Origin: an uncultured Bacilli bacterium
Lineage (GTDB): Bacteria > Bacillota_I > Bacilli_A > RF39 > UBA660
Reading direction: 5' to 3'
Assembly: GCA_934101445.1 (NCBI GenBank)
Contig: CAKORQ010000001.1
Coordinates: 1-53,324 of the forward strand
Length of the DNA: 53,324 nt
Part shown: one piece after another, positions 1-53,324 of the stretch
Layout of the letters: each line of letters starts with the position of its first letter
Position numbering within the stretch: position 1 is the first letter of the stretch
Notes under the pieces: model-generated
What the model was told of the DNA's origin: nothing
Database searches by the model: none
The model's input: the letters and a program-made list of their open reading frames with translations, nothing else
Translations under genes and position numbers: made by a program

Positions 1-140
1 TACAGAAATCCGTTTCTATATCTGTAATATCGGCACTTTATATCCAAAAGTTAATAGTGCGTAAAATTCAAATTTTAGCGAGCCTTTACTTTCGCTCATA
101 CAACAAAATATTCTATCATAATAACTGTTATTTTACCATC

Positions 141-172
141 AAAAAAGCACCCAAGCATTTCTGCCCGAGTGC
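141..172 (-). terminator. Rho-independent terminator after the distal serine recombinase
   Basis: Minus-strand hairpin GCACUCGGGCA-GAAA-UGCUUGGGUGC (11 bp including 3 G-U pairs), followed by a U6 run. It lies about 15 nt downstream of the stop at 188. Confidence 0.55.
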
Positions 173-187
173 CATCAAATCCCATTT

Positions 188-1762
188 CTATACTCTCACT
201 TCAAATCCGTTCTTAAAGATGAACCGTATATCATCCTTTGCATTTACAACTACTTCCTGCACAAGACTGCTCCAAAGTCCTTCATCGAACTCTTCTACCA
301 AAGCCCCCTGCTTTTCCAAGGTCTGGATGAAACCCTTAAGCAATTCTCGTTTTTCCCTTTTTCCGTTAATCTCTCCTTTTATCTTATCACGCTTTTCTTT
401 GATGGAGTCATACCGTTTTACAAGTTCTGTATACTTTCTTCCATACTCATTCTGATCAAGGTTCTTCCGGCTATTCTCTTCAATTGCTGCTTGCATCTGT
501 TTTGCCAAGATATTCATTTCTACAATGCAGTCCCCAAAATCCTTATCAAGCAAATCTGTGTTGCTGACCATGTCCATCATATTTTTTGTATTTTCAATGA
601 TTTCTTCTTTATCTGCAAATAAGGCATTGGCTGCCTGGATAAACAGTTCTTTAATTTCATCTTCCGTAAGATGTGGTGTTTTACATTTACACCCATTTGC
701 ATATTTATGGTTGCATTGGTAGATTACCCGTCTGTACTTATCATTGGAATGCCAGACCTTTGCCCCGTACCAAGAACCGCACTCTCCACATTTTATTTTA
801 GAAGAAAAAGGTGTAGTTCCGCTATATCGCCCCATCGCCTGACGTCTGTTAAGTTCTGCCTGTACCTGCTCGAACTGGTCTGCTGTAACAATACCTTCAT
901 GGTGACCTTCCACATAATACTGTGGTACTTCACCGTTATTTGTCACTCTTTTATGGGTAAGGAAATCCTTTGTGAAACACTTCTGCAGAAGTGCATCCCC
1001 TTTGTACTTCTCATTTTTCAGGATGCTCTGTACTGAACTAATATGCCACTTATCTTTTCCGGCAGGAGTCTTTACCCCCATCTCCGTCAGTTCCTTGGCA
1101 ATCTGATATGAAGAACCTCCCTCTAGGAACCGCTTATAAATATACCTTACTGTAACTGCCTGTTCTTCATTGATGATAAATTCTCCGTTGGGTCCCCGGT
1201 CATATCCAAGGAATGTTTTAAATCCGACACTCGCTTTTCCATCGGCAAAAGATTTTCTTTTACCCCATGTAGTATTTTCTGAAATAGACCTAGATTCCTC
1301 CTGTGCAAGTGAACTCATAATGGTAATCAGCAGTTCCCCTTTCGCATCCAGTGTCCAGATATTCTCCTTTTCAAAATAAATCTCTATCCCATTTTCTTTA
1401 AGTTTTCGCACTGTTGTAAGGGAATCAACCGTGTTTCTGGCAAATCGGCTGACCGATTTTGTGATAATAAGGTCTATCTTTCCATCAAGAGCATCCTCTA
1501 TCATCTGATTAAATCCTTTACGATGACTGGTATTGGTTGCTGTAATGCCTTCGTCCGTGTAAATCCCGGCAAACTCCCATTTTGCGTTGCCCTTAATATA
1601 CTTTGTATAATAATCGACCTGTGCATCATAACTGGTTGCCTGTTCTTCCGAATCAGTCGAAACTCTGGCATATCCGGCTACTCTTCGTTTTCTTACACTT
1701 TGTAAGGGTATCGAATCAAAGCGGTTTCTCGTAGCTGGAATTGTGGTCACTCTTTTTGCCAT
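188..1762 (-). CDS. Large serine recombinase (resolvase N-domain + recombinase domain + Zn-ribbon/coiled-coil C-terminus)
   Basis: N-terminal RVAGYARVSTDSEEQ catalytic-Ser motif; SVSRFARN motif; Cys cluster KCGECGSWY...CNHK...C; 524 aa. It overlaps the upstream recombinase gene by 16 nt. Confidence 0.92.
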   Translation of the reverse strand: MAKRVTTIPATRNRFDSIPLQSVRKRRVAGYARVSTDSEEQATSYDAQVDYYTKYIKGNAKWEFAGIYTDEGITATNTSHRKGFNQMIEDALDGKIDLIITKSVSRFARNTVDSLTTVRKLKENGIEIYFEKENIWTLDAKGELLITIMSSLAQEESRSISENTTWGKRKSFADGKASVGFKTFLGYDRGPNGEFIINEEQAVTVRYIYKRFLEGGSSYQIAKELTEMGVKTPAGKDKWHISSVQSILKNEKYKGDALLQKCFTKDFLTHKRVTNNGEVPQYYVEGHHEGIVTADQFEQVQAELNRRQAMGRYSGTTPFSSKIKCGECGSWYGAKVWHSNDKYRRVIYQCNHKYANGCKCKTPHLTEDEIKELFIQAANALFADKEEIIENTKNMMDMVSNTDLLDKDFGDCIVEMNILAKQMQAAIEENSRKNLDQNEYGRKYTELVKRYDSIKEKRDKIKGEINGKREKRELLKGFIQTLEKQGALVEEFDEGLWSSLVQEVVVNAKDDIRFIFKNGFEVRV

Positions 1763-3258
1763 CCAATCACCTTTCCTTCCTTATAATAAAAATCAATTCT
1801 GTCTTCGTAATTGATAGCCTTTTCTATATTCTGTGCAAACAATCCATCACATTGTTTTTCATGGAAAAGCATCTGTACTGCCCTTCTGAATGTACTGTCA
1901 AATTCTCTTGGTGCAGGACAGTTTCTACACACCCATACTTTATACTTCTTTTTATGTCCGGATGTTCCCATTCTCCAATTGTCAGCTTCAAGCATCCCAC
2001 CACAGCATCCACAAAACAGCCGGGAAGAAAATCCACAATAGCCTTTCTGATATTCACGCAAGATTCTCTTTTCTGTTCCATTCTTCAATCTGAATGTGAT
2101 ATAAGCATTGTCAATGGTAATAACTGTGACCCGGCTCTTGACAGTATCTGCACAAAATCCAGCAAGGCAGAATGCCTTGACGGCTGCATCCTCCAGTTCT
2201 GTTTCATAAATATCCCGAAAATCGCACTCTGCTTTTCCTTTTCTTTCCTTTGTATTACATACCCATTTTTTCCCGTACTTGGATGTTCGTCTGCTTATAG
2301 CACATCCACAATTTGCACACTTGACAATCCCAGAAAAGGCAGTCAGCTCCGGTTTTCTGTTGGGCATCAACTCGGCTCTTTCCTTCATGATCTGCTGTGC
2401 CTTTGCAAATTCTTCCTTGGACACCAAAGGTTCAAACATTTCTTCCACGGCATACATTGGAAGTTCTCCCTGATTTCGTTTTCGTTTATGGCCTTCTGTA
2501 AAAAAATTTTTCTGTAAAATCATGGTACCTGTGTAAGAAATGCTTGAGAGAATATTTTTAATAGTAGAATCGTCCATTGGTACACCGCTTTGTCCCTTTA
2601 CTCCCTTGTCAGCCAGAATCTTGGCTATGCTGTAAGCGGATTCTCCAGAAAGATATCGTTTGTAGATTTCCCTTACAGCCTCTCCTTGTTCTGGAATGAT
2701 GCTAAAATCTTCCCCATTCCACTCATAGCCGTAAGGTGCCTTGTGGCCATTTGGAATACCCATTTTAAATCGTTTTCTGATTCCCCACTTGACATTTTCT
2801 GAAATGCTCTGACTTTCTGCCTGTGCAAATGCTGCCAGAAGAGTAAGCAGTACTTCTCCCTCTTGGGAAAGGGAATGTATACTTTCTCTTTCAAAGAAAA
2901 CATCAATTTCCATATCCTTCAGATGCCTTGTGGCCTTTAAAGTATCTACCGTATCCCTTGCAAATCTGCTGACCGACTTTACAAGTATAAGGTCTATTTT
3001 CCCTAAATCACAGTCACGCATCAGACGATTAAATTCATCTCTGTTCTTTGTGGCAGTTCCTGTGATACCTTCATCAGCATAAACGCCTACATATTCCCAT
3101 TCTGGATTGCTCTGTATTAAAACACTGTAATGACTAATTTGGGCAGAAAGGGAATGATGTAGCTGTTCTGTTTCCATTGATACTCTGGCATAAGCAGCTA
3201 CCCTTTTTTTCGTATGCTGTCTTGAAATAACATGTTCAATTCTGCGTACCGTTGCCAT
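1747..3258 (-). CDS. Large serine recombinase (second, tandem copy)
   Basis: RVAAYARVSMETEQ and SVSRFARD motifs; Cys-rich region KCANCGCA...C; 503 aa. Confidence 0.92.
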   Translation of the reverse strand: MATVRRIEHVISRQHTKKRVAAYARVSMETEQLHHSLSAQISHYSVLIQSNPEWEYVGVYADEGITGTATKNRDEFNRLMRDCDLGKIDLILVKSVSRFARDTVDTLKATRHLKDMEIDVFFERESIHSLSQEGEVLLTLLAAFAQAESQSISENVKWGIRKRFKMGIPNGHKAPYGYEWNGEDFSIIPEQGEAVREIYKRYLSGESAYSIAKILADKGVKGQSGVPMDDSTIKNILSSISYTGTMILQKNFFTEGHKRKRNQGELPMYAVEEMFEPLVSKEEFAKAQQIMKERAELMPNRKPELTAFSGIVKCANCGCAISRRTSKYGKKWVCNTKERKGKAECDFRDIYETELEDAAVKAFCLAGFCADTVKSRVTVITIDNAYITFRLKNGTEKRILREYQKGYCGFSSRLFCGCCGGMLEADNWRMGTSGHKKKYKVWVCRNCPAPREFDSTFRRAVQMLFHEKQCDGLFAQNIEKAINYEDRIDFYYKEGKVIGWQKE

Positions 3259-3272
3259 AAAAAACCTCCTTG

Positions 3273-3479
3273 TCAGTGTGCTATATTCCCGTAACTTCCG
3301 AACTTTATCAAGCGGATATCGGTAAATAATGTAGACAAAGATATGGCGTATTTCTGCCGGAACATTGTATCAATTTGCTCGTACTCATCATCTGAAATAA
3401 TGCCCTTTTTCAGAAGTTGTTTTACCACAAGCATGGTACTCTGATACATTACTTCATTTTGCATCTGCTCATTCGTCAT
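3273..3479 (-). CDS. Small helical protein with SHOCT-like motif (LLKKGIISDDEYEQ), function unknown
   Basis: The internal ATG (MTNEQMQ...) overlaps the stop of the upstream gene (..CATGACGAATGA..). The longer ORF-track start at 3590 would overlap the upstream CDS by over 100 nt. Confidence 0.5.
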   Translation of the reverse strand: MTNEQMQNEVMYQSTMLVVKQLLKKGIISDDEYEQIDTMFRQKYAISLSTLFTDIRLIKFGSYGNIAH

Positions 3480-3888
3480 GGCTGTCACCCCCAAAACGAT
3501 CTTTGATATAGCATTCATGGGAACAATATTTCCTGTTCTTATTTCCATAAACCCTAAAAGGCTTCTTACAGCACGGACACACAAAATCATATGATGCTTT
3601 CCGATTCACTTGATTCAGATGAGAATTCCACCATTTATTCCGACACTTGTCAGAACAGAACTTCTTCTCTTTTCTCCCTGGTGGCTGAATAACCGGAATG
3701 CCACAGCACAAACAAAAATGACTATTCTCTCTGGTTTCAGATTGTCTTTCTGCAATGCCTCCCAATCCGTTTCTTTTACAGAATGTCTTAACTGTATTTG
3801 TGCTTATCCCTAAAACCAGTGATATTTTTCCATAGCTGTATCCTTTTGCTCGCAGTTCCGCTACCTGTGTTCGCTGCATATCATTCAT
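3469..3888 (-). CDS. Sigma-70 region-4/LuxR-like HTH protein with C-terminal Cys-rich zinc-ribbon region
   Basis: RAKGYSYGKISLVLGISTNTVKTFCKR HTH; CLCCG...CSDKC...CPCC...CSHEC Cys motifs. GGAGG lies 8 nt upstream of the ATG at 3888. The ORF-track M1 is a GTG inside that RBS. Confidence 0.65.
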   Translation of the reverse strand: MNDMQRTQVAELRAKGYSYGKISLVLGISTNTVKTFCKRNGLGGIAERQSETRENSHFCLCCGIPVIQPPGRKEKKFCSDKCRNKWWNSHLNQVNRKASYDFVCPCCKKPFRVYGNKNRKYCSHECYIKDRFGGDSHDE

Positions 3889-4071
3889 GTGAAACACCTC
3901 CGATAATGGAAAGGAATAACCGTTATACTGTCTTCTCTTCTATCTGGGTAAGTACCGAAAACAAGTATTTTCCTATTTTCACATCATTTTGTTTTCCCTT
4001 CACAATCCGATGGACACAGAACAGAAAAATGGGCGGTAGTTTACTCAAGGGCTATATACTCATAAGATTTT

Positions 4072-4117
4072 GGCCAAAAAAATAAAGCCTATGAGGTATC
4101 AATTTCCCCATAGGCTT
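4072..4117 (-). terminator. Rho-independent terminator after the endolysin gene
   Basis: Minus-strand 12-bp stem AAGCCUAUGGGG / CCUCAUAGGCUU (one G-U pair) with a 9-nt loop, followed by UAUUUUUUU. Confidence 0.6.
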
Positions 4118-4128
4118 AGTGCAACATA

Positions 4129-5436
4129 TTAAATTCTCACAGCATAATCAAGAGATATCCAGCCAAGACCACTTTTCAACTTTCCCCATCCGTTTCTGGC
4201 TCCCTGTCCAGATTGTATCTCCACAATCGTAAATACCCCAGCCCCCGTATGTTTTCCTGTCTTAGGATAGTTAGTCCCTGCTCCGGTACGGATATTTAAG
4301 TCTGGTATTTCCACTTTCACCTTAAATGGAACAGAATTTCCTGTTGAATTCCCTGCATATTTTTCATAAAACATCTGACCATACTCCGTTCTTTTCTTCC
4401 GTACAGCTGTGCCTTGATCTGCAGGTTTTTCAAATCCGGTAAGGACTGCTATCGCTGCCTCTTCTACAGAAGCTGCCTTGCAGAGAGTCTGATATACCGC
4501 TTTGTATCCTTTCAACTCCATAATCAAAAACTCCAGCTGCATCTCCAGGTCACCGATGGATGTTCCTTTCTGCCTTGCATAATTTAACAGTTTCTGCTTT
4601 CTTGTATGGTAAGTCCACTGAGCCAGACCGTACCCTGCCTTATCCGTAATGAAATCAGGATAGCTGTTGCTATCCACAAGTGTGGTGTATTCTTCATCAG
4701 AAAGGTTCCGTTTCTTATTAAAACTGTTCTGCAGATTCGCAGCTTTTAAACCGCTTTCTGCATAAAGGTTACCCATCAGTCCAGCTGTGCCATACGCATT
4801 ACCGATCTTGGAAAACACGAAGTCCCAGATATCCTTTTCCGATAAATCCTGCATATTTTCTGTTGTATTTTCTTTCATCTTTATCCGCACAGTTTCCCTG
4901 AAAGTATTCATGGTGTAGGGAAGCCCCAGCTGGCTCCATAAATGCTCCGGGTCTGCATGACCGGACGCCACGCCTCTTTTATACCCCTCGCTGTGGCTGA
5001 TGATCACACCATCCGCCATTGGGTTCAGATCATACATCACGCATAACATGGCAAATAATTCTGCTGCTGATTCATAAGTCCGTCTTGCAACAGTCCTTGC
5101 CGCATTCACATCAGGGCACTCAAATGCTGCTCCGCCAGTATAATGAATGCATCCGGGTTCACACATTTCCACCCCGATGTGGGTATTATTTGCGCTCCCC
5201 CCGGCATGCCATCCCCTGTGATTCCACGGAAGTGTCTGGTACACCGTTCCATCATTACCATCGATAAAGGCATGGACACAGGAATTCTTATGTGCCGGAC
5301 TGTTCCATGAATTAAGAAAGACTGATGCCTTCGGCTGGGGACATCCAACCGAATGTAACATCAGTCCTTTTACGGTGATCTTTCTATTTGCCGTATAACA
5401 CGGATTCTTATTCAGAATAGCCTGTACTATCTTCAC
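4129..5436 (-). CDS. Modular endolysin: N-acetylmuramoyl-L-alanine amidase (Amidase_2/PGRP) + lysozyme-like (phage tail lysozyme type) + C-terminal SH3-like wall-binding domain
   Basis: HSVGCPQP...HAFID...WHAGG...NTHIGVEMCEP amidase motifs. GLMGNLYAESG...YGLAQWT lysozyme-like block. C-terminal NIRTGAGTNYPKTG...GWGKLKSGLGWISLDY SH3-like block. Confidence 0.9.
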   Translation of the reverse strand: MKIVQAILNKNPCYTANRKITVKGLMLHSVGCPQPKASVFLNSWNSPAHKNSCVHAFIDGNDGTVYQTLPWNHRGWHAGGSANNTHIGVEMCEPGCIHYTGGAAFECPDVNAARTVARRTYESAAELFAMLCVMYDLNPMADGVIISHSEGYKRGVASGHADPEHLWSQLGLPYTMNTFRETVRIKMKENTTENMQDLSEKDIWDFVFSKIGNAYGTAGLMGNLYAESGLKAANLQNSFNKKRNLSDEEYTTLVDSNSYPDFITDKAGYGLAQWTYHTRKQKLLNYARQKGTSIGDLEMQLEFLIMELKGYKAVYQTLCKAASVEEAAIAVLTGFEKPADQGTAVRKKRTEYGQMFYEKYAGNSTGNSVPFKVKVEIPDLNIRTGAGTNYPKTGKHTGAGVFTIVEIQSGQGARNGWGKLKSGLGWISLDYAVRI

Positions 5437-5750
5437 TTTTGCCCCTCCTGTTTCATGGCATACACAGCGGATTCGATCAGGTTCTCCAGCTGGGCATCCG
5501 TAATCTCAACACCATACTGTCTGGTTATTCTGAGAAGGAATTCCTTTACAACACTCTTCTTAAGCGTCCCCAGACCGGATTCCGTATGGGTCTGCTCTGC
5601 TGCCTTTACGGCATAGACCGCCCAGTCATAAAGCCATTCCAGATTGCTGTTCTTTACTCTGCTCTTCAGCAGCGGAATGGCATACCGTACAAGTGCCATA
5701 ATGGAAACCACTACAACAAATCTCAAAACTTCATAAATCAAATCATTCAT
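5433..5750 (-). CDS. Holin (LL-H-type: one N-terminal TM segment + charged helical tail)
   Basis: N-terminal hydrophobic segment VLRFVVVVSIMALVRYAIPLL, then WAVYAVKAAEQ. It sits immediately upstream of the endolysin and overlaps it. Confidence 0.65.
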   Translation of the reverse strand: MNDLIYEVLRFVVVVSIMALVRYAIPLLKSRVKNSNLEWLYDWAVYAVKAAEQTHTESGLGTLKKSVVKEFLLRITRQYGVEITDAQLENLIESAVYAMKQEGQK

Positions 5751-6010
5751 CCTGCTCCCTCGCTTTCATCATTAACATTTCTATACTTTCTGGCATTCTC
5801 ATTCTTGGCTTTCCAGATTACAAAGCCCGTATGCACCGCAAGTTCCCCATAGGCACTGGGTACAATCACAGAGACTGCCGAAGTATCAATACACAGTTTC
5901 CCGGACAGAAAAACAGCGATGAATGAAAGAATCACCACCGCTGTTACAAAAATCACATTATAAAGATAGAGTTTATCCGTGAACCCTCTCTTCTTTTTCC
6001 TGCCTGCCAT
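5747..6010 (-). CDS. Small two-TM membrane protein (holin/antiholin candidate)
   Basis: Basic N-terminus (GRKKKRG), two hydrophobic segments, charged C-terminus. Overlaps the holin gene. Confidence 0.5.
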   Translation of the reverse strand: MAGRKKKRGFTDKLYLYNVIFVTAVVILSFIAVFLSGKLCIDTSAVSVIVPSAYGELAVHTGFVIWKAKNENARKYRNVNDESEGAG

Positions 6011-6458
6011 CTGCTCCCTCCTTTAAAAATGTGTTGTCCCGGAGGTTCTTTGCATAAAGCCTCCGGATTTCTTTTATTGTTGCCTTTGCCACGCCATTCG
6101 GGGTATTGGTACTCTCCATATGTTCTTCATACTGGTCGCATTCGGAAAGTACAAAATCAAACTGCTCCTTCGTATGCGGAGTCCCCCTCATACACTCATT
6201 TCCAAAGACAAGGATGTCTGCCCTGGTCTTTCTGATCCGCTCACTGGCAGAGTCCCTGATATGCTCATCCAGCTTTCCCTCAATCACATCAACCCTTTTT
6301 ACAATATCCGCATTCATATGGTTACCAAGCCATGTGAGGATTTTATCCCAGGGATTCAGCTTTATGGGGGTTACCTGGATAACGGTCAGCAGCAGAATAA
6401 AAAGGAATACCCCGAAGGATACTCCCGTTTTCAAATCAAGTAACTGCATTACGCTCAT
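5973..6458 (-). CDS. Membrane-anchored protein of unknown function in the lysis cassette
   Basis: AGGAGGG RBS 9 nt upstream of the ATG at 6458 (MSVMQLL...). One N-terminal TM segment (VSFGVFLFILLLTVIQV), then a soluble helical domain. Confidence 0.5.
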   Translation of the reverse strand: MSVMQLLDLKTGVSFGVFLFILLLTVIQVTPIKLNPWDKILTWLGNHMNADIVKRVDVIEGKLDEHIRDSASERIRKTRADILVFGNECMRGTPHTKEQFDFVLSECDQYEEHMESTNTPNGVAKATIKEIRRLYAKNLRDNTFLKEGADGRQEKEERVHG

Positions 6459-6472
6459 ATGAATTTTCCCTC

Positions 6473-8719
6473 CTATTCTTCCACGGCACACGGCTCAACA
6501 TATCTGATGTAGGTATAACCTGCACCATCATTTTTATTTGCCTCATTCAGTGTCTTATACTTCTTTCCGTTATGGGTAAATGTAGGCATATTCCCCACAT
6601 AGGAAGAACCCCCGGCACCGGAGTTTCCATACACACCATAGTTGCCTGCAAACCACCCTGCCCCGCCCGGTGAATAGGTATAGCTCGTATTGGAACTGGA
6701 AGGACCAAATGATGCGCCAAAATTTGTATAATCCGATGTCCCTACTGCTGTCTGTCTTCCGCCCAGGTTGCCTCCGGAGCCATCCTGTCCTCTTTCACCG
6801 CCTCCGGAGCCTCCTTCATTTATAGACAAAGCTTTGTACGGCTGTCCCATAGCTGTTCCATCCGTTGTTAATCCAGTTATACCTCCACCGCCTCCGCCAC
6901 CTGCAATCAAAAGAATTTTATTCCTCTGCTTATAGGTATTGGAAGCATTATTACCGCCAGACAAGGTAATATTTTCCGTTGCAATATAGGTTGCTCCGCC
7001 ACTTCCTGCTCCATAATTTCTCGAAGTTCCACTCCCAAAGTTATTTCCATAGGCTCCGCCATTCTGTCCGGATGAAGTTCCATTTGCTTTGCCACCGTTA
7101 TAGACATACAGATAGGTGTCTTTCTTACATTTTCTGTATGCCTTAACATGACCGCCTTTCCCGCCTTTGGCCGTTACGCTTTTGGAGGTACCATCAATCG
7201 TGATGTTTCCGGCAGCGTCACCACCTGCCCCGCCCCAGCATTCAAACTCATAGATACCGTCTGCCGGAACATGAAATGCCTGATAAGTGACATTTGCATT
7301 CAGAAAATCATACACCGTATCAATAAACACAGGTACAAGTTCCTCATCCTTCGTAAACTTATACTTTTCACCCGGAACATAGATTGTATCAGAGGAAAGG
7401 CTCGTCTTCCATCCACAGAAGGACTTATCCTCACCATATTCATATACATTATCCGGCATGGTCACATCATCAGATAAGGTCTTCCCGTTGTTATAATATA
7501 GGTCTGCCTTCTGGGTCGTTTCCTTCTTCCCGTCAATCAGGGCTGCATCTCCGGAATCCATTGAAATGGTGATCTGCTTTTTGAATACGGCATACAGTTT
7601 TACGGCTGACTCGCTGTTTATCACATAATCTGCAAGCACACCGCCGTCTGCATTTGCATCCGACTTCCATCCCACAAAAGTATATCCTGCCTTTGATACG
7701 GAAGGTGCTGATGCAACCGCGTCATTAGAAAGGGCAGCTGTCTGGGTAATGGCGTTATCCGTATCAATCTGATAAGTGACCTGGATTCCGGTTGCATAAA
7801 TCACATGCTGACCAAGATAGATAAATTTAATCTCCTGTGTATCTGCATTATCATAGCAGTAATACATGGTATTCTTATCATAAGTGCCTAACTTCTGGTA
7901 ATCGGTAACACTCATGATCTTCTGGACAAGATTACCCGTGGAGGAAAGCTGCTTTGTGACTTCATCAGCCACATTTTTTATCTTTTTATTGGTTTCCGTC
8001 ATATCCGTATCATGTTTCTTCTCAAGCTCTGTTAAATCTGTCTGCGCCTGTGTCAGTTCCAGAATGGTATTTCTTGCAGCAAACACAGCTGTTCCGTCCA
8101 GAACCGAATCTCCCACCTTTGTGATCTGACCGTATCCCTTTGGTTCAAGCACATCCGTTGTCCCGGCCTGTGTACAGTAAAGGGTACACCATCCCGGAGC
8201 AGAGGCTGATGAAGTTGTATCGCCTACGGCATACTTCTTTTCCCGTTCCAGTCCGGCTGCCCCGCCGCCCCCGCTGCCTCCCGGCGTGATAGTCTTAAAG
8301 GTATTCACAAGATCACTTATCTGGACTGCCGTGACCTTAAACTTTGCCAGTTCCAGGTCATAAGCCGTGTTGTTATAATTTACATTCACATCGGAGGCAA
8401 GATTCGACAGTTCCTTTGCCGTTTCCGTAAGAATCTGAATCGGCTCATCAGCATTGGATAAGTCCATGTGAAGATATATCCTGCCGAGTTTTGTTTCCCC
8501 CGTATCTGCCAGCTGGACAGCCACCTCTGTTTCATACAGTTCAAAGAACCGGCCTTTAATCATGCCGAACCCCTGACTGATATGAAGCACATTGCTTCTT
8601 GCAAAGGAAACCTCACAGCCTTTGAACACCCCTGCTCCCGGCAGAACCGTCTGATATATGATTGCATCATCCTGCGGTGTCACATTCCCGCCCTTGAAAG
8701 TCTTTAGTGCGATTGCCAT
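6473..8719 (-). CDS. Tail fibre / receptor-binding protein with two Listeria-Bacteroides-type repeats and a C-terminal glycine-rich domain
   Basis: 748 aa located after the Dit and Gp37-like genes. GYTFVGWKSD...LYAVF and SFCGWKTS repeats. The C-terminal ~270 aa are full of GGxGG / GGGGGGG / GAGGSSY runs. Confidence 0.8.
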   Translation of the reverse strand: MAIALKTFKGGNVTPQDDAIIYQTVLPGAGVFKGCEVSFARSNVLHISQGFGMIKGRFFELYETEVAVQLADTGETKLGRIYLHMDLSNADEPIQILTETAKELSNLASDVNVNYNNTAYDLELAKFKVTAVQISDLVNTFKTITPGGSGGGGAAGLEREKKYAVGDTTSSASAPGWCTLYCTQAGTTDVLEPKGYGQITKVGDSVLDGTAVFAARNTILELTQAQTDLTELEKKHDTDMTETNKKIKNVADEVTKQLSSTGNLVQKIMSVTDYQKLGTYDKNTMYYCYDNADTQEIKFIYLGQHVIYATGIQVTYQIDTDNAITQTAALSNDAVASAPSVSKAGYTFVGWKSDANADGGVLADYVINSESAVKLYAVFKKQITISMDSGDAALIDGKKETTQKADLYYNNGKTLSDDVTMPDNVYEYGEDKSFCGWKTSLSSDTIYVPGEKYKFTKDEELVPVFIDTVYDFLNANVTYQAFHVPADGIYEFECWGGAGGDAAGNITIDGTSKSVTAKGGKGGHVKAYRKCKKDTYLYVYNGGKANGTSSGQNGGAYGNNFGSGTSRNYGAGSGGATYIATENITLSGGNNASNTYKQRNKILLIAGGGGGGGITGLTTDGTAMGQPYKALSINEGGSGGGERGQDGSGGNLGGRQTAVGTSDYTNFGASFGPSSSNTSYTYSPGGAGWFAGNYGVYGNSGAGGSSYVGNMPTFTHNGKKYKTLNEANKNDGAGYTYIRYVEPCAVEE

Positions 8720-8724
8720 TTTCC

Positions 8725-9801
8725 TTACTCCCTCCGTAGTATTTTGGTAAGGTCTAACCTTACCGTTCCAAAAATCAGCTTGGTGTTTATCCCCCGTTCT
8801 TTTCCTGTAAGGATGGATGTATAAACTGCTTTATCAGACAGAATCCTTACTACCTGACCAAAGGACATCTCATCCGGTCTTACCAGGCTGTCCCCGTTTA
8901 ACATAGTCAGTTCAATCAGGTTACTGTAGGAAAGACTGGCGAAACGGTTATGTGCCTCGTTCATTGCTGCCGATTCAAAGGACGAATTCTCATCATGTTC
9001 GACTGCCTTCATCTCACACACCACGGGCGTTATCCTGTCCCGGTCAAAGGTGTCATACCCAAGGTCAGATGCATGAAGAAAATACACCCTTTTATCTGCA
9101 TAATCCGAAGCAGCATCATAAAGCACCAGCTTATTCACATCTGCAGATACCGACTTGATGGTCAGTGATTTCTTTATGATGTTCGGTAAATCGGCTTCTA
9201 TGGTAACCACTCCCGTTCCTGCCCTCCCTACGCAGACCCGGATGGCTCTGTTCTGGATATCCAGTCCTGCATCAACTACAATGCTGTATTTGGAAAGAGC
9301 CGGAATAATAATGGAATCCATCAGATTTACGATATTAAAATGTCCGCCTGCCTGTGCAGGTGTGATATGAAAATACCAGTCCGTGGTAGAAGATGCCGTT
9401 TCCACGGACAGCCCCGGGATGTTCTGCTCTGCGTCCTCATTCTCTATAAACATTTCCGTAATCTTTCTGCAGATATAATCTTCCAGTGAACCCTTTCCCT
9501 GTTCACTGACATCAAATAAAATGTCCGTATCAAACAGTTCCATCAGCGGTTTATAGGATATCTGCATCAGATTCTTGGATTTGTCCGTTCCATAAGTGAT
9601 TTCAGTAATCACTCCGGCATACTCTTCCTTCCCTCTGGAGATACGGATATAGTCCTGCTTTGATATACCTTTCACCGGGAGAATGGTAATGCTGTTTTCA
9701 TCTCCTGAAAGATAGTCTTCCTTATAGGTGACAGAGTCAATATTGGTATTTCCGACCATACGGAATGCCGGAGTAAAGATTTCCACATTATACGGTTTCA
9801 T
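8725..9801 (-). CDS. Siphovirus Gp37-like baseplate/tail-tip protein
   Basis: Position between Dit and fibre; N-terminus MKPYNVEIFTPAFRMVG... is typical of ReqiPepy6 Gp37-like proteins (recognised by eye). Confidence 0.65.
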   Translation of the reverse strand: MKPYNVEIFTPAFRMVGNTNIDSVTYKEDYLSGDENSITILPVKGISKQDYIRISRGKEEYAGVITEITYGTDKSKNLMQISYKPLMELFDTDILFDVSEQGKGSLEDYICRKITEMFIENEDAEQNIPGLSVETASSTTDWYFHITPAQAGGHFNIVNLMDSIIIPALSKYSIVVDAGLDIQNRAIRVCVGRAGTGVVTIEADLPNIIKKSLTIKSVSADVNKLVLYDAASDYADKRVYFLHASDLGYDTFDRDRITPVVCEMKAVEHDENSSFESAAMNEAHNRFASLSYSNLIELTMLNGDSLVRPDEMSFGQVVRILSDKAVYTSILTGKERGINTKLIFGTVRLDLTKILRRE

Positions 9802-10621
9802 AACTGATCTTCCCTTCTACCAGTACATCAAGCATATTTAAGCCGTCATGGGTTACCGAGATACGGTTCGTTCCATGCTGCAGATGAAAGAACCTCTCCG
9901 TTGTGAAATCACAGACCTGATACCTGTCCGCTACAACCTCATCCGAGACTCCCCTCTCCGTTATGCTGTAAGGAACACTTGTTGAGTCAATTACCAGCTT
10001 ATGATCACCGGAAATGATTCCCTCATATCTCCCGGTCTCATACAGTTCATTATTCACATAATGTTTCCATACCGGATTTTCCGCAGGACCAAAGATGGTA
10101 ATTCTGCATGGAGAATCTTCATAAGAATCCGAATCGATCAGGATGGTATTCTTGGATTCATCCGTATAGGAATAAGTATATTCATACGGATACACCTTCC
10201 CTCCAACTGCGATGGTTTCTGCATATTTCTGTACCGTTCTGTAAAACAGTCCGGCTGCCAGAAATACAACATCACAGTTCAGACACTGACCGCCGTTTTC
10301 CAGTTCTGCCTTTCCAATCTCCACAAGCCTCACGGGAACCCGGAACGTTTCTTCCATTTCATACATAAGAGTCAGGGGTACGGCTCTCACGAATCTTGTA
10401 AATTTTCTATATGTCTCATAAGGACTCTTTCCTGCAAACAGGATTTTTCCTTTCATCTGCCCCTGGGAAAAAATTTCCTCAAGTGCAAAAAAATCCGTTC
10501 CTATCTGTTCATACTGGGTATTATCCTTATAGCCGAATCCTTCCACGGAATGGAAGAAAGCAGTCCGGCTGTTTAAGTCAAAACTGCTTCCTTCGGCATT
10601 AATCAGTTTAAATTTTCTCAT
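9788..10621 (-). CDS. Distal tail protein (Dit)
   Basis: 277 aa, immediately downstream of and overlapping the tape-measure gene; canonical position. Confidence 0.7.
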   Translation of the reverse strand: MRKFKLINAEGSSFDLNSRTAFFHSVEGFGYKDNTQYEQIGTDFFALEEIFSQGQMKGKILFAGKSPYETYRKFTRFVRAVPLTLMYEMEETFRVPVRLVEIGKAELENGGQCLNCDVVFLAAGLFYRTVQKYAETIAVGGKVYPYEYTYSYTDESKNTILIDSDSYEDSPCRITIFGPAENPVWKHYVNNELYETGRYEGIISGDHKLVIDSTSVPYSITERGVSDEVVADRYQVCDFTTERFFHLQHGTNRISVTHDGLNMLDVLVEGKISYETV

Positions 10622-13600
10622 AGATACGCCTTTCCAAGCTGACGGTTCAATCCGCCTGCCAGTTCTCCCACAAGGGTTCCGGAATCAAGAACAACCTTCT
10701 GATTTGCCATCTGCGGCAGATATTTGGAAAGCATGGCCGTCAGTCCGCTGATATCCGTCTCCTGTCCGCTGCCATTATGATTCTGTATGGCAGCCGTACC
10801 TTTTGTTCCAGGAATCATGGCAGATGCCAGTTCACTCATGGGGCCTTTCAGTTTTCCAAGGTTACCTTCAATACCTTTCCCCATAAGTTCAATCATGTCC
10901 GGCATATAAGTGTGAAAATTGGAAAGCGGTCCCTTTTCCGGTTCAGAAAATCCGATGTAGTCCCGGATGGTGGATGCAATGTTTCTTACCTTATCCACAA
11001 GAGAACCGATCATGGAACTGATACCGGATATCAGGTTACTGATGATATCCTTTCCCCAGGTAAAGGCACTTTTTGCAATTTCAGCAAAAGCACTCCCGAT
11101 ACTTCCGACCTTTTCTTTTATGGTGGATACCATGTTCCCCATTCCGGCAGCCACAGAGGATACCAGATTAGACAATCCGCTTGTAACATTCCCCTTGATT
11201 TCCGACAGTTTAGAACCAATCGTGGATGCAATATTCTGCAGTCCCGATGCTGTCCTATCCTTCATGGTATTCAGGTTGTTCGTGAAGGTCTCTGCCACGT
11301 TATGGATAGCAGAGGAAAAGTTCTCCTTCATATCCCCGGCAATGGACACTACCTTATCTTTGATGCTGCCCCACAGGCTTTCCGTATTGGATTTGATGGC
11401 ATTCCAGCCTTCCACTACTTTATCCTTCATGTGGGACATTGCCTGTGAAGTATTTTCTTTCAGGCTGCTCCACGTATTCTGAACAAAATCCCTGATATTA
11501 GATGCAATGCCTGTAACCGTATCCTTTATGCCGTTCCATATAGAAGAAGAAAATTCCTTAAGTCCCGTCCATGCATCGGAGATGGTATCCTTCACGGAAG
11601 ATGCTGCACTCTGCGTGGAGGACTTGATACTTTCCCATGCAGAACCGATTTCTTCTTTCAGACCGTTCCATGTAGAAACGGTATTTGATCTGATATTCTC
11701 CCATGCAGAAGCCACCCCGCTTTTGATACCTTCCCAGGCTGATGAAGATGCCGATCTGATTCCCTCCCAGGCGGTTGATACAGCTGTTTTCACACTGTCC
11801 CATGCTGTACCAGTGACGGTTTTGACACTCTCCCAGGCTGAAGAAAGACCACTCTTGATATACTCCCATCCGCTGGATGCCACGGTTTTGATTCCTTCCC
11901 AGGCACCGGAGAAAAAGGACTTAATCCCTTCCCACGCAGACACGAAAATGTCTTCTACAGCATTTAAAAAGGAATCCCACGCATTACGGAATCCCTCACA
12001 ATTGTCATATATTAATTTGAATGCCCCAGCTACCGGATTGACAAGGAACAGCAGAAGTCCCTGCCAGTTGTTCTTAATGAAATCAAGCACCCCGGAGAAT
12101 ACCGACTTGATTCCGTCCCATATTCTCACAAAGAAGTCCTTGATTCCTGTCCAGAGATTGATCCAGAACTCCCGGAAACCGTCACATTTATTCCAAAGGA
12201 CAGCAAATGTGGCTACCAGTGCCACAATGGCTGCAATCACAAGTCCGATAGGATTGGCAAGCATCACCGCATTTAATGCACCAAACACTCCGGTCACTGC
12301 ACTGATGGCACTTCCCATTGCAGGGAGAATCGTCAGGATCGTTCCCACTGCAGATACGATCTTGCCGATTACCAGAAGTACGGGACCGATAGCCGCTGCT
12401 ATGGCTGCAATCCGCACGATGGTTTCTTTTGTCTTTGGATCCATAGCATTCAGCTTATCGATGATCTTCTGAATAAAAGACACCACATCCCGGATAACCG
12501 GAATCAGTATCTCGCCAAAGGAAATGGCAAGTTCCTCCAGCTGCGATTTTAAGATAGTCAGCTGTCCGGAAAGGTTATCCTGCATCACATCCGCCATATG
12601 CTGACTCGTGCCGTCACAATTTTCAATGGCACCTGACAGCTTATCAATATCAGCCGGAGCTGCATTCATAACGGCAAGGAAACCGGACATGGCATTCTTA
12701 CCGACAAGTGCTTCTGCATTAGCAGCCTTTTCCGAATCGCTCATCCTGCCGAATGCCACCCGGCAGTCTGCCAGAATATCATTGAGGCTTCTCATGCTGC
12801 CATCTGCATTGGTAGTACGGATTTCCATCTCTCCAAAGGCAGCCCCTGTGAATTTCACTTCCCCTGCAAGATTATTCATCATGGTACGCATGGCGGTACC
12901 AGCTTGGGAAGATTTAATTCCGGCATTGGCCATAAGACCGATTGCCTCTGCCGTATCTTCTGCTGAAAATCCCAGCGCACCTGCTATGGGCGCACAATAC
13001 TTAAAAGTCTCACCCATCATGGATACATTGGTATTTGCATTGGAAGAAGCTGCCGCCAGAATATCAGCAAAATGCCCTGAATCAGCAGCGGTAAGTCCGA
13101 ATGCTGTCAGGGCATCTGTTACAATATCCGATGTGGTTGCCAAATCTTCTCCGGAGGCGGCAGCAAGGTTCATGATTCCTTCAATACCGGAAAGCATATC
13201 CGAAGTTTTCCATCCGGCCATAGCCATGTAGTTCATGGCTTCTGCTGCCTCGGTTGCGGAGAACTTGGTCCTGGCTCCCATCTCCCTTGCTTTTTCCCTT
13301 AAGGAATCAAACTCATCACCTGATGCCCCTGACACTGCCTGAACCTGTGCCATAGCGGAATCAAAGTCTGCTGCCGTCTTTACCGCTGCTGTTCCCAACC
13401 CGATGACCGGAGCCGTGACCGTTTTGGTAAGGGCAGAGCCAACGGATGATATGTTATCACCCAGTTTTTTCATGTTCTCACCCGTATTAGCAAGTTTCTG
13501 CAATGCTACGGCTGACTGGTCCGCCTGTTTCTCCAGCTTTTCCAGCTGCTGTTCTGTTGCGATGATTTCCCTCTGCAGGGCATCATACTGCTGCTGTGAG

Positions 13601-13872
13601 ATTTCCCCGTTTGCAAGTTTCTCATTAGCCTGCTGGGCTGCCTCCTTTAACTGCTGTAATTTCTCCTTTGTTTCCGAAACAGCCTGTGCCAACAGCTTAT
13701 GTTTTTGTGTAATCAGTTCCGTATTGCCGGGATCAAGTTTTAATAAGTTATTTACATCCCGAAGCTGTGACTGGGTACTCTTGATTTCCGAATTGACCGA
13801 TTTTAAGGCTGTGGAAAGTTTTGTAGTATCTCCACCGATTTCCACGGTAATTCCGGCTATTCTGTTTGCCAT
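10618..13872 (-). CDS. Tail tape measure protein
   Basis: 1084 aa. N-terminal coiled coil; TMP core (MAQVQAVSGASGDEF...AMNYMAMAGW); central hydrophobic segments; long 11-residue Trp-periodic repeat region. Confidence 0.95.
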   Translation of the reverse strand: MANRIAGITVEIGGDTTKLSTALKSVNSEIKSTQSQLRDVNNLLKLDPGNTELITQKHKLLAQAVSETKEKLQQLKEAAQQANEKLANGEISQQQYDALQREIIATEQQLEKLEKQADQSAVALQKLANTGENMKKLGDNISSVGSALTKTVTAPVIGLGTAAVKTAADFDSAMAQVQAVSGASGDEFDSLREKAREMGARTKFSATEAAEAMNYMAMAGWKTSDMLSGIEGIMNLAAASGEDLATTSDIVTDALTAFGLTAADSGHFADILAAASSNANTNVSMMGETFKYCAPIAGALGFSAEDTAEAIGLMANAGIKSSQAGTAMRTMMNNLAGEVKFTGAAFGEMEIRTTNADGSMRSLNDILADCRVAFGRMSDSEKAANAEALVGKNAMSGFLAVMNAAPADIDKLSGAIENCDGTSQHMADVMQDNLSGQLTILKSQLEELAISFGEILIPVIRDVVSFIQKIIDKLNAMDPKTKETIVRIAAIAAAIGPVLLVIGKIVSAVGTILTILPAMGSAISAVTGVFGALNAVMLANPIGLVIAAIVALVATFAVLWNKCDGFREFWINLWTGIKDFFVRIWDGIKSVFSGVLDFIKNNWQGLLLFLVNPVAGAFKLIYDNCEGFRNAWDSFLNAVEDIFVSAWEGIKSFFSGAWEGIKTVASSGWEYIKSGLSSAWESVKTVTGTAWDSVKTAVSTAWEGIRSASSSAWEGIKSGVASAWENIRSNTVSTWNGLKEEIGSAWESIKSSTQSAASSVKDTISDAWTGLKEFSSSIWNGIKDTVTGIASNIRDFVQNTWSSLKENTSQAMSHMKDKVVEGWNAIKSNTESLWGSIKDKVVSIAGDMKENFSSAIHNVAETFTNNLNTMKDRTASGLQNIASTIGSKLSEIKGNVTSGLSNLVSSVAAGMGNMVSTIKEKVGSIGSAFAEIAKSAFTWGKDIISNLISGISSMIGSLVDKVRNIASTIRDYIGFSEPEKGPLSNFHTYMPDMIELMGKGIEGNLGKLKGPMSELASAMIPGTKGTAAIQNHNGSGQETDISGLTAMLSKYLPQMANQKVVLDSGTLVGELAGGLNRQLGKAYL
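11617..11940 (-). repeat. Ten consecutive 33-nt (11-aa) tandem repeats inside the tape-measure gene (consensus xAWExIKSxxS)
   Basis: Trp at TMP residues 647, 658, 669 ... 746 (exact 11-aa spacing). A looser continuation reaches ~residue 834. Confidence 0.85.
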
Positions 13873-13896
13873 CTACTTTCCACCCCCATTTTAGGT

Positions 13897-13921
13897 ACAA
13901 AAAAAGGAGCCACTTGGCTCC
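13897..13921 (-). terminator. Second of two tandem terminators downstream of the MazF-like gene
   Basis: Minus strand GGAGCC-AAGU-GGCUCC followed by U7. It lies just upstream of the TMP RBS. Confidence 0.6.
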
Positions 13922-13922
13922 A

Positions 13923-13952
13923 TAAAAAAGGCACCAGCTAAAAGCTGATGCC
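13923..13952 (-). terminator. First terminator downstream of the MazF-like gene
   Basis: Minus strand GGCAUCAGC-UUUUA-GCUGGUGCC (9 bp, one G-U pair) followed by U6. It starts about 10 nt after the stop codon. Confidence 0.6.
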
Positions 13953-13962
13953 CTGTTTTTCA

Positions 13963-14307
13963 TTATGCTACTAAATTAAATTGAATTCTCAATGCCTGAG
14001 CTATTTTATTAAGTATTCCGGCATCCCAAATTGAACCAATCTGTTTTTGTAACCTTGATTGATCCAATGGCATTGTCTGTTCCAAAAGTATGACACTTTC
14101 CTTCTGCAATCCACACCCTTTAATATGTACATGGGTTGGAATACAATGTTTCCCCAGTTTAGAAGTTAACGGAGCAATCGATACCATCGTAGAATATTGA
14201 TTGAATTTATTATTTGATACAATCAATACGGGACGACACCCCTGTTGCACACTGCTCCCCTCCAATACAGGTAAGTCAGCATAATAGAGATCACCAAATT
14301 TGTACAT
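13963..14307 (-). CDS. MazF/PemK-family type II toxin (endoribonuclease fold), solitary
   Basis: GDLYYADL...GSSVQQGCRPVLIVSNNKFNQYSTMVSIAPLTSK...IPTHV...SVILLEQTMPLDQSRL matches the PemK/MazF motif pattern. GGAGG RBS; 114 aa. Confidence 0.85.
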   Translation of the reverse strand: MYKFGDLYYADLPVLEGSSVQQGCRPVLIVSNNKFNQYSTMVSIAPLTSKLGKHCIPTHVHIKGCGLQKESVILLEQTMPLDQSRLQKQIGSIWDAGILNKIAQALRIQFNLVA

Positions 14308-14468
14308 GTTTTGTCCTCCAAATCTAAAGTTTATAGTATTTGGAGCAAGGCAGATGCGAACTAATTCTTCCCATCTGCCTTTCTCCGTAACCGGAACATG
14401 TATTTTTCAAAGCGTTTTCCTATCTCTATCTTCATTAATTATCCTCTTTCATTTTATTGGATAAGCTT

Positions 14469-14497
14469 GTTATAACATAACTCATGTTTTTAATCAA
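14469..14497 (-). promoter_or_regulatory. Candidate sigma-70-type promoter for the MazF-like moron
   Basis: Minus strand TTGATT - 17 nt - TATAAC, inside the 221-nt AT-rich gap between gpT and the toxin gene. It would give a ~155-nt leader containing an 8-bp hairpin (14349..14379). Confidence 0.3.
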
Positions 14498-14528
14498 TAC
14501 CACGTTCCAAAGTTGATAAATGCATTCA

Positions 14529-14693
14529 CTAGAACTTATTAAAATCCTCCTGTGTTGCCAAAGGAAGATACTCATAATCATCATTCTGGCTTTCGATAAA
14601 AATATCATTAACCATTCCTACCGTCAGCAAATCAAGGTCCCGTAAAGACAACCCGATTTGCAGACACCTCAGCAGGAATAATGGTGTTGTCAT
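14529..14693 (-). CDS. gpT-like C-terminal extension of the tail assembly chaperone (made as a G-T fusion by -1 frameshift; it also has its own ATG in an ATGA overlap)
   Basis: 54-codon ORF in the -1 frame relative to 14690..15067. That frame is open from the A8 slippery run through to the stop at 14529. Confidence 0.6.
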   Translation of the reverse strand: MTTPLFLLRCLQIGLSLRDLDLLTVGMVNDIFIESQNDDYEYLPLATQEDFNKF

Positions 14694-15067
14694 TTCACGC
14701 TCTGTTGGACGAAGTTTTTTTTAGCTTCGGCATCCGTTTTAATGTTCATCCCCCATAACTCGATAAGCTGTGGCAGAACCTGATAGATGGAAAATGTGTT
14801 GAATTCGTCCAACCATTCCTCCACTTCATCCGGAATGGAAGGGTCTGCGTGTTTGGCCATAATAAAAGCAATGTTCTCAAACATCTCAAGGGAAAACAGG
14901 TCAAGGTTACTTTCCTCTTCCGAATTATCTCCCAGGTTCTTTTCCAACAGAGAAATATCCTTATAGATATCTCTTTGAAATTTCAGTCTGTAAATACGGG
15001 GAATGGCGGCACTCGCTTTGAATGCCACCTCTTTCCCATCAATTTCAATCGTTCTTCTTACACCCAT
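14690..15067 (-). CDS. Tail assembly chaperone (gpG-like)
   Basis: 125 aa, acidic, located between the major tail protein and the TMP; has a slippery run near its 3' end. Confidence 0.75.
   Translation of the reverse strand: MGVRRTIEIDGKEVAFKASAAIPRIYRLKFQRDIYKDISLLEKNLGDNSEEESNLDLFSLEMFENIAFIMAKHADPSIPDEVEEWLDEFNTFSIYQVLPQLIELWGMNIKTDAEAKKNFVQQSVK
14715..14722 (-). other. -1 programmed ribosomal frameshift slippery site (A8 run, GCU AAA AAA AAC) of the tail chaperone G/GT pair
   Basis: The T8 run on the plus strand is A8 on the coding strand, 8 codons before the G stop. A -1 slip reads ...KKKLRPTEREMTTPLFLL... into the gpT frame. Confidence 0.6.
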
Positions 15068-15079
15068 ATACTCTGCCTC

Positions 15080-15688
15080 CTACTTCTTACCTTCTGTAGT
15101 ATCCGTTTCTTCTTCCTCATAACCGCCTACGGCATCCGGCTGATATACTGCCTTGTACCAGCCGTTATAAGCAGCTGCTTTTGTGGTATCTCCGGATTTT
15201 GCCTTAACCAGCCCATTGGCAAGCGGACGGGCTTTGATGGTCAGTTTCTCCGTCTGTACTTCCTTTGTTGCCTCATTAGTCTTGGAAGAAATGCTGGGTC
15301 TGGATGCAGAGCAGTTATACAGTACATGACGGATTTTTTTCAGATCGCCGTCAAACTCAAACAGCAGTGCAAAGTGTCCTACCTGTGAATTACTGTTTTC
15401 CACAAGAACATTATTGGAATCTGTCGTTTCATTTAAAATTCCGGTACTGAAAGCCTCCGGAATAAGTGCAATCTCCAAATCTCCGGAGTAGCCCTGATTG
15501 GAATTGATAACAAAATACTCCACTCCATCTGCATAGAAGGATTCCGGTTCTCCTTCCGGATCAAGGGAAATGGATACCGCACCGGGAATGGGAATCGGCG
15601 TATCCCATGTGATTGTCCCATTCTCTGCTTCTCTTAATGGTGCGAAATGGACATTGCTCAGATTGAATTTCACTTTATTCTTAGCCAT
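15080..15688 (-). CDS. Major tail protein (phi13-type)
   Basis: MAKNKVKFNLSNVHFAPL...TWDTPIPIPGAVSISLDPEGE..FYADGV pattern; canonical position. Confidence 0.8.
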   Translation of the reverse strand: MAKNKVKFNLSNVHFAPLREAENGTITWDTPIPIPGAVSISLDPEGEPESFYADGVEYFVINSNQGYSGDLEIALIPEAFSTGILNETTDSNNVLVENSNSQVGHFALLFEFDGDLKKIRHVLYNCSASRPSISSKTNEATKEVQTEKLTIKARPLANGLVKAKSGDTTKAAAYNGWYKAVYQPDAVGGYEEEETDTTEGKK

Positions 15689-15690
15689 TT

Positions 15691-16008
15691 TTATACCTCC
15701 ATTTGATACAGGACTTCATACAGCTTTTCGCTTGAAATCCATACTTCTGACTTATCATAAAAAAGACCATGCCCTATAAGCACAGCCTCTACCTTTTCCT
15801 CCAAATCGATATCCTTATAATCTGTATAAAGTTCGATATGAAGTTTATTCACTTTAAAATAGGTAACCCCATCGGCTGCAAAATTATCTGCTCCTGGATA
15901 GAGATACACAAGGAAAGGCGAATCAGGGGACTCCCCTTCCGCAAAATGATGATATGCAAATGGAAGTTTCATTTCTTCCAGCATTTTGGTTACGTTCTCT
16001 GCCGTCAT
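15691..16008 (-). CDS. Tail terminator/completion protein (assigned by position)
   Basis: 105 aa, between the gp10-like gene and the major tail protein gene, overlapping its neighbour. Confidence 0.5.
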   Translation of the reverse strand: MTAENVTKMLEEMKLPFAYHHFAEGESPDSPFLVYLYPGADNFAADGVTYFKVNKLHIELYTDYKDIDLEEKVEAVLIGHGLFYDKSEVWISSEKLYEVLYQMEV

Positions 16009-16373
16009 AAACCTTCCTCCACTGCTTTCTTAAGCTCCGAAACAGCCAGTGTTTCTCCTTTTGCGATATGAGGTTTTGCCTTTGTCCTTCCCCCGCCACG
16101 CTTGGCATGTCCATATTCCAAAAGGTGTGTCAGCTGGTACTTTTTTGCATGAACAACATAGGTTGCACCAAGAGAAGAATTGGCAGTCTGTGTAATCTCC
16201 CATGACTTTTTATATGCTCCCGTATCTACCGGAGCGTTCTCCTGTATCTTCTTTTTCACATCATCTGCCACATCTTTCACGATGGTCTTTACTTTGGAAG
16301 CTGACAATTCTACATAGTCCTCAAATTCCTTCGCTATGGCGTTTCCCATCTCATCAACGGATACTGTTTTCAT
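16005..16373 (-). CDS. HK97 gp10-family head-tail joining protein
   Basis: KKYQLTHLLEYGHAKRGGG motif and position. Confidence 0.75.
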   Translation of the reverse strand: MKTVSVDEMGNAIAKEFEDYVELSASKVKTIVKDVADDVKKKIQENAPVDTGAYKKSWEITQTANSSLGATYVVHAKKYQLTHLLEYGHAKRGGGRTKAKPHIAKGETLAVSELKKAVEEGL

Positions 16374-16375
16374 GA

Positions 16376-16711
16376 CTACCTCCTTACAAGCTCGGCATGG
16401 AACTTCAAACTCCTGTGCTTAAAAGCCATATCATCTACAGAAATAATATTGTAAATTCTATCTCCCAGCAGAATCCGGAAACCATCAGGAGTTATTGCTG
16501 CTGTTTCTGAAGAATACCGGACTGTAAAATCCATCCGTTCTGCGTGGACAGTCTGTGCTGTCTCTTCCCCTTCCTTTTCCCCGGTCTTGGTACTGGTAGT
16601 CGCATAGCAGGAATAATAATCTGCCCATACATTTTTATGGTTGCCAATTTTATCTGTTACCACTGCATTTTTTTGAATGGAGATTCTTACATTCATAGCA
16701 GAAATGTGCAT
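16376..16711 (-). CDS. Head closure / head-tail adaptor (SPP1 gp16-type)
   Basis: MHISAMNVRISIQK...DKIGN...W..Y..CYA pattern. The start at 16711 forms a TGATG overlap with the upstream stop. Confidence 0.75.
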   Translation of the reverse strand: MHISAMNVRISIQKNAVVTDKIGNHKNVWADYYSCYATTSTKTGEKEGEETAQTVHAERMDFTVRYSSETAAITPDGFRILLGDRIYNIISVDDMAFKHRSLKFHAELVRR

Positions 16712-16986
16712 CAGAATGCCTCCTTCCTGTCCCCACAAAGCAAATAACGAAGTGAACTTATCAGGGCATGATGGTCAGCTTCTTCCCGATGTTCATAGAG
16801 ATAAGCTGTTGCATAGAGAACGGCAATCTCTATCTCTGGTATGCATGCAAAGGACTCCTCCGGTGTTACCCGAAGGATATCCCTACAGATTTTTTCCGCA
16901 GACTGGACAATACCAAGAATCAGAGCATCTTCATCAGTGGTATCCACACGGAGATACTGTTTTACCGTTTCTAATGCAACAACCAT
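16711..16986 (-). CDS. gp6-like head-tail connector protein
   Basis: LETVKQYLRVDTTDEDALILGIVQSAE motif. Confidence 0.8.
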   Translation of the reverse strand: MVVALETVKQYLRVDTTDEDALILGIVQSAEKICRDILRVTPEESFACIPEIEIAVLYATAYLYEHREEADHHALISSLRYLLCGDRKEAF

Positions 16987-16998
16987 CCTCTATCCTCC

Positions 16999-18192
16999 TT
17001 ACCCTTTGGAAGAAGCGGTGGTTTTCAGATTCAGAATCTGAACAGCCTCCGGAAGGAGGAGCAATCCATCCACACGTTCCTTTGCCACAAAGCCTACCAT
17101 TCCATTTCCAGCAAACAGTTCATTCAGTGTCTTGAATGATCTGGCTCCACGGTCAGCAATGTTGTAATAAGAATAGTCACCAAAGGAAATCGCATTCTCC
17201 GGTGCATACGCAGAAGTACGAACCTTATACCCCGCAATCTGATCCGGTTCTCCTGCAACCAGAGAAGGCTGCCACAAATACTGACCGTTGTTGTCCTTCA
17301 GCTTACGAATCTGCGCAATAGTTTTATCATTCATAATGAAGGATGCACCCTTACGGTATGGTCTCTTCAACTTATAAATGAGGTCAAAGATATCATCTGC
17401 CTTAATATCTGCTGCCAAATTTCCTACTTTTGTCCCACCAGTCGTAGCATCAAAAACACCATAAGGTTTCCCCTTGCCATCCCCATTTAAGAAAGCATCT
17501 TCTTCGGCATTTGCAAGTGCCCTGCCAAACTGGGTAAGAATATATTTCTCCAAATCAAAAGCAGAATCATACAGGAGTTCTTCTGTTACCTTTATTGCTA
17601 CATGGAGTTTGTGGGAATCTACAAACTTCTGGTCGAAGGTAGCATCACCAAAAGTAAGGGCTCCGCCTTCCTCTACCCATAATGCGGCAGGTGTGGTAGC
17701 TGCGATATTGATTTTATGTTCTCCGGAAGTGGTAATCTTGGTAGCAAGGGCACGCATGATATTTTCTTCTTCCAGCACCTGGATCAGACGGTTATCATAC
17801 TCCACAGGTACAAGATATCCGCCATCGGCATCCACACCTTCCTGCAGGACATCCGATACTTTACGAAAATTGGTACGGAGTGCATCGACCATCGCATTCT
17901 TATAGGCTGCTCTTTCCCTGAACGGCTTTGCACTTTCCGTTTCCATCTGTGCATTCGGCTGCATGGTAATCGGTGTACTTGTTGCCTGTGCCAGTTTGTC
18001 ATCAATTGCCTGCTGACGGGCAAGACGCTCAATCTCTGCTGTCAGATTCTGAACATCTGCCTCCATTTTTTCATAAGTGGCTGCATCCTCTGCGGATACA
18101 AAACCATCTGCATTACGCTTTGCATCAAGAAAAGCTTTTGCTGTTTCCCATGCTTTTGCTCTCTTCTCTGTAAGTTCTAAAATCTTACTCAT
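16999..18192 (-). CDS. Major capsid protein, HK97 family
   Basis: 397 aa. N-terminal delta-like coiled region, then GGYLVP...; located downstream of the ClpP protease. Confidence 0.93.
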   Translation of the reverse strand: MSKILELTEKRAKAWETAKAFLDAKRNADGFVSAEDAATYEKMEADVQNLTAEIERLARQQAIDDKLAQATSTPITMQPNAQMETESAKPFRERAAYKNAMVDALRTNFRKVSDVLQEGVDADGGYLVPVEYDNRLIQVLEEENIMRALATKITTSGEHKINIAATTPAALWVEEGGALTFGDATFDQKFVDSHKLHVAIKVTEELLYDSAFDLEKYILTQFGRALANAEEDAFLNGDGKGKPYGVFDATTGGTKVGNLAADIKADDIFDLIYKLKRPYRKGASFIMNDKTIAQIRKLKDNNGQYLWQPSLVAGEPDQIAGYKVRTSAYAPENAISFGDYSYYNIADRGARSFKTLNELFAGNGMVGFVAKERVDGLLLLPEAVQILNLKTTASSKG

Positions 18193-18207
18193 GAAATAAT
18201 CCTCCTC

Positions 18208-18978
18208 TTAGTGGGATAAAAGACTGAGTCTCTTATCCAAATCTGTGATACGGACTCCCGCTTTTTCCGGTACCGTTTCGTTTACTTTTGCAATAAAGCT
18301 ATCTTCCACAGCCTTCCGGCTGAAAAGAACATCTGTCGAAGGATACACGTTCCCCAGCTTTTCAGGTATTGCATCCTTGGGGTTTTCGCCTTCTGTAGCG
18401 TCTGCTGTCTTATCAGATACAGAACTATCCTCAAACAGGATTTCATCCACAAAACCTAACTCCTTCGCTTTCTTGGCATTCATCCATGTTTCGTTTGCCA
18501 TAAGTTCAGAAATCTTTTTATGGGACAGCTTTGACTTGGCAGCATAAGCATTGATAATGGATTCCTTCACCTCATCCAACACATGAATGGCCTGTTCCAT
18601 ATCCCGTGTATTTCCGATAGCCATCATCATGGGGTCATGAATCATAAGCATTCCCACCGGACTGATGGTTACCTGATCCCCTGCCATTGCAATCACGGAT
18701 GCGGCCGAAGCAGCAAGTCCATCAATTTTTACTGTTACATTGCCCTTGTAATCACGGAGCATGTTATAAATCTGTGCTGCTGCAAATACATCTCCTCCCG
18801 GTGAGTTAATCCATACGGCAATATCCCCACTTCCACTTTCCAGTTCTTCCCTGAACATCTGTGGTGTGGTCTCATCTCCCCACCAGGTTTCATCAGAAAT
18901 TTCTCCCGACAAAAAAAGCGTCCTGGGTTCTCCCGGTACGCTCTCATCTCTGATCCAGTTCCAAAACTTTCGTTTCAT
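18208..18978 (-). CDS. ClpP-type (S14) prohead maturation protease
   Basis: INSPGGDVFAAAQIYNMLRDYKGNVTVKIDGLAASAASVIAMAGD. Confidence 0.9.
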   Translation of the reverse strand: MKRKFWNWIRDESVPGEPRTLFLSGEISDETWWGDETTPQMFREELESGSGDIAVWINSPGGDVFAAAQIYNMLRDYKGNVTVKIDGLAASAASVIAMAGDQVTISPVGMLMIHDPMMMAIGNTRDMEQAIHVLDEVKESIINAYAAKSKLSHKKISELMANETWMNAKKAKELGFVDEILFEDSSVSDKTADATEGENPKDAIPEKLGNVYPSTDVLFSRKAVEDSFIAKVNETVPEKAGVRITDLDKRLSLLSH

Positions 18979-20270
18979 GACTTTCCTCGCTTTCTACTAT
19001 TTGGTTTTTCCTGCTGATTTTCTGCATCTGTATTTTTATCCGCAAATATGCCTGCATCTCTCAGTCTGCATAAAGCGCCATTCACCAGATACAGATTTCC
19101 ACCTTCCTCATCCGGGATGGGGTTCAAATCTTCCAGTTCCCGGACATCATTGGGTGACATGAATCCGTTCTGCAGTCCTATGGAATAACCTTCCATTCTG
19201 GATTTGTAATCTCCACGAAGAAGTCCATCCACATTCAGCTTCACAAAATACGTTCCTTTTTCTCCCGGTAAAAACAATGCCTTCTGCAGGGACTGTTCCC
19301 ATCGGATTACCCACGGATCAAGCGTATATTTTACAAATTCCAACGACTGCTGCTCAATGTTATTAAAGCTGCTCTTATCCAAATCTCCTATCATATGTGG
19401 GGGAATCCGATAAAGCCTTGCTATTTCATTTAGCTGAAACTTCCTTGTTTCCAGAAACTGTGCTTCTTCCGGTGGAATACCAATCTGCTGGTATTTCATA
19501 CCTTCTTCCAATACAGCAATCTTGTGGGCATTGTTGCTGCCACGGTACACCTCGTTCCATGACTCCCGTACCCTTGCAGGGTCTTTTAAGACTCCGGGAT
19601 GTTCCAGAACGCCACCAGGATTTGCTCCATTTGCAAAAAAGGAGGCTCCATATTCCTCACAGGCAAGCGTCATCCCCACAGCATTTTTTGCCATTGCAAT
19701 CGGAGAGAAACCTTTCAGTCCATTAAACCCCAGTGCCGGAATATGCAATACTTCCTCTGGCTTTAAGATGTAGTCCTTGGTTTCTTTTAAATAAGGATTC
19801 TCGTCACTCTGTCTGGAATAGGTGTAATACAGATTGCCACGTTCATCCCGGTCTACTTCCATACGATTAGGGAGCAGAGGATACAGGGCAATCACCCTTC
19901 CTGCTCCATCCCTTATAATCTGTGCATAGGCATTCCCCCAAATCAAAAGATGGCTCATCATGGTTTCACGAAACACAAAGGATGTCATCTCCGGATTGGG
20001 TTCATCATGCAGAATTCTATATAGGGGATGATCTGTTACCATCGTCTTGCCACCATTTTCATCATATTTATACACATGAAGCGGCAGTGAGGCTATTGCC
20101 TCAGACAGTATTCTCACACAGGCATACACGGCTGTGGTCTGCATGGCTGACCGTTCATTGACCGCTTTCCCGGAAGAAGTTCTGCCAAACAAAAAAGACG
20201 GTCCCCCGCCTACTGTATTCACAGGCTTATCCCTCGCCTGTGAAAATCCAAAGAATTCTCTGATCCCCAT
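18975..20270 (-). CDS. Portal protein, HK97 family
   Basis: 431 aa, between TerL and the protease; typical HPLYRILHDEPNPEMTS block. Confidence 0.93.
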   Translation of the reverse strand: MGIREFFGFSQARDKPVNTVGGGPSFLFGRTSSGKAVNERSAMQTTAVYACVRILSEAIASLPLHVYKYDENGGKTMVTDHPLYRILHDEPNPEMTSFVFRETMMSHLLIWGNAYAQIIRDGAGRVIALYPLLPNRMEVDRDERGNLYYTYSRQSDENPYLKETKDYILKPEEVLHIPALGFNGLKGFSPIAMAKNAVGMTLACEEYGASFFANGANPGGVLEHPGVLKDPARVRESWNEVYRGSNNAHKIAVLEEGMKYQQIGIPPEEAQFLETRKFQLNEIARLYRIPPHMIGDLDKSSFNNIEQQSLEFVKYTLDPWVIRWEQSLQKALFLPGEKGTYFVKLNVDGLLRGDYKSRMEGYSIGLQNGFMSPNDVRELEDLNPIPDEEGGNLYLVNGALCRLRDAGIFADKNTDAENQQEKPNSRKRGKS

Positions 20271-20366
20271 AAATTTCTCCTATTATCTTTCCATACTGTT
20301 AAGGGCTTCCCGGATTAACAGGAAGCCCAATATCGAAACAAATATCATTTTCTTCTCCCAGATATC

Positions 20367-21968
20367 TTAAAAGACAAACAAACCTCTGGAGTCGTACACG
20401 CTTTCTGTGGAAACATTTTCGCACCGGATAGCACGGTCAAGTGCCATGATGGTTGCCACTGCTCCATCAATCTTCTCCGTGGATTTTTCCTTATCCGGTT
20501 TCACATTTCCCGCCGGGTCTGTCCGAACGAAAATATTATCCATATTCCAACGCAGTACTGGATGCCCTCCATGTGCAATCCGCTGTTCCAACGTCAGTTT
20601 CATCAATTCCTTCGTTGGTGGTGACATGGATGCAAAGCCCTGTCCAAAGGGAACTACCGTAAATCCCATACCTTCCAGATTCTGTACCATCTGGACTGCT
20701 CCCCACCTATCAAATGCTATTTCTTTTATCTGAAAACGCTCTCCCAGCTTTTCGATAAACTTTTCAATAAATCCATAATGCACCACGTTTCCTTCCGTAG
20801 TCATGATTTTCCCCTGTTTTTCCCACAAGTCATATGGGACATGATCCCTGCGAACCCTGAGCGAAAGGGTCTCTTCCGGTATCCAATAATATGGCAGTAC
20901 CTCATATTTCCCCTCTGCCTCTTCCGGTGGAAATACCAGTACAAAAGCGGTAAGGTCTGTAGTACTTGATAAATCCAGACCTCCATAGCAGATTCGTCCT
21001 TCCAATTCCCTCTCATCCACAGGAAAAGCACAGGCATCCCATTTAATCATAGGCATCCATCTAGTGGACTGTTTTACCCACTGATTCAGTCGGAGCTGCC
21101 GGAAAGAGTTTTCCTCGCTTGGGGTCTGCTTTGCAGATTCGCAGGCAGCTTTTACCTTATCCAGTCCAATCGTGATCCCAAGACTGGGATTCGCCTTTTC
21201 CCACACTTTAGGGTCTGTCCAGTCATCTTCTTCCGATGCTCCATAAATTACCGGATAAAAAGTAGCGTCTATCTTTCTGCCTTCGATGATATCCACTGCC
21301 TTCTGATGCAATTCATAACAAATGGAATTCGTATCATTTCCCGCTGTAGTTATAATAAAATGTAGTGGGTTTTTTCTTGCATCTGATGTTCCCTTAGTCA
21401 TCATGTCAAAAAACTTTCTGTCCTTTTGCACCCATAATTCATCAAAAATAAGAGCACTGACATTGATTCCCGATTTTCCGGCTACCTCAGCTGACAAGGC
21501 TTTATACGTGCTGTTGGTCGGAATATAATGAATGGTCTTTCTGCTTGGGCGGATATCGCACCTACTACTTAATGCCGGACAGAGACGCACCATATCACAG
21601 GCTACATCAAATACCAACGAACTCTGGTCACGATCTGCAGCACAGCCGTATACCTCTGCTCTCTGCTCCCCATCTGCACATAACATATATAATGCGATTG
21701 CCGCTGCAAGTTCCGACTTTCCACATTTTTTTGGAACTTCAATATAAACGGTAGTAAACTGTCTATACCCATCAGGCTTTAATATTCCAAATACATCCCG
21801 AATAATCTTTTCCTGCCAGTCGATTAATTCAAACGGCTTCTTATAAAATTCTCCTTTGGTATGCTTTAACTGCTCTATGAAAGAGACCACATAGTCTGCT
21901 TCCTCTTTATCATAATGGGAGGTTTTTGCCATGAACTTTGTCGGTGTATATTTTTTCAGTCTCCGCAA
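20367..21968 (-). CDS. terL: Terminase large subunit (Terminase_1 type)
   Basis: 533 aa. Walker A-like VPKKCGKSEL; C-terminal nuclease region. A TTG start at 21968 is preceded by GGAGAG; the alternative ATG at 21932 lacks an RBS. Confidence 0.93.
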   Translation of the reverse strand: MRRLKKYTPTKFMAKTSHYDKEEADYVVSFIEQLKHTKGEFYKKPFELIDWQEKIIRDVFGILKPDGYRQFTTVYIEVPKKCGKSELAAAIALYMLCADGEQRAEVYGCAADRDQSSLVFDVACDMVRLCPALSSRCDIRPSRKTIHYIPTNSTYKALSAEVAGKSGINVSALIFDELWVQKDRKFFDMMTKGTSDARKNPLHFIITTAGNDTNSICYELHQKAVDIIEGRKIDATFYPVIYGASEEDDWTDPKVWEKANPSLGITIGLDKVKAACESAKQTPSEENSFRQLRLNQWVKQSTRWMPMIKWDACAFPVDERELEGRICYGGLDLSSTTDLTAFVLVFPPEEAEGKYEVLPYYWIPEETLSLRVRRDHVPYDLWEKQGKIMTTEGNVVHYGFIEKFIEKLGERFQIKEIAFDRWGAVQMVQNLEGMGFTVVPFGQGFASMSPPTKELMKLTLEQRIAHGGHPVLRWNMDNIFVRTDPAGNVKPDKEKSTEKIDGAVATIMALDRAIRCENVSTESVYDSRGLFVF

Positions 21969-22027
21969 ATGACTCTCTCCTTTAACTCCACGAAAAAAGG
22001 ACTCTTAAGAGTCCTCCTTCTGTATAT

Positions 22028-22231
22028 TTACCTTTGCGTGTACCGATGAATGGCATTCAGAATCTGTTGCTGTTCCTCGGCATCCACTCCGATGCTGCAA
22101 AGAGCCTCTCTTGTCCCACAGTCGGGACAAATCTGCGTCTTTCCATCCACTCTTGAAAGTGCCGGAGCATCATGGTATCTCTGCCCACAAATGGGGCAGA
22201 GTCTAATATGTCCATTTTTTCTACTTTTCAT
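22028..22231 (-). CDS. Small zinc-ribbon protein
   Basis: CPICG...CPDCG motifs. The ATG at 22231 overlaps the GGCT stop by 11 nt. Confidence 0.5.
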   Translation of the reverse strand: MKSRKNGHIRLCPICGQRYHDAPALSRVDGKTQICPDCGTREALCSIGVDAEEQQQILNAIHRYTQR

Positions 22232-22691
22232 GGCATATCCTCCGGCTTTTTTCAATAGCATCGTACAAAATATTTTCATCAAACTGAAAAGTTTCATATC
22301 CTTCAAGGCAGGTATGGACATAAGATGGGCTTGGCATTCCTATCTGCCTGTCCTCATGCATGATGTATACATATACCTTTCGTTTCCTGACCTTTCCGGT
22401 CTTGATTCCGGTAATCGGCAGTATCATTTCTGCCTTATAATAAAAGACCGGACACCCTTCATATCGATCAAGGGCATGCTCATCTGCGTCCGTAGTTTCC
22501 CATACAGCAACTGGAACACAAGAACCTTCTTTTGGTTCTATAGTAAGGTAAGAACCTGTTTTGCTGCCCTTAAAAAGCAGTTCATAGTCTGGCACGACCG
22601 ATGTTCCAATAATTCTCGCCTGTGGGCAGCGTACCTTCATCTGCCTGATGTTTAGGTTGCTCCCATAAGCAATATAATATCTTTTCTGCAT
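22221..22691 (-). CDS. Gamma-glutamylcyclotransferase-like (GGCT/AIG2 fold) protein
   Basis: N-terminal YIAYGSNLNIRQM signature (YxAYGSNL). Confidence 0.8.
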   Translation of the reverse strand: MQKRYYIAYGSNLNIRQMKVRCPQARIIGTSVVPDYELLFKGSKTGSYLTIEPKEGSCVPVAVWETTDADEHALDRYEGCPVFYYKAEMILPITGIKTGKVRKRKVYVYIMHEDRQIGMPSPSYVHTCLEGYETFQFDENILYDAIEKSRRICHEK

Positions 22692-22773
22692 TCTGCATCC
22701 ATCCTTTCCGAAGGAAATACCCTTCTACCACCTTAAGACCGCCAAGGCGGTCAATTGATAAAGTGGCAGGAGG

Positions 22774-23718
22774 CTATTCCCTTGCTGTGCGGAATGCCGT
22801 ATCTCCTGTAAGTCGTTTCGTAAGGATGTCCCTTGCTGTTTTGAATTCATCCCCGATAAATCCGAGTCGGAGGAGCCATGTTCTCATTGCGTATTTTGGA
22901 TTTTCATTCTGCTGCGGTTTAGGACTTGCCGTTCTTATTTCCTTTGCCATCTGGCTGAGTGCGAGGCAAAGCTGAATGTATGCCTTAAGCTGTCCGGCAT
23001 GAAGTCCGTTTTTCTTTCCCTCTGCCGGAGCGTCAAATTGAAAAAGTCTGAACTCGATGGTTCCCTTTGTAAAAGTAGCATGGTAATTCAGCATATGGTA
23101 CCGGCTGTCATTGTAATGCTGTGACCTGCCGTAGTTGCAATTCTGACTTCCATACCAGATGTCTGCCAATGCTGACATGGTCTTTGGCTTTTTCTTGTTA
23201 AGATTCTCAAGAAATCTTGGATCAACTGTCCTGCAATATCTGTTCATTCTTCCTCTGTCAAGGTTTAGGGCATCTGCTATAAGGCTTTCGTGGCTTGCCA
23301 TAATGTTTGCAAGGTTTCTCATGGTCTGTGGTGTATGCCCTTTGGCTCCAATGTGAATGTGTACCCCGCAGCCCCTTGTTGCATCACTCTTTGCCCCTGC
23401 GTGTCTTAACTGCCTTACAAGTTCCTGTAAAATTTCTATGTCGGTGTAGGTAAGGATTGGTGTCACCAGCTCACATTTTTCGCTATCGCATCCGGCAATG
23501 CTTACATCCTTTTGGAATTTCCATTCCCTGCCCTGTGCATCCCATGCTGACCAAGTGTAATACCCGTTCCTTCCAGCTGTATTACCATATCTTTCTGTTC
23601 CGAAGAATCCTGCTGCCAGTTTTGCAGCCTTTTCTCTGGTAATGCTGTTCATTTCAATCTCAACCCCAATGGTCTGCTTTTTCATTTCTTCAATCTGTCT
23701 TGTAGTTTTCTCGTTCAT
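22774..23718 (-). CDS. Amidoligase_2-type (glutamine synthetase/GCS2-like) putative amidoligase
   Basis: IGVEIEMNS, CELVTPIL and GCGVHIHIG motifs. AAGGAG RBS 9 nt upstream of the ATG at 23718. The C-terminal module is shared with the 24238..24921 protein. Confidence 0.8.
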   Translation of the reverse strand: MNEKTTRQIEEMKKQTIGVEIEMNSITREKAAKLAAGFFGTERYGNTAGRNGYYTWSAWDAQGREWKFQKDVSIAGCDSEKCELVTPILTYTDIEILQELVRQLRHAGAKSDATRGCGVHIHIGAKGHTPQTMRNLANIMASHESLIADALNLDRGRMNRYCRTVDPRFLENLNKKKPKTMSALADIWYGSQNCNYGRSQHYNDSRYHMLNYHATFTKGTIEFRLFQFDAPAEGKKNGLHAGQLKAYIQLCLALSQMAKEIRTASPKPQQNENPKYAMRTWLLRLGFIGDEFKTARDILTKRLTGDTAFRTARE

Positions 23719-23842
23719 GGTATGTACTCCTTTTTGGTTGTTTTCCTTTCGGTAGTACATATATCACTCTAAAGCGCACTTATTGGAATACCGCTACTGG
23801 ACAAAGATACACAGCTTTTATTGTGTATCTTTTACCAGAAAA

Positions 23843-24238
23843 TCATTTTTCCCCATCTGTGCAGACATTTTTCTCAGAAACCAGTTCTGCTACAATCTTG
23901 GCATATCGTTCCTGCTCACTTCCCTCACAGGCGGACATTGCTTTTGTAAAGAATTCCAGCGCTTCTTTCCGGTTGTCCCACTGCTTTTCCTCTCCATAGC
24001 ATTTCACTATGACGGTATCCAGCTTCTTACAGGAGTCTTCTCCATAAACAACCCCAAGGCTTACATGATTATCCCACCTTACATGAATAGTTCCTGTATC
24101 ATCCACATCCTTGACCGTTCCTCTGGTTCCCGGCTCAATTTCCCGATAAGGGTCATCCATCGAAATAAGTTCCACCCTGTCTCCCGGTCGGTACTCATTT
24201 TTTATCTGCTCTACTATTTTTCTTGAAGGAAAGAACAT
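23843..24238 (-). CDS. DUF4314-domain protein
   Basis: PGDRVELISMDDPYREIEPGTRGTVKDVDDTGTIHVRWDN motif. TAATG overlap with the upstream gene. Confidence 0.7.
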   Translation of the reverse strand: MFFPSRKIVEQIKNEYRPGDRVELISMDDPYREIEPGTRGTVKDVDDTGTIHVRWDNHVSLGVVYGEDSCKKLDTVIVKCYGEEKQWDNRKEALEFFTKAMSACEGSEQERYAKIVAELVSEKNVCTDGEK

Positions 24239-24921
24239 TACTGCTTACCCCCTTTCCTTGTCCCTGCCTTAAATGCTGATGAACCACTCAATTTGGAAAG
24301 CAGTAGCTTTCTGTCGGCTTTGTACTCATCCCCGATAAATCCAAGTCTTAAAAGAAAGCATCGGAATGAGTATTTCTCATTTTCGTTTTCTTTCGGTTTG
24401 GCTGTAATTCTTTTCTGTTTCATTGTCATTTCACAGATTGCTGCAATAAACTTCGTGTAGGTCATTGTTTCTTCCGGTGTGGTCTTTGAAAACCAAGGGA
24501 ATGAAATGGAATCCTCATTCATTTCAAATCGCAAATCTGCAATTCCAAGGGCATCCTTTATCAGATTGCCCTTTGCCTCAAGCAGGCTTGTAAGATTTTC
24601 CACATTAACCTTGGTAAATGGAATGGTAACTGTAAGTTCCACCAAATCCTCCGTTTCTGTTTCCTCTGTGTTTCTGTTTTCTTCCCATTCTGCAGGAGTG
24701 ATTCCCGTTGCCATAACGCAGGCATCAATGATTGGTGCAACCTCATCAAGGTCATCGAAATCTCCGAATTCAAGTTCTCCATTTCTGCCTACTGTGTAAT
24801 TTCCAATCTCATATGTGCAGGATGGAACTCCAAGGTATCTTGCCTTCCCTCCTATTTCCTTTTCAATGGCTGTAACCATTGCTTTCCGGCTTTCGCCTTT
24901 CACATTAAAATGTAGTACCAT
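24238..24921 (-). CDS. Hypothetical protein ending in the ..FLLRLGFIGDEYK.. module (commonly travels with amidoligase in mobile elements)
   Basis: AGGGAGG RBS 8 nt upstream of the ATG at 24921 (MVLHFNVKGESRKAMV...). The C-terminal ~50 aa align with the amidoligase C-terminus. Confidence 0.6.
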   Translation of the reverse strand: MVLHFNVKGESRKAMVTAIEKEIGGKARYLGVPSCTYEIGNYTVGRNGELEFGDFDDLDEVAPIIDACVMATGITPAEWEENRNTEETETEDLVELTVTIPFTKVNVENLTSLLEAKGNLIKDALGIADLRFEMNEDSISFPWFSKTTPEETMTYTKFIAAICEMTMKQKRITAKPKENENEKYSFRCFLLRLGFIGDEYKADRKLLLSKLSGSSAFKAGTRKGGKQ

Positions 24922-24989
24922 GCTATGTACCTCCCTTTCTTTTGGTATGTACATATATCACTCGTACTGCATAAAATAGCAAGCTAATT

Positions 24990-26834
24990 TTATGTTATTT
25001 CTGCATAATATCTGATGCCGGAAAGCACAAATAACACATTGGGAAGAGCTACTCCATTTCCCCACATTTTATATTCTGCAGAGTCACTATGGGGATTCTG
25101 CAACCACTTCCTTATCTGTGCATCCGTTTTGGCTTTTACCGTATTTCCCACTGCTTTTGCGTAGACAGCAAAAATCTCTCTCCACCTTACAATTTCTGTC
25201 TCTGTTGGTTCCGGGATTGCAAGTCCATCACACCACCAGTCCGGAAATCCCTGCAGCCTTGCACATTCCGTAGGGGTTAGCCTGCGTACAATATAGTCCA
25301 TTTCTGTTTCGTCATTCACAATCGGAGGGTCCTTATAATCGGTAGCCACTAAGGTATTCGCACATTCCTCATTTACTTCCGTGAAAAAGGATGCCTTGGA
25401 AGAAGAATACTTTGGCTGTGCCACTCCACTTGCTCCAGCTGCTACAAGTGTAGGTTCTACTTCTTTCTCTATCTGAAAGCTGAGTCTTGCTTCATACCCC
25501 TGACTCAGGGTCGGTCTTCCAATCCCATAGGACGGCTCCCCTACAAAGTTCTCTTCCGGGTTCTTCATCATCTGACTGGATGGTCCCTTGGGACCGTCAT
25601 TCGCAGACAGCGTTGCATGAATATCTGCAAATGCAACTGCGTGTTGCTCGGTGGCATTTAAGGTATACATTACATCGGATTCCTTATAACCATCTCCCTT
25701 ATGGGATGGTCTTGTGCCATTTCCTTCTATCACGGCTATTCCACCCTGGTTGCAGGTCGGATTCCCGCCATTGGCATCCAGGCATCTTGAGGTATCTGCT
25801 TCGTAAAATCCACTGTTCGGATTCTCTGATTTCATGGCATTGCTGTTTTTGGAACACACCCCGAAAGCTCTCGGCTGGAATAATGTCTGGTCATTATTGG
25901 TACTGAGTGTTGCCGACAGGTCCTCCTGTATTAAAGCTCCTTTTCCTCCACCCTTACATCCACACCGAATTTTTAATGTCTTCGGTGTCTGCAATACAAA
26001 CGGCTGATTATTTCCACCTGTACCATAGGTAGACGAAACCGTCTGTGCAACCGAAAGTGGTCCCCGGTATCTCGTATCCTGTGAATGGTTCTCAAACATT
26101 ATGCCGTCTGCTTCGCCTGTTTCTCCAATGCTTTCTGCAACACGACAGGCAGTACTTTGCCACGACTTGAAGCCCTGCGCAGAATACCCAGACAGGCCTT
26201 CTGACTCAAATAATATTTTTCCGGCACTCCATCCATCAAAATCTGCGACAAGGTAGATTCGTTGTCTTCTCTGGGGAACACCCCAATACTGAGCATCGAA
26301 GAGTCTCCATGCGACACTGAAACTGTCTCCCATGATGCGTCCTGCATTTTCCCATTTTGAAGGTTTAGGAACAGACACCTGCTCTTCTTTGACTTTGCAG
26401 ATTTCAGTAAGAACTGCCTTGAAGTCCTCTCCCTTGTTGGAAGAGAATGTTCCGGGGACGTTTTCCCAGACAATGTATCTTGGGTATTTTCCATTGGTAG
26501 CCTCCCTCATCTCTTTAATAATTCTGATTGCTTCATAAAAAAGACTGGAACGATTACCATCCAGTCCCTCCCTTTTCCCTGCCACGCTCATGTCCTGACA
26601 GGGACTTCCAAAAGTAATAATATTTACAGGCTCCAGTTCCGAACCCTTAAGTGTGGAAATATCCCCATAATGCTTCATGTCCGGAAACCTTACTGTAGTA
26701 ACTCTTACTGGGAACGGCTCAATCTCCGACGCCCATAAGGGTGTGATACCGGACAAAGCCCCTCCCAATGGAAAACCCCCGGAACCGTCAAAAAGGCTGC
26801 CGAGGGTTAAACATTCCTTATTCTGTTGTCCCAT
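24990..26834 (-). CDS. DNA (cytosine-5)-methyltransferase with an unusually long variable region
   Basis: Motif I FDGSGGF, IV GSPCQDMS, VI ENVPG, VIII QRRQRIYLV, IX RRLTPTECARLQGFP, X GNGVALP. About 320 aa lie between motifs VIII and IX. GGAGG is 6 nt before the ATG at 26834; the ORF-track start at 26840 abuts the RBS. Confidence 0.93.
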   Translation of the reverse strand: MGQQNKECLTLGSLFDGSGGFPLGGALSGITPLWASEIEPFPVRVTTVRFPDMKHYGDISTLKGSELEPVNIITFGSPCQDMSVAGKREGLDGNRSSLFYEAIRIIKEMREATNGKYPRYIVWENVPGTFSSNKGEDFKAVLTEICKVKEEQVSVPKPSKWENAGRIMGDSFSVAWRLFDAQYWGVPQRRQRIYLVADFDGWSAGKILFESEGLSGYSAQGFKSWQSTACRVAESIGETGEADGIMFENHSQDTRYRGPLSVAQTVSSTYGTGGNNQPFVLQTPKTLKIRCGCKGGGKGALIQEDLSATLSTNNDQTLFQPRAFGVCSKNSNAMKSENPNSGFYEADTSRCLDANGGNPTCNQGGIAVIEGNGTRPSHKGDGYKESDVMYTLNATEQHAVAFADIHATLSANDGPKGPSSQMMKNPEENFVGEPSYGIGRPTLSQGYEARLSFQIEKEVEPTLVAAGASGVAQPKYSSSKASFFTEVNEECANTLVATDYKDPPIVNDETEMDYIVRRLTPTECARLQGFPDWWCDGLAIPEPTETEIVRWREIFAVYAKAVGNTVKAKTDAQIRKWLQNPHSDSAEYKMWGNGVALPNVLFVLSGIRYYAEIT

Positions 26835-28095
26835 CCGCATCCTCCAATTCTTTCACAGCATCTTCATAGCTGATCTTTACTCCATCTCGGATGACATACA
26901 CATCCTTACTATCCTGATTTCTGAACTCCAGATATCTCTTTACTGCTACATCCACAAATTTTGGTTCCAGTTCAATTCCATAGCAGGTTCTGTCAATCTG
27001 CTCACAGGCAATCAGTGTGGATGCAGAACCAAGGAATCCATCCAGTACGACTCCATTGGCCTGTGTACTCTGCTGTATCAAATAAGCAATCAGTGGAACC
27101 GGTTTACTGGATGGATGACCAAATCCATCCTCCTTGGAATTTTTAATTCCATCGAATTCAAAAATGGATTTCTGCTTCTGGTCACCATACCAGATATGAC
27201 GCCCATCCTTGCGCCAGCCCCAGAAAATAGGTTCTCCATTGAATTTCCAGTCCGTTCTCATAAGCGGTGCCCTTGGCTTTTTCCACATCAGCCCTGCACC
27301 CAGTTTAAATCCAGCATCCTCGTAAGCATCAATAAACACCCTTGTCTTCATGGTGGCATAAAATACATAAATAGAAGCATCTACCGCCATGTGATCATGG
27401 AACTGGGTAAATGCTTTCATTAAAAATTCATAGCCGTCCTTATCATTCAGATCATCGTTTGCAATTTTCCCAGATGCATTTTCAAGTGCTACAAAGTACG
27501 GCGGGTCGGTGCAGACCAGATTTGCCTTAACCTCCCCCAGAAGGGAATCATAGGTATCTGCTATCGTAGAATCCCCGCAGATAACCCGGTGTCTTCCAAG
27601 ATGCCAGATATCTCCGGTCTTAGAAAAGCACGGCTTTGCCAGTTCTTCCTCCACATCAAATTCATCCTCTTTTGCCTCTGTAGCATCCGGTGCAAAAAGA
27701 TCTGCAATCTCCTGTTCCTCAAACCCCGTAAGCGATACATCGAAGTCATATCCTTGCAGGGCTTCCAATTCAACTTTCAAAAGAGCATCATCCCAGCCTG
27801 CATCCATTGCCATACGGTTGTCTGCCAGAATATAGGCTTTCTTCTGAGCCTCTGTCAGATGATCCACATACACACAGGGAACTTTGCTTAGTCCCTCTTC
27901 CTTAGCAGCCATCAGTCTACCGTGTCCGGCTATCACGTTATACTCTCGGTCAATCAGTATTGGATTGATAAATCCAAACTCTCTCATAGAAGACCGCAGC
28001 TTTAACACCTGTTCCTGTGAATGAGTTCTCGCATTATTCTGATATGGTATCAATTTCGAGGTATCTACAACTTCGAATTCTGTTGTTGTAATCAT
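26818..28095 (-). CDS. ParB-like nuclease domain fused to an N6/N4 DNA methyltransferase (orphan phage MTase)
   Basis: N-terminal IPYQNNARTHS...ILIDREYNVIAGHGR ParB-N motifs; TDPPYF catalytic motif; LDGFLGSASTLIA AdoMet motif. Confidence 0.9.
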   Translation of the reverse strand: MITTTEFEVVDTSKLIPYQNNARTHSQEQVLKLRSSMREFGFINPILIDREYNVIAGHGRLMAAKEEGLSKVPCVYVDHLTEAQKKAYILADNRMAMDAGWDDALLKVELEALQGYDFDVSLTGFEEQEIADLFAPDATEAKEDEFDVEEELAKPCFSKTGDIWHLGRHRVICGDSTIADTYDSLLGEVKANLVCTDPPYFVALENASGKIANDDLNDKDGYEFLMKAFTQFHDHMAVDASIYVFYATMKTRVFIDAYEDAGFKLGAGLMWKKPRAPLMRTDWKFNGEPIFWGWRKDGRHIWYGDQKQKSIFEFDGIKNSKEDGFGHPSSKPVPLIAYLIQQSTQANGVVLDGFLGSASTLIACEQIDRTCYGIELEPKFVDVAVKRYLEFRNQDSKDVYVIRDGVKISYEDAVKELEDADGTTE

Positions 28096-28259
28096 CCTTC
28101 AATCCCCCGCTTTTTCAGTAGTCTATCTAATCCCCGGTTTGCACCTTCCACATCTCCAGCATTGATCTGTCCACGGATTGTTCTGTATTCCTGAATAGTA
28201 AGATATCTCTTCATTCCTTCCAGCCTTCCCAGCACATATGCCAAATTCATATCAACCAT
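28092..28259 (-). CDS. Small hypothetical protein (55 aa)
   Basis: AGGGAGG RBS 7 nt upstream of the ATG at 28259. ATGA overlap with the downstream MTase. Confidence 0.45.
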   Translation of the reverse strand: MVDMNLAYVLGRLEGMKRYLTIQEYRTIRGQINAGDVEGANRGLDRLLKKRGIEG

Positions 28260-28818
28260 TTCGTTTCCTCCCTGTCCTAAGAAGCTGTTCCATAATATCC
28301 TCCTGTGGATTTGCTCCGGTATATTCACTGCTGCAGTTTTCCTTCACAACCTGAAAAATCGAATACCAGATAGCGGATGCCTGTTTCTGGTATTGTTGCG
28401 ATATCGTAATATATGGACTGGAACAGGCAGCTCCCGTTGTCGGATGCTTTGCTAAGAATCCATACTGTGTAATGGCTCTCTCGCATTGAATCCATCTGGA
28501 TACGGCCACGGCATACTGTTCAATCTGCTCTTTGCTGATCAGCTTTTCACAGCCCCTCTCCTTAAGCCACATCCATGTCTTTTTAAAGATAGCTGCTGCC
28601 TCGAATTCCTCTCCATCTTTCTGTGTTTCCTTTAAATACTCACTGGGTTCAGGCATCTCTACTCCAGTTAAATCCGCTGTGTCAGAGAAATCCACTACCG
28701 TGAGTTTTCTGCCACCCGGATTTCCCATTGCTATTTTATCTGCTAAAGCCTTTGGCTTTCTGCCTGATCCTGTGCGTTGTCCTCCACGGACAGTCCCATC
28801 TTTCGCCAAGTGCATCAC
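28252..28818 (-). CDS. terS: Terminase small subunit, P27 family
   Basis: GGQRTGSGRKPK...AAAIFKKTWMWLKERG...ISKEQIEQYA..VSRWIQCE pattern; located downstream of HNH. Confidence 0.85.
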   Translation of the reverse strand: MMHLAKDGTVRGGQRTGSGRKPKALADKIAMGNPGGRKLTVVDFSDTADLTGVEMPEPSEYLKETQKDGEEFEAAAIFKKTWMWLKERGCEKLISKEQIEQYAVAVSRWIQCERAITQYGFLAKHPTTGAACSSPYITISQQYQKQASAIWYSIFQVVKENCSSEYTGANPQEDIMEQLLRTGRKRNG

Positions 28819-28948
28819 CTCATTTTTTCTATGAAATTGCTCCGGGGTCTTATTCCCCGTTTGATTTTGCCTTTTTTATGCAAAAGACCCTGCGCCCGTT
28901 CCCCCGGCGGCTATGATGTAGAGATTTGCATACCCCCTGGGGTGACAG

Positions 28949-29308
28949 TCAGTGCCATCTGTCTCCACGGCTTGCGTGGATTTTTCCATGACAGCTACTG
29001 CACAAAGCCTGCAGGTTTTCCATCCGGTTGGTTCCTCCCTCAGAAATTGGAATTTTATGATGAACCAATACGGATGGTACTGCTTTACCTTCTGCATAAC
29101 AGATTTCACAAAGCGGATGCTCCTTCCGATATCTGGCTGATATCTTCGACCAGCTGTTGTTGTACCGTTTCTTTGCATCATACTTCCTTCCGTACTTCTC
29201 ATACTCCCTGTTCCGTTGCTTTTCATGTTCCGGGCAAAACCTCTTGTTCTTATCAATCAGAACCGGACACCCTTGATAGGCACAGGGATGTTTTGGCCAT
29301 GAAGGCAT
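28949..29308 (-). CDS. HNH endonuclease (terminase-associated type)
   Basis: CEICYAEG...VHHKIPISEGG...NLQALCSSCH. GGGTGGTGA RBS before the ATG at 29308. Confidence 0.9.
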   Translation of the reverse strand: MPSWPKHPCAYQGCPVLIDKNKRFCPEHEKQRNREYEKYGRKYDAKKRYNNSWSKISARYRKEHPLCEICYAEGKAVPSVLVHHKIPISEGGTNRMENLQALCSSCHGKIHASRGDRWH

Positions 29309-29423
29309 ATCATTCACCACCCTTATTTTCTGCATAAGAAAAGCCCTCACTGTGTATACCACAATGAAGGCTCCTGTCGGCTTCTTTATCATATTTTCTG
29401 ATTTTACAATATCATACCTGACA

Positions 29424-29879
29424 CTATGGCATTCTATGGCAAACCATAGCAACTTTTAAATTAATGGGATTTTCCGGTATTTTTATTCTTGCTATTGCCT
29501 TGTTATGCCATCTCTGAACCGTTGTTATATCCGCACACATCTTATCTCCGATTCTGGACCAGGACAGGTTGTGAATGTAACGGTACTTCAATATCATCTG
29601 GTACTCCGGCTTTTCTACCTGACTGATGATTTCCCGTATCTGTTCTTTGAGTTCCAAAAGCAGTTTCACCTCATTCAGTATTTTTTCTTCCATCATGGAC
29701 ATCTTTTCTATTGTCTTAATGTAAGGAGCGTCCTTATTCTTTGTAGCATTATAATGCTCTTCAAATCCAGGAGACGAAATCGTCTGTGCCATAATACGTA
29801 GTTCTTCCAGTTCAATGGTGTCAGATTTGATTCGCTGGTCTAAGAGATATGATTGTCCCAAATATTCCTTTACCGTCAT
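29424..29879 (-). CDS. ArpU/RinA-like late transcriptional regulator (sigma-70 region-4-like HTH)
   Basis: C-terminal PEYQMILKYRYIHNLSWSRIGDKMCADITTVQRWHNKAIARI. Confidence 0.7.
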   Translation of the reverse strand: MTVKEYLGQSYLLDQRIKSDTIELEELRIMAQTISSPGFEEHYNATKNKDAPYIKTIEKMSMMEEKILNEVKLLLELKEQIREIISQVEKPEYQMILKYRYIHNLSWSRIGDKMCADITTVQRWHNKAIARIKIPENPINLKVAMVCHRMP

Positions 29880-30094
29880 GCTTCCACCTCACTTTCCAGT
29901 TTCAAAAGAAGTGCTTTGCCATCCAAAGAAGTAAACACATTGAAATATGGAGATTGGAAAAATTTTTCACATTCTGACTTTGTCTGTTCTGCCACCACGT
30001 TCTTTTTCCCGTGGGATAGTTTTATCACAGCCTCTCTGTAGTCTTTTACTGCCTGTAACACTACAGCATTGGCCAAATTCTCATATGGGTTCAT
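29876..30094 (-). CDS. Small hypothetical protein (72 aa)
   Basis: GGAGGGAG RBS before the ATG at 30094; overlaps the downstream regulator gene. Confidence 0.5.
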   Translation of the reverse strand: MNPYENLANAVVLQAVKDYREAVIKLSHGKKNVVAEQTKSECEKFFQSPYFNVFTSLDGKALLLKLESEVEA

Positions 30095-30138
30095 AAATTC
30101 TCCCTCCAACTCATTTTCCTTGGAATGACCATGATTGA

Positions 30139-31497
30139 CTACATCTCTGCTTTGACAGCATCAATCAGTGAATTTTGTGTACTGTCCTTCTCAGACAATG
30201 CTTTCATGATTCTCTCATCGACTGTTCCCTTTGATATCAGGTGTATAATAGTAACTGTTCCCTCTGCCTGTCCCTGACGATATAATCTGCATACACACTG
30301 CTGATAAAGTTCCAAAGACCAAGTAATCCCAAACCATACCATTGTATTTCCGCCCTGCTGCAGATTAAGACCATGTCCTGCCGATGCAGGATGAATCAAT
30401 GCAACAGGAATTTCCTTGTTATTCCATGCAGTGATACTCTCCTCGGAATCAATCTTTCCATAGTCCACGCCCATTTTCTGAAGGCGTTTTGTAATTCTAT
30501 CAAAATCATGCTTAAACCAATATGCCACAAGAATCGGTTTCCCATTGGCGGCTTCAATGATATCCTCCAATGCATCCAGCTTCCGGTCATGATAGGTAAT
30601 CACCTGTTTTTCATCGGAATACACAGCACCGTTTGCCATTTGGGAAAGTTTGTTAACAAGGGATGCTGCATTTGCCGCTGTTACCTCATGTTCCGGTGTC
30701 GAAAGAATCAGTTCTTCTTTCAGTTCTTTATATTTCTCCATCTCTGCCTCGTCCAGATAGACCGGATATTTCGTACTGATAAGTTCTGGCATGTCCAGGT
30801 AGTCAACGGCTTTCATGGAAATCGTAATATCTTGTATCTTTTCATAAATCTGCTCTTCTGCACCAGGCAGAAGTTTATAACTGTATACAACAGGTCCGTT
30901 TACCCTGTCTGGCTTAAAATAGTTCAAACGGTACTGTCCAATAAATCTTCCAAGTCTCTGCCCCATATCCAGAACCTTAAATTCTGCAAACAGATCCATC
31001 AGTCCCTGACTTGCAGGTGTTCCAGTAAGACCCACGATTCTTTTTATGAATGGTCGAACCTTCATAAGTGCCTTATGCCTTGCAGTCTGATGGTTTTTGA
31101 ATGATGATAATTCATCAATCACAACCATATCAAAGTTGAATAGAACATTGCTTTTATTAACAAGCCACGGTACATTTTCACGGTTGATGATATAGATGTC
31201 AGCATCTGCTGTTAGTGCTTTCTTTCTTTGTGCGACAGTACCTGTCACAATGGAAAGTCTGTAGCCGGACAGCTGCTCCCACTTGTTTACCTCATCCCTC
31301 CATGTTCGTGTAACTCGCAGGGGACAGATAACAAGTACCTTCACAATCTCGAAATACTCATACATCAGATAGTCGATTGCCATAAGTGTTATGGCTGTCT
31401 TTCCCATTCCCATATCAAGAAGTACTGCCGTTATGGGATTATGGGTGATAAAATTGATTGCATACTGCTGATAACTATGCGGTCTGAATCTCATCAA
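30139..31497 (-). CDS. SNF2-family helicase
   Basis: Walker A LDMGMGKT; motif II DELSSFKN; C-terminal helicase motifs (HPASAGHGLNLQ, RLYRQGQ). Confidence 0.9.
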   Translation of the reverse strand: MMRFRPHSYQQYAINFITHNPITAVLLDMGMGKTAITLMAIDYLMYEYFEIVKVLVICPLRVTRTWRDEVNKWEQLSGYRLSIVTGTVAQRKKALTADADIYIINRENVPWLVNKSNVLFNFDMVVIDELSSFKNHQTARHKALMKVRPFIKRIVGLTGTPASQGLMDLFAEFKVLDMGQRLGRFIGQYRLNYFKPDRVNGPVVYSYKLLPGAEEQIYEKIQDITISMKAVDYLDMPELISTKYPVYLDEAEMEKYKELKEELILSTPEHEVTAANAASLVNKLSQMANGAVYSDEKQVITYHDRKLDALEDIIEAANGKPILVAYWFKHDFDRITKRLQKMGVDYGKIDSEESITAWNNKEIPVALIHPASAGHGLNLQQGGNTMVWFGITWSLELYQQCVCRLYRQGQAEGTVTIIHLISKGTVDERIMKALSEKDSTQNSLIDAVKAEM

Positions 31498-31756
31498 GGA
31501 TACCTCCTATATTTTCTATGGTATCAAGGACATACACCTTAAAACCTAAATGCTGTAACAGCCTATGCCGGGATGCCTGTAATGGTCTTGGCTTTTCTCC
31601 CGGAGCCTTAACTTCCACCAGACCAAAATGCCTACCCGGTAGGAATACCAATCGGTCGGGCATCCCATCAAAGGATGGGCAGACCCATTTAGGACAGATG
31701 CCACCACGTTTTTTTACTTCACTTACTAATTTCTGTTCAATGGTCTTTTCTCTCAT
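31475..31756 (-). CDS. VRR-NUC domain nuclease
   Basis: GMPDRLVFLPGRHFGLVEVKAPGEKPRPLQ (D..EVK motif). GGGAGG RBS 7 nt upstream of the ATG at 31756. Confidence 0.85.
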   Translation of the reverse strand: MREKTIEQKLVSEVKKRGGICPKWVCPSFDGMPDRLVFLPGRHFGLVEVKAPGEKPRPLQASRHRLLQHLGFKVYVLDTIENIGGILDEIQTA

Positions 31757-31969
31757 CAGCGAACCTCCCATCAAAATTTGAAAACTATGACGGTCAAGAC
31801 ACTCTCTGCCCAAACCTCTCTATATACATTTTTTAATTTCTTCTATAGACTACTTTTGGTAGAGAGTGTAATGACTATCACAAATGGCTTAAAATAAGGG
31901 TTTATCACATTATGAATAGAACTCGTAAAAGTTTATATTTGACCGCCATCGACTGTCATTTGCAAAATG

Positions 31970-34246
31970 TTAAATGAAATCACTTCCAGATTTGAGTTTC
32001 ACGCCATGCACGAAACTTCCCTTATTCGTTTTGTGTCTGAAAAATCCTGCCTGTTCAATAGCTGCATAAAAGTCAGTTGTACTACGGATATATTCGCCTC
32101 CCTGAATACAGTAAGCACGATACTGCTGATAAAACTCCCCAGATTTTTCTTCTAAATTGGATCCAATCTCGCAGCAGTCTGCAAGGAAATGCCCAAGCCA
32201 GTCATTATCCTCACGATATGCAGCCACAGCATCCTCCACACACTTCGGGTCATCCACCTTATAATCGTTGTGGCTTACCTTCTCTGCTCCCTCAATGATC
32301 CATTTCATGATGGCAGGAGCAGCATTTTCATATAAATAATCTGCATAATTTTTGATGTCGGAATTTCCCTGTATCTTGGCATTAAACGGAATTACCTTAA
32401 GTCTCCTCCAAATACCGTCATCATTGGCTCCAACCTTCGGAAGATGGTTGGTATATAAAGTCACTTGATGGGATGGTACAAAATGAAACGGGTCTTTGTA
32501 TTTCTTACAAGCCTGAATCTCATCCGTAGAACACAGCTGTTTTACCATTGCCGTATTAAGGCGCACACCCTCCTGCATTTCAGAGGCAATGATAAGACGC
32601 TTTCCCTTAAGTTCCGCCATCTCCGGCTGAGCATTTACCTTGTTTCCCATCGTGAGAATGTCCGAAGATATCTTCCCTGCATAACTTCCAAGTACTCTGG
32701 CTACCGTGTTCCAGAAGGTGCTTTTTCCATTTGCCCCGTCCCCGTAGGCAATAATAATGAATTCCGAATATACCTTTCCAATGGCTGCAAGTCCAATCAC
32801 CTGCTGAACGTAATCAATCAATTCTGTATCACTACAGAAAAAAGTCTGCAGGGCTTCCTGCCAGATATCCGCTCCCTGATCTCCCGGGGAGCATTCTGTT
32901 ATCTTGGTAATCAAATCCCTCGAATCATGCTCTCTTCCTCCGGCCACACCACTTTTAAGATCATAGGTTGCATCCGGGGTATTCAAAAGATCAGGATTAG
33001 AATCGAGGTCTGATACCTTTACCCCAAGCATGGACTTGGCTACATTTAAGGTTGCTGTGATATACTTGTAATCTCTACGTTTCATGGAAAAGGCAAGATA
33101 CTTTTCTGCCCCGACAAGCATATAAAAAAGGGCAAGATGTGCTGACTGGATTTCCTTCGCCAGTGCCTTAGAACCCTGATCCACCAATTTTTCATCATAT
33201 CCGGCATCAACCAACGCTTTCTTTGCTGCCTCTAACAAGTCTTTGGCGTCCTGTAACTGCAGATCAAGGAATTCCACACAGGCGCCAACTGCCATCTGCT
33301 TATCCTCAACCCAGGCCGTTCCGTTATAACGCATATAATCTGTAGCTGCCGTAAACAAAAGTTCTTCGCCATATACTCTGGACAATACTTTTGCCTGTCC
33401 GATGTCGGAGTAGTCTTCCGGACGGAGATATCCCGGTCCATTACCAAAATCATCATTATACTGATCCGGTGGAACATACCCACTGCTACCACTTATTTTT
33501 GTCCGGAAGAATTTAAGTGCAGAAAACCAAACCGTCTGCAGTTCACCATCAGGAAGTGGTGGGGTACACTTGTCCGCTTCTTCCATAAATAAATTTTTTG
33601 CTTTTTCACTCTCCCCGTACCGTTTCAGCACTTTTGCTGCAAACAGGGAAAGCGTATTATTCCGGTTACCTTCCGGAATTGTTCCCCCGGAAATTGGAAA
33701 CTCCTGTTCATCATCTGTAATAGCAATTTCATCGGAAATCAGAATCCACCCATCATGCCACACTACATCATCTATATCCACATCTGCTCCAAAAATAAAT
33801 CTGGCAGCATCCAGCGCATTCCCATCAAAGAAGGGGAATACACTATGAATGGCACGTTTCATGCCTGCATAATAGGCAGCATCTGTGATTTCAGGAATAA
33901 GAAAATATACATGAAATCTTGGTCTGGGTGATTTTCCATCCTTGGGAAGCAGATTGTGTCTGCTTGGTGCGATGACATAGGCAATATCCGGCATCAATTC
34001 ATCCAGCTTTTCCGGAGTAATCCAATCCTCCGGATCATCACTATGGTCATTGTCACAATCCATTACTACAACATTGGAATGCAGGAAGTTCCCGGCACTC
34101 CTGTAATTCTTTTCATACTCTGCACATACATGGTCAAATTTGAGTGCTTTTGCCATATCTTCCGGAGTCGAAATCTCTACCTTTTTCGGGTAGAGACAGT
34201 TTCTTTTATCTCCTGAGGTGCTTGCAATCCATAAATCCAAGGTCAT
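31970..34246 (-). CDS. Primase-polymerase / D5-P4 family SF3 helicase (replicative primase-helicase)
   Basis: 758 aa. N-terminal prim-pol-like acidic motifs (VVMDCDNDH). Walker A YGDGANGKST with a P4/D5-type C-terminal region. Confidence 0.88.
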   Translation of the reverse strand: MTLDLWIASTSGDKRNCLYPKKVEISTPEDMAKALKFDHVCAEYEKNYRSAGNFLHSNVVVMDCDNDHSDDPEDWITPEKLDELMPDIAYVIAPSRHNLLPKDGKSPRPRFHVYFLIPEITDAAYYAGMKRAIHSVFPFFDGNALDAARFIFGADVDIDDVVWHDGWILISDEIAITDDEQEFPISGGTIPEGNRNNTLSLFAAKVLKRYGESEKAKNLFMEEADKCTPPLPDGELQTVWFSALKFFRTKISGSSGYVPPDQYNDDFGNGPGYLRPEDYSDIGQAKVLSRVYGEELLFTAATDYMRYNGTAWVEDKQMAVGACVEFLDLQLQDAKDLLEAAKKALVDAGYDEKLVDQGSKALAKEIQSAHLALFYMLVGAEKYLAFSMKRRDYKYITATLNVAKSMLGVKVSDLDSNPDLLNTPDATYDLKSGVAGGREHDSRDLITKITECSPGDQGADIWQEALQTFFCSDTELIDYVQQVIGLAAIGKVYSEFIIIAYGDGANGKSTFWNTVARVLGSYAGKISSDILTMGNKVNAQPEMAELKGKRLIIASEMQEGVRLNTAMVKQLCSTDEIQACKKYKDPFHFVPSHQVTLYTNHLPKVGANDDGIWRRLKVIPFNAKIQGNSDIKNYADYLYENAAPAIMKWIIEGAEKVSHNDYKVDDPKCVEDAVAAYREDNDWLGHFLADCCEIGSNLEEKSGEFYQQYRAYCIQGGEYIRSTTDFYAAIEQAGFFRHKTNKGSFVHGVKLKSGSDFI

Positions 34247-34249
34247 TCG

Positions 34250-34516
34250 TTACCCCTCCTCGCTTAATGCGATAATATTAAAAAGTAAATCCAGCATCAG
34301 TTCTTTGGCGGGGATATTGGAATCAAACTGTAATGCTCTGGTTCCATCCGGACGAATTAACATTGCTGCTACTCCAGAACAATGATCAGGAACCTCTATG
34401 GTAATATGAGTATTCCATCTGCCCTTTTCTGTCTTCTGCTGATACTCCGGTCTGGAAACCAGGACTTCTTCCCAAATCTGCTGCATGGTTACTTTTTCGT
34501 TTCTTCCTTTTTCCAT
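34250..34516 (-). CDS. Hypothetical protein (88 aa)
   Basis: ORF in the operon; overlaps the upstream gene's stop. Confidence 0.45.
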   Translation of the reverse strand: MEKGRNEKVTMQQIWEEVLVSRPEYQQKTEKGRWNTHITIEVPDHCSGVAAMLIRPDGTRALQFDSNIPAKELMLDLLFNIIALSEEG

Positions 34517-35061
34517 AATGAAATCTCCTTGTCAGTAAAATATCTGATTGTCATGTTTTTTCGCTCTGCATATGCGATTTCATTCTCCATTCCCTTGGAA
34601 TGCGCATCCCCAAATACCCACAGTTCTGCACATTTAGATAAAATTGCAATTCCCATAAACAAAGCAAGATCACGTTCCGTTTCCTCAGACATAAATTGAG
34701 GAAAAAGTAAATGCGGAGCTATAGGGATTGCTCCATGATTCACTGCATATCTGCTATACTGCTTGGCTTTCTTTATATTTCCTGCAATATCCCCACTAAA
34801 GGGAGAACAAATATACACCATTGGTCTAAATCTTTTCTGCTCCCGGTCTATGTTGGCAAACGCCTGGTATGGTACTACATCCGGATATCCTTCCTGATTT
34901 TTATAACCTATCCCATCAGACTCACCTCTTCCACTTTTTTGATAGGGATACGGATTTATCCCTTCACTATCCAATGGACATGGATTTATGAATTGGGCGG
35001 AGTTTTCTTTACTTTTTTCACTGTGGTTGGATTTCTTCCTTTTTATATGAAAAATTTGCAA
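34489..35061 (-). CDS. DUF4406 (nucleoside 2-deoxyribosyltransferase-like fold) protein; start uncertain
   Basis: VYICSPFSGD...IPIAPHLLFPQ...CAELWVFGD.HSKGMENEI motif set. The ORF-track start is a TTG with a weak RBS. The first ATG is at MVYICSP. Confidence 0.65.
   Translation of the reverse strand: MQIFHIKRKKSNHSEKSKENSAQFINPCPLDSEGINPYPYQKSGRGESDGIGYKNQEGYPDVVPYQAFANIDREQKRFRPMVYICSPFSGDIAGNIKKAKQYSRYAVNHGAIPIAPHLLFPQFMSEETERDLALFMGIAILSKCAELWVFGDAHSKGMENEIAYAERKNMTIRYFTDKEISLWKKEETKK
34963..35003. repeat. Left arm of a 41-bp imperfect inverted repeat (TTCACTATCCAATGGACA - 12 nt - TTGGGCGGAGT)
   Basis: Its reverse complement recurs at 35216..35256, with 18/18 and 11/11 identical blocks separated by a 12-nt spacer. 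Confidence 0.85.
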
Positions 35062-35215
35062 TTAATGTTTTCCATAAAATCCACCGCCCGATTTGAAAAA
35101 CAATGTCCATAAGACAGTGAGAAGCAGCGGAAAACATCTTTTTAATGATTTCCGTCCAAATCCCAATAAGCTGTCCGCCGGATAGCAAGGGGCATAGAAA
35201 ATTAAATTTTAAAAT

Positions 35216-35256
35216 ACTCCGCCCAAGGCTTCAAAGCCTGTCCATTGGATAGTGAA
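35216..35256. repeat. Right arm of the 41-bp inverted repeat (ACTCCGCCCAA - 12 nt - TGTCCATTGGATAGTGAA)
   Basis: See the left arm. The 12-nt spacer here (GGCTTCAAAGCC) is itself palindromic. Box B contains the palindrome TCCAtTGGA. Confidence 0.85.
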
Positions 35257-35291
35257 ACATAAAGAAACACTTCAGAAAGGCGGTGCTAGAA

Positions 35292-35456
35292 ATGTCAGCC
35301 ATTATGACCACAGAATCGAAAGCCGTCCATGATACTAACCTGGATCATGAACTAGCAGATGTTCTGATAGCAATTAGTGTTATTACAAGACAGCTTGCGA
35401 AGAAAATCACAGCCAATCAAATGTCAAAGGAGGAAAAATCTAATGAAAAACACTGA
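35292..35456 (+). CDS. Small hypothetical protein (54 aa), first gene of the plus-strand replication arm
   Basis: ATG-initiated ORF MSAIMTTESKAVHDTNLDHELADVLIAISVITRQLAKK..., below the ORF-track size cut-off. Overlaps the next gene's start. Confidence 0.35.
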   Translation: MSAIMTTESKAVHDTNLDHELADVLIAISVITRQLAKKITANQMSKEEKSNEKH

Positions 35457-35793
35457 AATCTCAGCTTTGCTGAAAAACATCTCGGACAGTTTTCTTGCTC
35501 TGAGTAAAATTTTCTCTTCTACTGAAGAAATTGCCTCAGCAAAACAGCCCAAAGCATCTGTGCTGGAAGAAACAGGAATTGAGGAAAGCAAATCGGAAAC
35601 AGCATCTAAATCCTATACAAAGGAAGAAGTCAGAGCCTTACTGGCACAAAAGGCCAAAGCTGATGCTGGTATTTACAAAGCTGATGTAAAAGCCATCGTA
35701 GCTAAATATTCATCAGATGGTACTCTGACCAAAGTCCCGGAAGAAAACTATCCGGAACTGGTAGCGGCATTGGAGGTGATAGGCAATGGCTAA
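35443..35793 (+). CDS. Hypothetical protein (116 aa) preceding DUF2800
   Basis: AAAGGAGGA RBS before the ATG at 35443 (MKNTEISALL...). The ORF-track start at 35377 is a GTG without an RBS. Confidence 0.6.
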   Translation: MKNTEISALLKNISDSFLALSKIFSSTEEIASAKQPKASVLEETGIEESKSETASKSYTKEEVRALLAQKAKADAGIYKADVKAIVAKYSSDGTLTKVPEENYPELVAALEVIGNG

Positions 35794-36907
35794 ACACGCT
35801 CTGCTCTCTGCCTCATCCATGCACCGAATTCTTGCGTGTCCTCCCTCCGCCCGGTTATGCGCCAATATTGAGGATAGAGCCAGTCCCTATTCACAGCAGG
35901 GAACAGATGCTCACGAACTCTGTGAATATAAAATCCTGAGAGCACTCGGCAATCCGGTACATGATCCCAGAGATACTTTAGAGTTCTACGATGCAGAAAT
36001 GGAGAATTGCACCGAGGAATACCAAAATTTTGTTATGGAGCAGCTGCAAGAGGCAAAGGGATACTGCCCTGACCCCATTATTCTGGTTGAACAGAAACTG
36101 GATTTTTCCAAGTGGGTTCCGGACGGATTTGGAACTGGAGATTGTCTCATTGTTGCAGATAAATGTCTCCACATCATTGATTTTAAATACGGGCTCGGCA
36201 TACTGGTCGATGCAGAACGCAACCCTCAAATGATGTGTTATGCATTGGGTGCCCTTGATATCTACGATGGCATTTATGATATCAGCACCGTTAAGATGAC
36301 CATTTTCCAGCCGAGGCGGGACAACATCTCCACCTGCACAATGCCAAAGGAAGAACTCCTCTTCTGGGCAGATTCCGTCCTCGCTCCTACTGCCAGACTG
36401 GCATACGAAGGGGAAGGCGAATTCAAAGCAGGAGAACACTGTGCATTCTGCAAAGTCAAAGCAACCTGCCGTAAGCGTGCAGAGTATAACCTTGCGCTTG
36501 CTAAATATGATTTTGAGATGCCTGCTACCTTAGAGGATTCAGAAATTGCTGCAATCTTACCGCAAGTCGATGAGCTTGTATCCTGGGTAAACGACATCAA
36601 GGAATATGCTCTTCAAAAAGCCTTAAGTGGAACAAAATATGGCGGCTACAAGATAGTCGAAGGAAAGTCAAACCGGAAGTACACAGACGAATATGCTGTG
36701 GCATCAGCCGTAACAGCTGCCGGGTATGACCCCTACGAGAAGAAACTTCTCGGTATCACTGCAATGACTTCTCTTCTTGGGAAGGCGAAGTTTAACGAAC
36801 TTCTCGGTGGCTTGATAGACAAGCCAGCAGGAAAACCCACCCTCGTGCCTGAGACAGATAAGCGTCCGGCACTCAACACAGCCAAAGATGATTTTAAAGA
36901 CAAATAA
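35786..36907 (+). CDS. DUF2800-type PD-(D/E)XK (Cas4/RecB-like) exonuclease with C-terminal Cys cluster
   Basis: GTDAHELCE...GDCLIVAD..LHIIDFKYG motifs and CAFCKVKATC. Confidence 0.85.
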   Translation: MAKHALLSASSMHRILACPPSARLCANIEDRASPYSQQGTDAHELCEYKILRALGNPVHDPRDTLEFYDAEMENCTEEYQNFVMEQLQEAKGYCPDPIILVEQKLDFSKWVPDGFGTGDCLIVADKCLHIIDFKYGLGILVDAERNPQMMCYALGALDIYDGIYDISTVKMTIFQPRRDNISTCTMPKEELLFWADSVLAPTARLAYEGEGEFKAGEHCAFCKVKATCRKRAEYNLALAKYDFEMPATLEDSEIAAILPQVDELVSWVNDIKEYALQKALSGTKYGGYKIVEGKSNRKYTDEYAVASAVTAAGYDPYEKKLLGITAMTSLLGKAKFNELLGGLIDKPAGKPTLVPETDKRPALNTAKDDFKDK

Positions 36908-36920
36908 GGAGGAAAAAATC

Positions 36921-37484
36921 ATGGCAACTATTACTAATCCTACCAAGGTTATCACAGGTCCCGACACCAGATGGAGTTATGCAAATGTATGGGACCCCAA
37001 ATCCATTAACGGGGGAAAAGAAAAGTATTCCATCTCTCTCATCATCTCGAAAATGGATACTGCTACACTGAGCAGGATTGAAGCCGCTATTCAGGCAGCC
37101 TATGAAGAAGGACAGGGCAAGTTAAAGGGTAACGGAAAAACCGTACCGCCTCTTTCTTCCATCAAGACTCCCCTGCGTGATGGCGATTTGGAGAAACCGG
37201 ATGACGAAGCCTATGCAGGATGCTATTTCATCAATGCAAATTCTGCCACTGCCCCTGGTATTGTTGATGCAAGCCGCCAGCCTATCATCGACCGTTCCGA
37301 AGTTTACTCCGGTGTATACGGCAGGGCATCCATCAATTTCTATGCTTTCAATGTAAACGGCAATCGTGGTATTGCCTGCGGACTTAACAATCTGCAGAAG
37401 ATTCGTGATGGCGAACCTCTCGGTTCCAAGGCAAGCGCAGAATCCGATTTTGCTACTGAGGATGATGACGAATTTCTTTCATAA
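36921..37484 (+). CDS. DUF2815-type phage ssDNA-binding protein
   Basis: AAGGAGG RBS before the ATG at 36921. RWSYANVWDPKS...PLRDGD...YFINANS pattern. Confidence 0.8.
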   Translation: MATITNPTKVITGPDTRWSYANVWDPKSINGGKEKYSISLIISKMDTATLSRIEAAIQAAYEEGQGKLKGNGKTVPPLSSIKTPLRDGDLEKPDDEAYAGCYFINANSATAPGIVDASRQPIIDRSEVYSGVYGRASINFYAFNVNGNRGIACGLNNLQKIRDGEPLGSKASAESDFATEDDDEFLS

Positions 37485-37552
37485 GTAGTAACAAACTACC
37501 GAGTGGCAGGGATAAACTCCTCTGCCACTCTTCTAATTTAAGGAGACAACTC

Positions 37553-39550
37553 ATGGAAAAAACAGCTTTCATAAAAACAATCAGTATCGATCTTGAAACC
37601 TATTCCAGTGTTCCTATCAAAAATGGTATGTATCCATATGCCGAAGCTCCGGATTCCGAAATTCTGCTATTTGCATACTCCATCAATGGGGAACCTGTTA
37701 TTGTAATTGATGTAGCAAGTGGGGATGAAATTCCTAACTATATACTGCAGGCACTCACGGACGATTCCGTAGAAAAGTGGGCATTTAATGCAGCTTTTGA
37801 ACGAGTCTTCCTGTCCTACTGGTTGAAACGCAATTACCCGGAGTATTTCAAAGGCTACAGCACTCCGGAAGATTCCGTTGGTAATTATCTCTCCCCAGCA
37901 GCATGGAAATGCTCCATGATCTGGTCTGCATATATGGGACTTCCCCTCTCTTTGGAAGGCGTTGGTGCTGTCCTTGGCTTAGAGGAGCAGAAACTGAAAG
38001 AAGGAAAAGACCTCATACGTTACTTCTGTGTTCCCTGTAAACCTACAAAAGCAAATGGTGGCAGAACCCGGAATATGCCTTCTGATGCTCCGGAAAAGTG
38101 GGAATTATTTAAGAAATATAATAAAAGGGATGTCGAGGTAGAAATGTCTATTCAGCACCGCCTGTCCCGCTTTCCTGTACCAGACAGTGTATGGGAAGAA
38201 TATCATATTGATCAGGAAATCAACGACCGTGGAATTATGCTGGATATGGATGTAGTAAAAAATGCTATCAATTTTGATGCCTATAGTAAGGCAAGGCTTA
38301 TGGGAACTATGAAGGATAAAACGGAACTGGAAAATCCAAATTCCGTAGTACAGATGAAAGACTGGCTTTCTTCCAAAGGTATCGAAACAGATTCACTGGA
38401 TAAGAAAGCAATTATCAGCCTGCTCAAAGCAGTTCCCTCTGATGTTGCAGATGTTTTAAAACTCCGTCAGCAGCTTGCGAAATCATCCGTAAAAAAATAT
38501 CAAGCTATGGAAAATTCTGTATGTGCCGATGGTCGGGCAAGGGGGATGTTCCAATTCTACGGAGCCAACCGTTCCGGCAGATGGGCTGGACGTATTATCC
38601 AGCTGCAGAATCTTCCTCAGAACCATATGTCTGATTTGGCGGAGGCAAGAGATATTGTGAAATCCGGGGACTATGAATTCATGAATGTACTTTACGATGA
38701 TGTACCGGATGCCCTTTCTCAGCTGATAAGAACAGCCTTTATTCCAAAACCGGGATACAAATTTTGCGTATCAGACTTTTCTGCTATTGAAGCCAGAGTC
38801 ATTGCATTTCTTGCAAAAGAAAACTGGCGTATGGATGTATTTAAGAACAATGGAGATATCTATTGTGCGTCTGCATCCGCCATGTTCCATGTCCCTGTAG
38901 AAAAACACGGGCAGAACGCCCACCTTCGTCAAAAAGGAAAGATTGCAGAACTCGCCCTTGGATACGGTGGTTCTGTCGGGGCATTGACCTCCATGGGGGC
39001 GCTCGATATGGGACTCTCTGAAGAAGAACTCCAGCCCCTGGTTAATTCATGGCGTGCTGCAAATCCCAATATCGTACAGCTTTGGTGGGATGTAGATGAT
39101 GCAGTAAAAACAGCAATCAAACAGCGTACCGCAACAGAAACTCACAGCATCAGATTTGTATATCAGAGTGGTATGCTTTTCATCATCCTTCCATCTGGCA
39201 GAAGACTCTGCTATGTAAAACCTCATATTGGCGAAAACAAATTCGGTGGAGAATCTGTAACCTATGAGGGTGTCGGCACAAATAAAAAGTGGGAACGTAT
39301 CGAATCCTATGGTCCCAAGTTCGTAGAAAATATCGTGCAGGCCATCAGCCGGGATATTCTCTGTTATGCCATGCATACTCTCTCCCACTGCTTTATCGTA
39401 GGTCATGTACATGATGAACTGATTATTGAAACACCCATAGATGCTGACCTTACTGCTATCTGTGAGCAGATGGGCAGAACCCCCGATTGGATTAACGGAC
39501 TGCTCCTCCGTGCCGATGGATATGAAACAGAATTTTATAAAAAAGACTAA
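37553..39550 (+). CDS. Family A DNA polymerase with 3'-5' exonuclease domain
   Basis: ISIDLETYS (Exo I); KGKIAELALGYGGSVGAL (motif B-like); VGHVHDELIIE (motif C). Confidence 0.95.
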   Translation: MEKTAFIKTISIDLETYSSVPIKNGMYPYAEAPDSEILLFAYSINGEPVIVIDVASGDEIPNYILQALTDDSVEKWAFNAAFERVFLSYWLKRNYPEYFKGYSTPEDSVGNYLSPAAWKCSMIWSAYMGLPLSLEGVGAVLGLEEQKLKEGKDLIRYFCVPCKPTKANGGRTRNMPSDAPEKWELFKKYNKRDVEVEMSIQHRLSRFPVPDSVWEEYHIDQEINDRGIMLDMDVVKNAINFDAYSKARLMGTMKDKTELENPNSVVQMKDWLSSKGIETDSLDKKAIISLLKAVPSDVADVLKLRQQLAKSSVKKYQAMENSVCADGRARGMFQFYGANRSGRWAGRIIQLQNLPQNHMSDLAEARDIVKSGDYEFMNVLYDDVPDALSQLIRTAFIPKPGYKFCVSDFSAIEARVIAFLAKENWRMDVFKNNGDIYCASASAMFHVPVEKHGQNAHLRQKGKIAELALGYGGSVGALTSMGALDMGLSEEELQPLVNSWRAANPNIVQLWWDVDDAVKTAIKQRTATETHSIRFVYQSGMLFIILPSGRRLCYVKPHIGENKFGGESVTYEGVGTNKKWERIESYGPKFVENIVQAISRDILCYAMHTLSHCFIVGHVHDELIIETPIDADLTAICEQMGRTPDWINGLLLRADGYETEFYKKD

Positions 39551-39556
39551 AGATAA

Positions 39557-39590
39557 AGCCCTCACTGGCATCGTGCTGCCAATGAAGGCT
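39557..39590. terminator. Hairpin shared by the convergent PolA (+) and sigma-like (-) genes
   Basis: 14-bp stem AGCCCTCACTGGCA / TGCCAATGAAGGCT. It has two C-A mismatches on the plus strand, which become G-U pairs on the minus strand. T-rich tracts lie on both sides. Confidence 0.5.
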
Positions 39591-39600
39591 TGTCCTTTTC

Positions 39601-40155
39601 CTACTTATACTCTCTCAGTTTCTTTTCAAGTTCACTCACAACTGCGTCTTTACGATCTCTAAGGGTTCTTCTAGGAATCCCCAGTTCCTCTGCAACACTC
39701 CTCTGAGAATCACCGTTTGCTATCATCTGGCAAATGCGAAGTTTTTCAGAAGTAAGTTCTCCCAACACATTATACAGTGCATCTATTACAACACTGTATG
39801 CCACCAGTTCTTCCGGATTATCTCCCGCTGACTTCTGATCAAAGCCACTCTCAACCAAAACCTCATAAGAAGTTTCTAACTCTGCTCTGGCAGCTTTATC
39901 ACGCTCATCTTTTCTTGACCAGTTATTAAAAATCCTGTTCATAAAGTCAGCTTCTTCCTTGGTAGCTGCTTCGAAAATCGCATAATAATGTCTCATTCTT
40001 CCCGGCAGAGCAATACGGGCTACAGGTACATCGTTGCTCTTGTAATGCTTAATCGTCTCTTCATCCCCATCCTCAATGGGTACAAAGTATGGATTTGCAT
40101 AACTGAGCATTGCTTCGTTGGCGGTTACATTAGAATCTTTTTCCTTTTTTGTCAT
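39601..40155 (-). CDS. Sigma-70-family-like regulator (region-4 HTH)
   Basis: C-terminal LTSEKLRICQMIANGDSQRSVAEELGIPRRTLRDRKDAVV. GGAAAGGA RBS before the ATG at 40155. Confidence 0.75.
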   Translation of the reverse strand: MTKKEKDSNVTANEAMLSYANPYFVPIEDGDEETIKHYKSNDVPVARIALPGRMRHYYAIFEAATKEEADFMNRIFNNWSRKDERDKAARAELETSYEVLVESGFDQKSAGDNPEELVAYSVVIDALYNVLGELTSEKLRICQMIANGDSQRSVAEELGIPRRTLRDRKDAVVSELEKKLREYK

Positions 40156-40156
40156 A

Positions 40157-40191
40157 GGTTGTCCTTTCCGCCGCACTGAGCGAGGACAACC
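40157..40191 (-). promoter_or_regulatory. Leader hairpin whose 3' arm overlaps the RBS of the sigma-like gene
   Basis: Minus strand GGUUGUCCU - 17 nt - AGGACAACC (perfect 9 bp), ending 1 nt before the AUG. Confidence 0.4.
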
Positions 40192-40382
40192 CGAATGTTG
40201 GCACGACAACAAGACGAGATTTCATAGTTTTCTGGAGATAATCATCAATTGAAAACTCCTACAAAACTATGTATCCTCGCCCAATGTCGGCCGCCATTTG
40301 GCTCGAATTATTTATTTGAACAACCCAAATATGCCATATTTACAAAGCCTTACATATTAAGTGCGACTTTAAATTTAGGCAC

Positions 40383-40435
40383 GAAAAAAGGACCTTTGTG
40401 GTCATCCGTTATAACAGATAATCACAAAAGTCCTT
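40383..40435 (-). terminator. Long hairpin terminator downstream of the ImmA-HTH gene
   Basis: Minus strand AAGGACUUUUGUG ... CACAAAGGUCCUU (13 bp, 1 mismatch), followed by a U-run. A second perfect 9-bp hairpin lies at 40454..40474. Confidence 0.5.
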
Positions 40436-40500
40436 TATTTATCTTGTGCTTATGCATTAAGTGGGACTTAATGCTTGATATAAATTTTTTTAATTTTTTC

Positions 40501-42444
40501 TTAGATTCTTTCCTTTACTTCCTTTACCACATTGTTCCTTGCTGGAATCCAGTCTTTTGAAACACCAGACATAATAAGTTTTTCAACCCACTGTTCCCAT
40601 GTATCATCCATATGATTTTCAATGAGAATCCTTACAAATATATTGGACGGAGTCATATTTGTCAGTTTAATATCTGCAGCATCCAATAGGTAGATGGCTT
40701 CATGCGGTCGTAAATACAACCCTTTGCACAAAGCAAGCACAGTCCCCTTTTCCATTGTAGGATCGTATGTATTGCGATATCCACTTATACTTACTGTGCT
40801 GATTCCAGTTCTGTCCTGTAACTCATACTCAGATATTCCCTTAGATTTCATAAAATAATCTAATGCCCCAGCAAATCCACCTTTCATGTTCTCATGAACA
40901 TCCTTTAGTTCCTCATTGACCATCCCCATTATAGCATCAATCTCAGATTGCATTTTCTCCTTGGTCTGATTGATTTCATGATTTGGATCATATTCAACAG
41001 GAACGAACTCCTGTGCATCTATTTCCCGGCACAAAAAGCATCTTCGATAAAAAGTATCCGAATACTTATCACCTGCATTGTAATTTCGCTTAAACAAGAA
41101 ACAGCATTCATCTGCATGTTCAAGCGCATAGTCCGTAAGAATATATTGATTGTTCTCATTTGGCATAACATAACGAGGATCATTGAAACACAGCATACAA
41201 TTTGCATAGACAAGAACTCCCTTTGCATACAGTTCCATCAGCTTCGGAGTCATTACTATGCTGCGAATAAGATTCTCCTCATCAATCACAAAACTATGGT
41301 TCTTATCCAGAAGTCCTTTTTTAAATGCATACGGGGGCAGCCCTTTTCCGTCACAGTATACACAAGTTCCCTCCACTTCTTCAAATCCCAATTCAAATAA
41401 TCTCAATTTGGCAGCAAGCCGTGAAACCAAAAAATAATTTGCTACAAGCCCCACTGTCTCTTCTAATGTTTCAGCATATCGCTGCATTGGTTTTGTGGCA
41501 TGTACATCAGCAAGTATTTTGTTAAATACTCTTCTTGTAGTTTTCTCCGGCATAAGAATCCGGGGAGCCAGCTGATTTGCCTGCCACTCCATCCACTTAA
41601 GTGCAGATTCTTCGTGTCCGATACCATTATATTCTCCTTCGACTATTTCACATGAAATGTGTCCGATATTACCCTGTAATAACTTTTGTAACTCAAACGC
41701 TCTTCTATGCCTATCCCAATGAACACATTCGTGAATAATAGTATTATTGGCAGTTCCGATATTATACATAAAGTAAACGTTCGGGTTAATAAGCATTGTT
41801 CCTGGGGCGATTATAATTTCGATTACTTCGGTTCCACGAATATCAGAATACACTTTAACTTTCTCGGAATCAAAGTAAGTCTTGCCAAAGATACCTTCTT
41901 CCAATGGTGCAAAATACATTTTCATTCCCATTGTTTGTACAATTTCTTCTACTGGAACGGTCATAGGCTGTAAAAGTGCCTTCGGACAATATTTTCTTAA
42001 AAATTCCTCTGCATGTCTTTCAACATCCTCCTCGTACATATATGGAATAAGATTCTGGCTCAATGATTTGTTTCTATCAAATTGGCGCTCATTATATTCA
42101 TCTACCTTGGTAATTTTGACTTCATGGAGACCATCATCCAATATAGCTGAAAAAAATACATTATAGCACCCCTGTACTCCGATACTATCATAGCCATAGC
42201 TTGTCTTACCTTTCACTTCTATTTCAGCATCTATTGTTGTACGAATAACAAGATATTTATCTTCTCCTTCATCAAAAGTAACTCCGCAGACCCCTATATT
42301 CTCCAAATTTACCCACAAAACCTTATATATTTCATCTGATTCAAAACTGTCCTTTCTTAAAGCTATATACTCCTTTATTTTATTGAAAATTTCCTCATAA
42401 TAATTGTCTTCCATGTACTCTGAAAAATTATTATATTTTTTCAA
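40501..42444 (-). CDS. Large ImmA/IrrE-type (M78) zinc metallopeptidase fused to a C-terminal XRE-type HTH, with unknown N-terminal and middle domains
   Basis: HECVHW (HExxH) followed by ANQLAPRILMP. C-terminal KSKGISEYELQDRTGISTVSISGYRN HTH. 647 aa. Confidence 0.8.
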   Translation of the reverse strand: MKKYNNFSEYMEDNYYEEIFNKIKEYIALRKDSFESDEIYKVLWVNLENIGVCGVTFDEGEDKYLVIRTTIDAEIEVKGKTSYGYDSIGVQGCYNVFFSAILDDGLHEVKITKVDEYNERQFDRNKSLSQNLIPYMYEEDVERHAEEFLRKYCPKALLQPMTVPVEEIVQTMGMKMYFAPLEEGIFGKTYFDSEKVKVYSDIRGTEVIEIIIAPGTMLINPNVYFMYNIGTANNTIIHECVHWDRHRRAFELQKLLQGNIGHISCEIVEGEYNGIGHEESALKWMEWQANQLAPRILMPEKTTRRVFNKILADVHATKPMQRYAETLEETVGLVANYFLVSRLAAKLRLFELGFEEVEGTCVYCDGKGLPPYAFKKGLLDKNHSFVIDEENLIRSIVMTPKLMELYAKGVLVYANCMLCFNDPRYVMPNENNQYILTDYALEHADECCFLFKRNYNAGDKYSDTFYRRCFLCREIDAQEFVPVEYDPNHEINQTKEKMQSEIDAIMGMVNEELKDVHENMKGGFAGALDYFMKSKGISEYELQDRTGISTVSISGYRNTYDPTMEKGTVLALCKGLYLRPHEAIYLLDAADIKLTNMTPSNIFVRILIENHMDDTWEQWVEKLIMSGVSKDWIPARNNVVKEVKERI

Positions 42445-42486
42445 TCGGACATCCCCCTTTGTATATAATTTAACTCATTCGTCCAT

Positions 42487-42978
42487 CTACATTAATCCAA
42501 TAAAGTCAATATTGTTCTTTATGTTATTATATACATCCCTACATAAGTATAATGGATTTGATAAATCCTTTTGAATCGCATCTAAGAATCTGTCAATTTC
42601 TATAACTATTTCTTCATTTGTCATATTATGGATAGGGAAATGGAGTCCGTTGATCCACATATCCTGTATATAATGCTTAGTATTTCCTGTGGCCCTTATT
42701 CTTTTGTCCAGCGTTTTATGAACATAAAATGCAATATCCCTAGAACTAACTGCAATTTCAACAAACCCAACAATTTGATTATATTTCCATACATTTCTTG
42801 GATATTGTCCTTGCATTATTGACTTCACTATGTTCTCCGTTTCTTCTCGGGTATGTCCCATATCTTCTGAACGGATATAGCACTTTTTCTTCCAATTCTC
42901 CCACCTGTGCTGGAATTCTTTTTGTGACATTGAATAAATTGGCACTTCATAAATTACTTTTTCATTAGGAAAATGCAT
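42487..42978 (-). CDS. Hypothetical protein (163 aa), no recognisable motif
   Basis: Co-directional ORF, 42-43 nt from both neighbours. Confidence 0.6.
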   Translation of the reverse strand: MHFPNEKVIYEVPIYSMSQKEFQHRWENWKKKCYIRSEDMGHTREETENIVKSIMQGQYPRNVWKYNQIVGFVEIAVSSRDIAFYVHKTLDKRIRATGNTKHYIQDMWINGLHFPIHNMTNEEIVIEIDRFLDAIQKDLSNPLYLCRDVYNNIKNNIDFIGLM

Positions 42979-43021
42979 TATATATATCCCCCTTAATTAA
43001 AAAAACTCTACTACCACTGCG

Positions 43022-44119
43022 TTATTTTGGAATGGATGAATCTGTTGCTTGGCGAATTACCTCATTTTCCTGAAATACGTTCATATCATTTAAAACATCT
43101 TCCATTGCATCAATGCAAGTATCTATTGAATCGGTTATCATCTTTACATTCTCGTCCTTTTCCCAGTTTTCCACTATATATTCAGCAATTATTTCTTCTT
43201 TGTCCCATTCATCCCTCAATGGACAATACTTTTCGTCTTCACTAATCCATGCATCTTCAGAATGAACTCCCTTCCTGTATTGATGTTCTGATTCAAAATA
43301 GTCTGCCAAATCTTCCAATGACATATTCCAGTCTGGTATTCTGTCCCGACCGTTTTCAAGAGAATCAATCATATCCTGAGCTCTTTTTATGAAGTTGTCA
43401 AAATTGTTACAACATAGTTTATAGGTATCTTCCTCCTCAAGAGTCATCTGCGTTATATTGATAACATTATCAAAAGCAGAATTCAGCTTTTTATAAAAGA
43501 TAGCGGCTTCATTGACAATCAAATCAGCACTATTCATAATATGATATGCGTCTAAGATTTCTTCCATAGCATTTAAAAAAAAGACTTTTGCAGCATCAAA
43601 TTCACTATTTCTTACAACAACGGTACACAAATTATCAAAGAATTTGTCATATATATTTTTGATAGCCTCTGTATCTTCAATCAGCATCCCTGCCTCATAA
43701 CTATAATGACTATAATTTGAATAATTTGCTGATCCCACATATAAAACATTTTCAGTCCCTACTATTTTAGCATGATTCGCAAAACACACTTTAATAGTAA
43801 TGTTGTTTGAATGATATTCTTCCAATTTAAATAAGGATTGCATTTTTTTTAGTTTATCTTCAACTTCACCTTTTTTATATGTATTGGGAACAAGCGAACT
43901 TTCACGCATTCCAGCCAATGGTACAATGATTGTTACTTTTTGATTACTATTTAAGTCCTTTAGAATCTTCAATTTTCTATCTGTTATATTACTGTATGTT
44001 AAAATTCTTATTTCCTTTGCCTTTTTAAAATCATTAATCACTGCTTGAAACCCATCCGCATTTTTCGAGCCCACAAATTTCGCACATATTCCCGGAATTT
44101 CAACCAAACCATTTATCAT
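43022..44119 (-). CDS. Single-HKD phospholipase D-superfamily (Nuc/BfiI-like) nuclease with a ~190-aa acidic C-terminal domain
   Basis: HAKIVGTENVLYVGSANYS (H-x-K ... G-S-x-N). 365 aa. Confidence 0.75.
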   Translation of the reverse strand: MINGLVEIPGICAKFVGSKNADGFQAVINDFKKAKEIRILTYSNITDRKLKILKDLNSNQKVTIIVPLAGMRESSLVPNTYKKGEVEDKLKKMQSLFKLEEYHSNNITIKVCFANHAKIVGTENVLYVGSANYSNYSHYSYEAGMLIEDTEAIKNIYDKFFDNLCTVVVRNSEFDAAKVFFLNAMEEILDAYHIMNSADLIVNEAAIFYKKLNSAFDNVINITQMTLEEEDTYKLCCNNFDNFIKRAQDMIDSLENGRDRIPDWNMSLEDLADYFESEHQYRKGVHSEDAWISEDEKYCPLRDEWDKEEIIAEYIVENWEKDENVKMITDSIDTCIDAMEDVLNDMNVFQENEVIRQATDSSIPK

Positions 44120-44371
44120 GAGTCATTCCCCAAAAATATCATTTTTTTATATATAGAGTAAAACAGTAAATTACATTTTGCAACACAAAACAGATTTTTC
44201 AATACTATATATGGGTTTTTTATTACATATAAACCCGTAAAATATGCTATTTTTATTATTTTCCCACCACATTTTATATTTTTTTAATAATTTATATGGG
44301 TTTTTTGTATATACATTTAAGGTTTTGTGTGATATTATAAATATACACTCATAGGCAAGGAGGTATTTATA

Positions 44372-45475
44372 ATGAGTATAATTGCAGAAAGTAGCATTAA
44401 CGTTGCATCCATCATCAATCTTATCAGTGCTCTTCCAAGAGCAACAGAATACCCTTACATTAATGAAACCACACACACCGTTGTAACAATAGAAGATATA
44501 GTTTTCCCTTATGGCCCTATTGTAATCAAGCGTTGGGACCCAACTAAAGGAGAAACCAGAGCTTCCTCTGAATCAGTTTCAATATCAATGCAAATGATAA
44601 ATCGAGTAGCTAACGCCATTACTGAAGGCGCACCTATCAATATTGATAGACTTCTCGGTGCATCCTATAATACCAGGTCAGCTTTTGAAACTTTGCTCTG
44701 TCATACCCCTCCATTTTATTTTTGTTACCCCGGACGCATTGAGTTAACGCAGGGAAAAACCAAAATCAAAGCTGGGCATAAACACATAATTTATCTTCCC
44801 GAAGAGCCACATGAAAACGGATATCTCGTAAAGAAGGAATTAGAGCATTTAGAAATTAATGAAATTCCTTCAAAAAATGTAGTGTACAATGCTCTTGAAC
44901 TTCCCGAGAGTACTTCATCCCCAGCCGGAAAAGTTGATACAGAGGCAAAAAGAATTCATTCCCAAATGCAGATGGCCATTTACGAAATCGGATGCAGTCT
45001 CTCTCTCAAAACCTTTATTGCATTGAATGATACAGGTATAAAATATAAAGGGAAAATGATATCTGAACACAAAAATGTAGTCACCAAACTTGATTCTGTC
45101 CCAACTATAGGTGCTTTCGAAGGAGCCGCCCATGCCGGACGTCTTATAGATGCTATTTGGTTAGGAGACAAAACAATTCCTGCTGTATTTGAGGTTGAGG
45201 AATCTACAGGAGTTACTTCGGGACTTACAAGAATGCAAAACTTCAAAAAGACTCTCCCTCCGTACAGTGGAATGCGCTTTATAATAGTTGCTCCAGATGA
45301 AGATAGGGATAAAGTTGTTCGAGAAATTAACAAACCTGAATTTTCTGAACTTCATGCATATTACCTGCCTTATTCCGCAGTCAGCGAATTGCTTGGTCTT
45401 TGTCAGGAACATACATTAAAAGGTGTGAACGAGGCATTTATTGAAACCTTTTTAGATGATGTTTATATGAAATAG
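44372..45475 (+). CDS. Putative type II restriction endonuclease (partner of the adjacent C5-MTase)
   Basis: Convergent with the MTase and shares a terminator with it. C-terminal LIDAIWL...PAVFEVEESTG PD-(D/E)xK-like block. AAGGAGG RBS. Confidence 0.55.
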   Translation: MSIIAESSINVASIINLISALPRATEYPYINETTHTVVTIEDIVFPYGPIVIKRWDPTKGETRASSESVSISMQMINRVANAITEGAPINIDRLLGASYNTRSAFETLLCHTPPFYFCYPGRIELTQGKTKIKAGHKHIIYLPEEPHENGYLVKKELEHLEINEIPSKNVVYNALELPESTSSPAGKVDTEAKRIHSQMQMAIYEIGCSLSLKTFIALNDTGIKYKGKMISEHKNVVTKLDSVPTIGAFEGAAHAGRLIDAIWLGDKTIPAVFEVEESTGVTSGLTRMQNFKKTLPPYSGMRFIIVAPDEDRDKVVREINKPEFSELHAYYLPYSAVSELLGLCQEHTLKGVNEAFIETFLDDVYMK

Positions 45476-45477
45476 CA

Positions 45478-45514
45478 AAGAACCTGTATTCTCAGTTACA
45501 GAATACAGGTTCTT
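45478..45514. terminator. Bidirectional terminator between the R and M genes
   Basis: Perfect 15-bp stem AAGAACCTGTATTCT / AGAATACAGGTTCTT with a 7-nt loop and T-rich flanks. Confidence 0.75.
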
Positions 45515-45522
45515 ATTTTCTT

Positions 45523-46638
45523 TTATTGTTCAATCTGCAATTCAGTTAAATAGTCATGAATTGTTCTTGCCACTCCACTTGAGAGCATATATGGAACACC
45601 ATTCCCTATAGTTTTGAACATATCTGTCAATGTCATATCTTCTGGAAGGACAAAATTTGCTGGTAAAGATTGTATTGCCAGTGCCTCTGCTGCAGATATT
45701 CTTCTTGCATGATATGGATGCAGATGAACCTCATTATTACCATAAGCTGCTGTAGGCGAATATCTCCATCTGTGAAGTCTTTTATAGCATTTTTTACTAT
45801 CATCACCCTCTTGGTACAATTGCATCTTAGGAAGTCCCGCTTTAGGTTGGAAGTGATCATGCGCATTGGGATGATTCTCAACATCATTGATTTCGAACCA
45901 ATGCTGAACCGTAAGTTCCTCCGGAATTCCCTGAGGCATTGGTCTTTCGCCGCCTTCGACAAAATCCTGATTCTCTGGCCAAGGAAACGCATTAATTTGC
46001 TCCATCGTATATTGCTGGTATCTTTCCCACGGAAAATCAATAATAGTACTATTCTGTTGATGATTTCCTAGCAATTCTGTTTTTACTCCAAAGAACAGCA
46101 CCCTTTGTCGATCTTGTGGCGCACCATATTCCAATGCATTGACCAGCCTTTCCGTTGTACTATACCCCGCTTGACGAACCATTTCTTTCAACTCATCAAA
46201 AAATTCTCTATGGCGTTTCGTACTCCATAGTCCCTTAACATTTTCAAACAAGAAAAAATCTGGCTGTCTTTGTATAATAAGATTAATATAAGAAAGAGAT
46301 AATTTGCCGTTATCGCCTTCTCTTCCACGATTTTTCCCCGCAACCGAAAAGTCGGGGCACGGCGGACCTCCAATAAAGCCAACCAGTTCTCCTCTCTCTC
46401 TTACTACATCAATATTATGTACCAATTCATTTACTTTTTCTTCGTCATTTAAAAACGCATTAACATCTCCGTTATAATAGCCAAATTCCGGAGGCTGCAT
46501 TCCCATATTTTGTCTTGCATACTGATAAGCTCTCATAAATTCAGAGTTGAATTCATTTACAAATACCACATCAAAACCGTTATTTTCGAATCCCAAGTCC
46601 AGGAATCCACTACCTGAGAAGAACGAGAAAATTTTCAT
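45523..46638 (-). CDS. DNA (cytosine-5)-methyltransferase (type II R-M)
   Basis: Motif I FSGSGFLDLG, IV GGPPCPDFS, VI ENVKGL, VIII QDRQRVLFFG, X GNGVPYML. Confidence 0.93.
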   Translation of the reverse strand: MKIFSFFSGSGFLDLGFENNGFDVVFVNEFNSEFMRAYQYARQNMGMQPPEFGYYNGDVNAFLNDEEKVNELVHNIDVVRERGELVGFIGGPPCPDFSVAGKNRGREGDNGKLSLSYINLIIQRQPDFFLFENVKGLWSTKRHREFFDELKEMVRQAGYSTTERLVNALEYGAPQDRQRVLFFGVKTELLGNHQQNSTIIDFPWERYQQYTMEQINAFPWPENQDFVEGGERPMPQGIPEELTVQHWFEINDVENHPNAHDHFQPKAGLPKMQLYQEGDDSKKCYKRLHRWRYSPTAAYGNNEVHLHPYHARRISAAEALAIQSLPANFVLPEDMTLTDMFKTIGNGVPYMLSSGVARTIHDYLTELQIEQ

Positions 46639-46813
46639 CTAATCTACTCCTTTGCATAATCCATAATATTATACCACTTTGCCTCTATGTGTTGCAAGAA
46701 AAATACCCCCTTTCTCTTATATTAGGCATACCATATATCCCGTACTTTATCTGATTTTGCAAGCTATTTTTATAAGAATTTTTAAGTGATATAGTTCGAA
46801 ATGATGGCAAAAA

Positions 46814-46842
46814 TATAAAGGTGGGACACCGCCACCTTTATA
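46814..46842 (-). terminator. Terminator after the PDDEXK_4 gene
   Basis: Perfect 11-bp stem TATAAAGGTGG / CCACCTTTATA with a 7-nt loop, followed on the minus strand by UUUUUG. Confidence 0.65.
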
Positions 46843-46875
46843 CCTATTTTCTGTGTATATTTTGTTCTGATTAAT

Positions 46876-48429
46876 TTACAGTCCAAGATACCCTTTCAGT
46901 TTTTCCTCAAAAGCCTTTACTTCTTCCAATTTTTTATCCAAATTCTCCCAGATGCGTTCTTCTGTCAGTTCCTCATCAGTTTTGCTATGCTTTGTCACAA
47001 AAGGAATGCGCCATTGCCAGTTTTCCTTCTGCATTCTGGACGGAAAATATTCATTAATTTTGTTGCAAACTTTCCTCTGATCATCCGGTAAATTTCTTGC
47101 ACTAAGGGAAAGCTGTATAAAATACTCTTTCCCATCAATATTCCGAATTTCATAGAAATAATGATTTCTGGTGTTCCAGCCGCTATCTGATTCCTCCGTA
47201 TCCGGCATAATAGAGGACATATAGGCGGTTTTAAAACGTATGTATGTTTTGGCACACTTTTCCAGCACAACCTCAATTTCGCCTTTTTCTGTCTTTGCTG
47301 TTGCCCATGCCTTGATAATATCTCCCAAATCAGATGCCCGGTCCGGTCTGTTTTCAAAGATCAAATCTAATGCCTTTTGGTGTTTTGCATATATTTCTGC
47401 ACAAATCTGTGCCAGTTTCTCGTCTCCCACAATATCCCTCCTGATCGTTTCTACATAATTATCAATAAGCAGTGCTGCATCCGGCAAAAGCTTCACTTTC
47501 TTTCTTGCATTTTCTATGATGCCAAGCACATCCTGATACGACATGGAACACCAGAATTCTGGATCACTGGATTCTGTTCCTTCCGGGGATAGAAAAATAT
47601 ACATTTTCTTATAATCCGGATATGCCTCTTCCACAATCTTCCGGTATCTGTTCAATTGATTATCATGTTCCGCAGAATCAATCTTGTTCTCAATACATAG
47701 TACAAACTTCTCATCCATCGATACTGCAAGCACATCAATGTTTCGCCATTCCCTCTGTATCACAAAATCATGACAATCCATCAGCAATGTATCAAAGACA
47801 TCCGCTTCCTCTGAAAAAGAAGTCACCACATAATGGATAAATCCCCGGATAATACTGTCTCCCAGTCCATGATTTTCATTCGGGTTAAGCAGCCATGAAA
47901 GCATATTGCTGTGGCGGATTTCAGTTCTGGTAATCTTCAGAATATCAAACAGATTGAATTTGCTCGTCCACTCTGACAAGGGGTCCAGGCATTCAATATC
48001 CAAAAGGAAATTTTTGAGTGCCTTTGCATTATCTTCCTCCTGTTCCGGCAACGCTGCAGCCTCGTTATATACATAATTTCGGAATCTACGCAAATTAGCC
48101 AGATATCCATTTACCAATGATGCTACATTACCGGATGAATTATCCATCAGTGCTTTTTGCAGTGCATTCCTTCCATCCGTTTCAAAATCATCAGAAGTAA
48201 CCACATCCCAGAATTCCTGCTGTCCAGCATTGTTCCAAAGATAAAAAGTATCACCGGAAAAAGTCTGAACTGTATTTTTACTTAACTCCAGTGTTTCCAA
48301 ATAACTCTTATACATTTTTCGGATTTTGTCATACGATAATTGTTTCAATGTTTCAATATTCAATAGGTATCCCTCCCTATTCTTCATCCAGTTCCCGCAG
48401 CCGTTTAAGCCATTTTTGTATGCTGCCAT
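46876..48429 (-). CDS. PD-(D/E)XK nuclease, PDDEXK_4-type, with ~150-aa N-terminal and ~170-aa C-terminal extensions
   Basis: KFNLFDILKITRTEIRHSNMLSWLLNPNENHGLGD and DVLAVS...LCIENKIDS motifs. The alternative start at 48387 gives an 11-nt coupling overlap with the upstream gene. Confidence 0.8.
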   Translation of the reverse strand: MAAYKNGLNGCGNWMKNREGYLLNIETLKQLSYDKIRKMYKSYLETLELSKNTVQTFSGDTFYLWNNAGQQEFWDVVTSDDFETDGRNALQKALMDNSSGNVASLVNGYLANLRRFRNYVYNEAAALPEQEEDNAKALKNFLLDIECLDPLSEWTSKFNLFDILKITRTEIRHSNMLSWLLNPNENHGLGDSIIRGFIHYVVTSFSEEADVFDTLLMDCHDFVIQREWRNIDVLAVSMDEKFVLCIENKIDSAEHDNQLNRYRKIVEEAYPDYKKMYIFLSPEGTESSDPEFWCSMSYQDVLGIIENARKKVKLLPDAALLIDNYVETIRRDIVGDEKLAQICAEIYAKHQKALDLIFENRPDRASDLGDIIKAWATAKTEKGEIEVVLEKCAKTYIRFKTAYMSSIMPDTEESDSGWNTRNHYFYEIRNIDGKEYFIQLSLSARNLPDDQRKVCNKINEYFPSRMQKENWQWRIPFVTKHSKTDEELTEERIWENLDKKLEEVKAFEEKLKGYLGL

Positions 48430-48835
48430 TTTCCAAGAAGCTCAACATTGCTCCATCACAAAAACGCTCTGCCCGGACGGCTCCAACAAAAAGTGCCATA
48501 ATCAGCTGTCCATCCATATGGGAAACATCCACACTGGCCATAGATTTTAGTCCCCACTCGATATGATTGCGTTTCAGTATGTCATTATAGTTATTTAATT
48601 CATATTCCGGGTGTTCATTTATAAATTGGTATATTGCGTCTTCCAAAGCATTTATTTCTCTTCCATACTCTACATATGGCATTTGGTAAGGATGATCTAG
48701 AGAGCCATCTCCGGTTTGATGATCCGGCATCCATTTTCCATAGACTGCTCTTTCAATTTGGGGAATATAATCCGTTAATAGTTTATAAGTATTACTCATT
48801 TCACCATCCATTTTCTTTGTAAATTTCATAGACAT
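48377..48835 (-). CDS. Hypothetical protein (152 aa) with C-terminal ..RAERFCDGAMLSFLENGSIQKWLKRL.. motif (DUF6508-like by eye)
   Basis: Co-directional with the PDDEXK_4 gene and overlapping it. Confidence 0.55.
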   Translation of the reverse strand: MSMKFTKKMDGEMSNTYKLLTDYIPQIERAVYGKWMPDHQTGDGSLDHPYQMPYVEYGREINALEDAIYQFINEHPEYELNNYNDILKRNHIEWGLKSMASVDVSHMDGQLIMALFVGAVRAERFCDGAMLSFLENGSIQKWLKRLRELDEE

Positions 48836-48902
48836 CTTATGTATTTTATACTACCAGTCTGCTACTGTATGGGCAATATTTTTCTTACAGAATCCGTTCA
48901 TT

Positions 48903-49178
48903 TCATCTTTTTCCATCTACTTCTTTCAGGATTTCATCCACATCATCCTTCAATGTAATATGCAGCTCTGCAAAATCCTTCATTCCCTTCAAATAAGCAA
49001 TACGGGTTACTCTGGCAGTATACTTGCTGAACAGTTCTTCCATTTCAAATCTGTCCATCTCCGGCATTTGGGCAGTAAGTTCATAAAACTTGTTTTCCAG
49101 TTTCTGCAGTTCCCGGTCTTGCGCCATTGCGGGATAGCAGCACTGTGTGTCATCATATATAATTTTATCGATCAGCAT
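48903..49178 (-). CDS. Hypothetical protein (91 aa)
   Basis: ORF in a co-directional array; 1-nt overlap with the upstream gene. Confidence 0.5.
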   Translation of the reverse strand: MLIDKIIYDDTQCCYPAMAQDRELQKLENKFYELTAQMPEMDRFEMEELFSKYTARVTRIAYLKGMKDFAELHITLKDDVDEILKEVDGKR

Positions 49179-49723
49179 TATTCTTTCTCCTGTCTTTTCT
49201 GAAAATCAATTACTCTTCCTTGTTTCATTTTTACAAAAGGTTCTATCTCCATATCCGTGTATGCCCAGCAATCCTCACCTTCTGTCATGGTAATAAGGAC
49301 TTTTACTACATCATTTCCGAGAATATCAACACGGTTCATTACCATCCCATTCATGACCTCAGATGAGAAGGTAATTACCCCGCTTTCTACAAGGAAATCT
49401 ACATACTTATGGATGATTGCATCATCCTCTTCCACGCCCAGATCAACCATTCCATAATCAAGCACCGAATTATCGAAAGACTCTACATCATAAGAAAAGC
49501 CTATAAGATTGTTCTTTTCAGTCTTTACTTCTTCTGATTTGAAAATTGCAGGCATGATAACTGCCATAATAAGGGTATCCCCCTCTGAGGCAAATTCTGC
49601 CTCAAACGGCACACCGGAATCAGTAATTCCCCTTGCATATCCCAGATTACCGCTTTCTACCCTTTCCGTATGATTACATACAGGCATTTCATATTTTGTC
49701 GTGTAATATCCCATATTCAGCAC
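49178..49723 (-). CDS. Hypothetical acidic protein (181 aa)
   Basis: ORF in a co-directional array. Confidence 0.5.
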   Translation of the reverse strand: MLNMGYYTTKYEMPVCNHTERVESGNLGYARGITDSGVPFEAEFASEGDTLIMAVIMPAIFKSEEVKTEKNNLIGFSYDVESFDNSVLDYGMVDLGVEEDDAIIHKYVDFLVESGVITFSSEVMNGMVMNRVDILGNDVVKVLITMTEGEDCWAYTDMEIEPFVKMKQGRVIDFQKRQEKE

Positions 49724-49732
49724 CTTTCCTGT

Positions 49733-50245
49733 TTATCTTTCATAATATGGGCGAAGTATCAAATCCCACTTACCCTTAAATTCCATCAGTTCAAAGTGCT
49801 TTTCTTCCATCTTACCGCAGGTATTCCACACTTGGTTAATACGGTTTTCCGGCATTTCCATAGGATTTCCGGTTTCGTCCGTAACTGCCCAGAACAGTCT
49901 TTCTGCTTCAACCCACGTTGCAAATTTCTTTACCTCTTCCAGTTTATTTTCCGGAAATTCTTCATCCAGCCAAATCAACGAGCCGTTCTTCTGAAGCATT
50001 AATGTACTTCCGAATATCCAGTCTGCATCAAAATCATGCTGTGTATTAATATGAATGTCCTTAATCCATGCAAACCGTAAAAGAACCCCTTCACACCCGG
50101 TATCATATTGTAGGAAGATTTCAACCATATCCATTCCCGGAACATACTCTATTTTTATTGCCCGGAAATCATGAAATTCCCAATTGCATTCCAAAAACTC
50201 TTTGATACCTTTCTCTGTTTTTTCCACTTCATACCACTTTGCCAT
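49733..50245 (-). CDS. Hypothetical acidic protein (170 aa), immunity-protein-like
   Basis: ORF in a co-directional array. Confidence 0.5.
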   Translation of the reverse strand: MAKWYEVEKTEKGIKEFLECNWEFHDFRAIKIEYVPGMDMVEIFLQYDTGCEGVLLRFAWIKDIHINTQHDFDADWIFGSTLMLQKNGSLIWLDEEFPENKLEEVKKFATWVEAERLFWAVTDETGNPMEMPENRINQVWNTCGKMEEKHFELMEFKGKWDLILRPYYER

Positions 50246-50278
50246 TGGTACTTCTCCTTCCCCTATACTGCAAAACTC

Positions 50279-50704
50279 TTATCTCACAATGCTCTCCAAA
50301 TATTCCTCCATCTGGGCTGTTTCCTCTGTACCCAGCACTATGGTAAAGCTGTTCGCTGATAAGGCATCCTCCTCATCCCATAGATGGAATATCCAGTCTA
50401 CCATGACACTTTTATCCTTATAGACTTCAATAACCATTTCATAATCTGGTTCCACAAAGGACAGTTCCTGTCTTCCGGTATTTTCTCCTGCTAAAGCATC
50501 TTTAAGTTTTGTATAGATTTCTTCTATTTCACAGCACAGTAAAGTTTCCCCATCCATTTCATAATGAATGTATTTGCTATGTACGGAAACAAAAATCTGA
50601 CACCATTCACAATCCCAGTTATTTTTTGTACTCGGATGGTATTTCTTTACCTCAAATTTCAATTCTGTTCCATCCAGGTTCATTTCCAACATCTTACTTA
50701 TCAT
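50279..50704 (-). CDS. Hypothetical protein (141 aa), WapI-like immunity-protein pattern (tentative)
   Basis: The start at 50704 overlaps the HIRAN stop by 11 nt. Pattern L.G..L.F.V..Y......NWDCEW..I.V. Confidence 0.45.
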   Translation of the reverse strand: MISKMLEMNLDGTELKFEVKKYHPSTKNNWDCEWCQIFVSVHSKYIHYEMDGETLLCCEIEEIYTKLKDALAGENTGRQELSFVEPDYEMVIEVYKDKSVMVDWIFHLWDEEDALSANSFTIVLGTEETAQMEEYLESIVR

Positions 50705-51005
50705 CTCCTTGTTCTTCCAACAGTTCACAAAGCACGCCCTGCGGCAATACATATTTCACTACTCCGGTTGCTGTTTCTCCCATGCGGTCATATATTCTTC
50801 CGGCACTCATACTTTCTCCCTGTACCGTATAGGGACTATTCGCCACATATCCGACAAGCCCAAGCCCCTCCAGTTCCACCCGGATTGCCTCTTTATCATA
50901 CTCGTTATCCGGTTCTTTTACCAGTTTCACTTCCATCTTTGGCTCAAAAAACTCCTGTCCAAAATGATGACTTGTTCCTGCAATTGTAAAATAAATCTTT
51001 CCCAT
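50694..51005 (-). CDS. Stand-alone HIRAN-domain protein
   Basis: IAGTSHHFG...VKLVKEPDNEYDKEAIRVE...LGLVGYVA matches the HIRAN motif pattern. Confidence 0.75.
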   Translation of the reverse strand: MGKIYFTIAGTSHHFGQEFFEPKMEVKLVKEPDNEYDKEAIRVELEGLGLVGYVANSPYTVQGESMSAGRIYDRMGETATGVVKYVLPQGVLCELLEEQGDDK

Positions 51006-51019
51006 GATTTCTCCCTCCT

Positions 51020-51229
51020 TTACTTAGAGCAAAATACCCAGCCCCAGAATATAATGAATCCAAGGGGTGGAAATACCAACAACATTAAAAGAGCCAGACC
51101 TATGCAGATAACAGCTACTACACTAGAACCACTGGATTTGCTGCCATACCTTCTTTCATCACAGCTACAATACGGTCCTTCACAGTGACTATCATGATAA
51201 GAATTAAAATTATATCCATTATTTGTCAT
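51020..51229 (-). CDS. Small Cys-rich membrane protein (69 aa)
   Basis: HCEGPYCSCD, then a long hydrophobic C-terminal half. Confidence 0.4.
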   Translation of the reverse strand: MTNNGYNFNSYHDSHCEGPYCSCDERRYGSKSSGSSVVAVICIGLALLMLLVFPPLGFIIFWGWVFCSK

Positions 51230-51335
51230 ACATTTTCACCCTTCCTTTCCAGGTCTGTTTTCTTTTGATAAGATAAGTGTAGCAAATTATAAGTCCAATA
51301 ATACGGACTTGTACTTAAACACTCTATCCCTTTCT

Positions 51336-51527
51336 TTACACAATTATCTCATCCATTCTTGTAATCACAAGTCTTCCACCTTCGCATTCCACCCGAATAG
51401 GTGTCCCTGGTTCAAATCCGCAATCCTTAAGCCAATCTCCCTTCAATACAATGGCGGATGTATATTTATACCGATATCCAGTCTGCGCATATACTTTCAT
51501 TTTTCGTTCTCTTTTAAACATTCCCAT
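51336..51527 (-). CDS. SymE-like (AbrB/SpoVT-fold) small protein
   Basis: IVLKGDWLKDCGFEPGTPIRVECEGGRLVITR matches the SymE/AbrB swapped-hairpin pattern. Confidence 0.65.
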   Translation of the reverse strand: MGMFKRERKMKVYAQTGYRYKYTSAIVLKGDWLKDCGFEPGTPIRVECEGGRLVITRMDEIIV

Positions 51528-51542
51528 AGAATTTCTCCTTCG

Positions 51543-51824
51543 TTATATCCTACATTCTCTATTTTGAATCACATAAATGTCATGGCTTTTAATACTTTCA
51601 ATAGCTTTTGCAACTGTACGATTTTTCCGGTGTTTATGATAATAGGAATCCTTTTCCGAATGCTTATGATACAGCATGATATAAGTATCTGGTCCCGCCA
51701 GATGCTTTCGAACAATCCACAAATGGTTTGTGTTATTACTACGAATTTCTATAAAGTCCTCCTCATTTCGTATGATGGTAAAATATCCATCTCTCAATAG
51801 CTTCTTTTCTCTTTGCGTAAACAA
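51543..51824 (-). CDS. Hypothetical His/Lys-rich protein (about 93 aa)
   Basis: AGGAGG lies 9 nt upstream of a TTG at 51824. The ORF-track start at 51860 is also a TTG but has no RBS. 15-nt gap to the SymE-like gene. Confidence 0.45.
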   Translation of the reverse strand: MFTQREKKLLRDGYFTIIRNEEDFIEIRSNNTNHLWIVRKHLAGPDTYIMLYHKHSEKDSYYHKHRKNRTVAKAIESIKSHDIYVIQNRECRI

Positions 51825-52044
51825 TAAGCCTGTCCTCCTTTCACTTGATAACGATAACAAATAATTACACGATTGCTCTTCCTATCGTTAATAGGGTTTC
51901 AAATATGTCTCCCAGATTTTTTCTTGTCAGATATCATTTTCAAATTAATTCAAGTGTTATCCGCATCCATCCTCTAAATAACGCATTTTTGCGATGTTTA
52001 CACCTTTTCACTCTCCGTATGAAAAGTAAATTGCACGTTTCAAT

Positions 52045-53130
52045 GTTCATGGCTGCAACAAGCATAAAATTACATGGATAAACATAGCTTCCGCTTTTTC
52101 TGGTAATCACAATTTTCCCCTCTTCCATCGGCTGACGCAGCATATCAAGTGTCTGCCTCTTAAATTCAGGTAATTCATCTAAAAATAAAACTCCATGATT
52201 GGATAATGAAATAATTCCCGGACCCGGGATGATTCCGCCTCCCACAAGGGCCTGCGGCGTAATAGTATGATGTGGTGTCTGAAATGGTCGTTTACAGATA
52301 AAAGGACGCTTCTCATTTAACAGTCCCGCTACACTGTACACTTTGGATGTATCCAGCATTTCCTTTTCTTCCATTGGTGGCAGTATTCCACTCAATGCTG
52401 CGGCAATCATTGATTTTCCTGTTCCCGGCGGTCCGGTTAAAAGAAGATTGTGAAAACCGGCCGCTGCAATTTCTGCTGCTCGTTTTGCCATAGATTGTCC
52501 TATGATATCTGCAAAGTTTGGCGTAATATGCGTCTGCGATTTGTCTATAGGATCCGGAAAAGCCGTTTTTGCGGAAGTACCGGATACGATTTGGGGCATC
52601 TTAGTTTTCACCATAGATTCCCAGTTTTCAAAAATATCAAATAACCGGTACAGATCCCCCAACTCTATGATTCGAATTCCCTTTATATATTCCGCCTCAT
52701 GTCTGTTATCCGACGGTAAAATACATGTTTTGATTCCTTTTTCCTTCGCCGTAATTAAAACAGGCAAAATTCCGGGAACACCTCTGACCTGTCCATCCAG
52801 CCCTAGCTCCCCAATGGCGATCCACTGCTCATCCTTTGGCAACTCCACTACTCCCATTGTTGCCAGAATACCAATTGCAATTGGCAGATCAAAAGCGGTC
52901 CCGCCCTTCTTGATACCTGCCGGCGATAAATTGATCGTCACCCGCTTAGGCGGAATCGCATATCCAATGTTTTTCAATGCAACACGGACACGCTCGGACG
53001 ATTCCCGGACCTCATGACCAAGATTTCCAACCATGTCCATACACGGCAGACCATCCGCCATGTCAATTTCTGCCGTAACAAGGTATCCATCAACACCATT
53101 TACGGCACCTGTTAATACAGATTGAAACAT
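52045..53130 (-). pseudogene. comM: comM/yifB (Mg-chelatase-like AAA+ competence protein), 5' fragment truncated by prophage insertion
   Basis: Lon-like N-domain, Walker [18 protein letters not shown] and FMLVAAMN are all present. The frame then continues into unrelated sequence (IETCNLLF...) where full-length ComM has PCPCG... The rest of the protein is absent. Confidence 0.85.
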
Positions 53131-53175
53131 AAATTATTTTCTCCTTTTAAAATTGAAGTTTTTAATATATTTTAC

Positions 53176-53324
53176 GTTTTTTTCGCAGTTTCTTGTTTCC
53201 TTTCCCTGCTTCTCTTCATCCCGCCGGGTTTTTTTCCTGTTTTTTTCTTTCCTTGCCCTCGCTTCTTTATTTGTTCGGGTTTTTTTCGCAGTTTCTTGTT
53301 TTTTTGCCCTGCCTCTCTTTATCC
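53176..53324. repeat. About 51-bp tandem repeat x3 (outer copies near-identical, 103 bp apart) upstream of comM; runs off the window
   Basis: GTTTTTTTCGCAGTTTCTTGTT occurs at 53176 and 53279, each followed by a similar CT-rich tail. A degenerate copy lies between them. Confidence 0.7.

Follow-up and report, generated by a model that had tools for sequence, protein, structure and literature searches.

The window analysed here, a 53,324-nt stretch of contig CAKORQ010000001.1 from an uncultured Bacilli bacterium, carries on its minus strand a toxin gene cassette within the tail operon of a temperate siphophage, a relative of Ca. Heliusvirales, gut phages that infect Lachnospiraceae/Clostridia. 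The gene, mazF (13963..14307, −; 114 amino acids; assigned to the MazF/EndoA endoribonuclease family by Pfam, PHROG, PDB and fold comparisons), is flanked by the genes for the G/GT tail chaperone and the tape measure. Upstream are the tail assembly chaperone G (14690..15067, −; 125 amino acids; phrog_709, E = 4e-41; positioned as in related phages), the −1 slippery heptamer A_AAA_AAC of the G/GT frameshift (14714..14720, −), seen in the sequence itself and followed by a −1 frame that stays open to a stop at 14529, and the T extension of GT in that frame (14529..14693, −; 54 codons as called; phrog_3033, E = 2.8e-21). A non-coding gap of 221 nt (14308..14528) then precedes mazF, with GC falling to 0.35-0.38 in the cassette gap compared with ~0.45 in the flanks, and the nearest same-strand open reading frames (ORFs) on this side are of 16 and 24 codons, the shorter of which overlaps a promoter candidate. 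Two predicted intrinsic terminators follow mazF, T1 (13928..13954, −; 12-bp stem and U-tract) and T2 (13906..13921, −; GGAGCC..GGCUCC and U7), with the tape-measure ribosome-binding site ~30 nt past T2 and its gene beyond (10618..13872, −; 1084 amino acids; phrog_1272, E = 3.7e-228). In all of these respects (solitary toxin gene between tail chaperone and tape measure, AT-rich upstream gap, two short ORFs and tandem hairpin/U-run terminators before the tape-measure ribosome-binding site), the locus is as a preliminary description of the DNA had portrayed it.

The PemK/MazF motif pattern noticed in the 114-amino-acid ORF corresponds to a full-profile match to Pfam PF02452 (PemK_toxin; E = 9.5e-22, profile positions 2-109 of 109), accompanied by matches to phrog_1936 (E = 2.8e-24) and to Bacillus subtilis EndoA (4ME7/4MDX; E = 2e-18), with 37-41% identity to solved MazF structures. 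An AF2 model (pLDDT 86.2, pTM 0.81) has the SH3-like barrel of the MazF/Kid fold and aligned in Foldseek with 1NE8, 4MDX and 4MZP (B. subtilis and Staphylococcus aureus MazF) at TM 0.86-0.89. Arg25 and Thr48, which we take to be the catalytic pair (B. subtilis numbering, 4MDX literature), line up with the EndoA residues and are kept in 76 of 76 and 75 of 76 relatives, respectively; His59, Ser71 and Glu76 are likewise invariant or nearly so in this set. Loss of catalytic residues, raised earlier as a way in which the toxin interpretation might fail, is therefore not what is found, and the gene is under strong purifying selection (dN/dS ~0.10, pS ~0.65). By sequence and model, the product is an intact, full-length MazF/EndoA-type mRNA endoribonuclease, presumably active and toxic. 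The clade to which it belongs differs from canonical MazF by one additional residue in the β1-β2 loop and two fewer in a later loop, both of which are presumably antitoxin-contacting.

The cassette occupies what appears to be a standard cargo slot. In the related phage NatCom_42228 the slot is empty, GT and the tape-measure gene being separated by just 14 nt, and in other relatives it holds a glyoxalase, a GNAT protein, an HNH nuclease, an HTH protein with a 156-amino-acid protein, or a 294-amino-acid unknown protein; an IMG/VR scan for a close relative with an empty slot found none. Three of the other cargos share a promoter (after the T stop, each is preceded by the comparable TTGAGA-17-TGnTATACT) and four, namely the glyoxalase, GNAT, HTH and unknown-protein cargos, share a double terminator near-identical to T2. 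The earlier identification of the cassette as a moron is thus supported by the 14-nt gap in a related phage, the lower GC, the promoter-like element and the terminators, and we regard it as a genuine exchangeable expression cassette in the GT/tape-measure slot. That the promoter-like element and predicted terminators are the moron's own needs qualification: they are present, but as slot features common to unrelated cargos rather than special to mazF. Terminator-like sites in the region number five, against 2.0 in shuffled sequences; the T1 stem is retained in all four mazF lineages that we found in this slot, with U-G/U-A alternation, and T2 is missing from the short-leader alleles described below. 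Since two terminators precede the tape-measure gene, late transcription must pass both, in support of the terminator-resistant late transcription proposed earlier.

The promoter candidate (14469..14497, −) consists of a −35 element TTGATT (14497..14492), a 17-nt spacer, TG at 14477-14476 and a −10 element TATAAC (14474..14469), the arrangement of an extended −10 sigma-A-type promoter whose activity we infer from sequence. The L014 lineage has the same −35 hexamer, a −10 that matches at five of six positions and a spacer that varies in sequence but stays 17 nt long, so that hexamers and spacing are kept where neutral sites are saturated. A generic promoter scanner omitted the candidate because its −10 lacks the final T, a position that is usually invariant, and the six promoter-like sites of the region are about what shuffled sequences give (5.0). 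The promoter candidate of the preliminary description is accordingly there in the sequence, with support that comes from comparison and not from the scanner or from site counts.

Two of the four mazF lineages have a long leader and two a short one (P0003 and P0004). In the latter, mazF begins 75-76 nt after T, with neither the promoter nor the upstream ORF nor T2, and is under the same purifying selection, so its function may there be exercised from the late transcript. IMG/VR pattern scans for leader homologues returned a chance match (L031) with one pattern, nothing with another and, with the short-leader pattern, one informative match, L120; searching for the locus with the MazF protein alone gave no match in IMG/VR and a single GTDB metagenome-assembled genome. 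The L120 backbone is 95-99% identical to the window, yet identity drops to 61-81% over 14600..13916; the last ~80 nt of the T extension make up the left margin of this diverged cassette. The occurrence of near-identical phages with a diverged mazF allele that lacks promoter and upstream ORF indicates that the cassette is exchanged as a unit. For the proposal that mazF is a lysogen-expressed factor, the promoter-like element of the long-leader lineages counts in favour, but with two of the four lineages lacking it, such expression is not universal for the gene.

No antitoxin was recognised. Queries comprising EndoAI-type sequences from homologue loci together with Escherichia coli MazE, Kis and S. 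aureus MazE retrieved no MazE/EndoAI/Kis-like sequence from six frames of the 53-kb window (phmmer/hmmsearch; nothing below E = 3), and Pfam and PHROG scans identified no antitoxin among ~20 of its small ORFs. The mazF neighbours are limited to the 16- and 24-codon ORFs upstream and, downstream, the terminators and then the tape-measure gene, so that the adjacent co-transcribed antitoxin gene of a mazEF-like system is missing from the window locus, as is any adjacent antitoxin gene from the neighbourhoods of all four lineages. The lack of a recognisable antitoxin in the preliminary description therefore holds across the window, the search for MazE/PemI-type partners in the prophage that it called for having found nothing there, and the canonical co-transcribed antitoxin that would have overturned it was looked for without success. 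PADLOC defence-system models did not match MazF. The toxin also appears not to be tolerated through avoidance of its target: UACAU, the Bacillus/Staphylococcus MazF site, occurs 17 times in the sense strand of the late region, compared with 20-24 expected, and this explanation was dropped because the motif is not depleted in phage sense strands; neither enriched nor depleted, it lends no support to target logic.

The ~155-nt mazF leader is 81% identical between lineages, compared with 47% for the upstream spacer and ~35% at synonymous sites, and such conservation where synonymous sites are saturated points to purifying selection on the leader itself. Within it, the 24-codon ORF (MKIEIGKRFEKYMFRLRRKADGKN; 14361..14435, −) has the same length, start and stop position in L014 (MKTEKSQRFEKYMFRSRRKAGGKY), and its Shine-Dalgarno sequence GAAAGAGGA (14442..14450, −) is identical in both long-leader lineages. 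Between lineages, its codons 8-14 share 95% of their nucleotides, wobble positions included, and codons 1-7 show non-synonymous changes only; the encoded peptide retains a core, RFEKYMFR.R.KA.GK, and is strongly basic (net charge ~+6). Pfam, PHROG and PADLOC scans gave this ORF no family match, and phmmer and HMM comparisons in the small-ORF frame no match between the peptide and the MazE/EndoAI queries; relative to the G-Y-x-[EQ]-M motif, only the K-Y-M tripeptide is similar.

The leader also folds well (z-scores of −6.0 and −4.5), in a structure that is kept in all four distinct leaders. Hairpin 1 (14348..14380, −; arms AGGCAGAUG and CAUCUGCCU; ~−19.6 kcal/mol) has the small-ORF stop codon in its loop and contains the 8-bp hairpin noted earlier, which is real (GGCAGATG/CATCTGCC, 14349..14379); one of its pairs is kept as G-U in L014 after an A-to-G change. 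Hairpin 2 (14316..14345, −; ~−11.4 kcal/mol) pairs an anti-Shine-Dalgarno arm, CUCCAAAU (14345..14338), with a 3′ arm, AUUUGGAG (14323..14316), inside which lies the mazF Shine-Dalgarno sequence; its stems are identical in two lineages and its loop differs in sequence and length (14 compared with 19 nt). In both minimum free energy and consensus folds, a further helix, P1, joins UACAUGU in small-ORF codons 12-14 (14396..14402, −; itself containing a UACAU motif) to ACAUGUA (14303..14309, −), which contains the mazF start codon. The leader is thus predicted by modelling to bury both the ribosome-binding site and the start codon of mazF, with the probability of being unpaired ~0 for GGAG and AUG whether or not a ribosome occupies the upstream ORF. 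As to covariation, which the earlier description proposed to check, the four distinct leader sequences that keep the structure show four one-sided and no compensatory (double) substitutions. An extended form of hairpin 1 (19-nt arms) was dropped as an alternative anti-Shine-Dalgarno partner, its arm not being conserved because GGAG reads GGCG in L014. Nor is it a clean rule that the lock exists only where the promoter does, the Shine-Dalgarno pairing being partial in silico in the short-leader alleles too.

The nearest relatives of this MazF form a clade carried on mobile elements, usually with no adjacent antitoxin gene. Solitary members lie in hsdS-mazF-hsdM arrangements (including L032, the nearest relative, at 54% identity, among those found elsewhere than in the phage tail slot, between hsdS and hsdM), directly after serine or tyrosine recombinases, and behind TTGACA-type promoters of their own. 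The next-closest proteins in the first homologue search (46-48% identity) were chromosomal MazFs of alr-mazE-mazF loci, in which the gene for a 95-96-amino-acid antitoxin overlaps the beginning of the toxin gene. A further MazF-like gene is present in most Ca. Heliusvirales records, in the lytic early/middle operon, directly after a phrog_36/DUF1492 regulator and without an antitoxin; these proteins are 38-45% identical to the window MazF and form a separate clade, from which a neighbour-joining tree does not derive the window clade. At the early slot of the window, where the order is regulator, HNH and TerS, there is no second mazF copy or pseudogene. The paper describing Heliusvirales does not mention MazF-like RNases (PMC11283538).

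The reading that we favour, at a rough probability of 0.45, is that the gene encodes a solitary RNase expressed from the prophage, whose synthesis its own leader restrains in cis; its role would probably be to exclude other phages or to control lysogeny. The lysogen would transcribe the cassette independently from the extended −10 promoter. In the leader RNA, hairpin 2 would hide the Shine-Dalgarno sequence of mazF and helix P1 would cover the AUG, through pairing with codons 12-14 of the upstream ORF. Little MazF would be made, and if only a trickle is made, dosage control in cis would take the place of a protein antitoxin. The MazF produced would benefit the prophage, most probably because it cleaves the RNA of phages that superinfect the lysogen (exclusion or abortive infection) and/or dampens lytic transcripts and so stabilises lysogeny. 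There is precedent in phi3T of B. subtilis, in which MazF activity governs lysogeny and defence (bioRxiv 10.1101/2023.04.27.537455). With the leader under purifying selection and predicted to occlude the ribosome-binding site and AUG, control is most simply placed in cis; of the non-canonical antitoxin envisaged earlier, the conserved leader speaks for non-canonical control rather than for an RNA acting in trans, there being neither ToxI-like repeats nor a conserved antisense gene. A broader version, in which a MazF clade of clostridial phages and mobile elements dispenses with antitoxins and is here gated in cis by the leader (upstream ORF, anti-Shine-Dalgarno hairpin and AUG helix) as a type-I-style lock on a type-II-family toxin, is more speculative and, we think, rather doubtful. 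Such a lock could free MazF on a trigger, for example when translation of the upstream ORF changes or when the leader is cleaved in the course of superinfection; in one sub-variant, the 24-amino-acid basic peptide could itself be the inhibitor.

The main rival, which we consider a minority prospect but a substantial one, is that MazF is a late-lytic host-takeover RNase, translated chiefly from the late transcript of the tail operon, or produced through read-through, and degrading host and/or early mRNAs, with the promoter-like element incidental or secondary. An antitoxin would then be unneeded, the host being already doomed, in a role comparable to that of the phage RNase RegB of T4. The short-leader alleles, under equally strong selection with neither promoter nor upstream ORF, fit this reading, as do the antitoxin-less MazF-like genes of the early/middle operon in most Ca. 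Heliusvirales records and the placing of the family under 'host takeover' in PHROGs. It accounts less well for promoter hexamers and spacing maintained at otherwise saturated divergence, or for the use of the same promoter-terminator slot by unrelated non-lytic cargos (glyoxalase and GNAT); moreover, the predicted occlusion of the ribosome-binding site would repress translation from the late polycistronic transcript too, UACAU is not depleted in phage late transcripts, and the window clade does not descend from the early-slot one. Unlikely, in our judgement, is neutralisation in trans by a MazE/EndoAI-type protein of the host chromosome or an unrecognised protein of the prophage. Phage-host cross-talk through MazF/MazE-like proteins is documented, and the chromosomal alr-mazE-mazF toxins rank next among the first-search matches, but the window has neither a MazE/EndoAI/Kis-like sequence nor an antitoxin-like small ORF, the clade's loops depart from canonical MazF, and its members are solitary across many unrelated mobile elements and hosts.

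The remaining explanations are less probable still. An attenuated or repurposed MazF, of very narrow specificity or with a non-nuclease role, would not be toxic to the host and so would not require an antitoxin; the clade has many solitary copies behind promoters that look constitutive, and the loop differences could alter specificity. This option from the preliminary description is disfavoured by the intact, (near-)invariant active site, dN/dS ~0.1 and a model fold indistinguishable from those of active MazFs, and a harmless protein would need no elaborate translational lock, which together make it improbable. We would rate as very improbable that the upstream-ORF peptide is a minimal AimX-like antitoxin binding MazF. 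The tiny-peptide proposal stands in that the 24-codon frame is conserved as an ORF, with its Shine-Dalgarno sequence, length and peptide core, and phi3T AimX neutralises MazF through a critical Tyr for which the conserved K-Y-M offers a parallel; it suffers in that the peptide shows no detectable similarity to MazE C-termini, those compared (L018, L021) being Asp/Glu-rich rather than ~+6 in charge, the window MazF being itself net basic. Variation in codons 1-7, with codons 8-14 preserved down to the wobble positions, also points to constraint on RNA rather than on peptide, and the short-leader alleles do without the ORF. An RNA antitoxin, whether a type I antisense RNA or a type III repeat RNA, might be encoded within the leader or on the strand opposite it; in favour are the length, conservation and structure of the leader and the fold of ToxN-type toxins, which is related to that of MazF. 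No tandem repeats occur in 13850..14700, however, nor ToxI-like repeats in the leader region, so that the ToxIN arrangement of repeat antitoxin RNA upstream of the toxin is not seen; a 54-amino-acid antisense ORF (14300..14464, +) was dropped, stop codons interrupting its counterpart in L014; promoter-like sites on the antisense strand are no more frequent than expected by chance and lack conservation; and Rfam offered no credible family for the leader. We consider this the most far-fetched of the explanations.

Among known systems, the cassette resembles HK97 gene 15 and other lambdoid morons in having its own promoter-like element and terminator within a late operon and a deviating GC content, but its cargo is a cytoplasmic RNase toxin rather than a membrane exclusion protein, it has a long structured leader and an upstream ORF, and its hosts are Firmicutes, in which, to our knowledge, Q-type antitermination is not established. 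Gene 15, the archetype, sits in the same slot, and its product is made by the prophage and keeps other phages out (PMC3594210). The window toxin is homologous over its full length to those of MazEF/EndoAI-EndoA (ndoAI-ndoA; Bacillus, Staphylococcus and Clostridioides), with Arg25/Thr48 kept; unlike those systems, it has no detectable MazE, differs in its loops, lies in a phage tail operon instead of an alr-mazEF-sigB neighbourhood, and would be controlled by a 5′ leader predicted to occlude its initiation region rather than by a toxin-antitoxin complex. It belongs to the same family as the phage-borne, apparently antitoxin-less PHROG 1936 'MazF-like growth inhibitor' genes, those of Ca. Heliusvirales included, but the latter follow phrog_36/DUF1492 in the early/middle operon, a copy that the window phage lacks. 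In predicted structure, sequestration of the Shine-Dalgarno sequence and start codon, with an upstream frame overlapping the regulatory helices, recalls type I toxin mRNAs (hok/mok, tisB and zorO), which, by contrast, encode small membrane peptides and not a soluble type II-family RNase; here no antisense RNA is evident. PrrC, in the EcoprrI type I restriction-modification locus, is a solitary RNase toxin that is latent without a classical antitoxin, and the L032 relative between hsdS and hsdM is similarly a solitary RNase in a defence locus, but the protein families are unrelated and no interaction with restriction-modification proteins can be read into the window mazF. AimX/YosL of phi3T/SPbeta provide another case of phage-MazF interplay, in which a small phage peptide inhibits MazF and affects lysis/lysogeny and defence; there, however, the phage supplies the antitoxin and the host the toxin, whereas here the toxin is the phage's, and the 24-amino-acid peptide has no detectable homology to MazE or AimX.

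If control by the leader in cis is correct, a classical type II toxin would be kept safe without an antitoxin, blurring toxin-antitoxin typology and describing a compact, portable module of toxin plus RNA lock. The slot itself defines a standard cargo site (promoter, exchangeable gene and two terminators) in human-gut phages of a very widespread group, of use for predicting lysogenic-conversion genes, and MazF-like RNases seem to recur as accessory genes of these phages. Among the other cargos of the site, the HNH nuclease of one relative matches PADLOC restriction-enzyme models.

The gene for the 114-aa MazF/PemK protein (mazF; 14307..13963, minus strand, like the features that follow) lies between the tail chaperone and tape-measure (TMP) genes of the prophage. 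The chaperone gene G (14690..15067; open reading frame (ORF) and family match) is extended by −1 frameshifting at the slippery heptamer A_AAA_AAC (14720..14714) into T, which stops at 14529; an AT-rich gap of 221 nt (14528..14308) separates T from mazF, and two intrinsic-terminator-like hairpins from a terminator scan, T1 (13954..13928) and T2 (13921..13906), precede the TMP gene (family match; start at 13872). Terminator-like sites in the region number 5, versus 2.0 in shuffled sequences, and GC content is 0.35–0.38 within the cassette versus ~0.45 outside. The hairpin at 14349..14379, the TTGATT-17-TATAAC promoter candidate and the 16- and 24-codon upstream ORFs of the preliminary description were all recovered, and the cassette has the structure of a moron, an extra cargo gene unit inside a phage operon.

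The encoded protein matches the whole PF02452 PemK_toxin profile (E = 9.5 × 10−22) and aligns end to end (E ~ 2 × 10−18) with Bacillus subtilis EndoA/MazF (4ME7, 4MDX), Staphylococcus aureus MazF and Bacillus anthracis MoxT, with an AF2 model (pLDDT 86, pTM 0.81) scoring TM 0.86–0.89 to those MazF structures. Arg25 and Thr48, the catalytic pair in the B. subtilis enzyme, are kept and are present in 75–76 of 76 relatives, as are Asn32, His59, Ser71 and Glu76; dN/dS across the four phage lineages with the gene is ~0.10, with synonymous sites near saturation (pS ~0.65). By profile, fold and catalytic residues the protein belongs to the MazF family and is, as judged from sequence and model, intact and presumably toxic. 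Attenuation, which had been entertained earlier, or decay is unlikely because the fold, the active-site residues and the low dN/dS all speak for maintenance.

In a six-frame search of the 53-kb window, no MazE-like antitoxin scored below E = 3, whether queried with EndoAI-type MazE proteins from related chromosomal loci or with the sequences of E. coli MazE, Kis and S. aureus MazE, and Pfam and PHROG scans found no antitoxin among ~20 small window ORFs. The initial impression that no MazE/PemI-type partner is recognisable was thus borne out and, because no antitoxin gene is adjacent, the locus is not a type II toxin–antitoxin operon. The identical protein occurs on 41 contigs (cluster P0001) and diverged versions form clusters P0002, P0003 and P0004 (75%, 79% and 75% identity); in all of these mazF lies between the chaperone and TMP genes, in an interval holding no other gene. 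The homologues at 46–48% identity that the first search yielded belong to canonical chromosomal alr-mazE-mazF loci, in which a 95–96-aa antitoxin overlaps the toxin start. Scanning metagenomes for the sub-family of the window protein, by its motifs RPVLIVSN[ND] and PLTSK, yielded 80 loci; in these the gene typically stands alone, in some cases downstream of serine recombinases or tyrosine integrases; other sub-family copies have their own TTGACA-type promoter and a 70–250-nt leader. The closest relative found outside the phage tail slot is a solitary RNase (54% identity) within a defence operon, flanked by the hsdS-like and hsdM genes of a type I restriction–modification locus (L032:2388-5029), and a neighbour-joining tree, which carries no support values, groups the window clade with solitary genes, not with the canonical clade. 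Solitariness is evidently the rule for the clade. Two canonical-clade chromosomal genes (L024:3001-3357 and L026:3001-3360; 44–46% identity to the window protein) also appear solitary, one after a 231-nt non-coding gap and the other 59 nt after recU, with no upstream mazE called.

Conservation of the mazF leader was assessed between the window and L014, a second long-leader lineage. Identity is 35–41% at the synonymous sites of mazF and G and 47% in the spacer right after the T stop, versus 81% over the leader, measured from the −35 element up to the mazF AUG. The candidate promoter has an identical −35 hexamer, a conserved −10 region (TGnTATAA) and a 17-nt spacer that differs in sequence at constant length, and the upstream Shine–Dalgarno sequence GAAAGAGGA is followed by the 24-codon ORF with start, length and stop unchanged. 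Codons 8–14 of this ORF are 95% identical, wobble positions included, and codons 1–7 differ by non-synonymous changes only, a pattern suggesting that translation and RNA structure outweigh peptide sequence. Relative to shuffled controls, folding was strong (window leader, z = −6.0; L014, z = −4.5), and one predicted structure is common to all four distinct leader sequences: a hairpin (14380..14348, minus strand) whose loop contains the stop codon of the upstream ORF; a second hairpin, with identical stems and a loop of 14 or 19 nt, in which the anti-Shine–Dalgarno CUCCAAAU pairs with AUUUGGAG, holding the mazF ribosome-binding site; and a long-range helix (P1) between UACAUGU (upstream-ORF codons 12–14) and ACAUGUA at the mazF AUG. 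The computed probability that the mazF Shine–Dalgarno and AUG are unpaired is ~0, whether the RNA is the moron transcript or a polycistronic one, and wherever along the upstream ORF a ribosome footprint is placed. Among just four distinct sequences there were four one-sided and no double compensatory changes, so that the structure is predicted and conserved rather than proven by covariation; the leader itself is, by sequence comparison, functional. It matched no Rfam family, tandem repeats were not found, and an antisense 54-aa ORF was rejected as broken in L014. UACAU is the cleavage motif of Bacillus/Staphylococcus MazF; it occurs at 14398..14402, the most conserved leader stretch, inside P1, and again at 14126..14130 within mazF (codons His59–Ile62), where it is kept in L012, a short-leader allele, and absent from L014. 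Self-cleavage feedback at these sites is conceivable; UACAU counts supported neither avoidance nor enrichment of the motif.

The chaperone/TMP junction is a textbook moron slot. The window phage is related to Ca. Heliusvirales gut phages (65–70% DNA identity over the tail module), in one of which, NatCom_42228, the two genes lie 14 nt apart; other members carry in the slot a glyoxalase/bleomycin-resistance protein, a GNAT acetyltransferase, an HTH_3 protein with a 156-aa partner, a 294-aa unknown protein or an opposite-strand HNH nuclease matching PADLOC restriction-enzyme models. A TTGAGA-17-TGnTATACT promoter directly after the T stop is common to three unrelated cargos, and a tandem terminator pair to four (glyoxalase, GNAT, HTH plus 156-aa and 294-aa unknown; for example, L113:1761-1789 and 2384-2440, with equivalents in L114, L115 and L117), its second terminator, GGAGCAGAGATGCTCC-TTTTTTTGTACC, nearly matching T2. 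The two tandem hairpins noted earlier are real but, being shared by unrelated cargos, are a property of the slot and not of mazF. 'Promoter, cargo, two terminators' is a recurrent design, a conserved 'landing pad' for morons. The archetypal moron, the prophage-expressed gene 15 of HK97, lies at the very same junction as the mazF cassette (PMC3594210). The cassette is also exchanged as a unit: the backbone of an IMG/VR contig (L120) shares 95–99% identity with the window on either side, versus 61–81% between ~14600 and 13916. Its P0003 allele has only 76 nt between T and mazF and no promoter, upstream ORF or T2. Short-leader alleles instead share a distinct conserved 11-bp hairpin, GGAAGGUUGGA/UCCAA[U/C]CUUCC, lying after the T stop and ahead of the mazF ribosome-binding site (L012:366-398; L029; L120:1736-1768), with no U-tract after it and a T/C change that turns a G-U pair into G-C; a role in processing or stability is conceivable.

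We tentatively propose (probability roughly 0.45) that the cassette is a moron transcribed in the lysogen, that its leader would occlude the mazF translation start in cis and hold the toxin at a sub-toxic level in place of an antitoxin, and that the RNase may be of benefit to the prophage in that it restricts superinfecting phages and/or damps lytic transcripts. The damping idea follows the precedent of phage phi3T, in which lysogenisation depends on MazF activity, which also inhibits induction and gives defence against phage without the antitoxin (bioRxiv 10.1101/2023.04.27.537455). A late-lytic role in host takeover is unlikely, if the most serious competitor: the two short-leader lineages, which have no promoter, maintain mazF under equal selection, and most Ca. 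Heliusvirales records have a different MazF-like gene (38–45% identical) in the lytic operon, again antitoxin-less. We think it improbable that the host supplies an antitoxin in trans, and more so that the protein is a non-toxic, repurposed MazF. Slightly less credible still is an AimX-like mini-antitoxin encoded by the 24-codon ORF; its peptide has a conserved K-Y-M but carries a charge of +6, showed no MazE similarity in the six-frame search and is missing from short-leader alleles. An RNA antitoxin is the least plausible reading, with hardly any weight.

MazF-like genes of phages already have a PHROG entry (phrog_1936, 'MazF-like growth inhibitor'). The literature searched contained no description of an antitoxin-less clade on clostridial mobile elements, of a conserved leader and upstream ORF predicted to occlude the mazF translation start, or of a standardised promoter-and-double-terminator cargo site. 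In ~25 further PV0364xx records and in L118:3495-3863 and L119:3501-3857 (PV036444.1, PV036442.1), a MazF-like gene (38–45% identity to the window protein; no annotated antitoxin) lies in the early/middle operon, 4–10 nt after a phrog_36/DUF1492 sigma-like regulator; the window phage (29424..29879) has no such copy, the regulator being kept and followed by an HNH endonuclease and TerS. MazF goes unmentioned in the paper describing the Heliusvirales. Elsewhere, many sub-family members begin 31–47 nt after a serine recombinase (L039, L042, L047) or tyrosine integrase (L094–L111) gene, with variable cargo behind them; it seems that MazF-like genes move together with the integration module of clostridial mobile elements. 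The left end of the prophage (188..3258) carries a tandem, overlapping pair of genes for large serine recombinases (524 and 503 aa; Resolvase + Recombinase + Zn_ribbon_recom). The CG-rich or CTAG-containing 5-mers CGCGA, GCGCG, CCGCG, CTAGC, GCTAG, CGACG, GCTCG and CTCGT have 0 copies in the sense strand of 188..34300 (13–32 copies each expected from base composition), which may reflect restriction-site or CpG avoidance. An opposite-strand block (35377..39550, plus strand) encodes a phrog_408 protein, a DUF2800/PD-(D/E)XK nuclease, a 198-aa protein and a family A DNA polymerase, and to its right (43022..48429) lie several large unannotated ORFs.

Follow-up and report, generated by a model that had tools for sequence, protein, structure and literature searches.

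Two accessory units, a dead amidoligase paralogue with a DUF4314 protein and an optional ligase–cyclotransferase cargo, between the DNA methylase and terminase genes of a Bacilli prophage

We analyzed a 53,324-nt stretch of DNA (the window) from an uncultured gut Bacilli bacterium and found that five genes, occupying a position of variable content between the DNA methylase genes and the large terminase gene (TerL), make up two separate accessory units. Unit 1, the constant part of this position, encodes a 227-aa protein, here called the partner, and a DUF4314 protein. The partner is a collinear, catalytically dead paralogue of an amidoligase. Unit 2 encodes the amidoligase and a γ-glutamylcyclotransferase (GGCT)-like protein, joined in this lineage by a Zn-ribbon protein, and is one among alternative cargos. 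Gene content, protein families, motifs kept or lost, modular distribution and a shared cis element establish this arrangement. The account we favor, with a probability of roughly 0.55, joins the dead paralogue and DUF4314 to an optional ligase–cyclotransferase cargo that would carry out transient γ-glutamylation.

Gene layout, distribution and shared elements

The locus lies in a temperate siphophage, an HNH/HK97-type prophage resembling Ca. Heliusvirales. All five ORFs are intact and on the minus strand (22028–24921), with the packaging genes TerS (28252–28818) on one side and TerL (20367–21968) on the other. Genes for a ParB-N6/N4 DNA methylase (26818–28095) and a C5 DNA methylase (24990–26840), both on the minus strand, form the upstream context. 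An initial sequence-only reading had described five overlapping or closely spaced genes inside the packaging module, and on both counts it was right. The partner gene (24238–24921, minus strand) comes first, and its stop shares one base with the start of the DUF4314 gene (23843–24238, minus strand, 131 aa) in the sequence TAATG; in relatives this junction is –1 or –4 nt. A gap of 124 nt precedes the amidoligase gene (22774–23718, minus strand, 314 aa), and a gap of 82 nt separates it from the gene for the GGCT-like (AIG2-like) protein (22221–22691, minus strand, 156 aa). The end of the latter is overlapped by 11 nt by the gene for a CxxC...CxxC Zn-ribbon mini-protein (22028–22231, minus strand, 67 aa). 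Start codons with a Shine–Dalgarno sequence, kept in relatives, are at 24921 for the partner and 23718 for the amidoligase. At position 24954, earlier given as the end of the group, there is an in-frame ATG 5′ of the partner start, but it falls within a conserved promoter-like element; the in-frame ATG at 23760, 5′ of the amidoligase gene, likewise falls within such an element.

Comparison of related loci shows that the five genes, earlier described as one cassette, do not form an obligate one. In 67 partner-centered loci, DUF4314 follows the partner in 65; the amidoligase is present in 28, and partner and DUF4314 occur without it in 39. GenBank phages such as NatCom_2329 carry the amidoligase without the partner. 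Among the relatives closest to this window, the partner is found in 63 of 64 and DUF4314 in 61 of 64. The proposed linkage of amidoligase and GGCT was borne out, with both genes present in all 73 close relatives that have enough downstream sequence; GGCT also follows the amidoligase in most loci of Bacillota genomes. The Zn-ribbon gene is present in 72 of these 73 relatives, yet across Bacillota genomes just 4 of 36 loci have it after GGCT, and it is a lineage-restricted addition. Elsewhere, the position of unit 2 is taken by DUF7698–DUF7678, by Nmad4, by an unnamed 107-aa family or by nothing, and NatCom_2329 has an Abi_C gene in the position. Synteny places the methylase pair (24990–28095, minus strand) always directly 5′ of unit 1.

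Both units are headed by a common promoter-like element, TTYAGAGTGATATATGTAC. Element 1 (24949–24982, minus strand) occupies the gap that separates the stop codon of the C5 methylase gene from the start of the partner gene and consists of a –35-like TTGCTA (24982–24977), a 17-nt spacer and GATATA(T), with the core ACGAGTGATATATGTAC. Element 2 (23755–23788, minus strand) heads the amidoligase unit and has a –35-like TTCCAA (23788–23783), a 17-nt spacer and GATATA(T), with the core TAGAGTGATATATGTAC. The whole window holds just these two matches, where 0.1 would be expected. In essentially every related locus, the partner gene has retained element 1 on its 5′ side. At least 120 stretches of Bacillota genomes contain the exact 19-mer, where ∼9 would be expected from sequence length, and nearly all of these are in the same prophage position, in the order methylase–motif–partner–DUF4314–motif–cargo–TerL. 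We read the element as a putative promoter with a non-canonical –10-like hexamer; a generic scan did not pick it up. At the other end, a terminator-like hairpin (21993–22016, minus strand; GAGGACTC-TTAA-GAGTCCTT, then a T-run) sits between the Zn-ribbon gene and TerL. Of 78 distinct related loci, 18 have a comparable hairpin and T-run 3′ of the Zn-ribbon gene; the stem sequences differ.

The amidoligase and its catalytically dead paralogue

Pfam profile searches confirmed the family assignments made earlier (Amidoligase_2, GGACT/AIG2 and DUF4314), well above curated cut-offs, and the motifs IGVEIEMNS, CELVTPIL, GCGVHIHIG and YIAYGSNL were each found. The amidoligase matches PF12224 with E = 5.5e-54 and 184.1 bits (cut-off 22), over profile positions 2–244 of 245. 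With its catalytic motifs intact, it is predicted to be an active carboxylate–amine ligase of the glutamine synthetase (GS)/γ-GCS-like type. Neither 39 homologues nor 27–30 locus-derived sequences show any variation at E20, E22, E83, H120, H122, E222 or R224; judging from the GS/GCL fold, these residues would bind metal and ATP. No similarity to solved ligases was detectable in its sequence. An AF2 model (pLDDT 73.8) gave the γ-GCS domain of GshF (3ln7) as its best Foldseek match (E = 2e-3, probability 0.97), and further matches were GS-like enzymes, γ-glutamylmethylamide synthetase (GmaS, 9qur) and E. coli γ-GCS (2d32). These matches are consistent with a GS-like fold but weak (TM 0.35–0.43, E ≥2e-3). 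Every structural neighbor of significant probability makes a γ-glutamyl amide. Compared with these enzymes, the phage ligase is much smaller and has its own family-specific insert (residues about 155–211) and C-terminal two-helix tail. It is also the region's most conserved protein, with a median identity of 82% among relatives versus 75.5% for TerL.

The 227-aa protein, earlier called a partner protein, is neither unrelated to the enzyme nor an obvious substrate; profile alignment and motif loss identify it as an amidoligase homologue without the catalytic motifs. Aligned over its full length with hhalign, it matches the amidoligase with probability 99.8 and E = 3e-28, and when the shared C-terminal tail is removed, with probability 83 and E = 9e-6. 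Over its last 64 aa, BLASTP finds 44% identity with the amidoligase tail (E = 3e-17). It matches phrog_2443 at 7e-54, and the amidoligase falls in the same PHROG. No Pfam family matched at E ≤0.01, and at E ≤10 the sole match was to PBP_GOBP, by chance. None of the motifs GVEIEM, CELVTP, GVHIHIG and IEFRLF survives: ExE has become F-N-V-K/T, HxH has become T-x-T-I-P, ExR has become S/F-P-W, and the CELVTP strand is gone. Across 67 homologues, no Glu, Asp or His is found among the invariant columns or conserved at the catalytic positions. The AF2 model of the partner (pLDDT 92.4) has its secondary-structure elements in the same order as that of the amidoligase, and its best structural matches, weak ones (E ≥0.02), are glutamine synthetase and phage amidoligases. 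Median identity among relatives is 51%. Both paralogues are called ‘amidoligase enzyme’ by annotation pipelines, PHROG-based annotation among them in the case of the partner, which GenBank phage records label ‘virulence-related protein’.

By eye, the shared tail resembles a DNA-binding motif of the SAP/HeH type. Profile searches gave no match, with nothing for the isolated tails in Pfam (SAP, HeH, Rho_N) even at E ≤10.

The second protein of unit 1 matches DUF4314 (PF14192) with E = 1.9e-29 and 101.8 bits (cut-off 27). The domain spans residues 6–73 and is followed by a C-terminal extension; PHROG matches are phrog_2431, 3782 and 34775. On conjugative staphylococcal plasmids, DUF4314 is a small stand-alone gene. 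Its proposed membership in polyvalent-protein neighborhoods stayed unconfirmed, as the polyvalent-protein paper mentions neither DUF4314 nor amidoligase.

A candidate γ-glutamylation cycle

The GGCT fold cleaves γ-glutamyl amide bonds. The GGCT-like protein matches PF06094 (GGACT) with E = 1.3e-11 and 45.5 bits (cut-off 22.8) and phrog_2520 at 4.7e-49, and it aligns to human GGCT (2pn7, 2i5t) with E = 1.5e-3. In this alignment the substrate-pocket motif YGSNL lines up with residues 22–26, and E78 with E98, the catalytic Glu of the human enzyme. The active site is conserved, and YGSNL and the catalytic Glu are retained in 28 homologues. The Zn-ribbon protein (CPxCG...CPDCGTRE, with the four Cys conserved) matches phrog_2945 at 2.2e-21 and, in Pfam, only generic zinc ribbons.

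We infer the substrate, the reaction order and the biological role. The likeliest chemistry is that an amine is transiently γ-glutamylated and the group is then removed as 5-oxoproline. With ATP, the amidoligase would convert a carboxylate into an acyl phosphate, the γ-carboxylate of glutamate being the likeliest candidate, and would couple this activated group to a primary amine on a highly conserved acceptor. That the acceptor may be invariant is suggested by the median identity of the amidoligase, which exceeds that of TerL and of the partner. The cyclotransferase would strip the γ-glutamyl group as 5-oxoproline and restore the amine. Because the amine would be regenerated, the modification would be transient, and could act as a protective or delivery group or as a reversible mark. 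The description of the two enzymes as a writer–eraser pair stands as regards their linkage, found in 73 of 73 relatives, but it is one reading of several, and sequential use of a protective group fits equally well. The activated carboxylate of Amidoligase_2 enzymes might not be that of glutamate, and co-expression of ligase and cyclotransferase could amount to a mere futile cycle.

Known enzymes offer parallels. The γ-GCL/GS enzymes and human GGCT together make and break γ-glutamyl amides. In butirosin biosynthesis (BtrJ/BtrG) and putrescine catabolism (PuuA/PuuD), pathways of protective or catabolic γ-glutamylation, an amine first receives a γ-glutamyl group from an ATP-dependent ligase and later loses it through the action of another enzyme. 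BtrG is a cyclotransferase with the GGCT fold, PuuD is a hydrolase resembling GATases, and the ligase PuuA is GS-like. The phage pair may follow the same add-then-remove logic, by analogy. It differs in that BtrJ is an ATP-grasp enzyme, unlike the GS-like phage ligase, and in that no genes for processing an intermediate are linked to the phage pair.

The dead paralogue retains the fold and the shared C-terminal two-helix tail without the chemistry. Most likely it is a non-catalytic binder or scaffold, prozyme-like alongside the enzyme and a stand-alone binder elsewhere. In prozymes such as that of trypanosomatid AdoMetDC, an inactive paralogue accompanies an active enzyme, as it does here; encoding the two side by side suggests a hetero-oligomer. 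Unlike prozymes, the phage partner very often occurs where there is no enzyme and so must also act independently. A scaffold role is not easily squared with the presence of each paralogue alone in many phages.

Alternative roles and relation to known loci

The five genes might instead form one writer–eraser system that attaches a peptide or γ-glutamyl tag to a protein (the partner itself, one of the virion or one of the host) and takes it off again, for anti-defense or host takeover. The strict linkage of ligase and cyclotransferase agrees with this, as does the co-occurrence of all five genes in the nearest relatives. So do the Abi_C gene in the same position in NatCom_2329, the adjoining methylases of anti-restriction type, and the fast evolution of the partner, such as an arms-race protein would show. 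Yet the partner, an enzyme homologue, is neither a tag nor an evident substrate; it persists with DUF4314 where the enzymes are missing, the enzymes occur without it, and most Bacillota versions have no Zn-ribbon. High conservation of the ligase also argues against a fast-evolving protein target. Tagging of the Pup type was considered, as PafA and Dop are likewise paralogous members of the carboxylate–amine ligase superfamily and two GS/GCS-like paralogues lie close together here. Dop, however, is an enzyme with its catalytic residues in place, whereas the phage partner has lost its own. With one paralogue dead, no Pup-like small tag gene evident in the five ORFs and PafA/Dop outside the top 50 structural neighbors of the amidoligase model, we rejected it. 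The anti-defense role found no direct support: none of the five proteins matched a defense-system component in PADLOC 2.0 at E ≤0.01, a library that covers defense, not anti-defense. A single tagging system therefore seems unlikely to us, although it ranks first among the alternatives. Next comes a part for ligase and cyclotransferase in DNA or nucleotide modification alongside the methylases, for example building or trimming, on progeny DNA before it is packaged, a base modification that contains an amino acid. The unit always lies directly 3′ of one or two DNA methylases, SAM synthetase is also present in Tn6164 and Streptococcus phage Javan630, and Nmad4 (‘nucleotide modification associated domain 4’) occupies the position in other genomes. 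In viral metagenomes, moreover, amidoligase and amidotransferase domains co-occur with thymidine hypermodification clusters (PMC8989533). We still hold this improbable. A scan of larger ORFs of the window against PHROGs or Pfam gave no dUMP/dCMP hydroxymethylase or other 5-hmdU/5-hmC-generating enzyme, 5-HMUDK, aGPT-Pplase, TET/JBP, glycosylase or TGT-type gene. The unit is also optional among phages that share the same methylases, and a gene order conserved in a single phage lineage says little about a functional link.

Less probable again is lysogenic conversion, in which a moron-like insert, expressed from the prophage, would modify an amine of the cell envelope (for example on a peptidoglycan stem peptide or a teichoic acid) and block superinfection. 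Peptidoglycan does contain γ-D-glutamyl-amine bonds, and a promoter-like element of its own together with a terminator-like hairpin gives the insert a moron architecture. An envelope-modifying, superinfection-blocking role has also been suggested for the phiEco32 amidoligase (PMC11318856, citing Iyer 2009). Against this, the unit lies in the late region, co-oriented with the packaging genes, and inspection of the five protein sequences by eye revealed no evident signal peptide or membrane segment. Least weight goes to metabolic rewiring, in which glutamate and ATP would be turned into 5-oxoproline through a γ-glutamyl intermediate, as in the truncated γ-glutamyl cycle, so that infection would shift the host's pools of glutamate, ATP or polyamines. 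This net reaction follows from the chemistry of the two enzymes, the PHROG category of the cyclotransferase is ‘auxiliary metabolic gene and host takeover’, and extreme conservation of the ligase would suit a small-molecule substrate. But the benefit to the phage is not evident, the pair has no linked transporter or other metabolic gene, and the dead paralogue and DUF4314 are left unexplained.

Our preferred account, two units with transient γ-glutamylation by the second, builds on a pairing already known as a prediction. Neighborhoods of Amidoligase_2 (PF12224) and AIG2/GGCT in Firmicutes prophages were reportedly predicted by Iyer, Abhiman, Burroughs and Aravind in Mol Biosyst in 2009, with the same two families, adjacency and host phylum as here. 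The same arrangement has been reported in C. difficile Tn6164, in C. clostridioforme LM41 prophages and in Terrisporobacter phage TPDSL_ph1. As the sequence-only reading had supposed, the searchable literature yielded no experimental characterization; nor did a literature search return any text on a dead second ‘amidoligase’, a shared promoter-like 19-mer or alternative cargos. The amidoligase–AIG2 pairing is very common, and this locus is a typical case of it. What is new here is anatomical detail: the dead paralogue, the 19-mer shared by the two units and the alternative cargos.

Five genes between the terminase and methylase genes

Within the window lies a temperate siphophage that is integrated in a Bacillota genome; nearly all prophage genes are on the minus strand. 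At the left end of the prophage, two large serine recombinase genes (524 and 503 aa; 188–3258) lie side by side. [quoted passage not shown] The five genes of interest lie between TerL and a C5 DNA methylase (24990–26840). Beyond are a ParB-N6/N4 methylase (26818–28095), TerS (28252–28818), an HNH endonuclease, a transcription regulator (phrog_36; 29424–29879), replication genes (helicases, primase, exonuclease, a Gp2.5-like SSB and DNA polymerase I) and a phage-encoded sigma-like protein (39601–40212). The replication module also includes a nucleoside 2-deoxyribosyltransferase-like gene (phrog_355; 34489–35061), the only further nucleotide-chemistry gene noticed in the window. Rightward of the replication genes, GC content is low (32–39%) across 40500–53130, which encodes a PLD-like nuclease, a DNA methylase, a PD-(D/E)XK nuclease, a DUF6508 protein and a WapI-like immunity protein, and a ComM/Mg-chelatase-like host gene follows at 51940–53130. 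It could represent either a defence island or the junction of prophage and host. The nearest GenBank phages are Terrisporobacter phage TPDSL_ph1 and gut Clostridia phages under Ca. Heliusvirales, reported to be among the most widespread phage groups of the human gut (PMC11283538).

All five ORFs are intact, and the family assignments of the sequence-only reading held. On the minus strand, these are a 227-aa 'partner' protein (24238–24921), a DUF4314 protein (23843–24238; Pfam E 1.9e-29), an amidoligase (22774–23718; Amidoligase_2, E 5.5e-54), a GGCT-like cyclotransferase (22221–22691; GGACT, E 1.3e-11) and a Zn-ribbon protein (22028–22231). All three Pfam matches exceed the curated cut-offs, and PHROGs concurs; an NCBIfam search returned nothing informative. 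In the amidoligase, E20, E22, E83, H120, H122, E222 and R224 are invariant across 39 homologues. Aligned to human GGCT, the cyclotransferase has the YGSNL pocket and the catalytic glutamate in register, and both are conserved in 28 homologues.

An amidoligase paralogue and two gene units

The partner had been listed without a family. Our comparisons identify it as a paralogue of the amidoligase that lacks the catalytic motifs. Its last 64 residues are 44% identical to the amidoligase (BLASTP, E 3e-17), and its PHROG match is 'amidoligase enzyme' (7e-54), with no Pfam family matched. We took 67 diverse homologues of the partner from a representative search; their profile aligned collinearly with a 30-sequence amidoligase profile (probability 99.8), and when the common C-terminal tail was cut from both, the probability was still 83 (E 9e-6). 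Pfam gave no support for a SAP/HeH-like identity of this tail, and the idea was dropped. In the profile alignment, GVEIEM of the first amidoligase strand corresponds to LHFNVKG in the partner, GCGVHIHIG to VELTVTIPF and IEFRLF to ISFPWF, while the CELVTP strand and an amidoligase insert of about 55 residues are deleted. Among the 67 partner homologues, the invariant columns contain no acidic residue and no histidine. A confident AF2 model of the partner (pLDDT 92.4) has the same order of strands and helices as the amidoligase model. Structurally, it comes closest to glutamine synthetase (PDB) and phage amidoligases (BFVD), at E values of 0.02–0.25 that are not significant alone; searching PDB with the partner profile gave chance matches only. 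The partner family, with 2752 clusters at 50% identity, is named 'virulence-related protein' in GenBank (Streptococcus Javan phages, Erysipelothrix phi1605, Gardnerella AB1), and PHROG-based annotation also names it 'amidoligase enzyme'. Judged by its residues, one of the two 'amidoligases' annotated by such pipelines is catalytically dead.

Both families occur in the prophage lineage that includes Ca. Heliusvirales. To assess how the five genes travel, we collected 80 IMG/VR loci via the partner and 80 via the amidoligase (77 of them new, three already in hand), and classified their ORFs by phmmer. Gene order was fixed: HNH – TerS – ParB-methylase – [C5 methylase] – partner – DUF4314 – [amidoligase – GGCT – Zn-ribbon] – TerL – portal, with TerS shifted to directly before TerL in a minority of loci. 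Among the 67 partner-centred loci (45–89% identity) with at least 2.5 kb downstream, 65 had DUF4314 and 28 the amidoligase. The partner was present in 63/64 amidoligase-centred loci (83–95% identity) with at least 2.5 kb upstream, and DUF4314 in 61/64. Where at least 1 kb lay downstream of the amidoligase, GGCT followed in 73/73 loci and the Zn-ribbon gene in 72/73; in Bacillota genomes, only 4 of 36 loci had the Zn-ribbon gene after GGCT. The partner matched 57 GenBank phage records, 29 containing a full-length partner and about 28 matching only through the amidoligase tail. Ruminococcus phage NatCom_2329, which belongs to the latter group, carries DUF4314 – amidoligase – GGCT – Zn-ribbon – Abi_C without the partner, and Streptococcus phage Javan630 carries MetK – methylase – partner – DUF5049 – DUF7678 – TerL.

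From these counts, amidoligase and GGCT make up the strict unit, the Zn-ribbon gene is an addition restricted to a lineage, and partner plus DUF4314 form a separate, more widespread unit. The distribution of partner, amidoligase and Zn-ribbon thus rules out an obligate system of five genes, the single cassette originally proposed. Genes inside each unit are translationally coupled: the partner/DUF4314 junction measures –1 or –4 nt, and GGCT and Zn-ribbon overlap by 11 nt. Because the partner is so often found alone, it must also work by itself, in which case it is probably a binder. Where the enzyme is present, the paralogue may serve as a prozyme-like subunit.

Several other arrangements were seen. 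Some Bacillota genome stretches (among L162, L236, L224 and L232) have the order amidoligase–GGCT–partner, or GGCT between two amidoligase-like genes, so the paralogue can sit before or after the enzyme pair. In NatCom_2329, the Abi_C (abortive infection C-terminus) gene (8088–8849 of its locus) is placed after the Zn-ribbon gene and before TerL, indicating that the methylase–TerL gap also gathers defence-type genes. DUF4314 stands alone on conjugative staphylococcal plasmids, as in S. aureus p3020.C01b (6007–6231; 74 aa), with small hypothetical genes as neighbours and no amidoligase nearby.

The conserved upstream element and its cargos

Each unit is preceded by a copy of the same element. 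TAGAGTGATATATGTAC occurs at 23755–23771 (minus strand) upstream of the amidoligase and, with two mismatches, at 24949–24965 (minus strand) upstream of the partner. No other match occurs in the 53 kb, where 0.1 were expected. The full promoter-like elements span 23755–23788 and 24949–24982 (minus strand) and consist of a TTGCTA-like hexamer, 17 nt and GATATATGTAC. In relatives, the consensus is cTTG(C/A)TA – N17 – GATATATGTAC(A/T)ACC(A/G)AAA ... GGAGG ... ATG, and the element is more conserved than the proteins downstream. The ATGs at 24954 and 23760, from which the longest ORFs would give a 238-aa partner and a 328-aa amidoligase, belong to its conserved ATATATG. They lie inside a conserved non-coding element and are not the true starts; longest-ORF gene callers will over-extend both genes.

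The exact 19-mer TTYAGAGTGATATATGTAC was found in at least 120 Bacillota genome stretches, compared with about 9 expected by chance, as estimated from sequence length. Among the matches listed, hosts include Lachnospiraceae, Oscillospiraceae, Clostridium, Bacillaceae, Carnobacteriaceae, Negativicutes, Tissierellia, Dehalobacter and Acetobacterium, and nearly all copies occupy one prophage position, before the partner or after DUF4314. The cargos that it heads after DUF4314, again among the listed matches, are amidoligase–GGCT, DUF7698–DUF7678, Nmad4 ('nucleotide modification associated domain 4') and an unnamed 107-aa family. In some of these genomes (L161–L280; examples of variants are L175, L193, L168 and L223), the position after partner–DUF4314 is empty.

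The 17-nt spacing to a TTGACA-like hexamer suggests a promoter. The –10-like hexamer is non-canonical, and a generic sigma-70 scan did not flag the element. A structured RNA leader, or a hairpin masking the Shine–Dalgarno sequence, was rejected: RNAalifold found no consensus pairs in 22 diverse leaders, and Rfam, searched up to E = 1, gave no match. We accordingly interpret the element as a signal at the DNA level. Candidate functions are a dedicated promoter/operator, a binding site of the ParB-methylase or a homology patch for unit swapping, and either the sigma-like protein or the phrog_36 regulator could be its reader. At the other end, a terminator-like hairpin with a T-run (21993–22016, minus strand) separates the Zn-ribbon gene from TerL, and similar hairpins follow the Zn-ribbon gene in 18 of 78 distinct relatives. 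Unless read through, it would end transcription right before TerL. We infer that the region is a variable accessory position in which the partner–DUF4314 unit is constant and the second unit exchangeable, each with its own signal.

Candidate chemistry and roles of the ligase–cyclotransferase pair

PDB searches with the amidoligase, as single sequence or profile, returned no similar solved structure. Its structure was predicted, at moderate quality, from a shallow alignment of database matches (pLDDT 73.8, pTM 0.76). The top PDB match of this model is the gamma-GCS domain of GshF (3ln7; E 2e-3, probability 0.97); the other best matches are GS-like enzymes (5dm3, 8oow), gamma-glutamylmethylamide synthetase (9qur) and E. 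coli gamma-GCS (2d32). PafA and Dop were not among the top 50. A Pup-like tagging system was rejected, as the partner has lost the catalytic residues and a tag gene is absent. The enzymes that the ligase model matched best all use ATP to activate the gamma-carboxylate of glutamate and hand it to an amine. GGCT-fold enzymes cleave the gamma-glutamyl–amine bond, cyclising the glutamyl group to 5-oxoproline. Taken together, the two predicted activities make transient gamma-glutamylation of an amine the simplest coherent mechanism: the ligase would add the group and the cyclotransferase would remove it.

Conservation bears on the acceptor. Median identity to the window is 82% for the amidoligase, 75.5% for TerL, 66% for the portal, 66% for GGCT, 61% for the Zn-ribbon protein and 51% for the partner. 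Thus an accessory enzyme is the most conserved protein of the region, above TerL. Such conservation suggests an acceptor that does not vary, be it a small molecule or a macromolecular group conserved universally, and argues against a fast-evolving host protein.

A DNA-linked role is suggested only by the neighbouring methylases and by Nmad4 being an alternative cargo. Base-activating enzymes were not found among the larger ORFs scanned in the window. Envelope modification leading to superinfection exclusion has been proposed in the literature (PMC11318856). The pair may also act against host defences, although nothing supports this directly; PADLOC, whose library covers defence rather than anti-defence, matched nothing. 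The most far-reaching reading is that the 19-mer could mark a 'cargo slot', a dedicated promoter/operator and homology patch for swapping units (amidoligase–GGCT, DUF7698–DUF7678, Nmad4) between phages across Bacillota, and that in this slot the ligase–cyclotransferase pair, guided by the dead paralogue and DUF4314, would transiently gamma-glutamylate an invariant host or phage amine. We give this reading a probability of roughly 15%.

An association of amidoligases with AIG2 in Firmicutes prophages was reportedly predicted by Iyer in 2009 from comparative genomics. Earlier work lists this gene order for Tn6164, C. clostridioforme prophages and TPDSL_ph1 but does not analyse it. With at least 8000 amidoligase clusters at 90% identity, the locus is a typical amidoligase–AIG2 member, one of thousands of close copies. 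Its gene content would not surprise a specialist. The searchable literature yielded no experimental work, in keeping with the sequence-only reading, and no occurrence of 'DUF4314'. Nor did we find descriptions of the second 'amidoligase' as dead, of a locus built from two units, of a cis element that spans the phylum and heads alternative cargos, or of the unusual conservation of the ligase; these parts do not change the category of the locus.

Gut phages carry this family in great abundance, and the enzyme pair has stood since 2009 as a prediction with no substrate assigned. Experiments are now narrowed by the dead paralogue, by the active pair being a self-contained two-gene unit and by a ligase more conserved than the terminase. 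Consequently, ligase and cyclotransferase can be tested alone, with glutamate and invariant amines, and partner plus DUF4314 become a separate question. The cis element is a convenient marker for locating alternative cargos. If the cargo-slot reading is true, these phages would encode a new kind of covalent modification system, acting in phage–host conflict or DNA-linked chemistry.

Follow-up and report, generated by a model that had tools for sequence, protein, structure and literature searches.

Gene Organization Around the Control Region

The window, i.e., the whole stretch of DNA analyzed (53,324 nt), includes a prophage whose control region lies between two divergent operons. The leftward one (30139–34821, minus strand) includes genes for a DUF7768 protein (ATG at 34821), an 88-aa ORF, a D5_N/DUF5906 primase-helicase, a 112-aa endonuclease-like ORF and an SNF2 helicase, and runs on into the packaging genes, where a DUF1492/LtrB-type gene (29424–29879) fills the usual slot before terS (28252–28818). 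The rightward one (35292–39550, plus strand), as annotated by domain search, encodes 54-aa and 138-aa ORFs, a DUF2800 nuclease, an Enc34-type ssDNA-binding protein and DNA polymerase A (PolA). Because both are replication operons, no repressor gene adjoins the region between them. After PolA lies, on the minus strand, a gene for a 184-aa protein (39601–40155), identified by domain, fold and co-occurrence analyses as the candidate cognate regulator of the elements described below. The GC skew changed sign near 35–39 kb, merely mirroring the gene orientation.

A third operon (188–3888, minus strand) encodes HTH139 (3888–3469), a SHOCT_2 protein (3590–3273) and two large serine recombinases (3258–1747 and 1762–188). 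It is preceded by the intrinsic terminator of the endolysin gene (4073–4117, minus strand), consisting of AAGCCTATG...CATAGGCTT followed by a T run.

A Five-Copy, Two-Part Motif

The sequence-only reading of this region had described 41-bp imperfect inverted repeats at 34963–35003 and 35216–35256, and these arms were recovered at the same coordinates (inverted-repeat match I1, 53 nt, 77% complementary). They share perfect blocks of 18 bp (TTCACTATCCAATGGACA) and 11 bp (TTGGGCGGAGT) and have unrelated 12-nt spacers; the palindromes reported in the right spacer (GGCTTCAAAGCC) and in TCCAnTGGA are also present. The left arm does lie inside a 5′ extension of the ORF formerly assigned to DUF4406 (now DUF7768), although this extension was judged spurious because the Pfam domain begins at residue 80, which corresponds to the ATG at 34821. 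The inverted pair is thus real, but its description was incomplete, since the two arms are only the outer pair of a five-copy family.

The family consists of asymmetric, two-part elements of 37–41 bp with the consensus CCGCCC-N14-TGTCCATnGGATAGTGA, in which an A-tract is followed by box A (CCGCCC), a free 14-nt spacer and box B (TGTCCATnGGATAGTGAA). One copy is directed leftward, three rightward, and a single distal copy is located about 31 kb off. The leftward copy, PL (34963–35003, minus strand), has its box A CCGCCC at 35000–34995, the 14-nt spacer and box B TGTCCATTGGATAGTGAA at 34980–34963. It stands back-to-back with PR1 (35081–35121, plus strand; CCGCCC at 35084–35089, N14, TGTCCATAAGACAGTGAG; also inverted-repeat match I2), the box A starts of the two being 84 bp apart across an AT-rich spacer (35004–35080). 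The degenerate copy PR2 (35149–35189, plus strand) consists of CCGTCC at 35152–35157, N14 and TGTCCGCCGGATAGCAAG (written out, CCGTCC-N14-TGTCCGCCGGATAGCAA) and is offset from its neighbours by 68 and 67 bp, in keeping with the 62–83 bp between tandem copies of relatives. PR3 (35216–35256, plus strand), the right arm of the original pair, ends 20 nt upstream of the Shine-Dalgarno sequence at 35277–35285 and 35 nt upstream of the ATG at 35292. The distal copy, Pint (3999–4039, minus strand; CCGCCC-N14-TGTCCATCGGATTGTGAA), follows the endolysin terminator and precedes the HTH139/SHOCT_2/two-serine-recombinase operon. All five copies face their own downstream genes: PL points at the DUF7768 gene and then at the primase and later genes, PR1–3 at the rightward operon and Pint at the recombinase operon. 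Two of the three additional CCGCC boxes noted previously proved to belong to the family, 35081–35090 to PR1 and 35171–35181 to PR2, but the third, at 35278–35287, is the Shine-Dalgarno sequence AAGGCGGTG of the 54-aa ORF starting at 35292.

The repeat greatly exceeds chance expectation: the pattern CCGCCC-N10-16-TGTCCAT matched the window 4 times against 0.01 expected, and the 37-nt pattern 4 times against 0.00 expected. In a PWM scan, PL, Pint, PR3 and PR1 scored 59, 54, 44 and 37 bits, respectively, and PR2 scored 3 bits (3.3 bits, rank 3 on the plus strand), the runner-up being at -24. No further site was found elsewhere in the window or in the 1.3-Mb genome. Within the window, the PWM scan detected no copy near terS and none at the gene for the 184-aa protein, which argues against autoregulation.

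A promoter scan of the control region detected sigma-70-type promoters at chance level only. Box B extends over approximately 18–20 bp, which is long for a -10 element, and a -10-like GAnnnT hexamer can be read within it in nearly all copies. The boxes look more like promoter or activator sites than like dyad-symmetric operators.

Conservation in Related Prophages

The motif alignment included 32 distinct instances from 11 sequences (the window and 10 loci), representing 8 related elements. Throughout, the two boxes are maintained at an interval of 14 nt whose sequence varies freely, and box A is preceded by an A-rich tract. In the genomes of the relatives (1.6–5.9 Mb) the motif was confined to the prophage, and a reversed-pattern control gave 0 matches. 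Conservation of the array in related prophages, earlier proposed as a check, was seen in Lachnospiraceae prophages, whose layout is the same. In the divergent pair, 72–86 bp separate the box A starts in five loci (L005, L009, L091, L092, L093) and about 206–219 bp in two others (L088, L089). In all relatives the last rightward copy is at the same short distance (~20 nt) from the ribosome-binding site TTCAGAAAGG. Tandem copies are spaced by 62–63, 67–68, 71–74 or 81–83 bp. With such variation, over 62–83 bp, they keep no constant helical phase, which suits duplicated promoter units better than a cooperative operator or iteron array. The distal copy before an HTH139 homologue was also present in G002 and G008. 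In the annotated phage collection no close relative of the control region was found, the sole match (67%) being to a Ruminococcus phage deoxyribosyltransferase gene; the contigs P0066 and P0062 were too short to span this region.

The inverted repeats with an 18-bp perfect core flanking an intergenic segment, together with two serine recombinases encoded in the element and a motif copy before their operon, would agree with a flippable segment, in which a recombinase would invert either the 212-bp segment or the 4.5-kb PolA arm and thereby switch promoter direction. As in the Hin/hix, Gin/gix, fimS and Bacteroides promoter invertons, inverted repeats here flank a short segment between divergent operons. 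However attractive, phase variation of this kind is very unlikely, verging on negligible, because no flipped copy occurred in about 20 assemblies, and the earlier proposal is corrected accordingly. The segment itself holds two more motif copies. Their orientation, toward DUF2800, is constant in the window, in an independent contig of 100% identity (L216) and across about 20 related loci, the evidence being at assembly level and thus weaker than read-level evidence. A scan of metagenome and viral contigs with an arm pattern that hybrid arms, such as TTCACTATCCAATGGACA followed by GGCTTTGAAGCC, would also match found the native orientation only. In contrast to known invertons, there are extra direct copies both inside and outside the segment, and neither the arm spacing nor the segment length is conserved, the latter being 20 bp in L145. 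The two recombinases are of the large integrase type (Recombinase and Zn_ribbon_recom domains), located 31 kb away instead of nearby, and not of the Hin/Gin invertase type; G003 lacks HTH139, those recombinases and the distal copy, yet it has kept the array. No sigma-70-type promoter was detectable inside the segment in a useful orientation. The spacers of the two arms are wholly different, as expected of independent protein-binding sites.

Directly 3′ of PL lies a stem-loop (GGGATA-aatccg-TATCCC, 34945–34962, minus strand; -10.3 kcal/mol, z -2.55), which is probably the 5′ end of the leftward transcript. In the relatives, the stem 3′ of the leftward copies co-varies (GGAAT/ATTCC, GGGAT/ATCCC, GGAA/TTCC), and most copies have a short stem-loop after, or including, their GTGAA end (mean z -1.1). 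These structures, and a motif orientation always matching the direction of transcription, would also suit a repeated leader element working as RNA in antitermination or processing, with its promoters lying further upstream. We consider such a function highly improbable: the 14-nt spacer has no conserved pairing, the Rfam search returned only a chance miRNA match (E 0.1), and box A co-varies with a DNA-binding helix (see below). Promoters further upstream also do not fit L145, whose only two copies are opposed, back-to-back, with 20 bp between them, an interval too short to accommodate an upstream promoter for each.

Co-occurrence and Co-variation With the 184-aa Protein

Across 160 related DUF2800 loci the motif tracks one gene, that for the 184-aa protein. 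Motif and regulator occurred together in 6 loci, and both were missing from 148. The motif without the regulator was seen in 2 loci, both truncated, and the regulator without the exact motif in 4, among which the three inspected, L145, L095 and L075, carry variant motifs (the fourth is L076). The relatives of the regulator were gathered by tblastn over the DUF2800 loci, by profile search and by exact-protein look-ups; the protein used as a query against the viral contigs revealed no related loci. Homologues of the regulator fall into 74 clusters.

The other gene products considered as binders of the motif were rejected. The primase, p54, p138 and DUF7768 were dismissed for being common among loci without the motif: 115 such loci have a primase homologue, and one of them, L085, carries a primase and a DUF7768 protein with 81–83% identity. 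The complete record G003, with four motif copies, lacks the 647-aa ImmA/HTH protein. HTH139 is missing from G001, G003, G004 and G005 but occurs in G013 and G016, which have no motif.

The relation to the primase also bears on the proposal that the array is the phage replication origin, in which the copies would be initiator-bound iterons beside an AT-rich unwinding region. The presence of three direct and one inverted site within an AT-rich 300 bp between replication operons would agree with this, as would the change in GC skew, though the latter only follows gene orientation. However, the motif is not coupled to the primase-helicase: it is absent from L085, L087, L007 and L008, with primases 72–81% identical, and conversely present in L145, where no primase matched at E<=1e-5. 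Furthermore, a full copy is found 31 kb away before the recombinase operon in a conserved position, each site runs in the direction of the gene behind it and keeps a constant distance to the ribosome-binding site, the tandem spacing is irregular (62–83 bp), and L145 has only two copies. This weakens the case for iteron-like boxes, making it distinctly unlikely, while an origin of which the motif is not the iteron could be located within the same intergenic region.

Box A varied together with the recognition helix of the 184-aa protein. The helix PRRTLRDRKD pairs with box A CCGCCC, and the helix (A/V)QTTL with CCGTTC in L145, L196, L202 and L090; in the case of L090 the helix type was predicted from the DNA before its regulator had been read, and the prediction held. 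The helix-to-box code is not strict, since L095 has the same helix as the window with a box A, TCGGCC, differing at 2 positions; both the N-terminal domain and box B of this locus also differ from those of the window. The co-variation is based on four or five lineages which are not fully independent.

Properties of the Candidate Regulator

The AlphaFold models (mean pLDDT 69–71, moderate confidence) predicted two domains in the 184-aa protein: an N-terminal one with a beta-alpha-beta-beta-alpha topology and a C-terminal sigma-region-4-like helix-turn-helix. According to Foldseek, the C-terminal domain resembles the -35-binding domain of Mycobacterium tuberculosis SigL (3hug) with a TM score of 0.77–0.80 and an rmsd of 1.5–2.4 Å. 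Profile comparison matched the protein to phrog_1740, annotated as 'RNA polymerase sigma factor' (2.9e-9), to TIGR02937 below the cut-off and in the C-terminal part only (2.5e-5), and its C-terminal domain weakly to sigma70-ECF models. Pfam gave no match to Sigma70_r2, and neither the full-length nor the domain-only models of the N-terminal domain found a PDB match at E<0.001; KH-like hits for this domain were too weak to assign a fold (probability <0.3, TM <0.35). Of the sigma-family hallmarks, region 4 is therefore present, but the all-helical, core- and -10-binding region 2 is not, and with an N-terminal domain lacking a PDB match the protein is not a canonical sigma factor. A search of the literature yielded no publication dealing with the regulator or the motif.

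A strong terminator and a structured leader precede the regulator gene, which follows the gene for an ImmA/HTH-type protein; in L196 a CI-like HTH_3 gene is oriented divergently to it. A first lytic gene would occupy this position, a maintenance repressor gene would not.

Operators for a phage regulator, as suggested by the sequence-only reading, came closest to the present interpretation among its three options: recognition by a phage-encoded DNA-binding protein accounts best for the boxes, but the sites are not dyad-symmetric. In its full form this alternative would have the 184-aa or another phage protein repressing the early and the recombinase promoters in the lysogen, with the promoters themselves read by the main sigma factor of the host. 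It would agree with the sites overlapping the sole space available for promoters and with the -10-like hexamer in box B; LuxR/GerE/sigma-4 helix-turn-helix domains are found in repressors too, and replication and excision are exactly the functions which a prophage repressor would silence. It is nevertheless an unlikely explanation, given that a conserved -35 element and any sigma-70-type promoter above chance are missing, the sites are asymmetric and two-part, the regulator gene occupies a first-lytic-gene position, and its own gene has no motif. Likewise, the arrangement typical of CI/Cro-type operators, with dyad 14–18-bp sites on host-type promoters and an adjacent repressor gene, was not observed here.

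Proposed Mode of Action

The motif copies probably serve the early-lytic and excision operons as phage-specific promoters or as activator sites. Such a candidate promoter set is the most likely explanation because the motif travels and co-varies with a sigma-region-4-like protein, and the 184-aa protein is most likely the factor reading it. Its helix-turn-helix would read box A, at a -35-like position, and the N-terminal domain would read box B, either directly or via RNA polymerase. Lifting of the prophage's upstream repression would lead to production of the 184-aa protein, which would then turn on the replication, the leftward lytic and the recombinase (excision) operons together, with transcripts presumably starting near the GTGAA end of box B and opening with a short stem-loop. 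Activation is the sign of regulation that we infer; helix-turn-helix domains of the sigma/LuxR type also serve in repressors.

A bolder version of this scheme, which we regard as speculative and improbable, would make the 184-aa protein a minimal non-canonical sigma factor having an unrelated beta-alpha-beta-beta-alpha domain in place of sigma-2. The sigma-4 domain would have been kept for box A as the -35 equivalent, while the N-terminal domain would recognize (T)GTCCAT...GTGA as the -10 equivalent and also engage the core polymerase. If true, this would represent a new promoter-recognition architecture.

Comparison With Known Regulatory Systems

Late-gene activators of Gram-positive phages form the Ltr superfamily, which includes RinA, ArpU, LtrA (Sigma70_r4), LtrB (DUF1492) and LtrC; these act at one promoter, located upstream of terS, where they use short direct repeats (7 nt) found immediately behind the activator gene itself (Quiles-Puchalt et al., 2013, PMC3753634). 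The 184-aa protein is similarly small and phage-encoded, and LtrA and LtrB also have a helix-turn-helix of the sigma-region-4 type. Ltr proteins bind repeated sites at a dedicated phage promoter lacking a normal host promoter, are specific for their own control region and are expressed under the prophage repressor, traits which the 184-aa protein would share. The prophage studied here has a helix-turn-helix of this type and repeated candidate sites, but the regulator gene is not in the pre-terS slot and terS is not a likely target. Its sites, in contrast to those of Ltr, are asymmetric, consist of two parts over 37 nt and occur at three locations (the two replication arms and the recombinase operon), none of them near terS or the regulator gene. 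The prophage has a separate LtrB-type DUF1492 gene, and the N-terminal domain of the regulator is unrelated.

Group 4 (ECF) sigma factors share with the 184-aa protein a two-domain structure with a C-terminal sigma-4 fold and an asymmetric, two-part, promoter-like target with a fixed spacer, whose upstream box co-varies with the sigma-4 helix. The ECF promoter layout is a -35 element followed after 16–17 nt by CGTC, and the geometry of the present motif, CCGCC-N15/16-GTC, resembles it. Unlike ECF factors, the 184-aa protein has no sigma region 2, an autoregulatory copy of the motif is absent, and no anti-sigma partner was identified.

Phage activators replacing -35 recognition include T4 MotA/AsiA at middle promoters and lambda CII at PRE, PI and PaQ; the latter co-activates the integrase promoter along with other promoters. 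The sites of CII, tetrads in direct repeat (TTGC-N6-TTGC), function in lysogeny instead of serving lytic genes. The likeness to MotA and CII consists in the proposed action of a phage protein at, or beside, the -35 position of promoters without a usable -35 element, and, for CII, in a motif serving the recombinase operon and the control region alike. The protein folds are different, however, and in the present system no evidence for a sigma-remodelling partner was found.

Significance for Gut Prophages

The prophages in question are common in human and animal gut Lachnospiraceae (relatives of Roseburia, Agathobacter, Lachnospira and Blautia), whose lysis-lysogeny control is, to our knowledge, essentially unstudied. 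The proposed regulon is a concrete one, in which a single small protein would act through one 37-nt signal on three operons, those for replication, for the leftward lytic arm and for excision, and its specificity code is testable by swapping helix and box. If confirmed, it would allow prophage induction to be read from metatranscriptomes, offer orthogonal promoter/regulator pairs for genetically difficult gut Firmicutes, and show how replication modules that are nearly identical in other respects swap their regulatory cassettes. The helix-to-box-A code, if real, would be readable (PRRTL/CCGCCC, AQTTL/CCGTTC) across gut Lachnospiraceae prophages and, should the 184-aa protein act as a sigma factor, other mobile elements may exploit it (cf. 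L211). Two box A types were observed in tandem in L211.

Motif array and gene context

The two arms at 34963–35003 and 35216–35256 were found again as reverse complements with perfect 18-bp and 11-bp blocks and unrelated 12-nt spacers, as described in the sequence-only reading; the inverted pair, taken there to bracket a 212-bp segment, is real but merely the outer pair of a larger array. A repeat search of the window revealed a third related copy (I2, 35084–35120), the pattern CCGCCC-N14-TGTCCATnGGAnnGTGA (box A, gap and box B) had four exact members against 0.00 expected from shuffles, and a fifth, degenerate member at 35149–35189 (CCGTCC-N14-TGTCCGCCGGATAGCAA) was recognized by eye and with a position-weight matrix. 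The matrix scores of the five sites were 59, 54, 44, 37 and 3 bits, the next best match in 107 kb (both strands) scoring -24. The array comprises one leftward and three rightward copies, the latter 68 and 67 bp apart, and a distal copy lies 31 kb away on the minus strand (4039–3999). Each of the five points at the genes behind it, and 20 nt separate the end of the last rightward copy from the ribosome-binding site that follows. Two of the three CCGCC boxes listed previously are parts of the inner copies, whereas the third is the Shine-Dalgarno sequence of an ORF starting at 35292. The left arm does overlap the 5' extension of the supposed DUF4406 ORF, but this extension is spurious and the gene, DUF7768, truly starts at 34821. 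The original observation was, in short, confirmed but incomplete.

The element is a Lachnospiraceae-type prophage on a 53-kb contig, covered in full by the window, of a 1.3-Mb metagenome-assembled genome. The gene layout on both sides agrees with the reported divergence at the array: to the left, the minus-strand genes for DUF7768, a D5_N/DUF5906 primase-helicase and an SNF2 helicase run on into packaging, head, tail and lysis genes, and to the right follow, on the plus strand, a 54-aa ORF, a 138-aa ORF, DUF2800, an Enc34-type ssDNA-binding protein and PolA. The distal copy is located directly behind the intrinsic terminator of the endolysin gene, 110 nt upstream of an operon encoding the 139-aa HTH protein HTH139, a SHOCT_2 protein and two large serine recombinases. 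Attachment sites may lie near the contig ends, since these recombinases occupy the left end (188–3258), a ComM/YifB-type Mg-chelatase-like ATPase ORF (396 aa; 51940–53130, minus strand) is present at the right end, and comM is a frequent prophage target.

The DUF7768 leader (34822–34944, minus strand) leaves 142 nt between the leftward copy and the ATG and contains two mini-ORFs with Shine-Dalgarno sequences (ATG GGA TAG at 34916 and ATG TAG near 34880). Relatives have a GAAAGGAG ribosome-binding site after the hairpin at the equivalent place, so a frameshift here may have removed either a small first gene or an N-terminal extension.

Conservation in related prophages

Among 160 loci fetched in the DUF2800 scan, eight (L005, L006, L009, L088, L089, L091, L092 and L093) had the motif between the corresponding genes and in an unchanged layout, with one leftward and one to three rightward copies, 71–83 bp apart where tandem. 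Both facing directions of the arms were thus kept in related prophages, together with box A, box B, the 14-nt gap and an A-rich tract upstream, while the spacer sequence was free. In the relatives' whole genomes (1.6–5.9 Mb) the motif was confined to the prophage, with zero matches for a reversed-pattern control, and two of them (G002 and G008) carried, like the window, an additional copy ahead of the HTH139 homologue. The leftward copy is followed by a stem-loop whose stem co-varies (GGGATA/TATCCC, GGAAT/ATTCC, GGGAT/ATCCC), and the GTGAA(A)G end of the rightward copies tends, weakly (mean z -1.1), to pair with CTTTCA just 5' of the ribosome-binding site. The proposal of a recombinase-flippable segment is not supported and very improbable: the assemblies of all relatives, and of L216, an independent contig with 100% identity, show one and the same orientation, the opposed copies in the more distant locus L145 are only 20 bp apart, and the recombinases are of the integrase type.

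Three loci with near-identical replication genes (L008:2948–3222, L087:2941–3219 and L085:2958–3215) are without the CCGCCC motif and have, at the same spot, analogous arrays (one leftward, one or two rightward) of unrelated 19–53-bp elements. The control region and the regulator seem to be exchanged between relatives as a cassette.

Linkage of the motif to a single gene

Candidate partner genes were traced by tblastn over the 160 loci. A homologue of the 184-aa candidate regulator (39601–40155, minus strand, convergent with PolA), 58–64% identical, occupied the same place in 6/6 loci that carry the motif and extend far enough on the 3' side; the other two loci with the motif, which had no such homologue, were both truncated, 148 loci had neither, and four contained more distant homologues (28–48% identity). 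Homologues of the primase, DUF7768 and the 54-aa and 138-aa ORFs occurred in 33–115 motif-less loci, and in motif-less L085 the primase and DUF7768 (81–83% identical) were closer to those of the window than in any motif-bearing locus. By this comparison the motif is linked to the regulator gene only, because the other candidates occur without it or are missing beside it. The earlier suggestion of sites for a phage regulator is thereby supported and narrowed to one candidate gene. Origin iterons, also suggested earlier, are disfavoured and quite improbable, given the missing linkage to the primase, the existence of the distal copy and the irregular spacing, although a replication origin may still be located in the same AT-rich region.

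Two other partners were rejected: the complete record G003, with its four motif copies, lacks the 647-aa HTH_26 protein, and HTH139 is missing from G001, G003, G004 and G005 but occurs in motif-less G013 and G016.

Properties of the regulator and co-variation with its sites

The regulator matched sigma-factor models weakly (phrog_1740, 2.9e-9; TIGR02937, 2.5e-5, below its cut-off). Its AlphaFold models (mean pLDDT 69.5 at full length, 71.3 for the N-terminal domain alone) began with a beta-alpha-beta-beta-alpha domain at the N-terminus, continued in a long helix and ended in a four-helix C-terminal domain. This last domain superposed on the one with which M. tuberculosis SigL binds the -35 element (TM 0.77–0.80, rmsd 1.5–2.4 Å) and also on LuxR/GerE-type domains. 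To judge from the model, the protein is not a canonical sigma factor, because it has no sigma region 2 and its N-terminal domain gave no significant match in the PDB; it may nevertheless work like one.

Among the four loci whose homologues are more distant, the boxes of three were examined, and the architecture was unchanged with altered boxes: C(C/T)GTTC-N14-TGTCCATAGGAAgGTGa in L145, TCGGCC-N14-TyCCCAAAGAAaaGTGA in L095 and CCGTCC-N14-TGTCCTTaGAgAATTAGA in L075. In the protein alignment the close group and L095 had PRRTLRDRKD as their common recognition helix and resembled each other in box A, with both the N-terminal domain and box B divergent in L095, while L145 had the helix AQTTLNGRKK, a changed box A and the same box B. 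Two members of a 45% identical subfamily (L196 and L202; helices IAQTTLHDRKM and IVQTTLHDRKI) both had the box A CCGTTC. In L090, CCGTTC-N14-TGTCCATAGGAAAGTGA was found first, and the regulator read afterwards contained IAQTTLHDRKA, as predicted. A further variant, GGTCAT-N14-TGCCCAGCGAATAGTGA, was present in L008, with a distant regulator homologue elsewhere in the record. Over four or five lineages, box A follows the C-terminal helix and box B seems to follow the N-terminal domain, a pattern that is suggestive rather than proven. That the motif acts as an RNA element is highly improbable, since box A co-varies with the DNA-binding helix, L145 leaves no room for upstream promoters and an Rfam search gave no match.

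The regulator gene is placed downstream of the 647-aa HTH protein, behind a strong terminator (40388–40435) and a structured leader. In L196 (8054–9507) it and a 204-aa HTH_3 (CI-like) gene point away from each other, a classical immunity-switch geometry which the window does not have. Both placements fit a gene that is kept silent in the lysogen and comes first in the lytic programme. This position speaks against the copies being repressor operators, as do the asymmetric form of the sites and the missing host-type promoters (a promoter scan of the control region found no sigma-70-type promoter above chance), making such operators unlikely.

A 31-codon upstream ORF (MKSRLVVVPTFGLSS...; 40156–40250, minus strand) overlaps the regulator gene start; in relatives this peptide-like stretch (VSRLVVVPSDGLSS) is conserved but belongs to the regulator's own reading frame. 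A 9-bp stem (GGTTGTCCT/AGGACAACC) reaches as far as the start codon. The regulator may be under the control of a leader peptide or RNA switch here.

Predicted function and relation to known systems

Each copy is best read as a putative phage-specific promoter, in which box A at a -35-like position would be bound by the sigma-4-like domain and box B would span the -10-like and likely start-site regions. The motif includes CCGCC-N15/16-GTC, resembling ECF promoter geometry, and also a GAnnnT hexamer. Transcription probably starts near GTGAA, so that leaders would open with a short stem-loop, and the three rightward copies resemble duplications of a promoter together with its leader, with a spacing that varies between relatives and is not phased. 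Once repression is lifted, the regulator would be made and would switch on the replication arms, the leftward lytic operon and the recombinase (excision) operon together. With lambda CII and T4 MotA the analogy is one of function only.

Among described systems the nearest is the Ltr superfamily, late activators found in Gram-positive phages (RinA, ArpU, LtrA with Sigma70_r4, LtrB with DUF1492, and LtrC), which bind repeats at the terS promoter under phage repressor control (PMC3753634). In contrast to terS, the targets here are early replication arms and a recombinase operon; the 37-nt site is asymmetric, has two parts and recurs as an entire promoter unit, the position of the regulator gene differs and the N-terminal domain of its product is unrelated. 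ECF sigma/promoter pairs are alike in logic but differ in possessing region 2. A literature search found no paper on the regulator's protein family or the motif. In kind, the system would be a sigma-4-type regulator encoded by a phage, together with its predicted cognate promoters; it would be more noteworthy should the protein turn out to act like a sigma factor with another domain in place of sigma-2.

A DUF1492/phrog_36 sigma-4-like protein (29424–29879, minus strand) is encoded just upstream of the HNH endonuclease and small terminase subunit genes, the slot of LtrB-family late activators (PMC3753634). Because of this position, the phage probably has a second, late-gene regulator, which the late genes would probably need separately.

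A different mobile element (L211:5560–5990, minus strand of the locus; primase 25% identical) has two tandem copies with different box A types, CCGCCC-N14-TGTCCATTGGATAGTGAAGG followed by TCGTTC-N14-TGTCCAAAGGAATATGAAAGG, with a ribosome-binding site and gene right after them. The element could be satellite-like and respond to regulators of two helper-phage specificity classes.

Follow-up and report, generated by a model that had tools for sequence, protein, structure and literature searches.

A PLD-family gene and an orphan gene in a variable restriction hotspot of a prophage, upstream of a gene for a putative fused M78 peptidase-HTH regulator

When three adjacent genes in an unfamiliar combination are encountered in a prophage, the question arises as to whether they constitute one dedicated system or a mosaic of cargo and phage genes. 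The sequence-only reading of the window (the whole stretch of 53,324 nucleotides analysed here, from an uncultured Bacilli bacterium) had proposed the former for a single-HKD PLD protein (g1), a 163-aa orphan (g2), and an ImmA/IrrE-type peptidase-HTH fusion (g3), viewing them as a single sensor/effector system carried as prophage cargo. The prophage setting is sound: the window contains a comM fragment and two serine recombinases, and represents a prophage inserted in a comM-like gene, kin to the gut 'Ca. Heliusvirales' phages and to Streptococcus suis prophages.

Layout of the three-gene stretch

The three open reading frames are co-directional on the minus strand and, as the sequence-only reading had it, closely spaced (43 nt between g1 and g2, 42 nt between g2 and g3), with a GGGG(A)-type Shine-Dalgarno sequence 5' of every start. 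The TTG start of g3 is consistent with the N-termini of its homologues and, since homologues were found for all three, we regard them as real genes. The features of the region are as follows:

39601..40212, minus strand: sigma-factor-like HTH protein, 203 aa (phrog_1740 sigma factor, E 2.9e-9); conserved neighbour downstream of g3 in the phage backbone
40385..40474, minus strand: two hairpins, recognised from folding energy and sequence, closing the putative g1-g2-g3 transcription unit
40501..42444, minus strand: g3, putative fused regulator, 647 aa, TTG start; N-terminal alpha+beta domain, M78 (ImmA/IrrE-type) peptidase, Cys-rich middle, C-terminal XRE HTH and helical tail
40696..40893, minus strand: XRE-type HTH of g3, residues ~518-583, from Pfam HTH_26 and PDB profile matches
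41383..42042, minus strand: M78 peptidase region of g3, residues ~135-354, from invariant columns, PADLOC capP, Pfam, and split homologues
41719-41733, minus strand: HExxH of g3 (H238, E239, H242)
42487..42978, minus strand: g2, orphan, 163 aa, ATG start; member of a stand-alone ~160-aa family, elsewhere the last gene after diverse restriction modules
43022..44119, minus strand: g1, PLD-family protein, 365 aa, ATG start; PLD domain (residues ~29-160), coiled-coil-like helical middle, conserved acidic C-terminal region
43721..43774, minus strand: HKD motif of g1, H116-A-K118 ... G129-S-A-N132-Y133, from sequence and family alignment
44120..44371, no strand: AT-rich divergent intergenic gap, 22.6% GC (0.226), between g1 and the NmeDI-like restriction endonuclease gene
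44372-45475, plus strand: NmeDI-like restriction endonuclease of a Type II R-M system in the same cargo hotspot (PADLOC REase_II, E 2.4e-96)
45523-46638, minus strand: m5C methyltransferase of the same R-M system (PADLOC MTase_II, E 1.7e-164)

The stretch had been judged by eye to be more AT-rich than the structural genes, and this is indeed the case, with a GC content of 32-37% (0.322 for g1, 0.323 for g2, and 0.369 for g3) against 0.442 for the structural region. The hairpin terminators reported downstream are likewise present: the double hairpin at ~40474-40385 has a folding energy of -41.6 kcal/mol (z = -8.6), none of 200 shuffles folds equally well, and its second member (about 40436-40387), with a T-run behind it, resembles an intrinsic terminator. 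A simple terminator scan had overlooked these hairpins owing to its loop limit. The spacing, the absence of internal terminators, and the single terminator suggest that g1, g2, and g3 are co-transcribed. The divergent promoter region proposed upstream of g1 survives in part: the gap is AT-rich, but promoter-like hexamers within it are weak and no commoner than in shuffles (30 found versus 28 ± 5.5). It also carries a 27-nt direct repeat, unique within the window, with copies at 44195-44221 and 44280-44306. A promoter for the three genes within this gap is plausible.

Such tight co-directional spacing with a single terminator, together with the low GC content and a defence-island context, would suit one dedicated defence or abortive-infection system. 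In such a system, g3 would detect infection and either release the PLD nuclease or lift its transcriptional repression, and g2 would act as adaptor or immunity factor.

The three proteins and their known counterparts

The HKD motif and acidic C-terminal half ascribed to g1 are both borne out. The motif HAKIVGTENVLYVGSAN was confirmed, g1 matches Pfam PF13091 PLDc_2 at 34.1 bits (gathering cut-off 27; E 2.9e-8), which places it in the PLD superfamily, and H116, K118, G129, S130, and N132 are invariant in an alignment of 10 family members. The protein is a probable nuclease, but its catalytic activity is not guaranteed, since Glu replaces the canonical Asp of the motif and the spacer is shorter by one residue than in HxK(x)4D(x)6GSxN. 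The C-terminal extension of ~200 residues comprises a coiled-coil-like segment and a conserved acidic region whose terminal Lys is invariant; PDB profile matches of g1 were to coiled coils only (residues 184-302). In its one HxK...GSxN half-site, borne on a PLD domain of ~130 residues, g1 resembles Nuc of pKM101, BfiI, DISARM DrmC, and Mokosh MkoB, but it differs from these single-HKD nucleases in being solitary, in having its own C-terminal extension, and in the Asp-to-Glu exchange. Assignment to DrmC was rejected (NF038319, 20.3 bits against a cut-off of 133, E 3.2e-4; PADLOC DrmC, E 1.4e-3), and no DrmA- or DrmB-like genes were found in the window region; MkoB was rejected likewise, its PADLOC match (E 3.5e-3) covering the HKD region only, with no helicase gene (MkoA) nearby.

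For g2, described as devoid of any recognisable motif, Pfam, PHROG, NCBIfam, and PADLOC indeed returned no match, and a Foldseek search of its AF2 model (pLDDT 81) against PDB and BFVD found nothing at E<=1e-3. Its homologues form 51 clusters, and the family numbers 408 representatives at 50% identity, nearly all of them stand-alone.

The two domains read in g3, a peptidase of the M78 type and an XRE HTH at the C-terminus, are borne out. Both HECVHW and ANQLAPRILMP are found in g3, the motif MEWQANQLAPRILMP corresponds to residues 285-299, and H238, E239, H242, and E286 (the Glu of MEWQAN) do not vary in alignments that reach down to 28% identity, as befits a zinc site. The window protein itself scores 14.3 bits (E 0.036) against Pfam PF06114 Peptidase_M78, below the gathering threshold of 22, while 10 of 15 aligned family members match this profile (E<=0.01; best 5.4e-7) and 11 of the 15 match HTH_3. 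A split M78 homologue in locus L143 reaches 31.7 bits against Peptidase_M78, and split M78 proteins of 263 aa and 298 aa align to residues 134-354 of g3. The C-terminal domain is of the XRE/Cro-C1 type: residues 528-583 match Pfam PF13443 HTH_26 at 23.8 bits (threshold 22), and PDB profile matches of residues 518-583 include C.BclI (E 3.4e-4) and HipB. Besides these modules, g3 begins with an alpha+beta domain (residues ~7-116) and has a Cys-rich middle in which C447, C448, C469, and C472 are invariant. Its structure model, of moderate confidence in the catalytic region, gave no significant fold match. From end to end g3 is a member of phrog_4031 (E 1.8e-139; residues 1-623 of 647 against profile positions 1-618 of 626), a PHROGs family annotated as of unknown function from which it does not differ. 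When ORFs of at least 40 aa across the prophage were compared with the profile of g3, the XRE HTH portion included, no second g3-like ORF was found.

The HExxH...E M78/COG2856 signature and the XRE HTH are shared with ImmA/ImmR (ICEBs1, phage phi105), IrrE/DdrO (Deinococcus), and CapP/CapH, from which g3 differs in consisting of one 647-aa chain, on which the peptidase precedes the HTH, and in its additional N-terminal domain and Cys-rich middle. In related phages the slot of g3 holds separate adjacent genes for a 155-aa HTH protein and then a 263-aa M78 peptidase, in an immR-immA-like order. The COG2856-Xre TA-like pairs are two genes, a small Xre antitoxin and a COG2856 protein, whereas g3 has both domains fused. 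The PADLOC capP match (E 1.5e-5) covers residues 230-355 only and no CD-NTase gene was present among the neighbours analysed, and g3 was thus rejected as a CapH/CapP of CBASS. The claim that no named defence system matches the trio holds, since PADLOC and NCBIfam yielded only sub-threshold DrmC, MkoB, and capP.

Co-occurrence of the families and the hotspot upstream of g3

A multi-gene defence system was defined operationally as one whose component families are neighbours across diverse genomes. Among 84 loci of the g1 family (80 metagenome and four assembly contexts), g2 or g3 was present only in near-identical copies of the window phage. The approximately 27 g2 loci outside the window phage contained no PLD gene, and full-length g3 in only two lineages. 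Of the best 80 viral loci bearing relatives of g3, about 64 have upstream sequence long enough to show g1 and g2; no relative of either was found in the 80, while a family-A DNA polymerase occurred in 48 and a sigma-like gene in 19; the searches for g1 and g2 relatives used word or pattern seeds, so very distant ones may be missed. GenBank phage records gave g3 relatives in 52 cases, g2 in none, and one partial match to g1. The trio as such was found only in copies at least 97% identical to the window. The three families thus assort independently, and the homologue co-occurrence check leaves the claim of a single sensor/effector system largely refuted.

The closest divergent homologues of g1 and g2 have other partners in the same slot. 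The g1 homologue of locus L041, only 68% identical, follows the same Type II R-M system, itself 92-93% identical to that of the window, and is followed directly by an Mrr_N protein, without g2 or g3. The 70%-identical g2 homologue lies between McrBC and an Mrr_N protein on the same prophage backbone, again without a PLD gene or g3. More distant g1 relatives are solitary or adjoin Hachiman, McrBC, SIR2-HerA, AbiEii, YobI, or Tn7 cargo, and some reside in chromosomal, non-phage settings; g1 is hence a stand-alone cargo gene and a candidate for a single-gene PLD defence family. In L143, a PLD relative adjoins the M78 peptidase gene, which would favour a functional tie between the two, but we attribute this adjacency to a common hotspot position.

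Elsewhere, g2 relatives trail McrBC, LlaJI, Type III, and NERD restriction modules, either overlapping them slightly or separated from them by roughly 0-95 nt. They ride two kinds of mobile element: prophages, and ICE-like loci in which they lie between genes for a CD1107-like protein and topoisomerase III. Within its own prophage lineage g2 always adjoins the regulator slot, whether this holds a full g3 (window, L017, L021), a split HTH and M78 pair (L014-16), or an Mrr_N-HTH protein (L008-13). In view of this constancy, g2 and the regulator may be loosely linked in function.

Unlike its two neighbours, g3 is not cargo, so that the earlier description of the locus as prophage cargo applies to g1 and g2 alone: g3 belongs to the backbone of a large prophage lineage, with homologues in more than 1,044 protein clusters and 378 viral contigs. 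The S. suis phages keep it without upstream cargo, and there it is divergent from an XRE gene. The sigma-like gene stands at +1 of g3 in 20+12 of 83 loci, one homologue carrying Sigma70_r4, and the genes conserved 3' of g3 are sigma70_r4-like, DUF2800/PDDEXK_1, ssDNA-binding protein, and PolA genes. Upstream of g3, the recurring genes are m5C methyltransferases (30 loci), LlaJI R1 and R2 (16 and 14), Type I HsdS and HsdM (13 and 12), and GmrSD (12); in the window phage, the slot contains PDC-S26, the Type II R-M system, g1, and g2. The upstream side of g3 is therefore a variable restriction/defence hotspot, and the downstream side, with the sigma-like gene and the replication module, is conserved. 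To our knowledge, this hotspot of the Lachnospiraceae/Streptococcus phage lineage has not been described before. The Heliusvirales paper mentions only common methyltransferases (PMC11283538).

Regulator and cargo: a proposed arrangement and its alternatives

We consider it probable that this locus, rather than being a dedicated three-gene machine, forms the inner end of a cargo hotspot in the prophage, with mosaic cargo upstream of the regulator of the phage. The lineage keeps a conserved pair of putative regulators, g3 of ~630-650 aa and the small sigma-like protein, between the attachment-site end and the replication module, and the DNA immediately upstream of g3 is a swap-in slot that receives different restriction/defence genes in different phages. 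By analogy with ImmA/ImmR, IrrE/DdrO, or CapP/CapH, and given the split HTH and M78 genes of related phages, g3 may be the stress-responsive switch of the phage: its HTH would bind phage operators, and its peptidase, activated by damage or infection, would cleave an HTH repressor (itself or a partner) and so change phage transcription. In an ImmA/ImmR-type switch, the signal for such cleavage would be RecA, ssDNA, or RapI. The PLD protein, dimerising via its single HKD half-site, would be a PLD-type phosphodiesterase that cuts invading DNA alone, and g2, independently mobile at the 3' end of restriction modules, is perhaps a restriction accessory or modulator, or an anti-restriction factor. 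Since the cargo is co-directional with g3 and ends at the g3 terminator, the lysogen probably expresses it along with the regulator, and it would there serve in defence; rexAB, co-transcribed with cI in phage lambda, offers a parallel. What is left as new is modest: the candidate family of single-gene PLD defence, a small protein without assigned family, and a putative regulator fusion that is as yet uncharacterised.

An alternative, to which we assign a low probability, is that g3, with the sigma-like protein, responds to damage or infection and, as CapH/CapP do, generically regulates any defence cargo upstream of it, rather than serving as the lysis-lysogeny switch of the phage; the trio would then be coupled by transcription in the window phage without co-evolution. 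Defence genes do recur directly upstream of g3 and co-directional with it, the capP match points the same way, and the 27-nt direct repeat upstream of g1 is a possible operator. Moreover, capH-capP fusions and adjacent sigma factors are documented among CBASS regulators, and CapH/CapP-like pairs, which control defence operons, accompany DISARM and other systems (bioRxiv 10.1101/2022.04.27.489752). However, g3 lies downstream of the cargo, neither upstream of it nor divergent, is retained where no defence cargo adjoins it, and is tightly tied to the replication module (48 of the best 80 viral loci); furthermore, no operator-like repeat is common to the cargo promoter region and other prophage regions.

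It is similarly improbable that g1, g2, or both serve the phage and not the lysogen. In lytic growth, for example, g1 could degrade host DNA or act against plasmids, and g2 could be an anti-restriction protein that protects the DNA of its own element from restriction modules, whether these travel with it or are encountered on entry. The presence of g2 on both prophages and ICE-like loci, always trailing restriction enzymes, would be in keeping with this role, as would its being small, stand-alone, and without a fold match, like many anti-defence proteins; yet it resembles no known anti-restriction protein or DNA mimic and is not notably acidic in the alignment, and g1-family genes also occur in chromosomes outside phages. 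A single defence system formed by all three genes is very unlikely despite the weak capP-like signature of g3 and the control of defence operons by CapH/CapP-type regulators, as the families meet only in near-identical copies of the window phage and g3 is kept without upstream cargo or with unrelated cargo.

The arrangement that we favour has precedents in the immunity-proximal 'moron' hotspots, such as lambda rexAB-cI, P2 old/tin/fun, and the immunity-proximal defence genes of mycobacteriophages. As in these, a variable set of restriction/defence genes occupies a fixed spot by a conserved regulator, co-oriented with it and of lower GC content than the phage backbone, but the conserved flanking gene is here an M78-HTH fusion and not a CI-type repressor.

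Prophage setting and layout of the locus

The window is a prophage whose insertion site is a comM/yifB-type Mg-chelatase gene; one end carries a 5' fragment of this gene and the opposite end two tandem large serine recombinases. A related prophage (L008) abuts a comparable 359-aa comM fragment. The three genes considered here encode a PLD protein with a single HKD motif (g1), an orphan protein (g2) and an M78 peptidase-XRE HTH fusion (g3). They are adjoined by genes for a family-A DNA polymerase, a DUF2800/PDDEXK_1 protein and an ssDNA-binding protein, and their neighbours include an NmeDI-like Type II restriction endonuclease (REase) and an m5C methyltransferase (MTase). The PDDEXK_4 protein that adjoins this Type II R-M system matches PADLOC candidate PDC-S26 (E 2.9e-134) and is further defence-type cargo of the region, while the cargo-like genes further upstream (48377-51005, minus strand) also include several ORFs without a family.

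Features of the prophage
3258..188, minus strand, two tandem large serine recombinases
42444..40501, minus strand, g3, 647 aa, TTG start
42978..42487, minus strand, g2, 163 aa
44119..43022, minus strand, g1, 365 aa
46876-48429, minus strand, PDDEXK_4 protein, 517 aa
48377-48835, minus strand, DUF6508 ORF, cargo-like
50279-50752, minus strand, WapI-like immunity protein, cargo-like
50694-51005, minus strand, HIRAN-domain ORF, cargo-like
53130..51940, minus strand, comM/yifB-type Mg-chelatase, 396-aa 5' fragment

The closest annotated relatives that carry g3 are the 'Ca. Heliusvirales' gut phages, a gut-widespread lineage rich in m5C methyltransferases (PMC11283538), and prophages of S. suis. 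A megablast search of 40300-44400 against GenBank phages returned no near-identical known phage.

The sequence-only reading described three closely spaced co-directional ORFs, richer in AT than the structural genes and closed by hairpin terminators, and this description is borne out. The g1-g2 and g2-g3 spacers measure 43 and 42 nt, a strong GGGG(A) Shine-Dalgarno sequence precedes each of the three starts, and translation of g3 from its TTG codon gives the N-terminus MKKY, identical to that of its homologues. The GC content is 0.322 for g1, 0.323 for g2 and 0.369 for g3, versus 0.442 in the structural region. A hairpin pair lies 3' of g3 at about 40474-40385 (-41.6 kcal/mol, z = -8.6), with a T-run after the second hairpin. 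The promoter region that was also proposed fared less uniformly: the 252-nt gap 5' of g1 is indeed AT-rich (GC 0.226), but promoter-like hexamers are no commoner in it than in shuffled sequence. A dedicated promoter in this gap is plausible.

Two direct repeats were noted at the borders of the locus. The first, of 27 nt, is located between the divergent PLD and REase genes (44195-44221 and 44280-44306, copies 85 nt apart; AAAAAACCCATATATAGTATTGAAAAA and AAAAAACCCATATAAATTATTAAAAAA on the minus strand). It occurs as a single pair in the window (chance expectation 0) and might serve the R-M or PLD genes as an operator or promoter element. The second, of 21 nt, flanks the g3 terminator (40349-40369 and 40449-40469, copies 100 nt apart; AAGTCGCACTTAATATGTAAG and AAGTCCCACTTAATGCATAAG on the minus strand); one copy makes up the first hairpin, the repeat is unique within the window, and it may be a regulator-binding site 5' of the gene for a sigma-like protein, the conserved downstream partner of g3. 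Operator sites common to the whole prophage were considered and rejected, as each repeat is restricted to one intergenic region.

Gene neighbourhoods of the three families

The trio had been put forward, from sequence alone, as a candidate new three-gene defence system, with a lack of co-occurring homologues elsewhere named as grounds for refutation, and a survey of homologues speaks against it on these grounds. Among the best 80 viral loci bearing g3 (about 64 of them with at least 1.7 kb of upstream sequence), none holds a relative of g1 or g2, whereas a PolA homologue is present in 48 and the sigma-like gene in 19. GenBank phages gave 52 records for g3, none for g2 and one partial match for g1, and across 80 metagenome loci of the g1 family g2 was encountered only in a 99%-identical copy of the window phage. 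The complete trio is thus confined to copies with 97% identity or more to the window.

The surroundings of g3, which matches phrog_4031 from end to end (E 1.8e-139), follow a consistent pattern. Upstream, 30 different gene clusters occupy position -1, and those that recur all belong to restriction or defence (m5C MTase, LlaJI R1/R2, Type I HsdS/HsdM and GmrSD). Downstream, a sigma70-region-4-like protein of ~185 aa stands at +1 in 32 of 83 loci, followed in order by DUF2800, an ssDNA-binding protein and PolA. The combination of a variable upstream and a conserved downstream side implies that g3 is a backbone gene at the inner border of a defence-cargo hotspot, of which g1 and g2 are two cargo genes in the window phage. 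Since the three genes share an orientation and one terminator, the lysogen probably expresses this cargo along with the regulator. Phage lambda provides an analogous case of cargo expressed with its regulator, namely rexAB-cI.

With regard to mechanism, g1 would pair with itself via its single HKD half-site, giving a stand-alone phosphodiesterase or nuclease, and g2 is an independently mobile small protein riding behind restriction modules. By analogy with ImmA/ImmR, IrrE/DdrO or CapP/CapH, g3 would be a metallopeptidase that, once activated by a signal, inactivates an HTH repressor. For CBASS regulators, both capH-capP fusions and adjoining sigma factors have been documented (bioRxiv 10.1101/2022.04.27.489752). 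Taken jointly, we tentatively propose that the g1 family may be an unrecognised single-gene anti-phage nuclease; that the g2 family may be a new accessory or inhibitor of restriction, carried by prophages and ICEs 3' of McrBC, LlaJI, Type III, NERD and PLD modules; and that g3 may both act as the immunity switch in a gut phage lineage of very high prevalence and mark its defence hotspot.

Other explanations of the locus were also weighed. It is unlikely that g1 or g2 serves the phage itself, for instance with g2 as an anti-restriction factor. A role for g3 as a generic regulator of the cargo upstream also appears improbable, as g3 sits downstream of that cargo, is kept without it in S. suis phages and is tightly linked to the replication module. 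Finally, a dedicated system of g1, g2 and g3 is contradicted by the co-occurrence data and has very little chance of being correct.

If the trio is a mosaic of cargo and backbone, the value of the locus would lie in a rule of genome organisation and not in a new three-gene machine. Across a very widespread prophage lineage (Firmicutes gut and streptococcal prophages), the gene position directly 5' of the phrog_4031 regulator would then be an exchange site for restriction and defence genes, and phrog_4031 would be an inexpensive landmark in the search for new defence genes in Lachnospiraceae, a group with few tested systems. What is left of interest is this predictable defence hotspot 5' of a very common, uncharacterised regulator, and two items among the cargo: a candidate single-gene, stand-alone PLD nuclease family in defence and an orphan-fold small protein linked with, and trailing, restriction modules. 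The regulator is nominated as a further candidate, a fused ImmA/ImmR-like switch that may control the induction of prevalent gut prophages. The locus also carries a caution, in that genes in a cargo hotspot are not a system just because they are tightly spaced and have a common terminator.

The PLD protein and the orphan-fold protein

The domain assignments of the sequence-only reading were right for all three proteins: a single-HKD PLD protein for g1, an orphan g2, and an M78-type signature with a C-terminal XRE HTH in g3. Its remark that it recognised no named defence system in this gene combination likewise stands, since PADLOC and NCBIfam gave matches to DrmC, MkoB and capP only, all of them sub-threshold and rejected.

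Residues 29-160 of g1 match PLDc_2 of Pfam (34.1 bits, cut-off 27), and H116, K118, G129, S130 and N132 are invariant in the family alignment. The HKD motif is a variant in which Glu replaces the canonical Asp and the spacer is one residue shorter. In a profile search, the only PDB matches of the C-terminal half were coiled coils, judged to be noise; towards its end the protein is acidic and conserved, and its terminal Lys is invariant. Family members of ~365-395 aa comprise PLD, coiled-coil and acidic C-terminal domains. No PADLOC 2.0 model matched the family, and its relatives were absent from the viral-contig scan. The precomputed annotation of two relatives (P0055 and P0061) lists PF28187 beside PLDc_2, and a curated Pfam family for part of the protein may therefore already exist.

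The g1 family recurs next to R-M, McrBC, Hachiman, SIR2-HerA and AbiE (AbiEii) modules, and also beside Tn7-type cargo and a YobI NTPase. A relative at 37% identity lies within the prophage family of the window beside an MvaI-type R-M system and Hachiman, while two others are solitary amid metabolic genes. A relative at 68% identity is located after an R-M system like that of the window, with an Mrr_N protein (the 379-aa protein found in the place of g3 in related prophages) directly next. This relative is that of locus L041 (logan SRR26629440_45407). Set against window 43022-46638, its NmeDI-like R-M proteins are 92-93% identical and the adjoining PLD protein only 68%, and the Mrr_N protein replaces g2 and g3. 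These figures suggest either recombination with a breakpoint between the R-M and PLD genes or much faster evolution of the PLD gene.

Searches with g2 gave no match in the Pfam, PHROGs, NCBIfam and PADLOC profile libraries. Its AlphaFold (AF2) model is confident (pLDDT 81, pTM 0.71), with the topology beta1-alpha1-alpha2-beta2-beta3-beta4-alpha3-alpha4; Foldseek against PDB and BFVD found nothing at E<=1e-3, and the best matches were noise, including one weak GNAT-like match (probability 0.25). By eye, a GNAT-like topology and a PD-(D/E)xK motif were both considered and set aside, the signature residues being missing in each case.

At 90% identity the g2 family forms 51 clusters; at 50% it has 408 representatives, nearly all of them stand-alone proteins of ~160 aa. 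A 70%-identical g2 is found in a prophage backbone of the window type, between McrBC and the Mrr_N protein, with neither PLD nor g3. Elsewhere, g2 lies 3' of LlaJI R1/R2, a Type III Mod/Res pair or a NERD protein, in some loci with a NACHT NTPase next downstream, and in ICE-like loci it has a CD1107-like gene on one side and topoisomerase III on the other. It precedes a full-length g3 in only two further lineages (L017 and L021). Domain fusions give no hint on function, as only one of 150 listed representatives is not stand-alone. This member (P0183, 403 aa) has two matched stretches, the best of which covers the entire g2 profile (positions 5-162) on residues 245-401, which suggests a tandem duplication or a fusion.

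The M78-HTH fusion protein

The XRE helix-turn-helix of g3 spans residues 518-583 (HTH_26, 23.8 bits), with PDB profile matches to C.BclI and HipB. The M78-type signature consists of HExxH (H238, E239, H242) and a MEWQAN...PRILMP block, invariant down to 28% identity. The window sequence itself stays under the threshold for Pfam Peptidase_M78 (14.3 bits); in the family, Peptidase_M78 matches 10 of 15 members (best E 5.4e-7) and HTH_3 11 of 15. The model (pLDDT 79) shows an N-terminal domain of a helix and a four-stranded sheet, a peptidase region, a Cys-rich beta region and a helical C-terminal part. A fold search with the whole model gave no significant match; the N-terminal domain has only weak NTF2/VirB8/PARC6-like matches and the HTH a weak Stl-like one. 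Four invariant cysteines (C447, C448, C469 and C472; residues 447-472, window about 41029-41106) lie in the middle region of g3 beside a low-confidence loop (456-479) and may form a zinc-binding or redox-sensing site.

The family is large, with more than 1,044 protein clusters, 378 IMG/VR contigs and 52 GenBank phage records. Related phages have a split pair in the place of g3, with the gene for a 155-aa HTH protein first and that for a 263-aa M78 peptidase second (immR-immA order); in L143, another of the loci compared, this place is taken by a 298-aa M78 protein. Among the prophage ORFs of at least 40 aa, none besides g3 matches the g3 profile, its XRE part included. This result and the split pairs make g3 the best candidate for an immunity-type regulator. 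The Mrr_N protein was considered as a g3 paralogue, but this is not claimed, pairwise BLAST being not significant and the profile match weak and at the level of the HTH (E about 1e-3).

Finally, a 272-aa protein homologous to the C-terminal half of g3 (residues ~391-625, HTH included) is encoded directly 5' of a full-length g3 in 11 phages (L001, 5156-5974, and 10 other g3 loci, among them L100, 7512-8330). This shorter protein is a possible substrate or partner repressor of the g3 peptidase.
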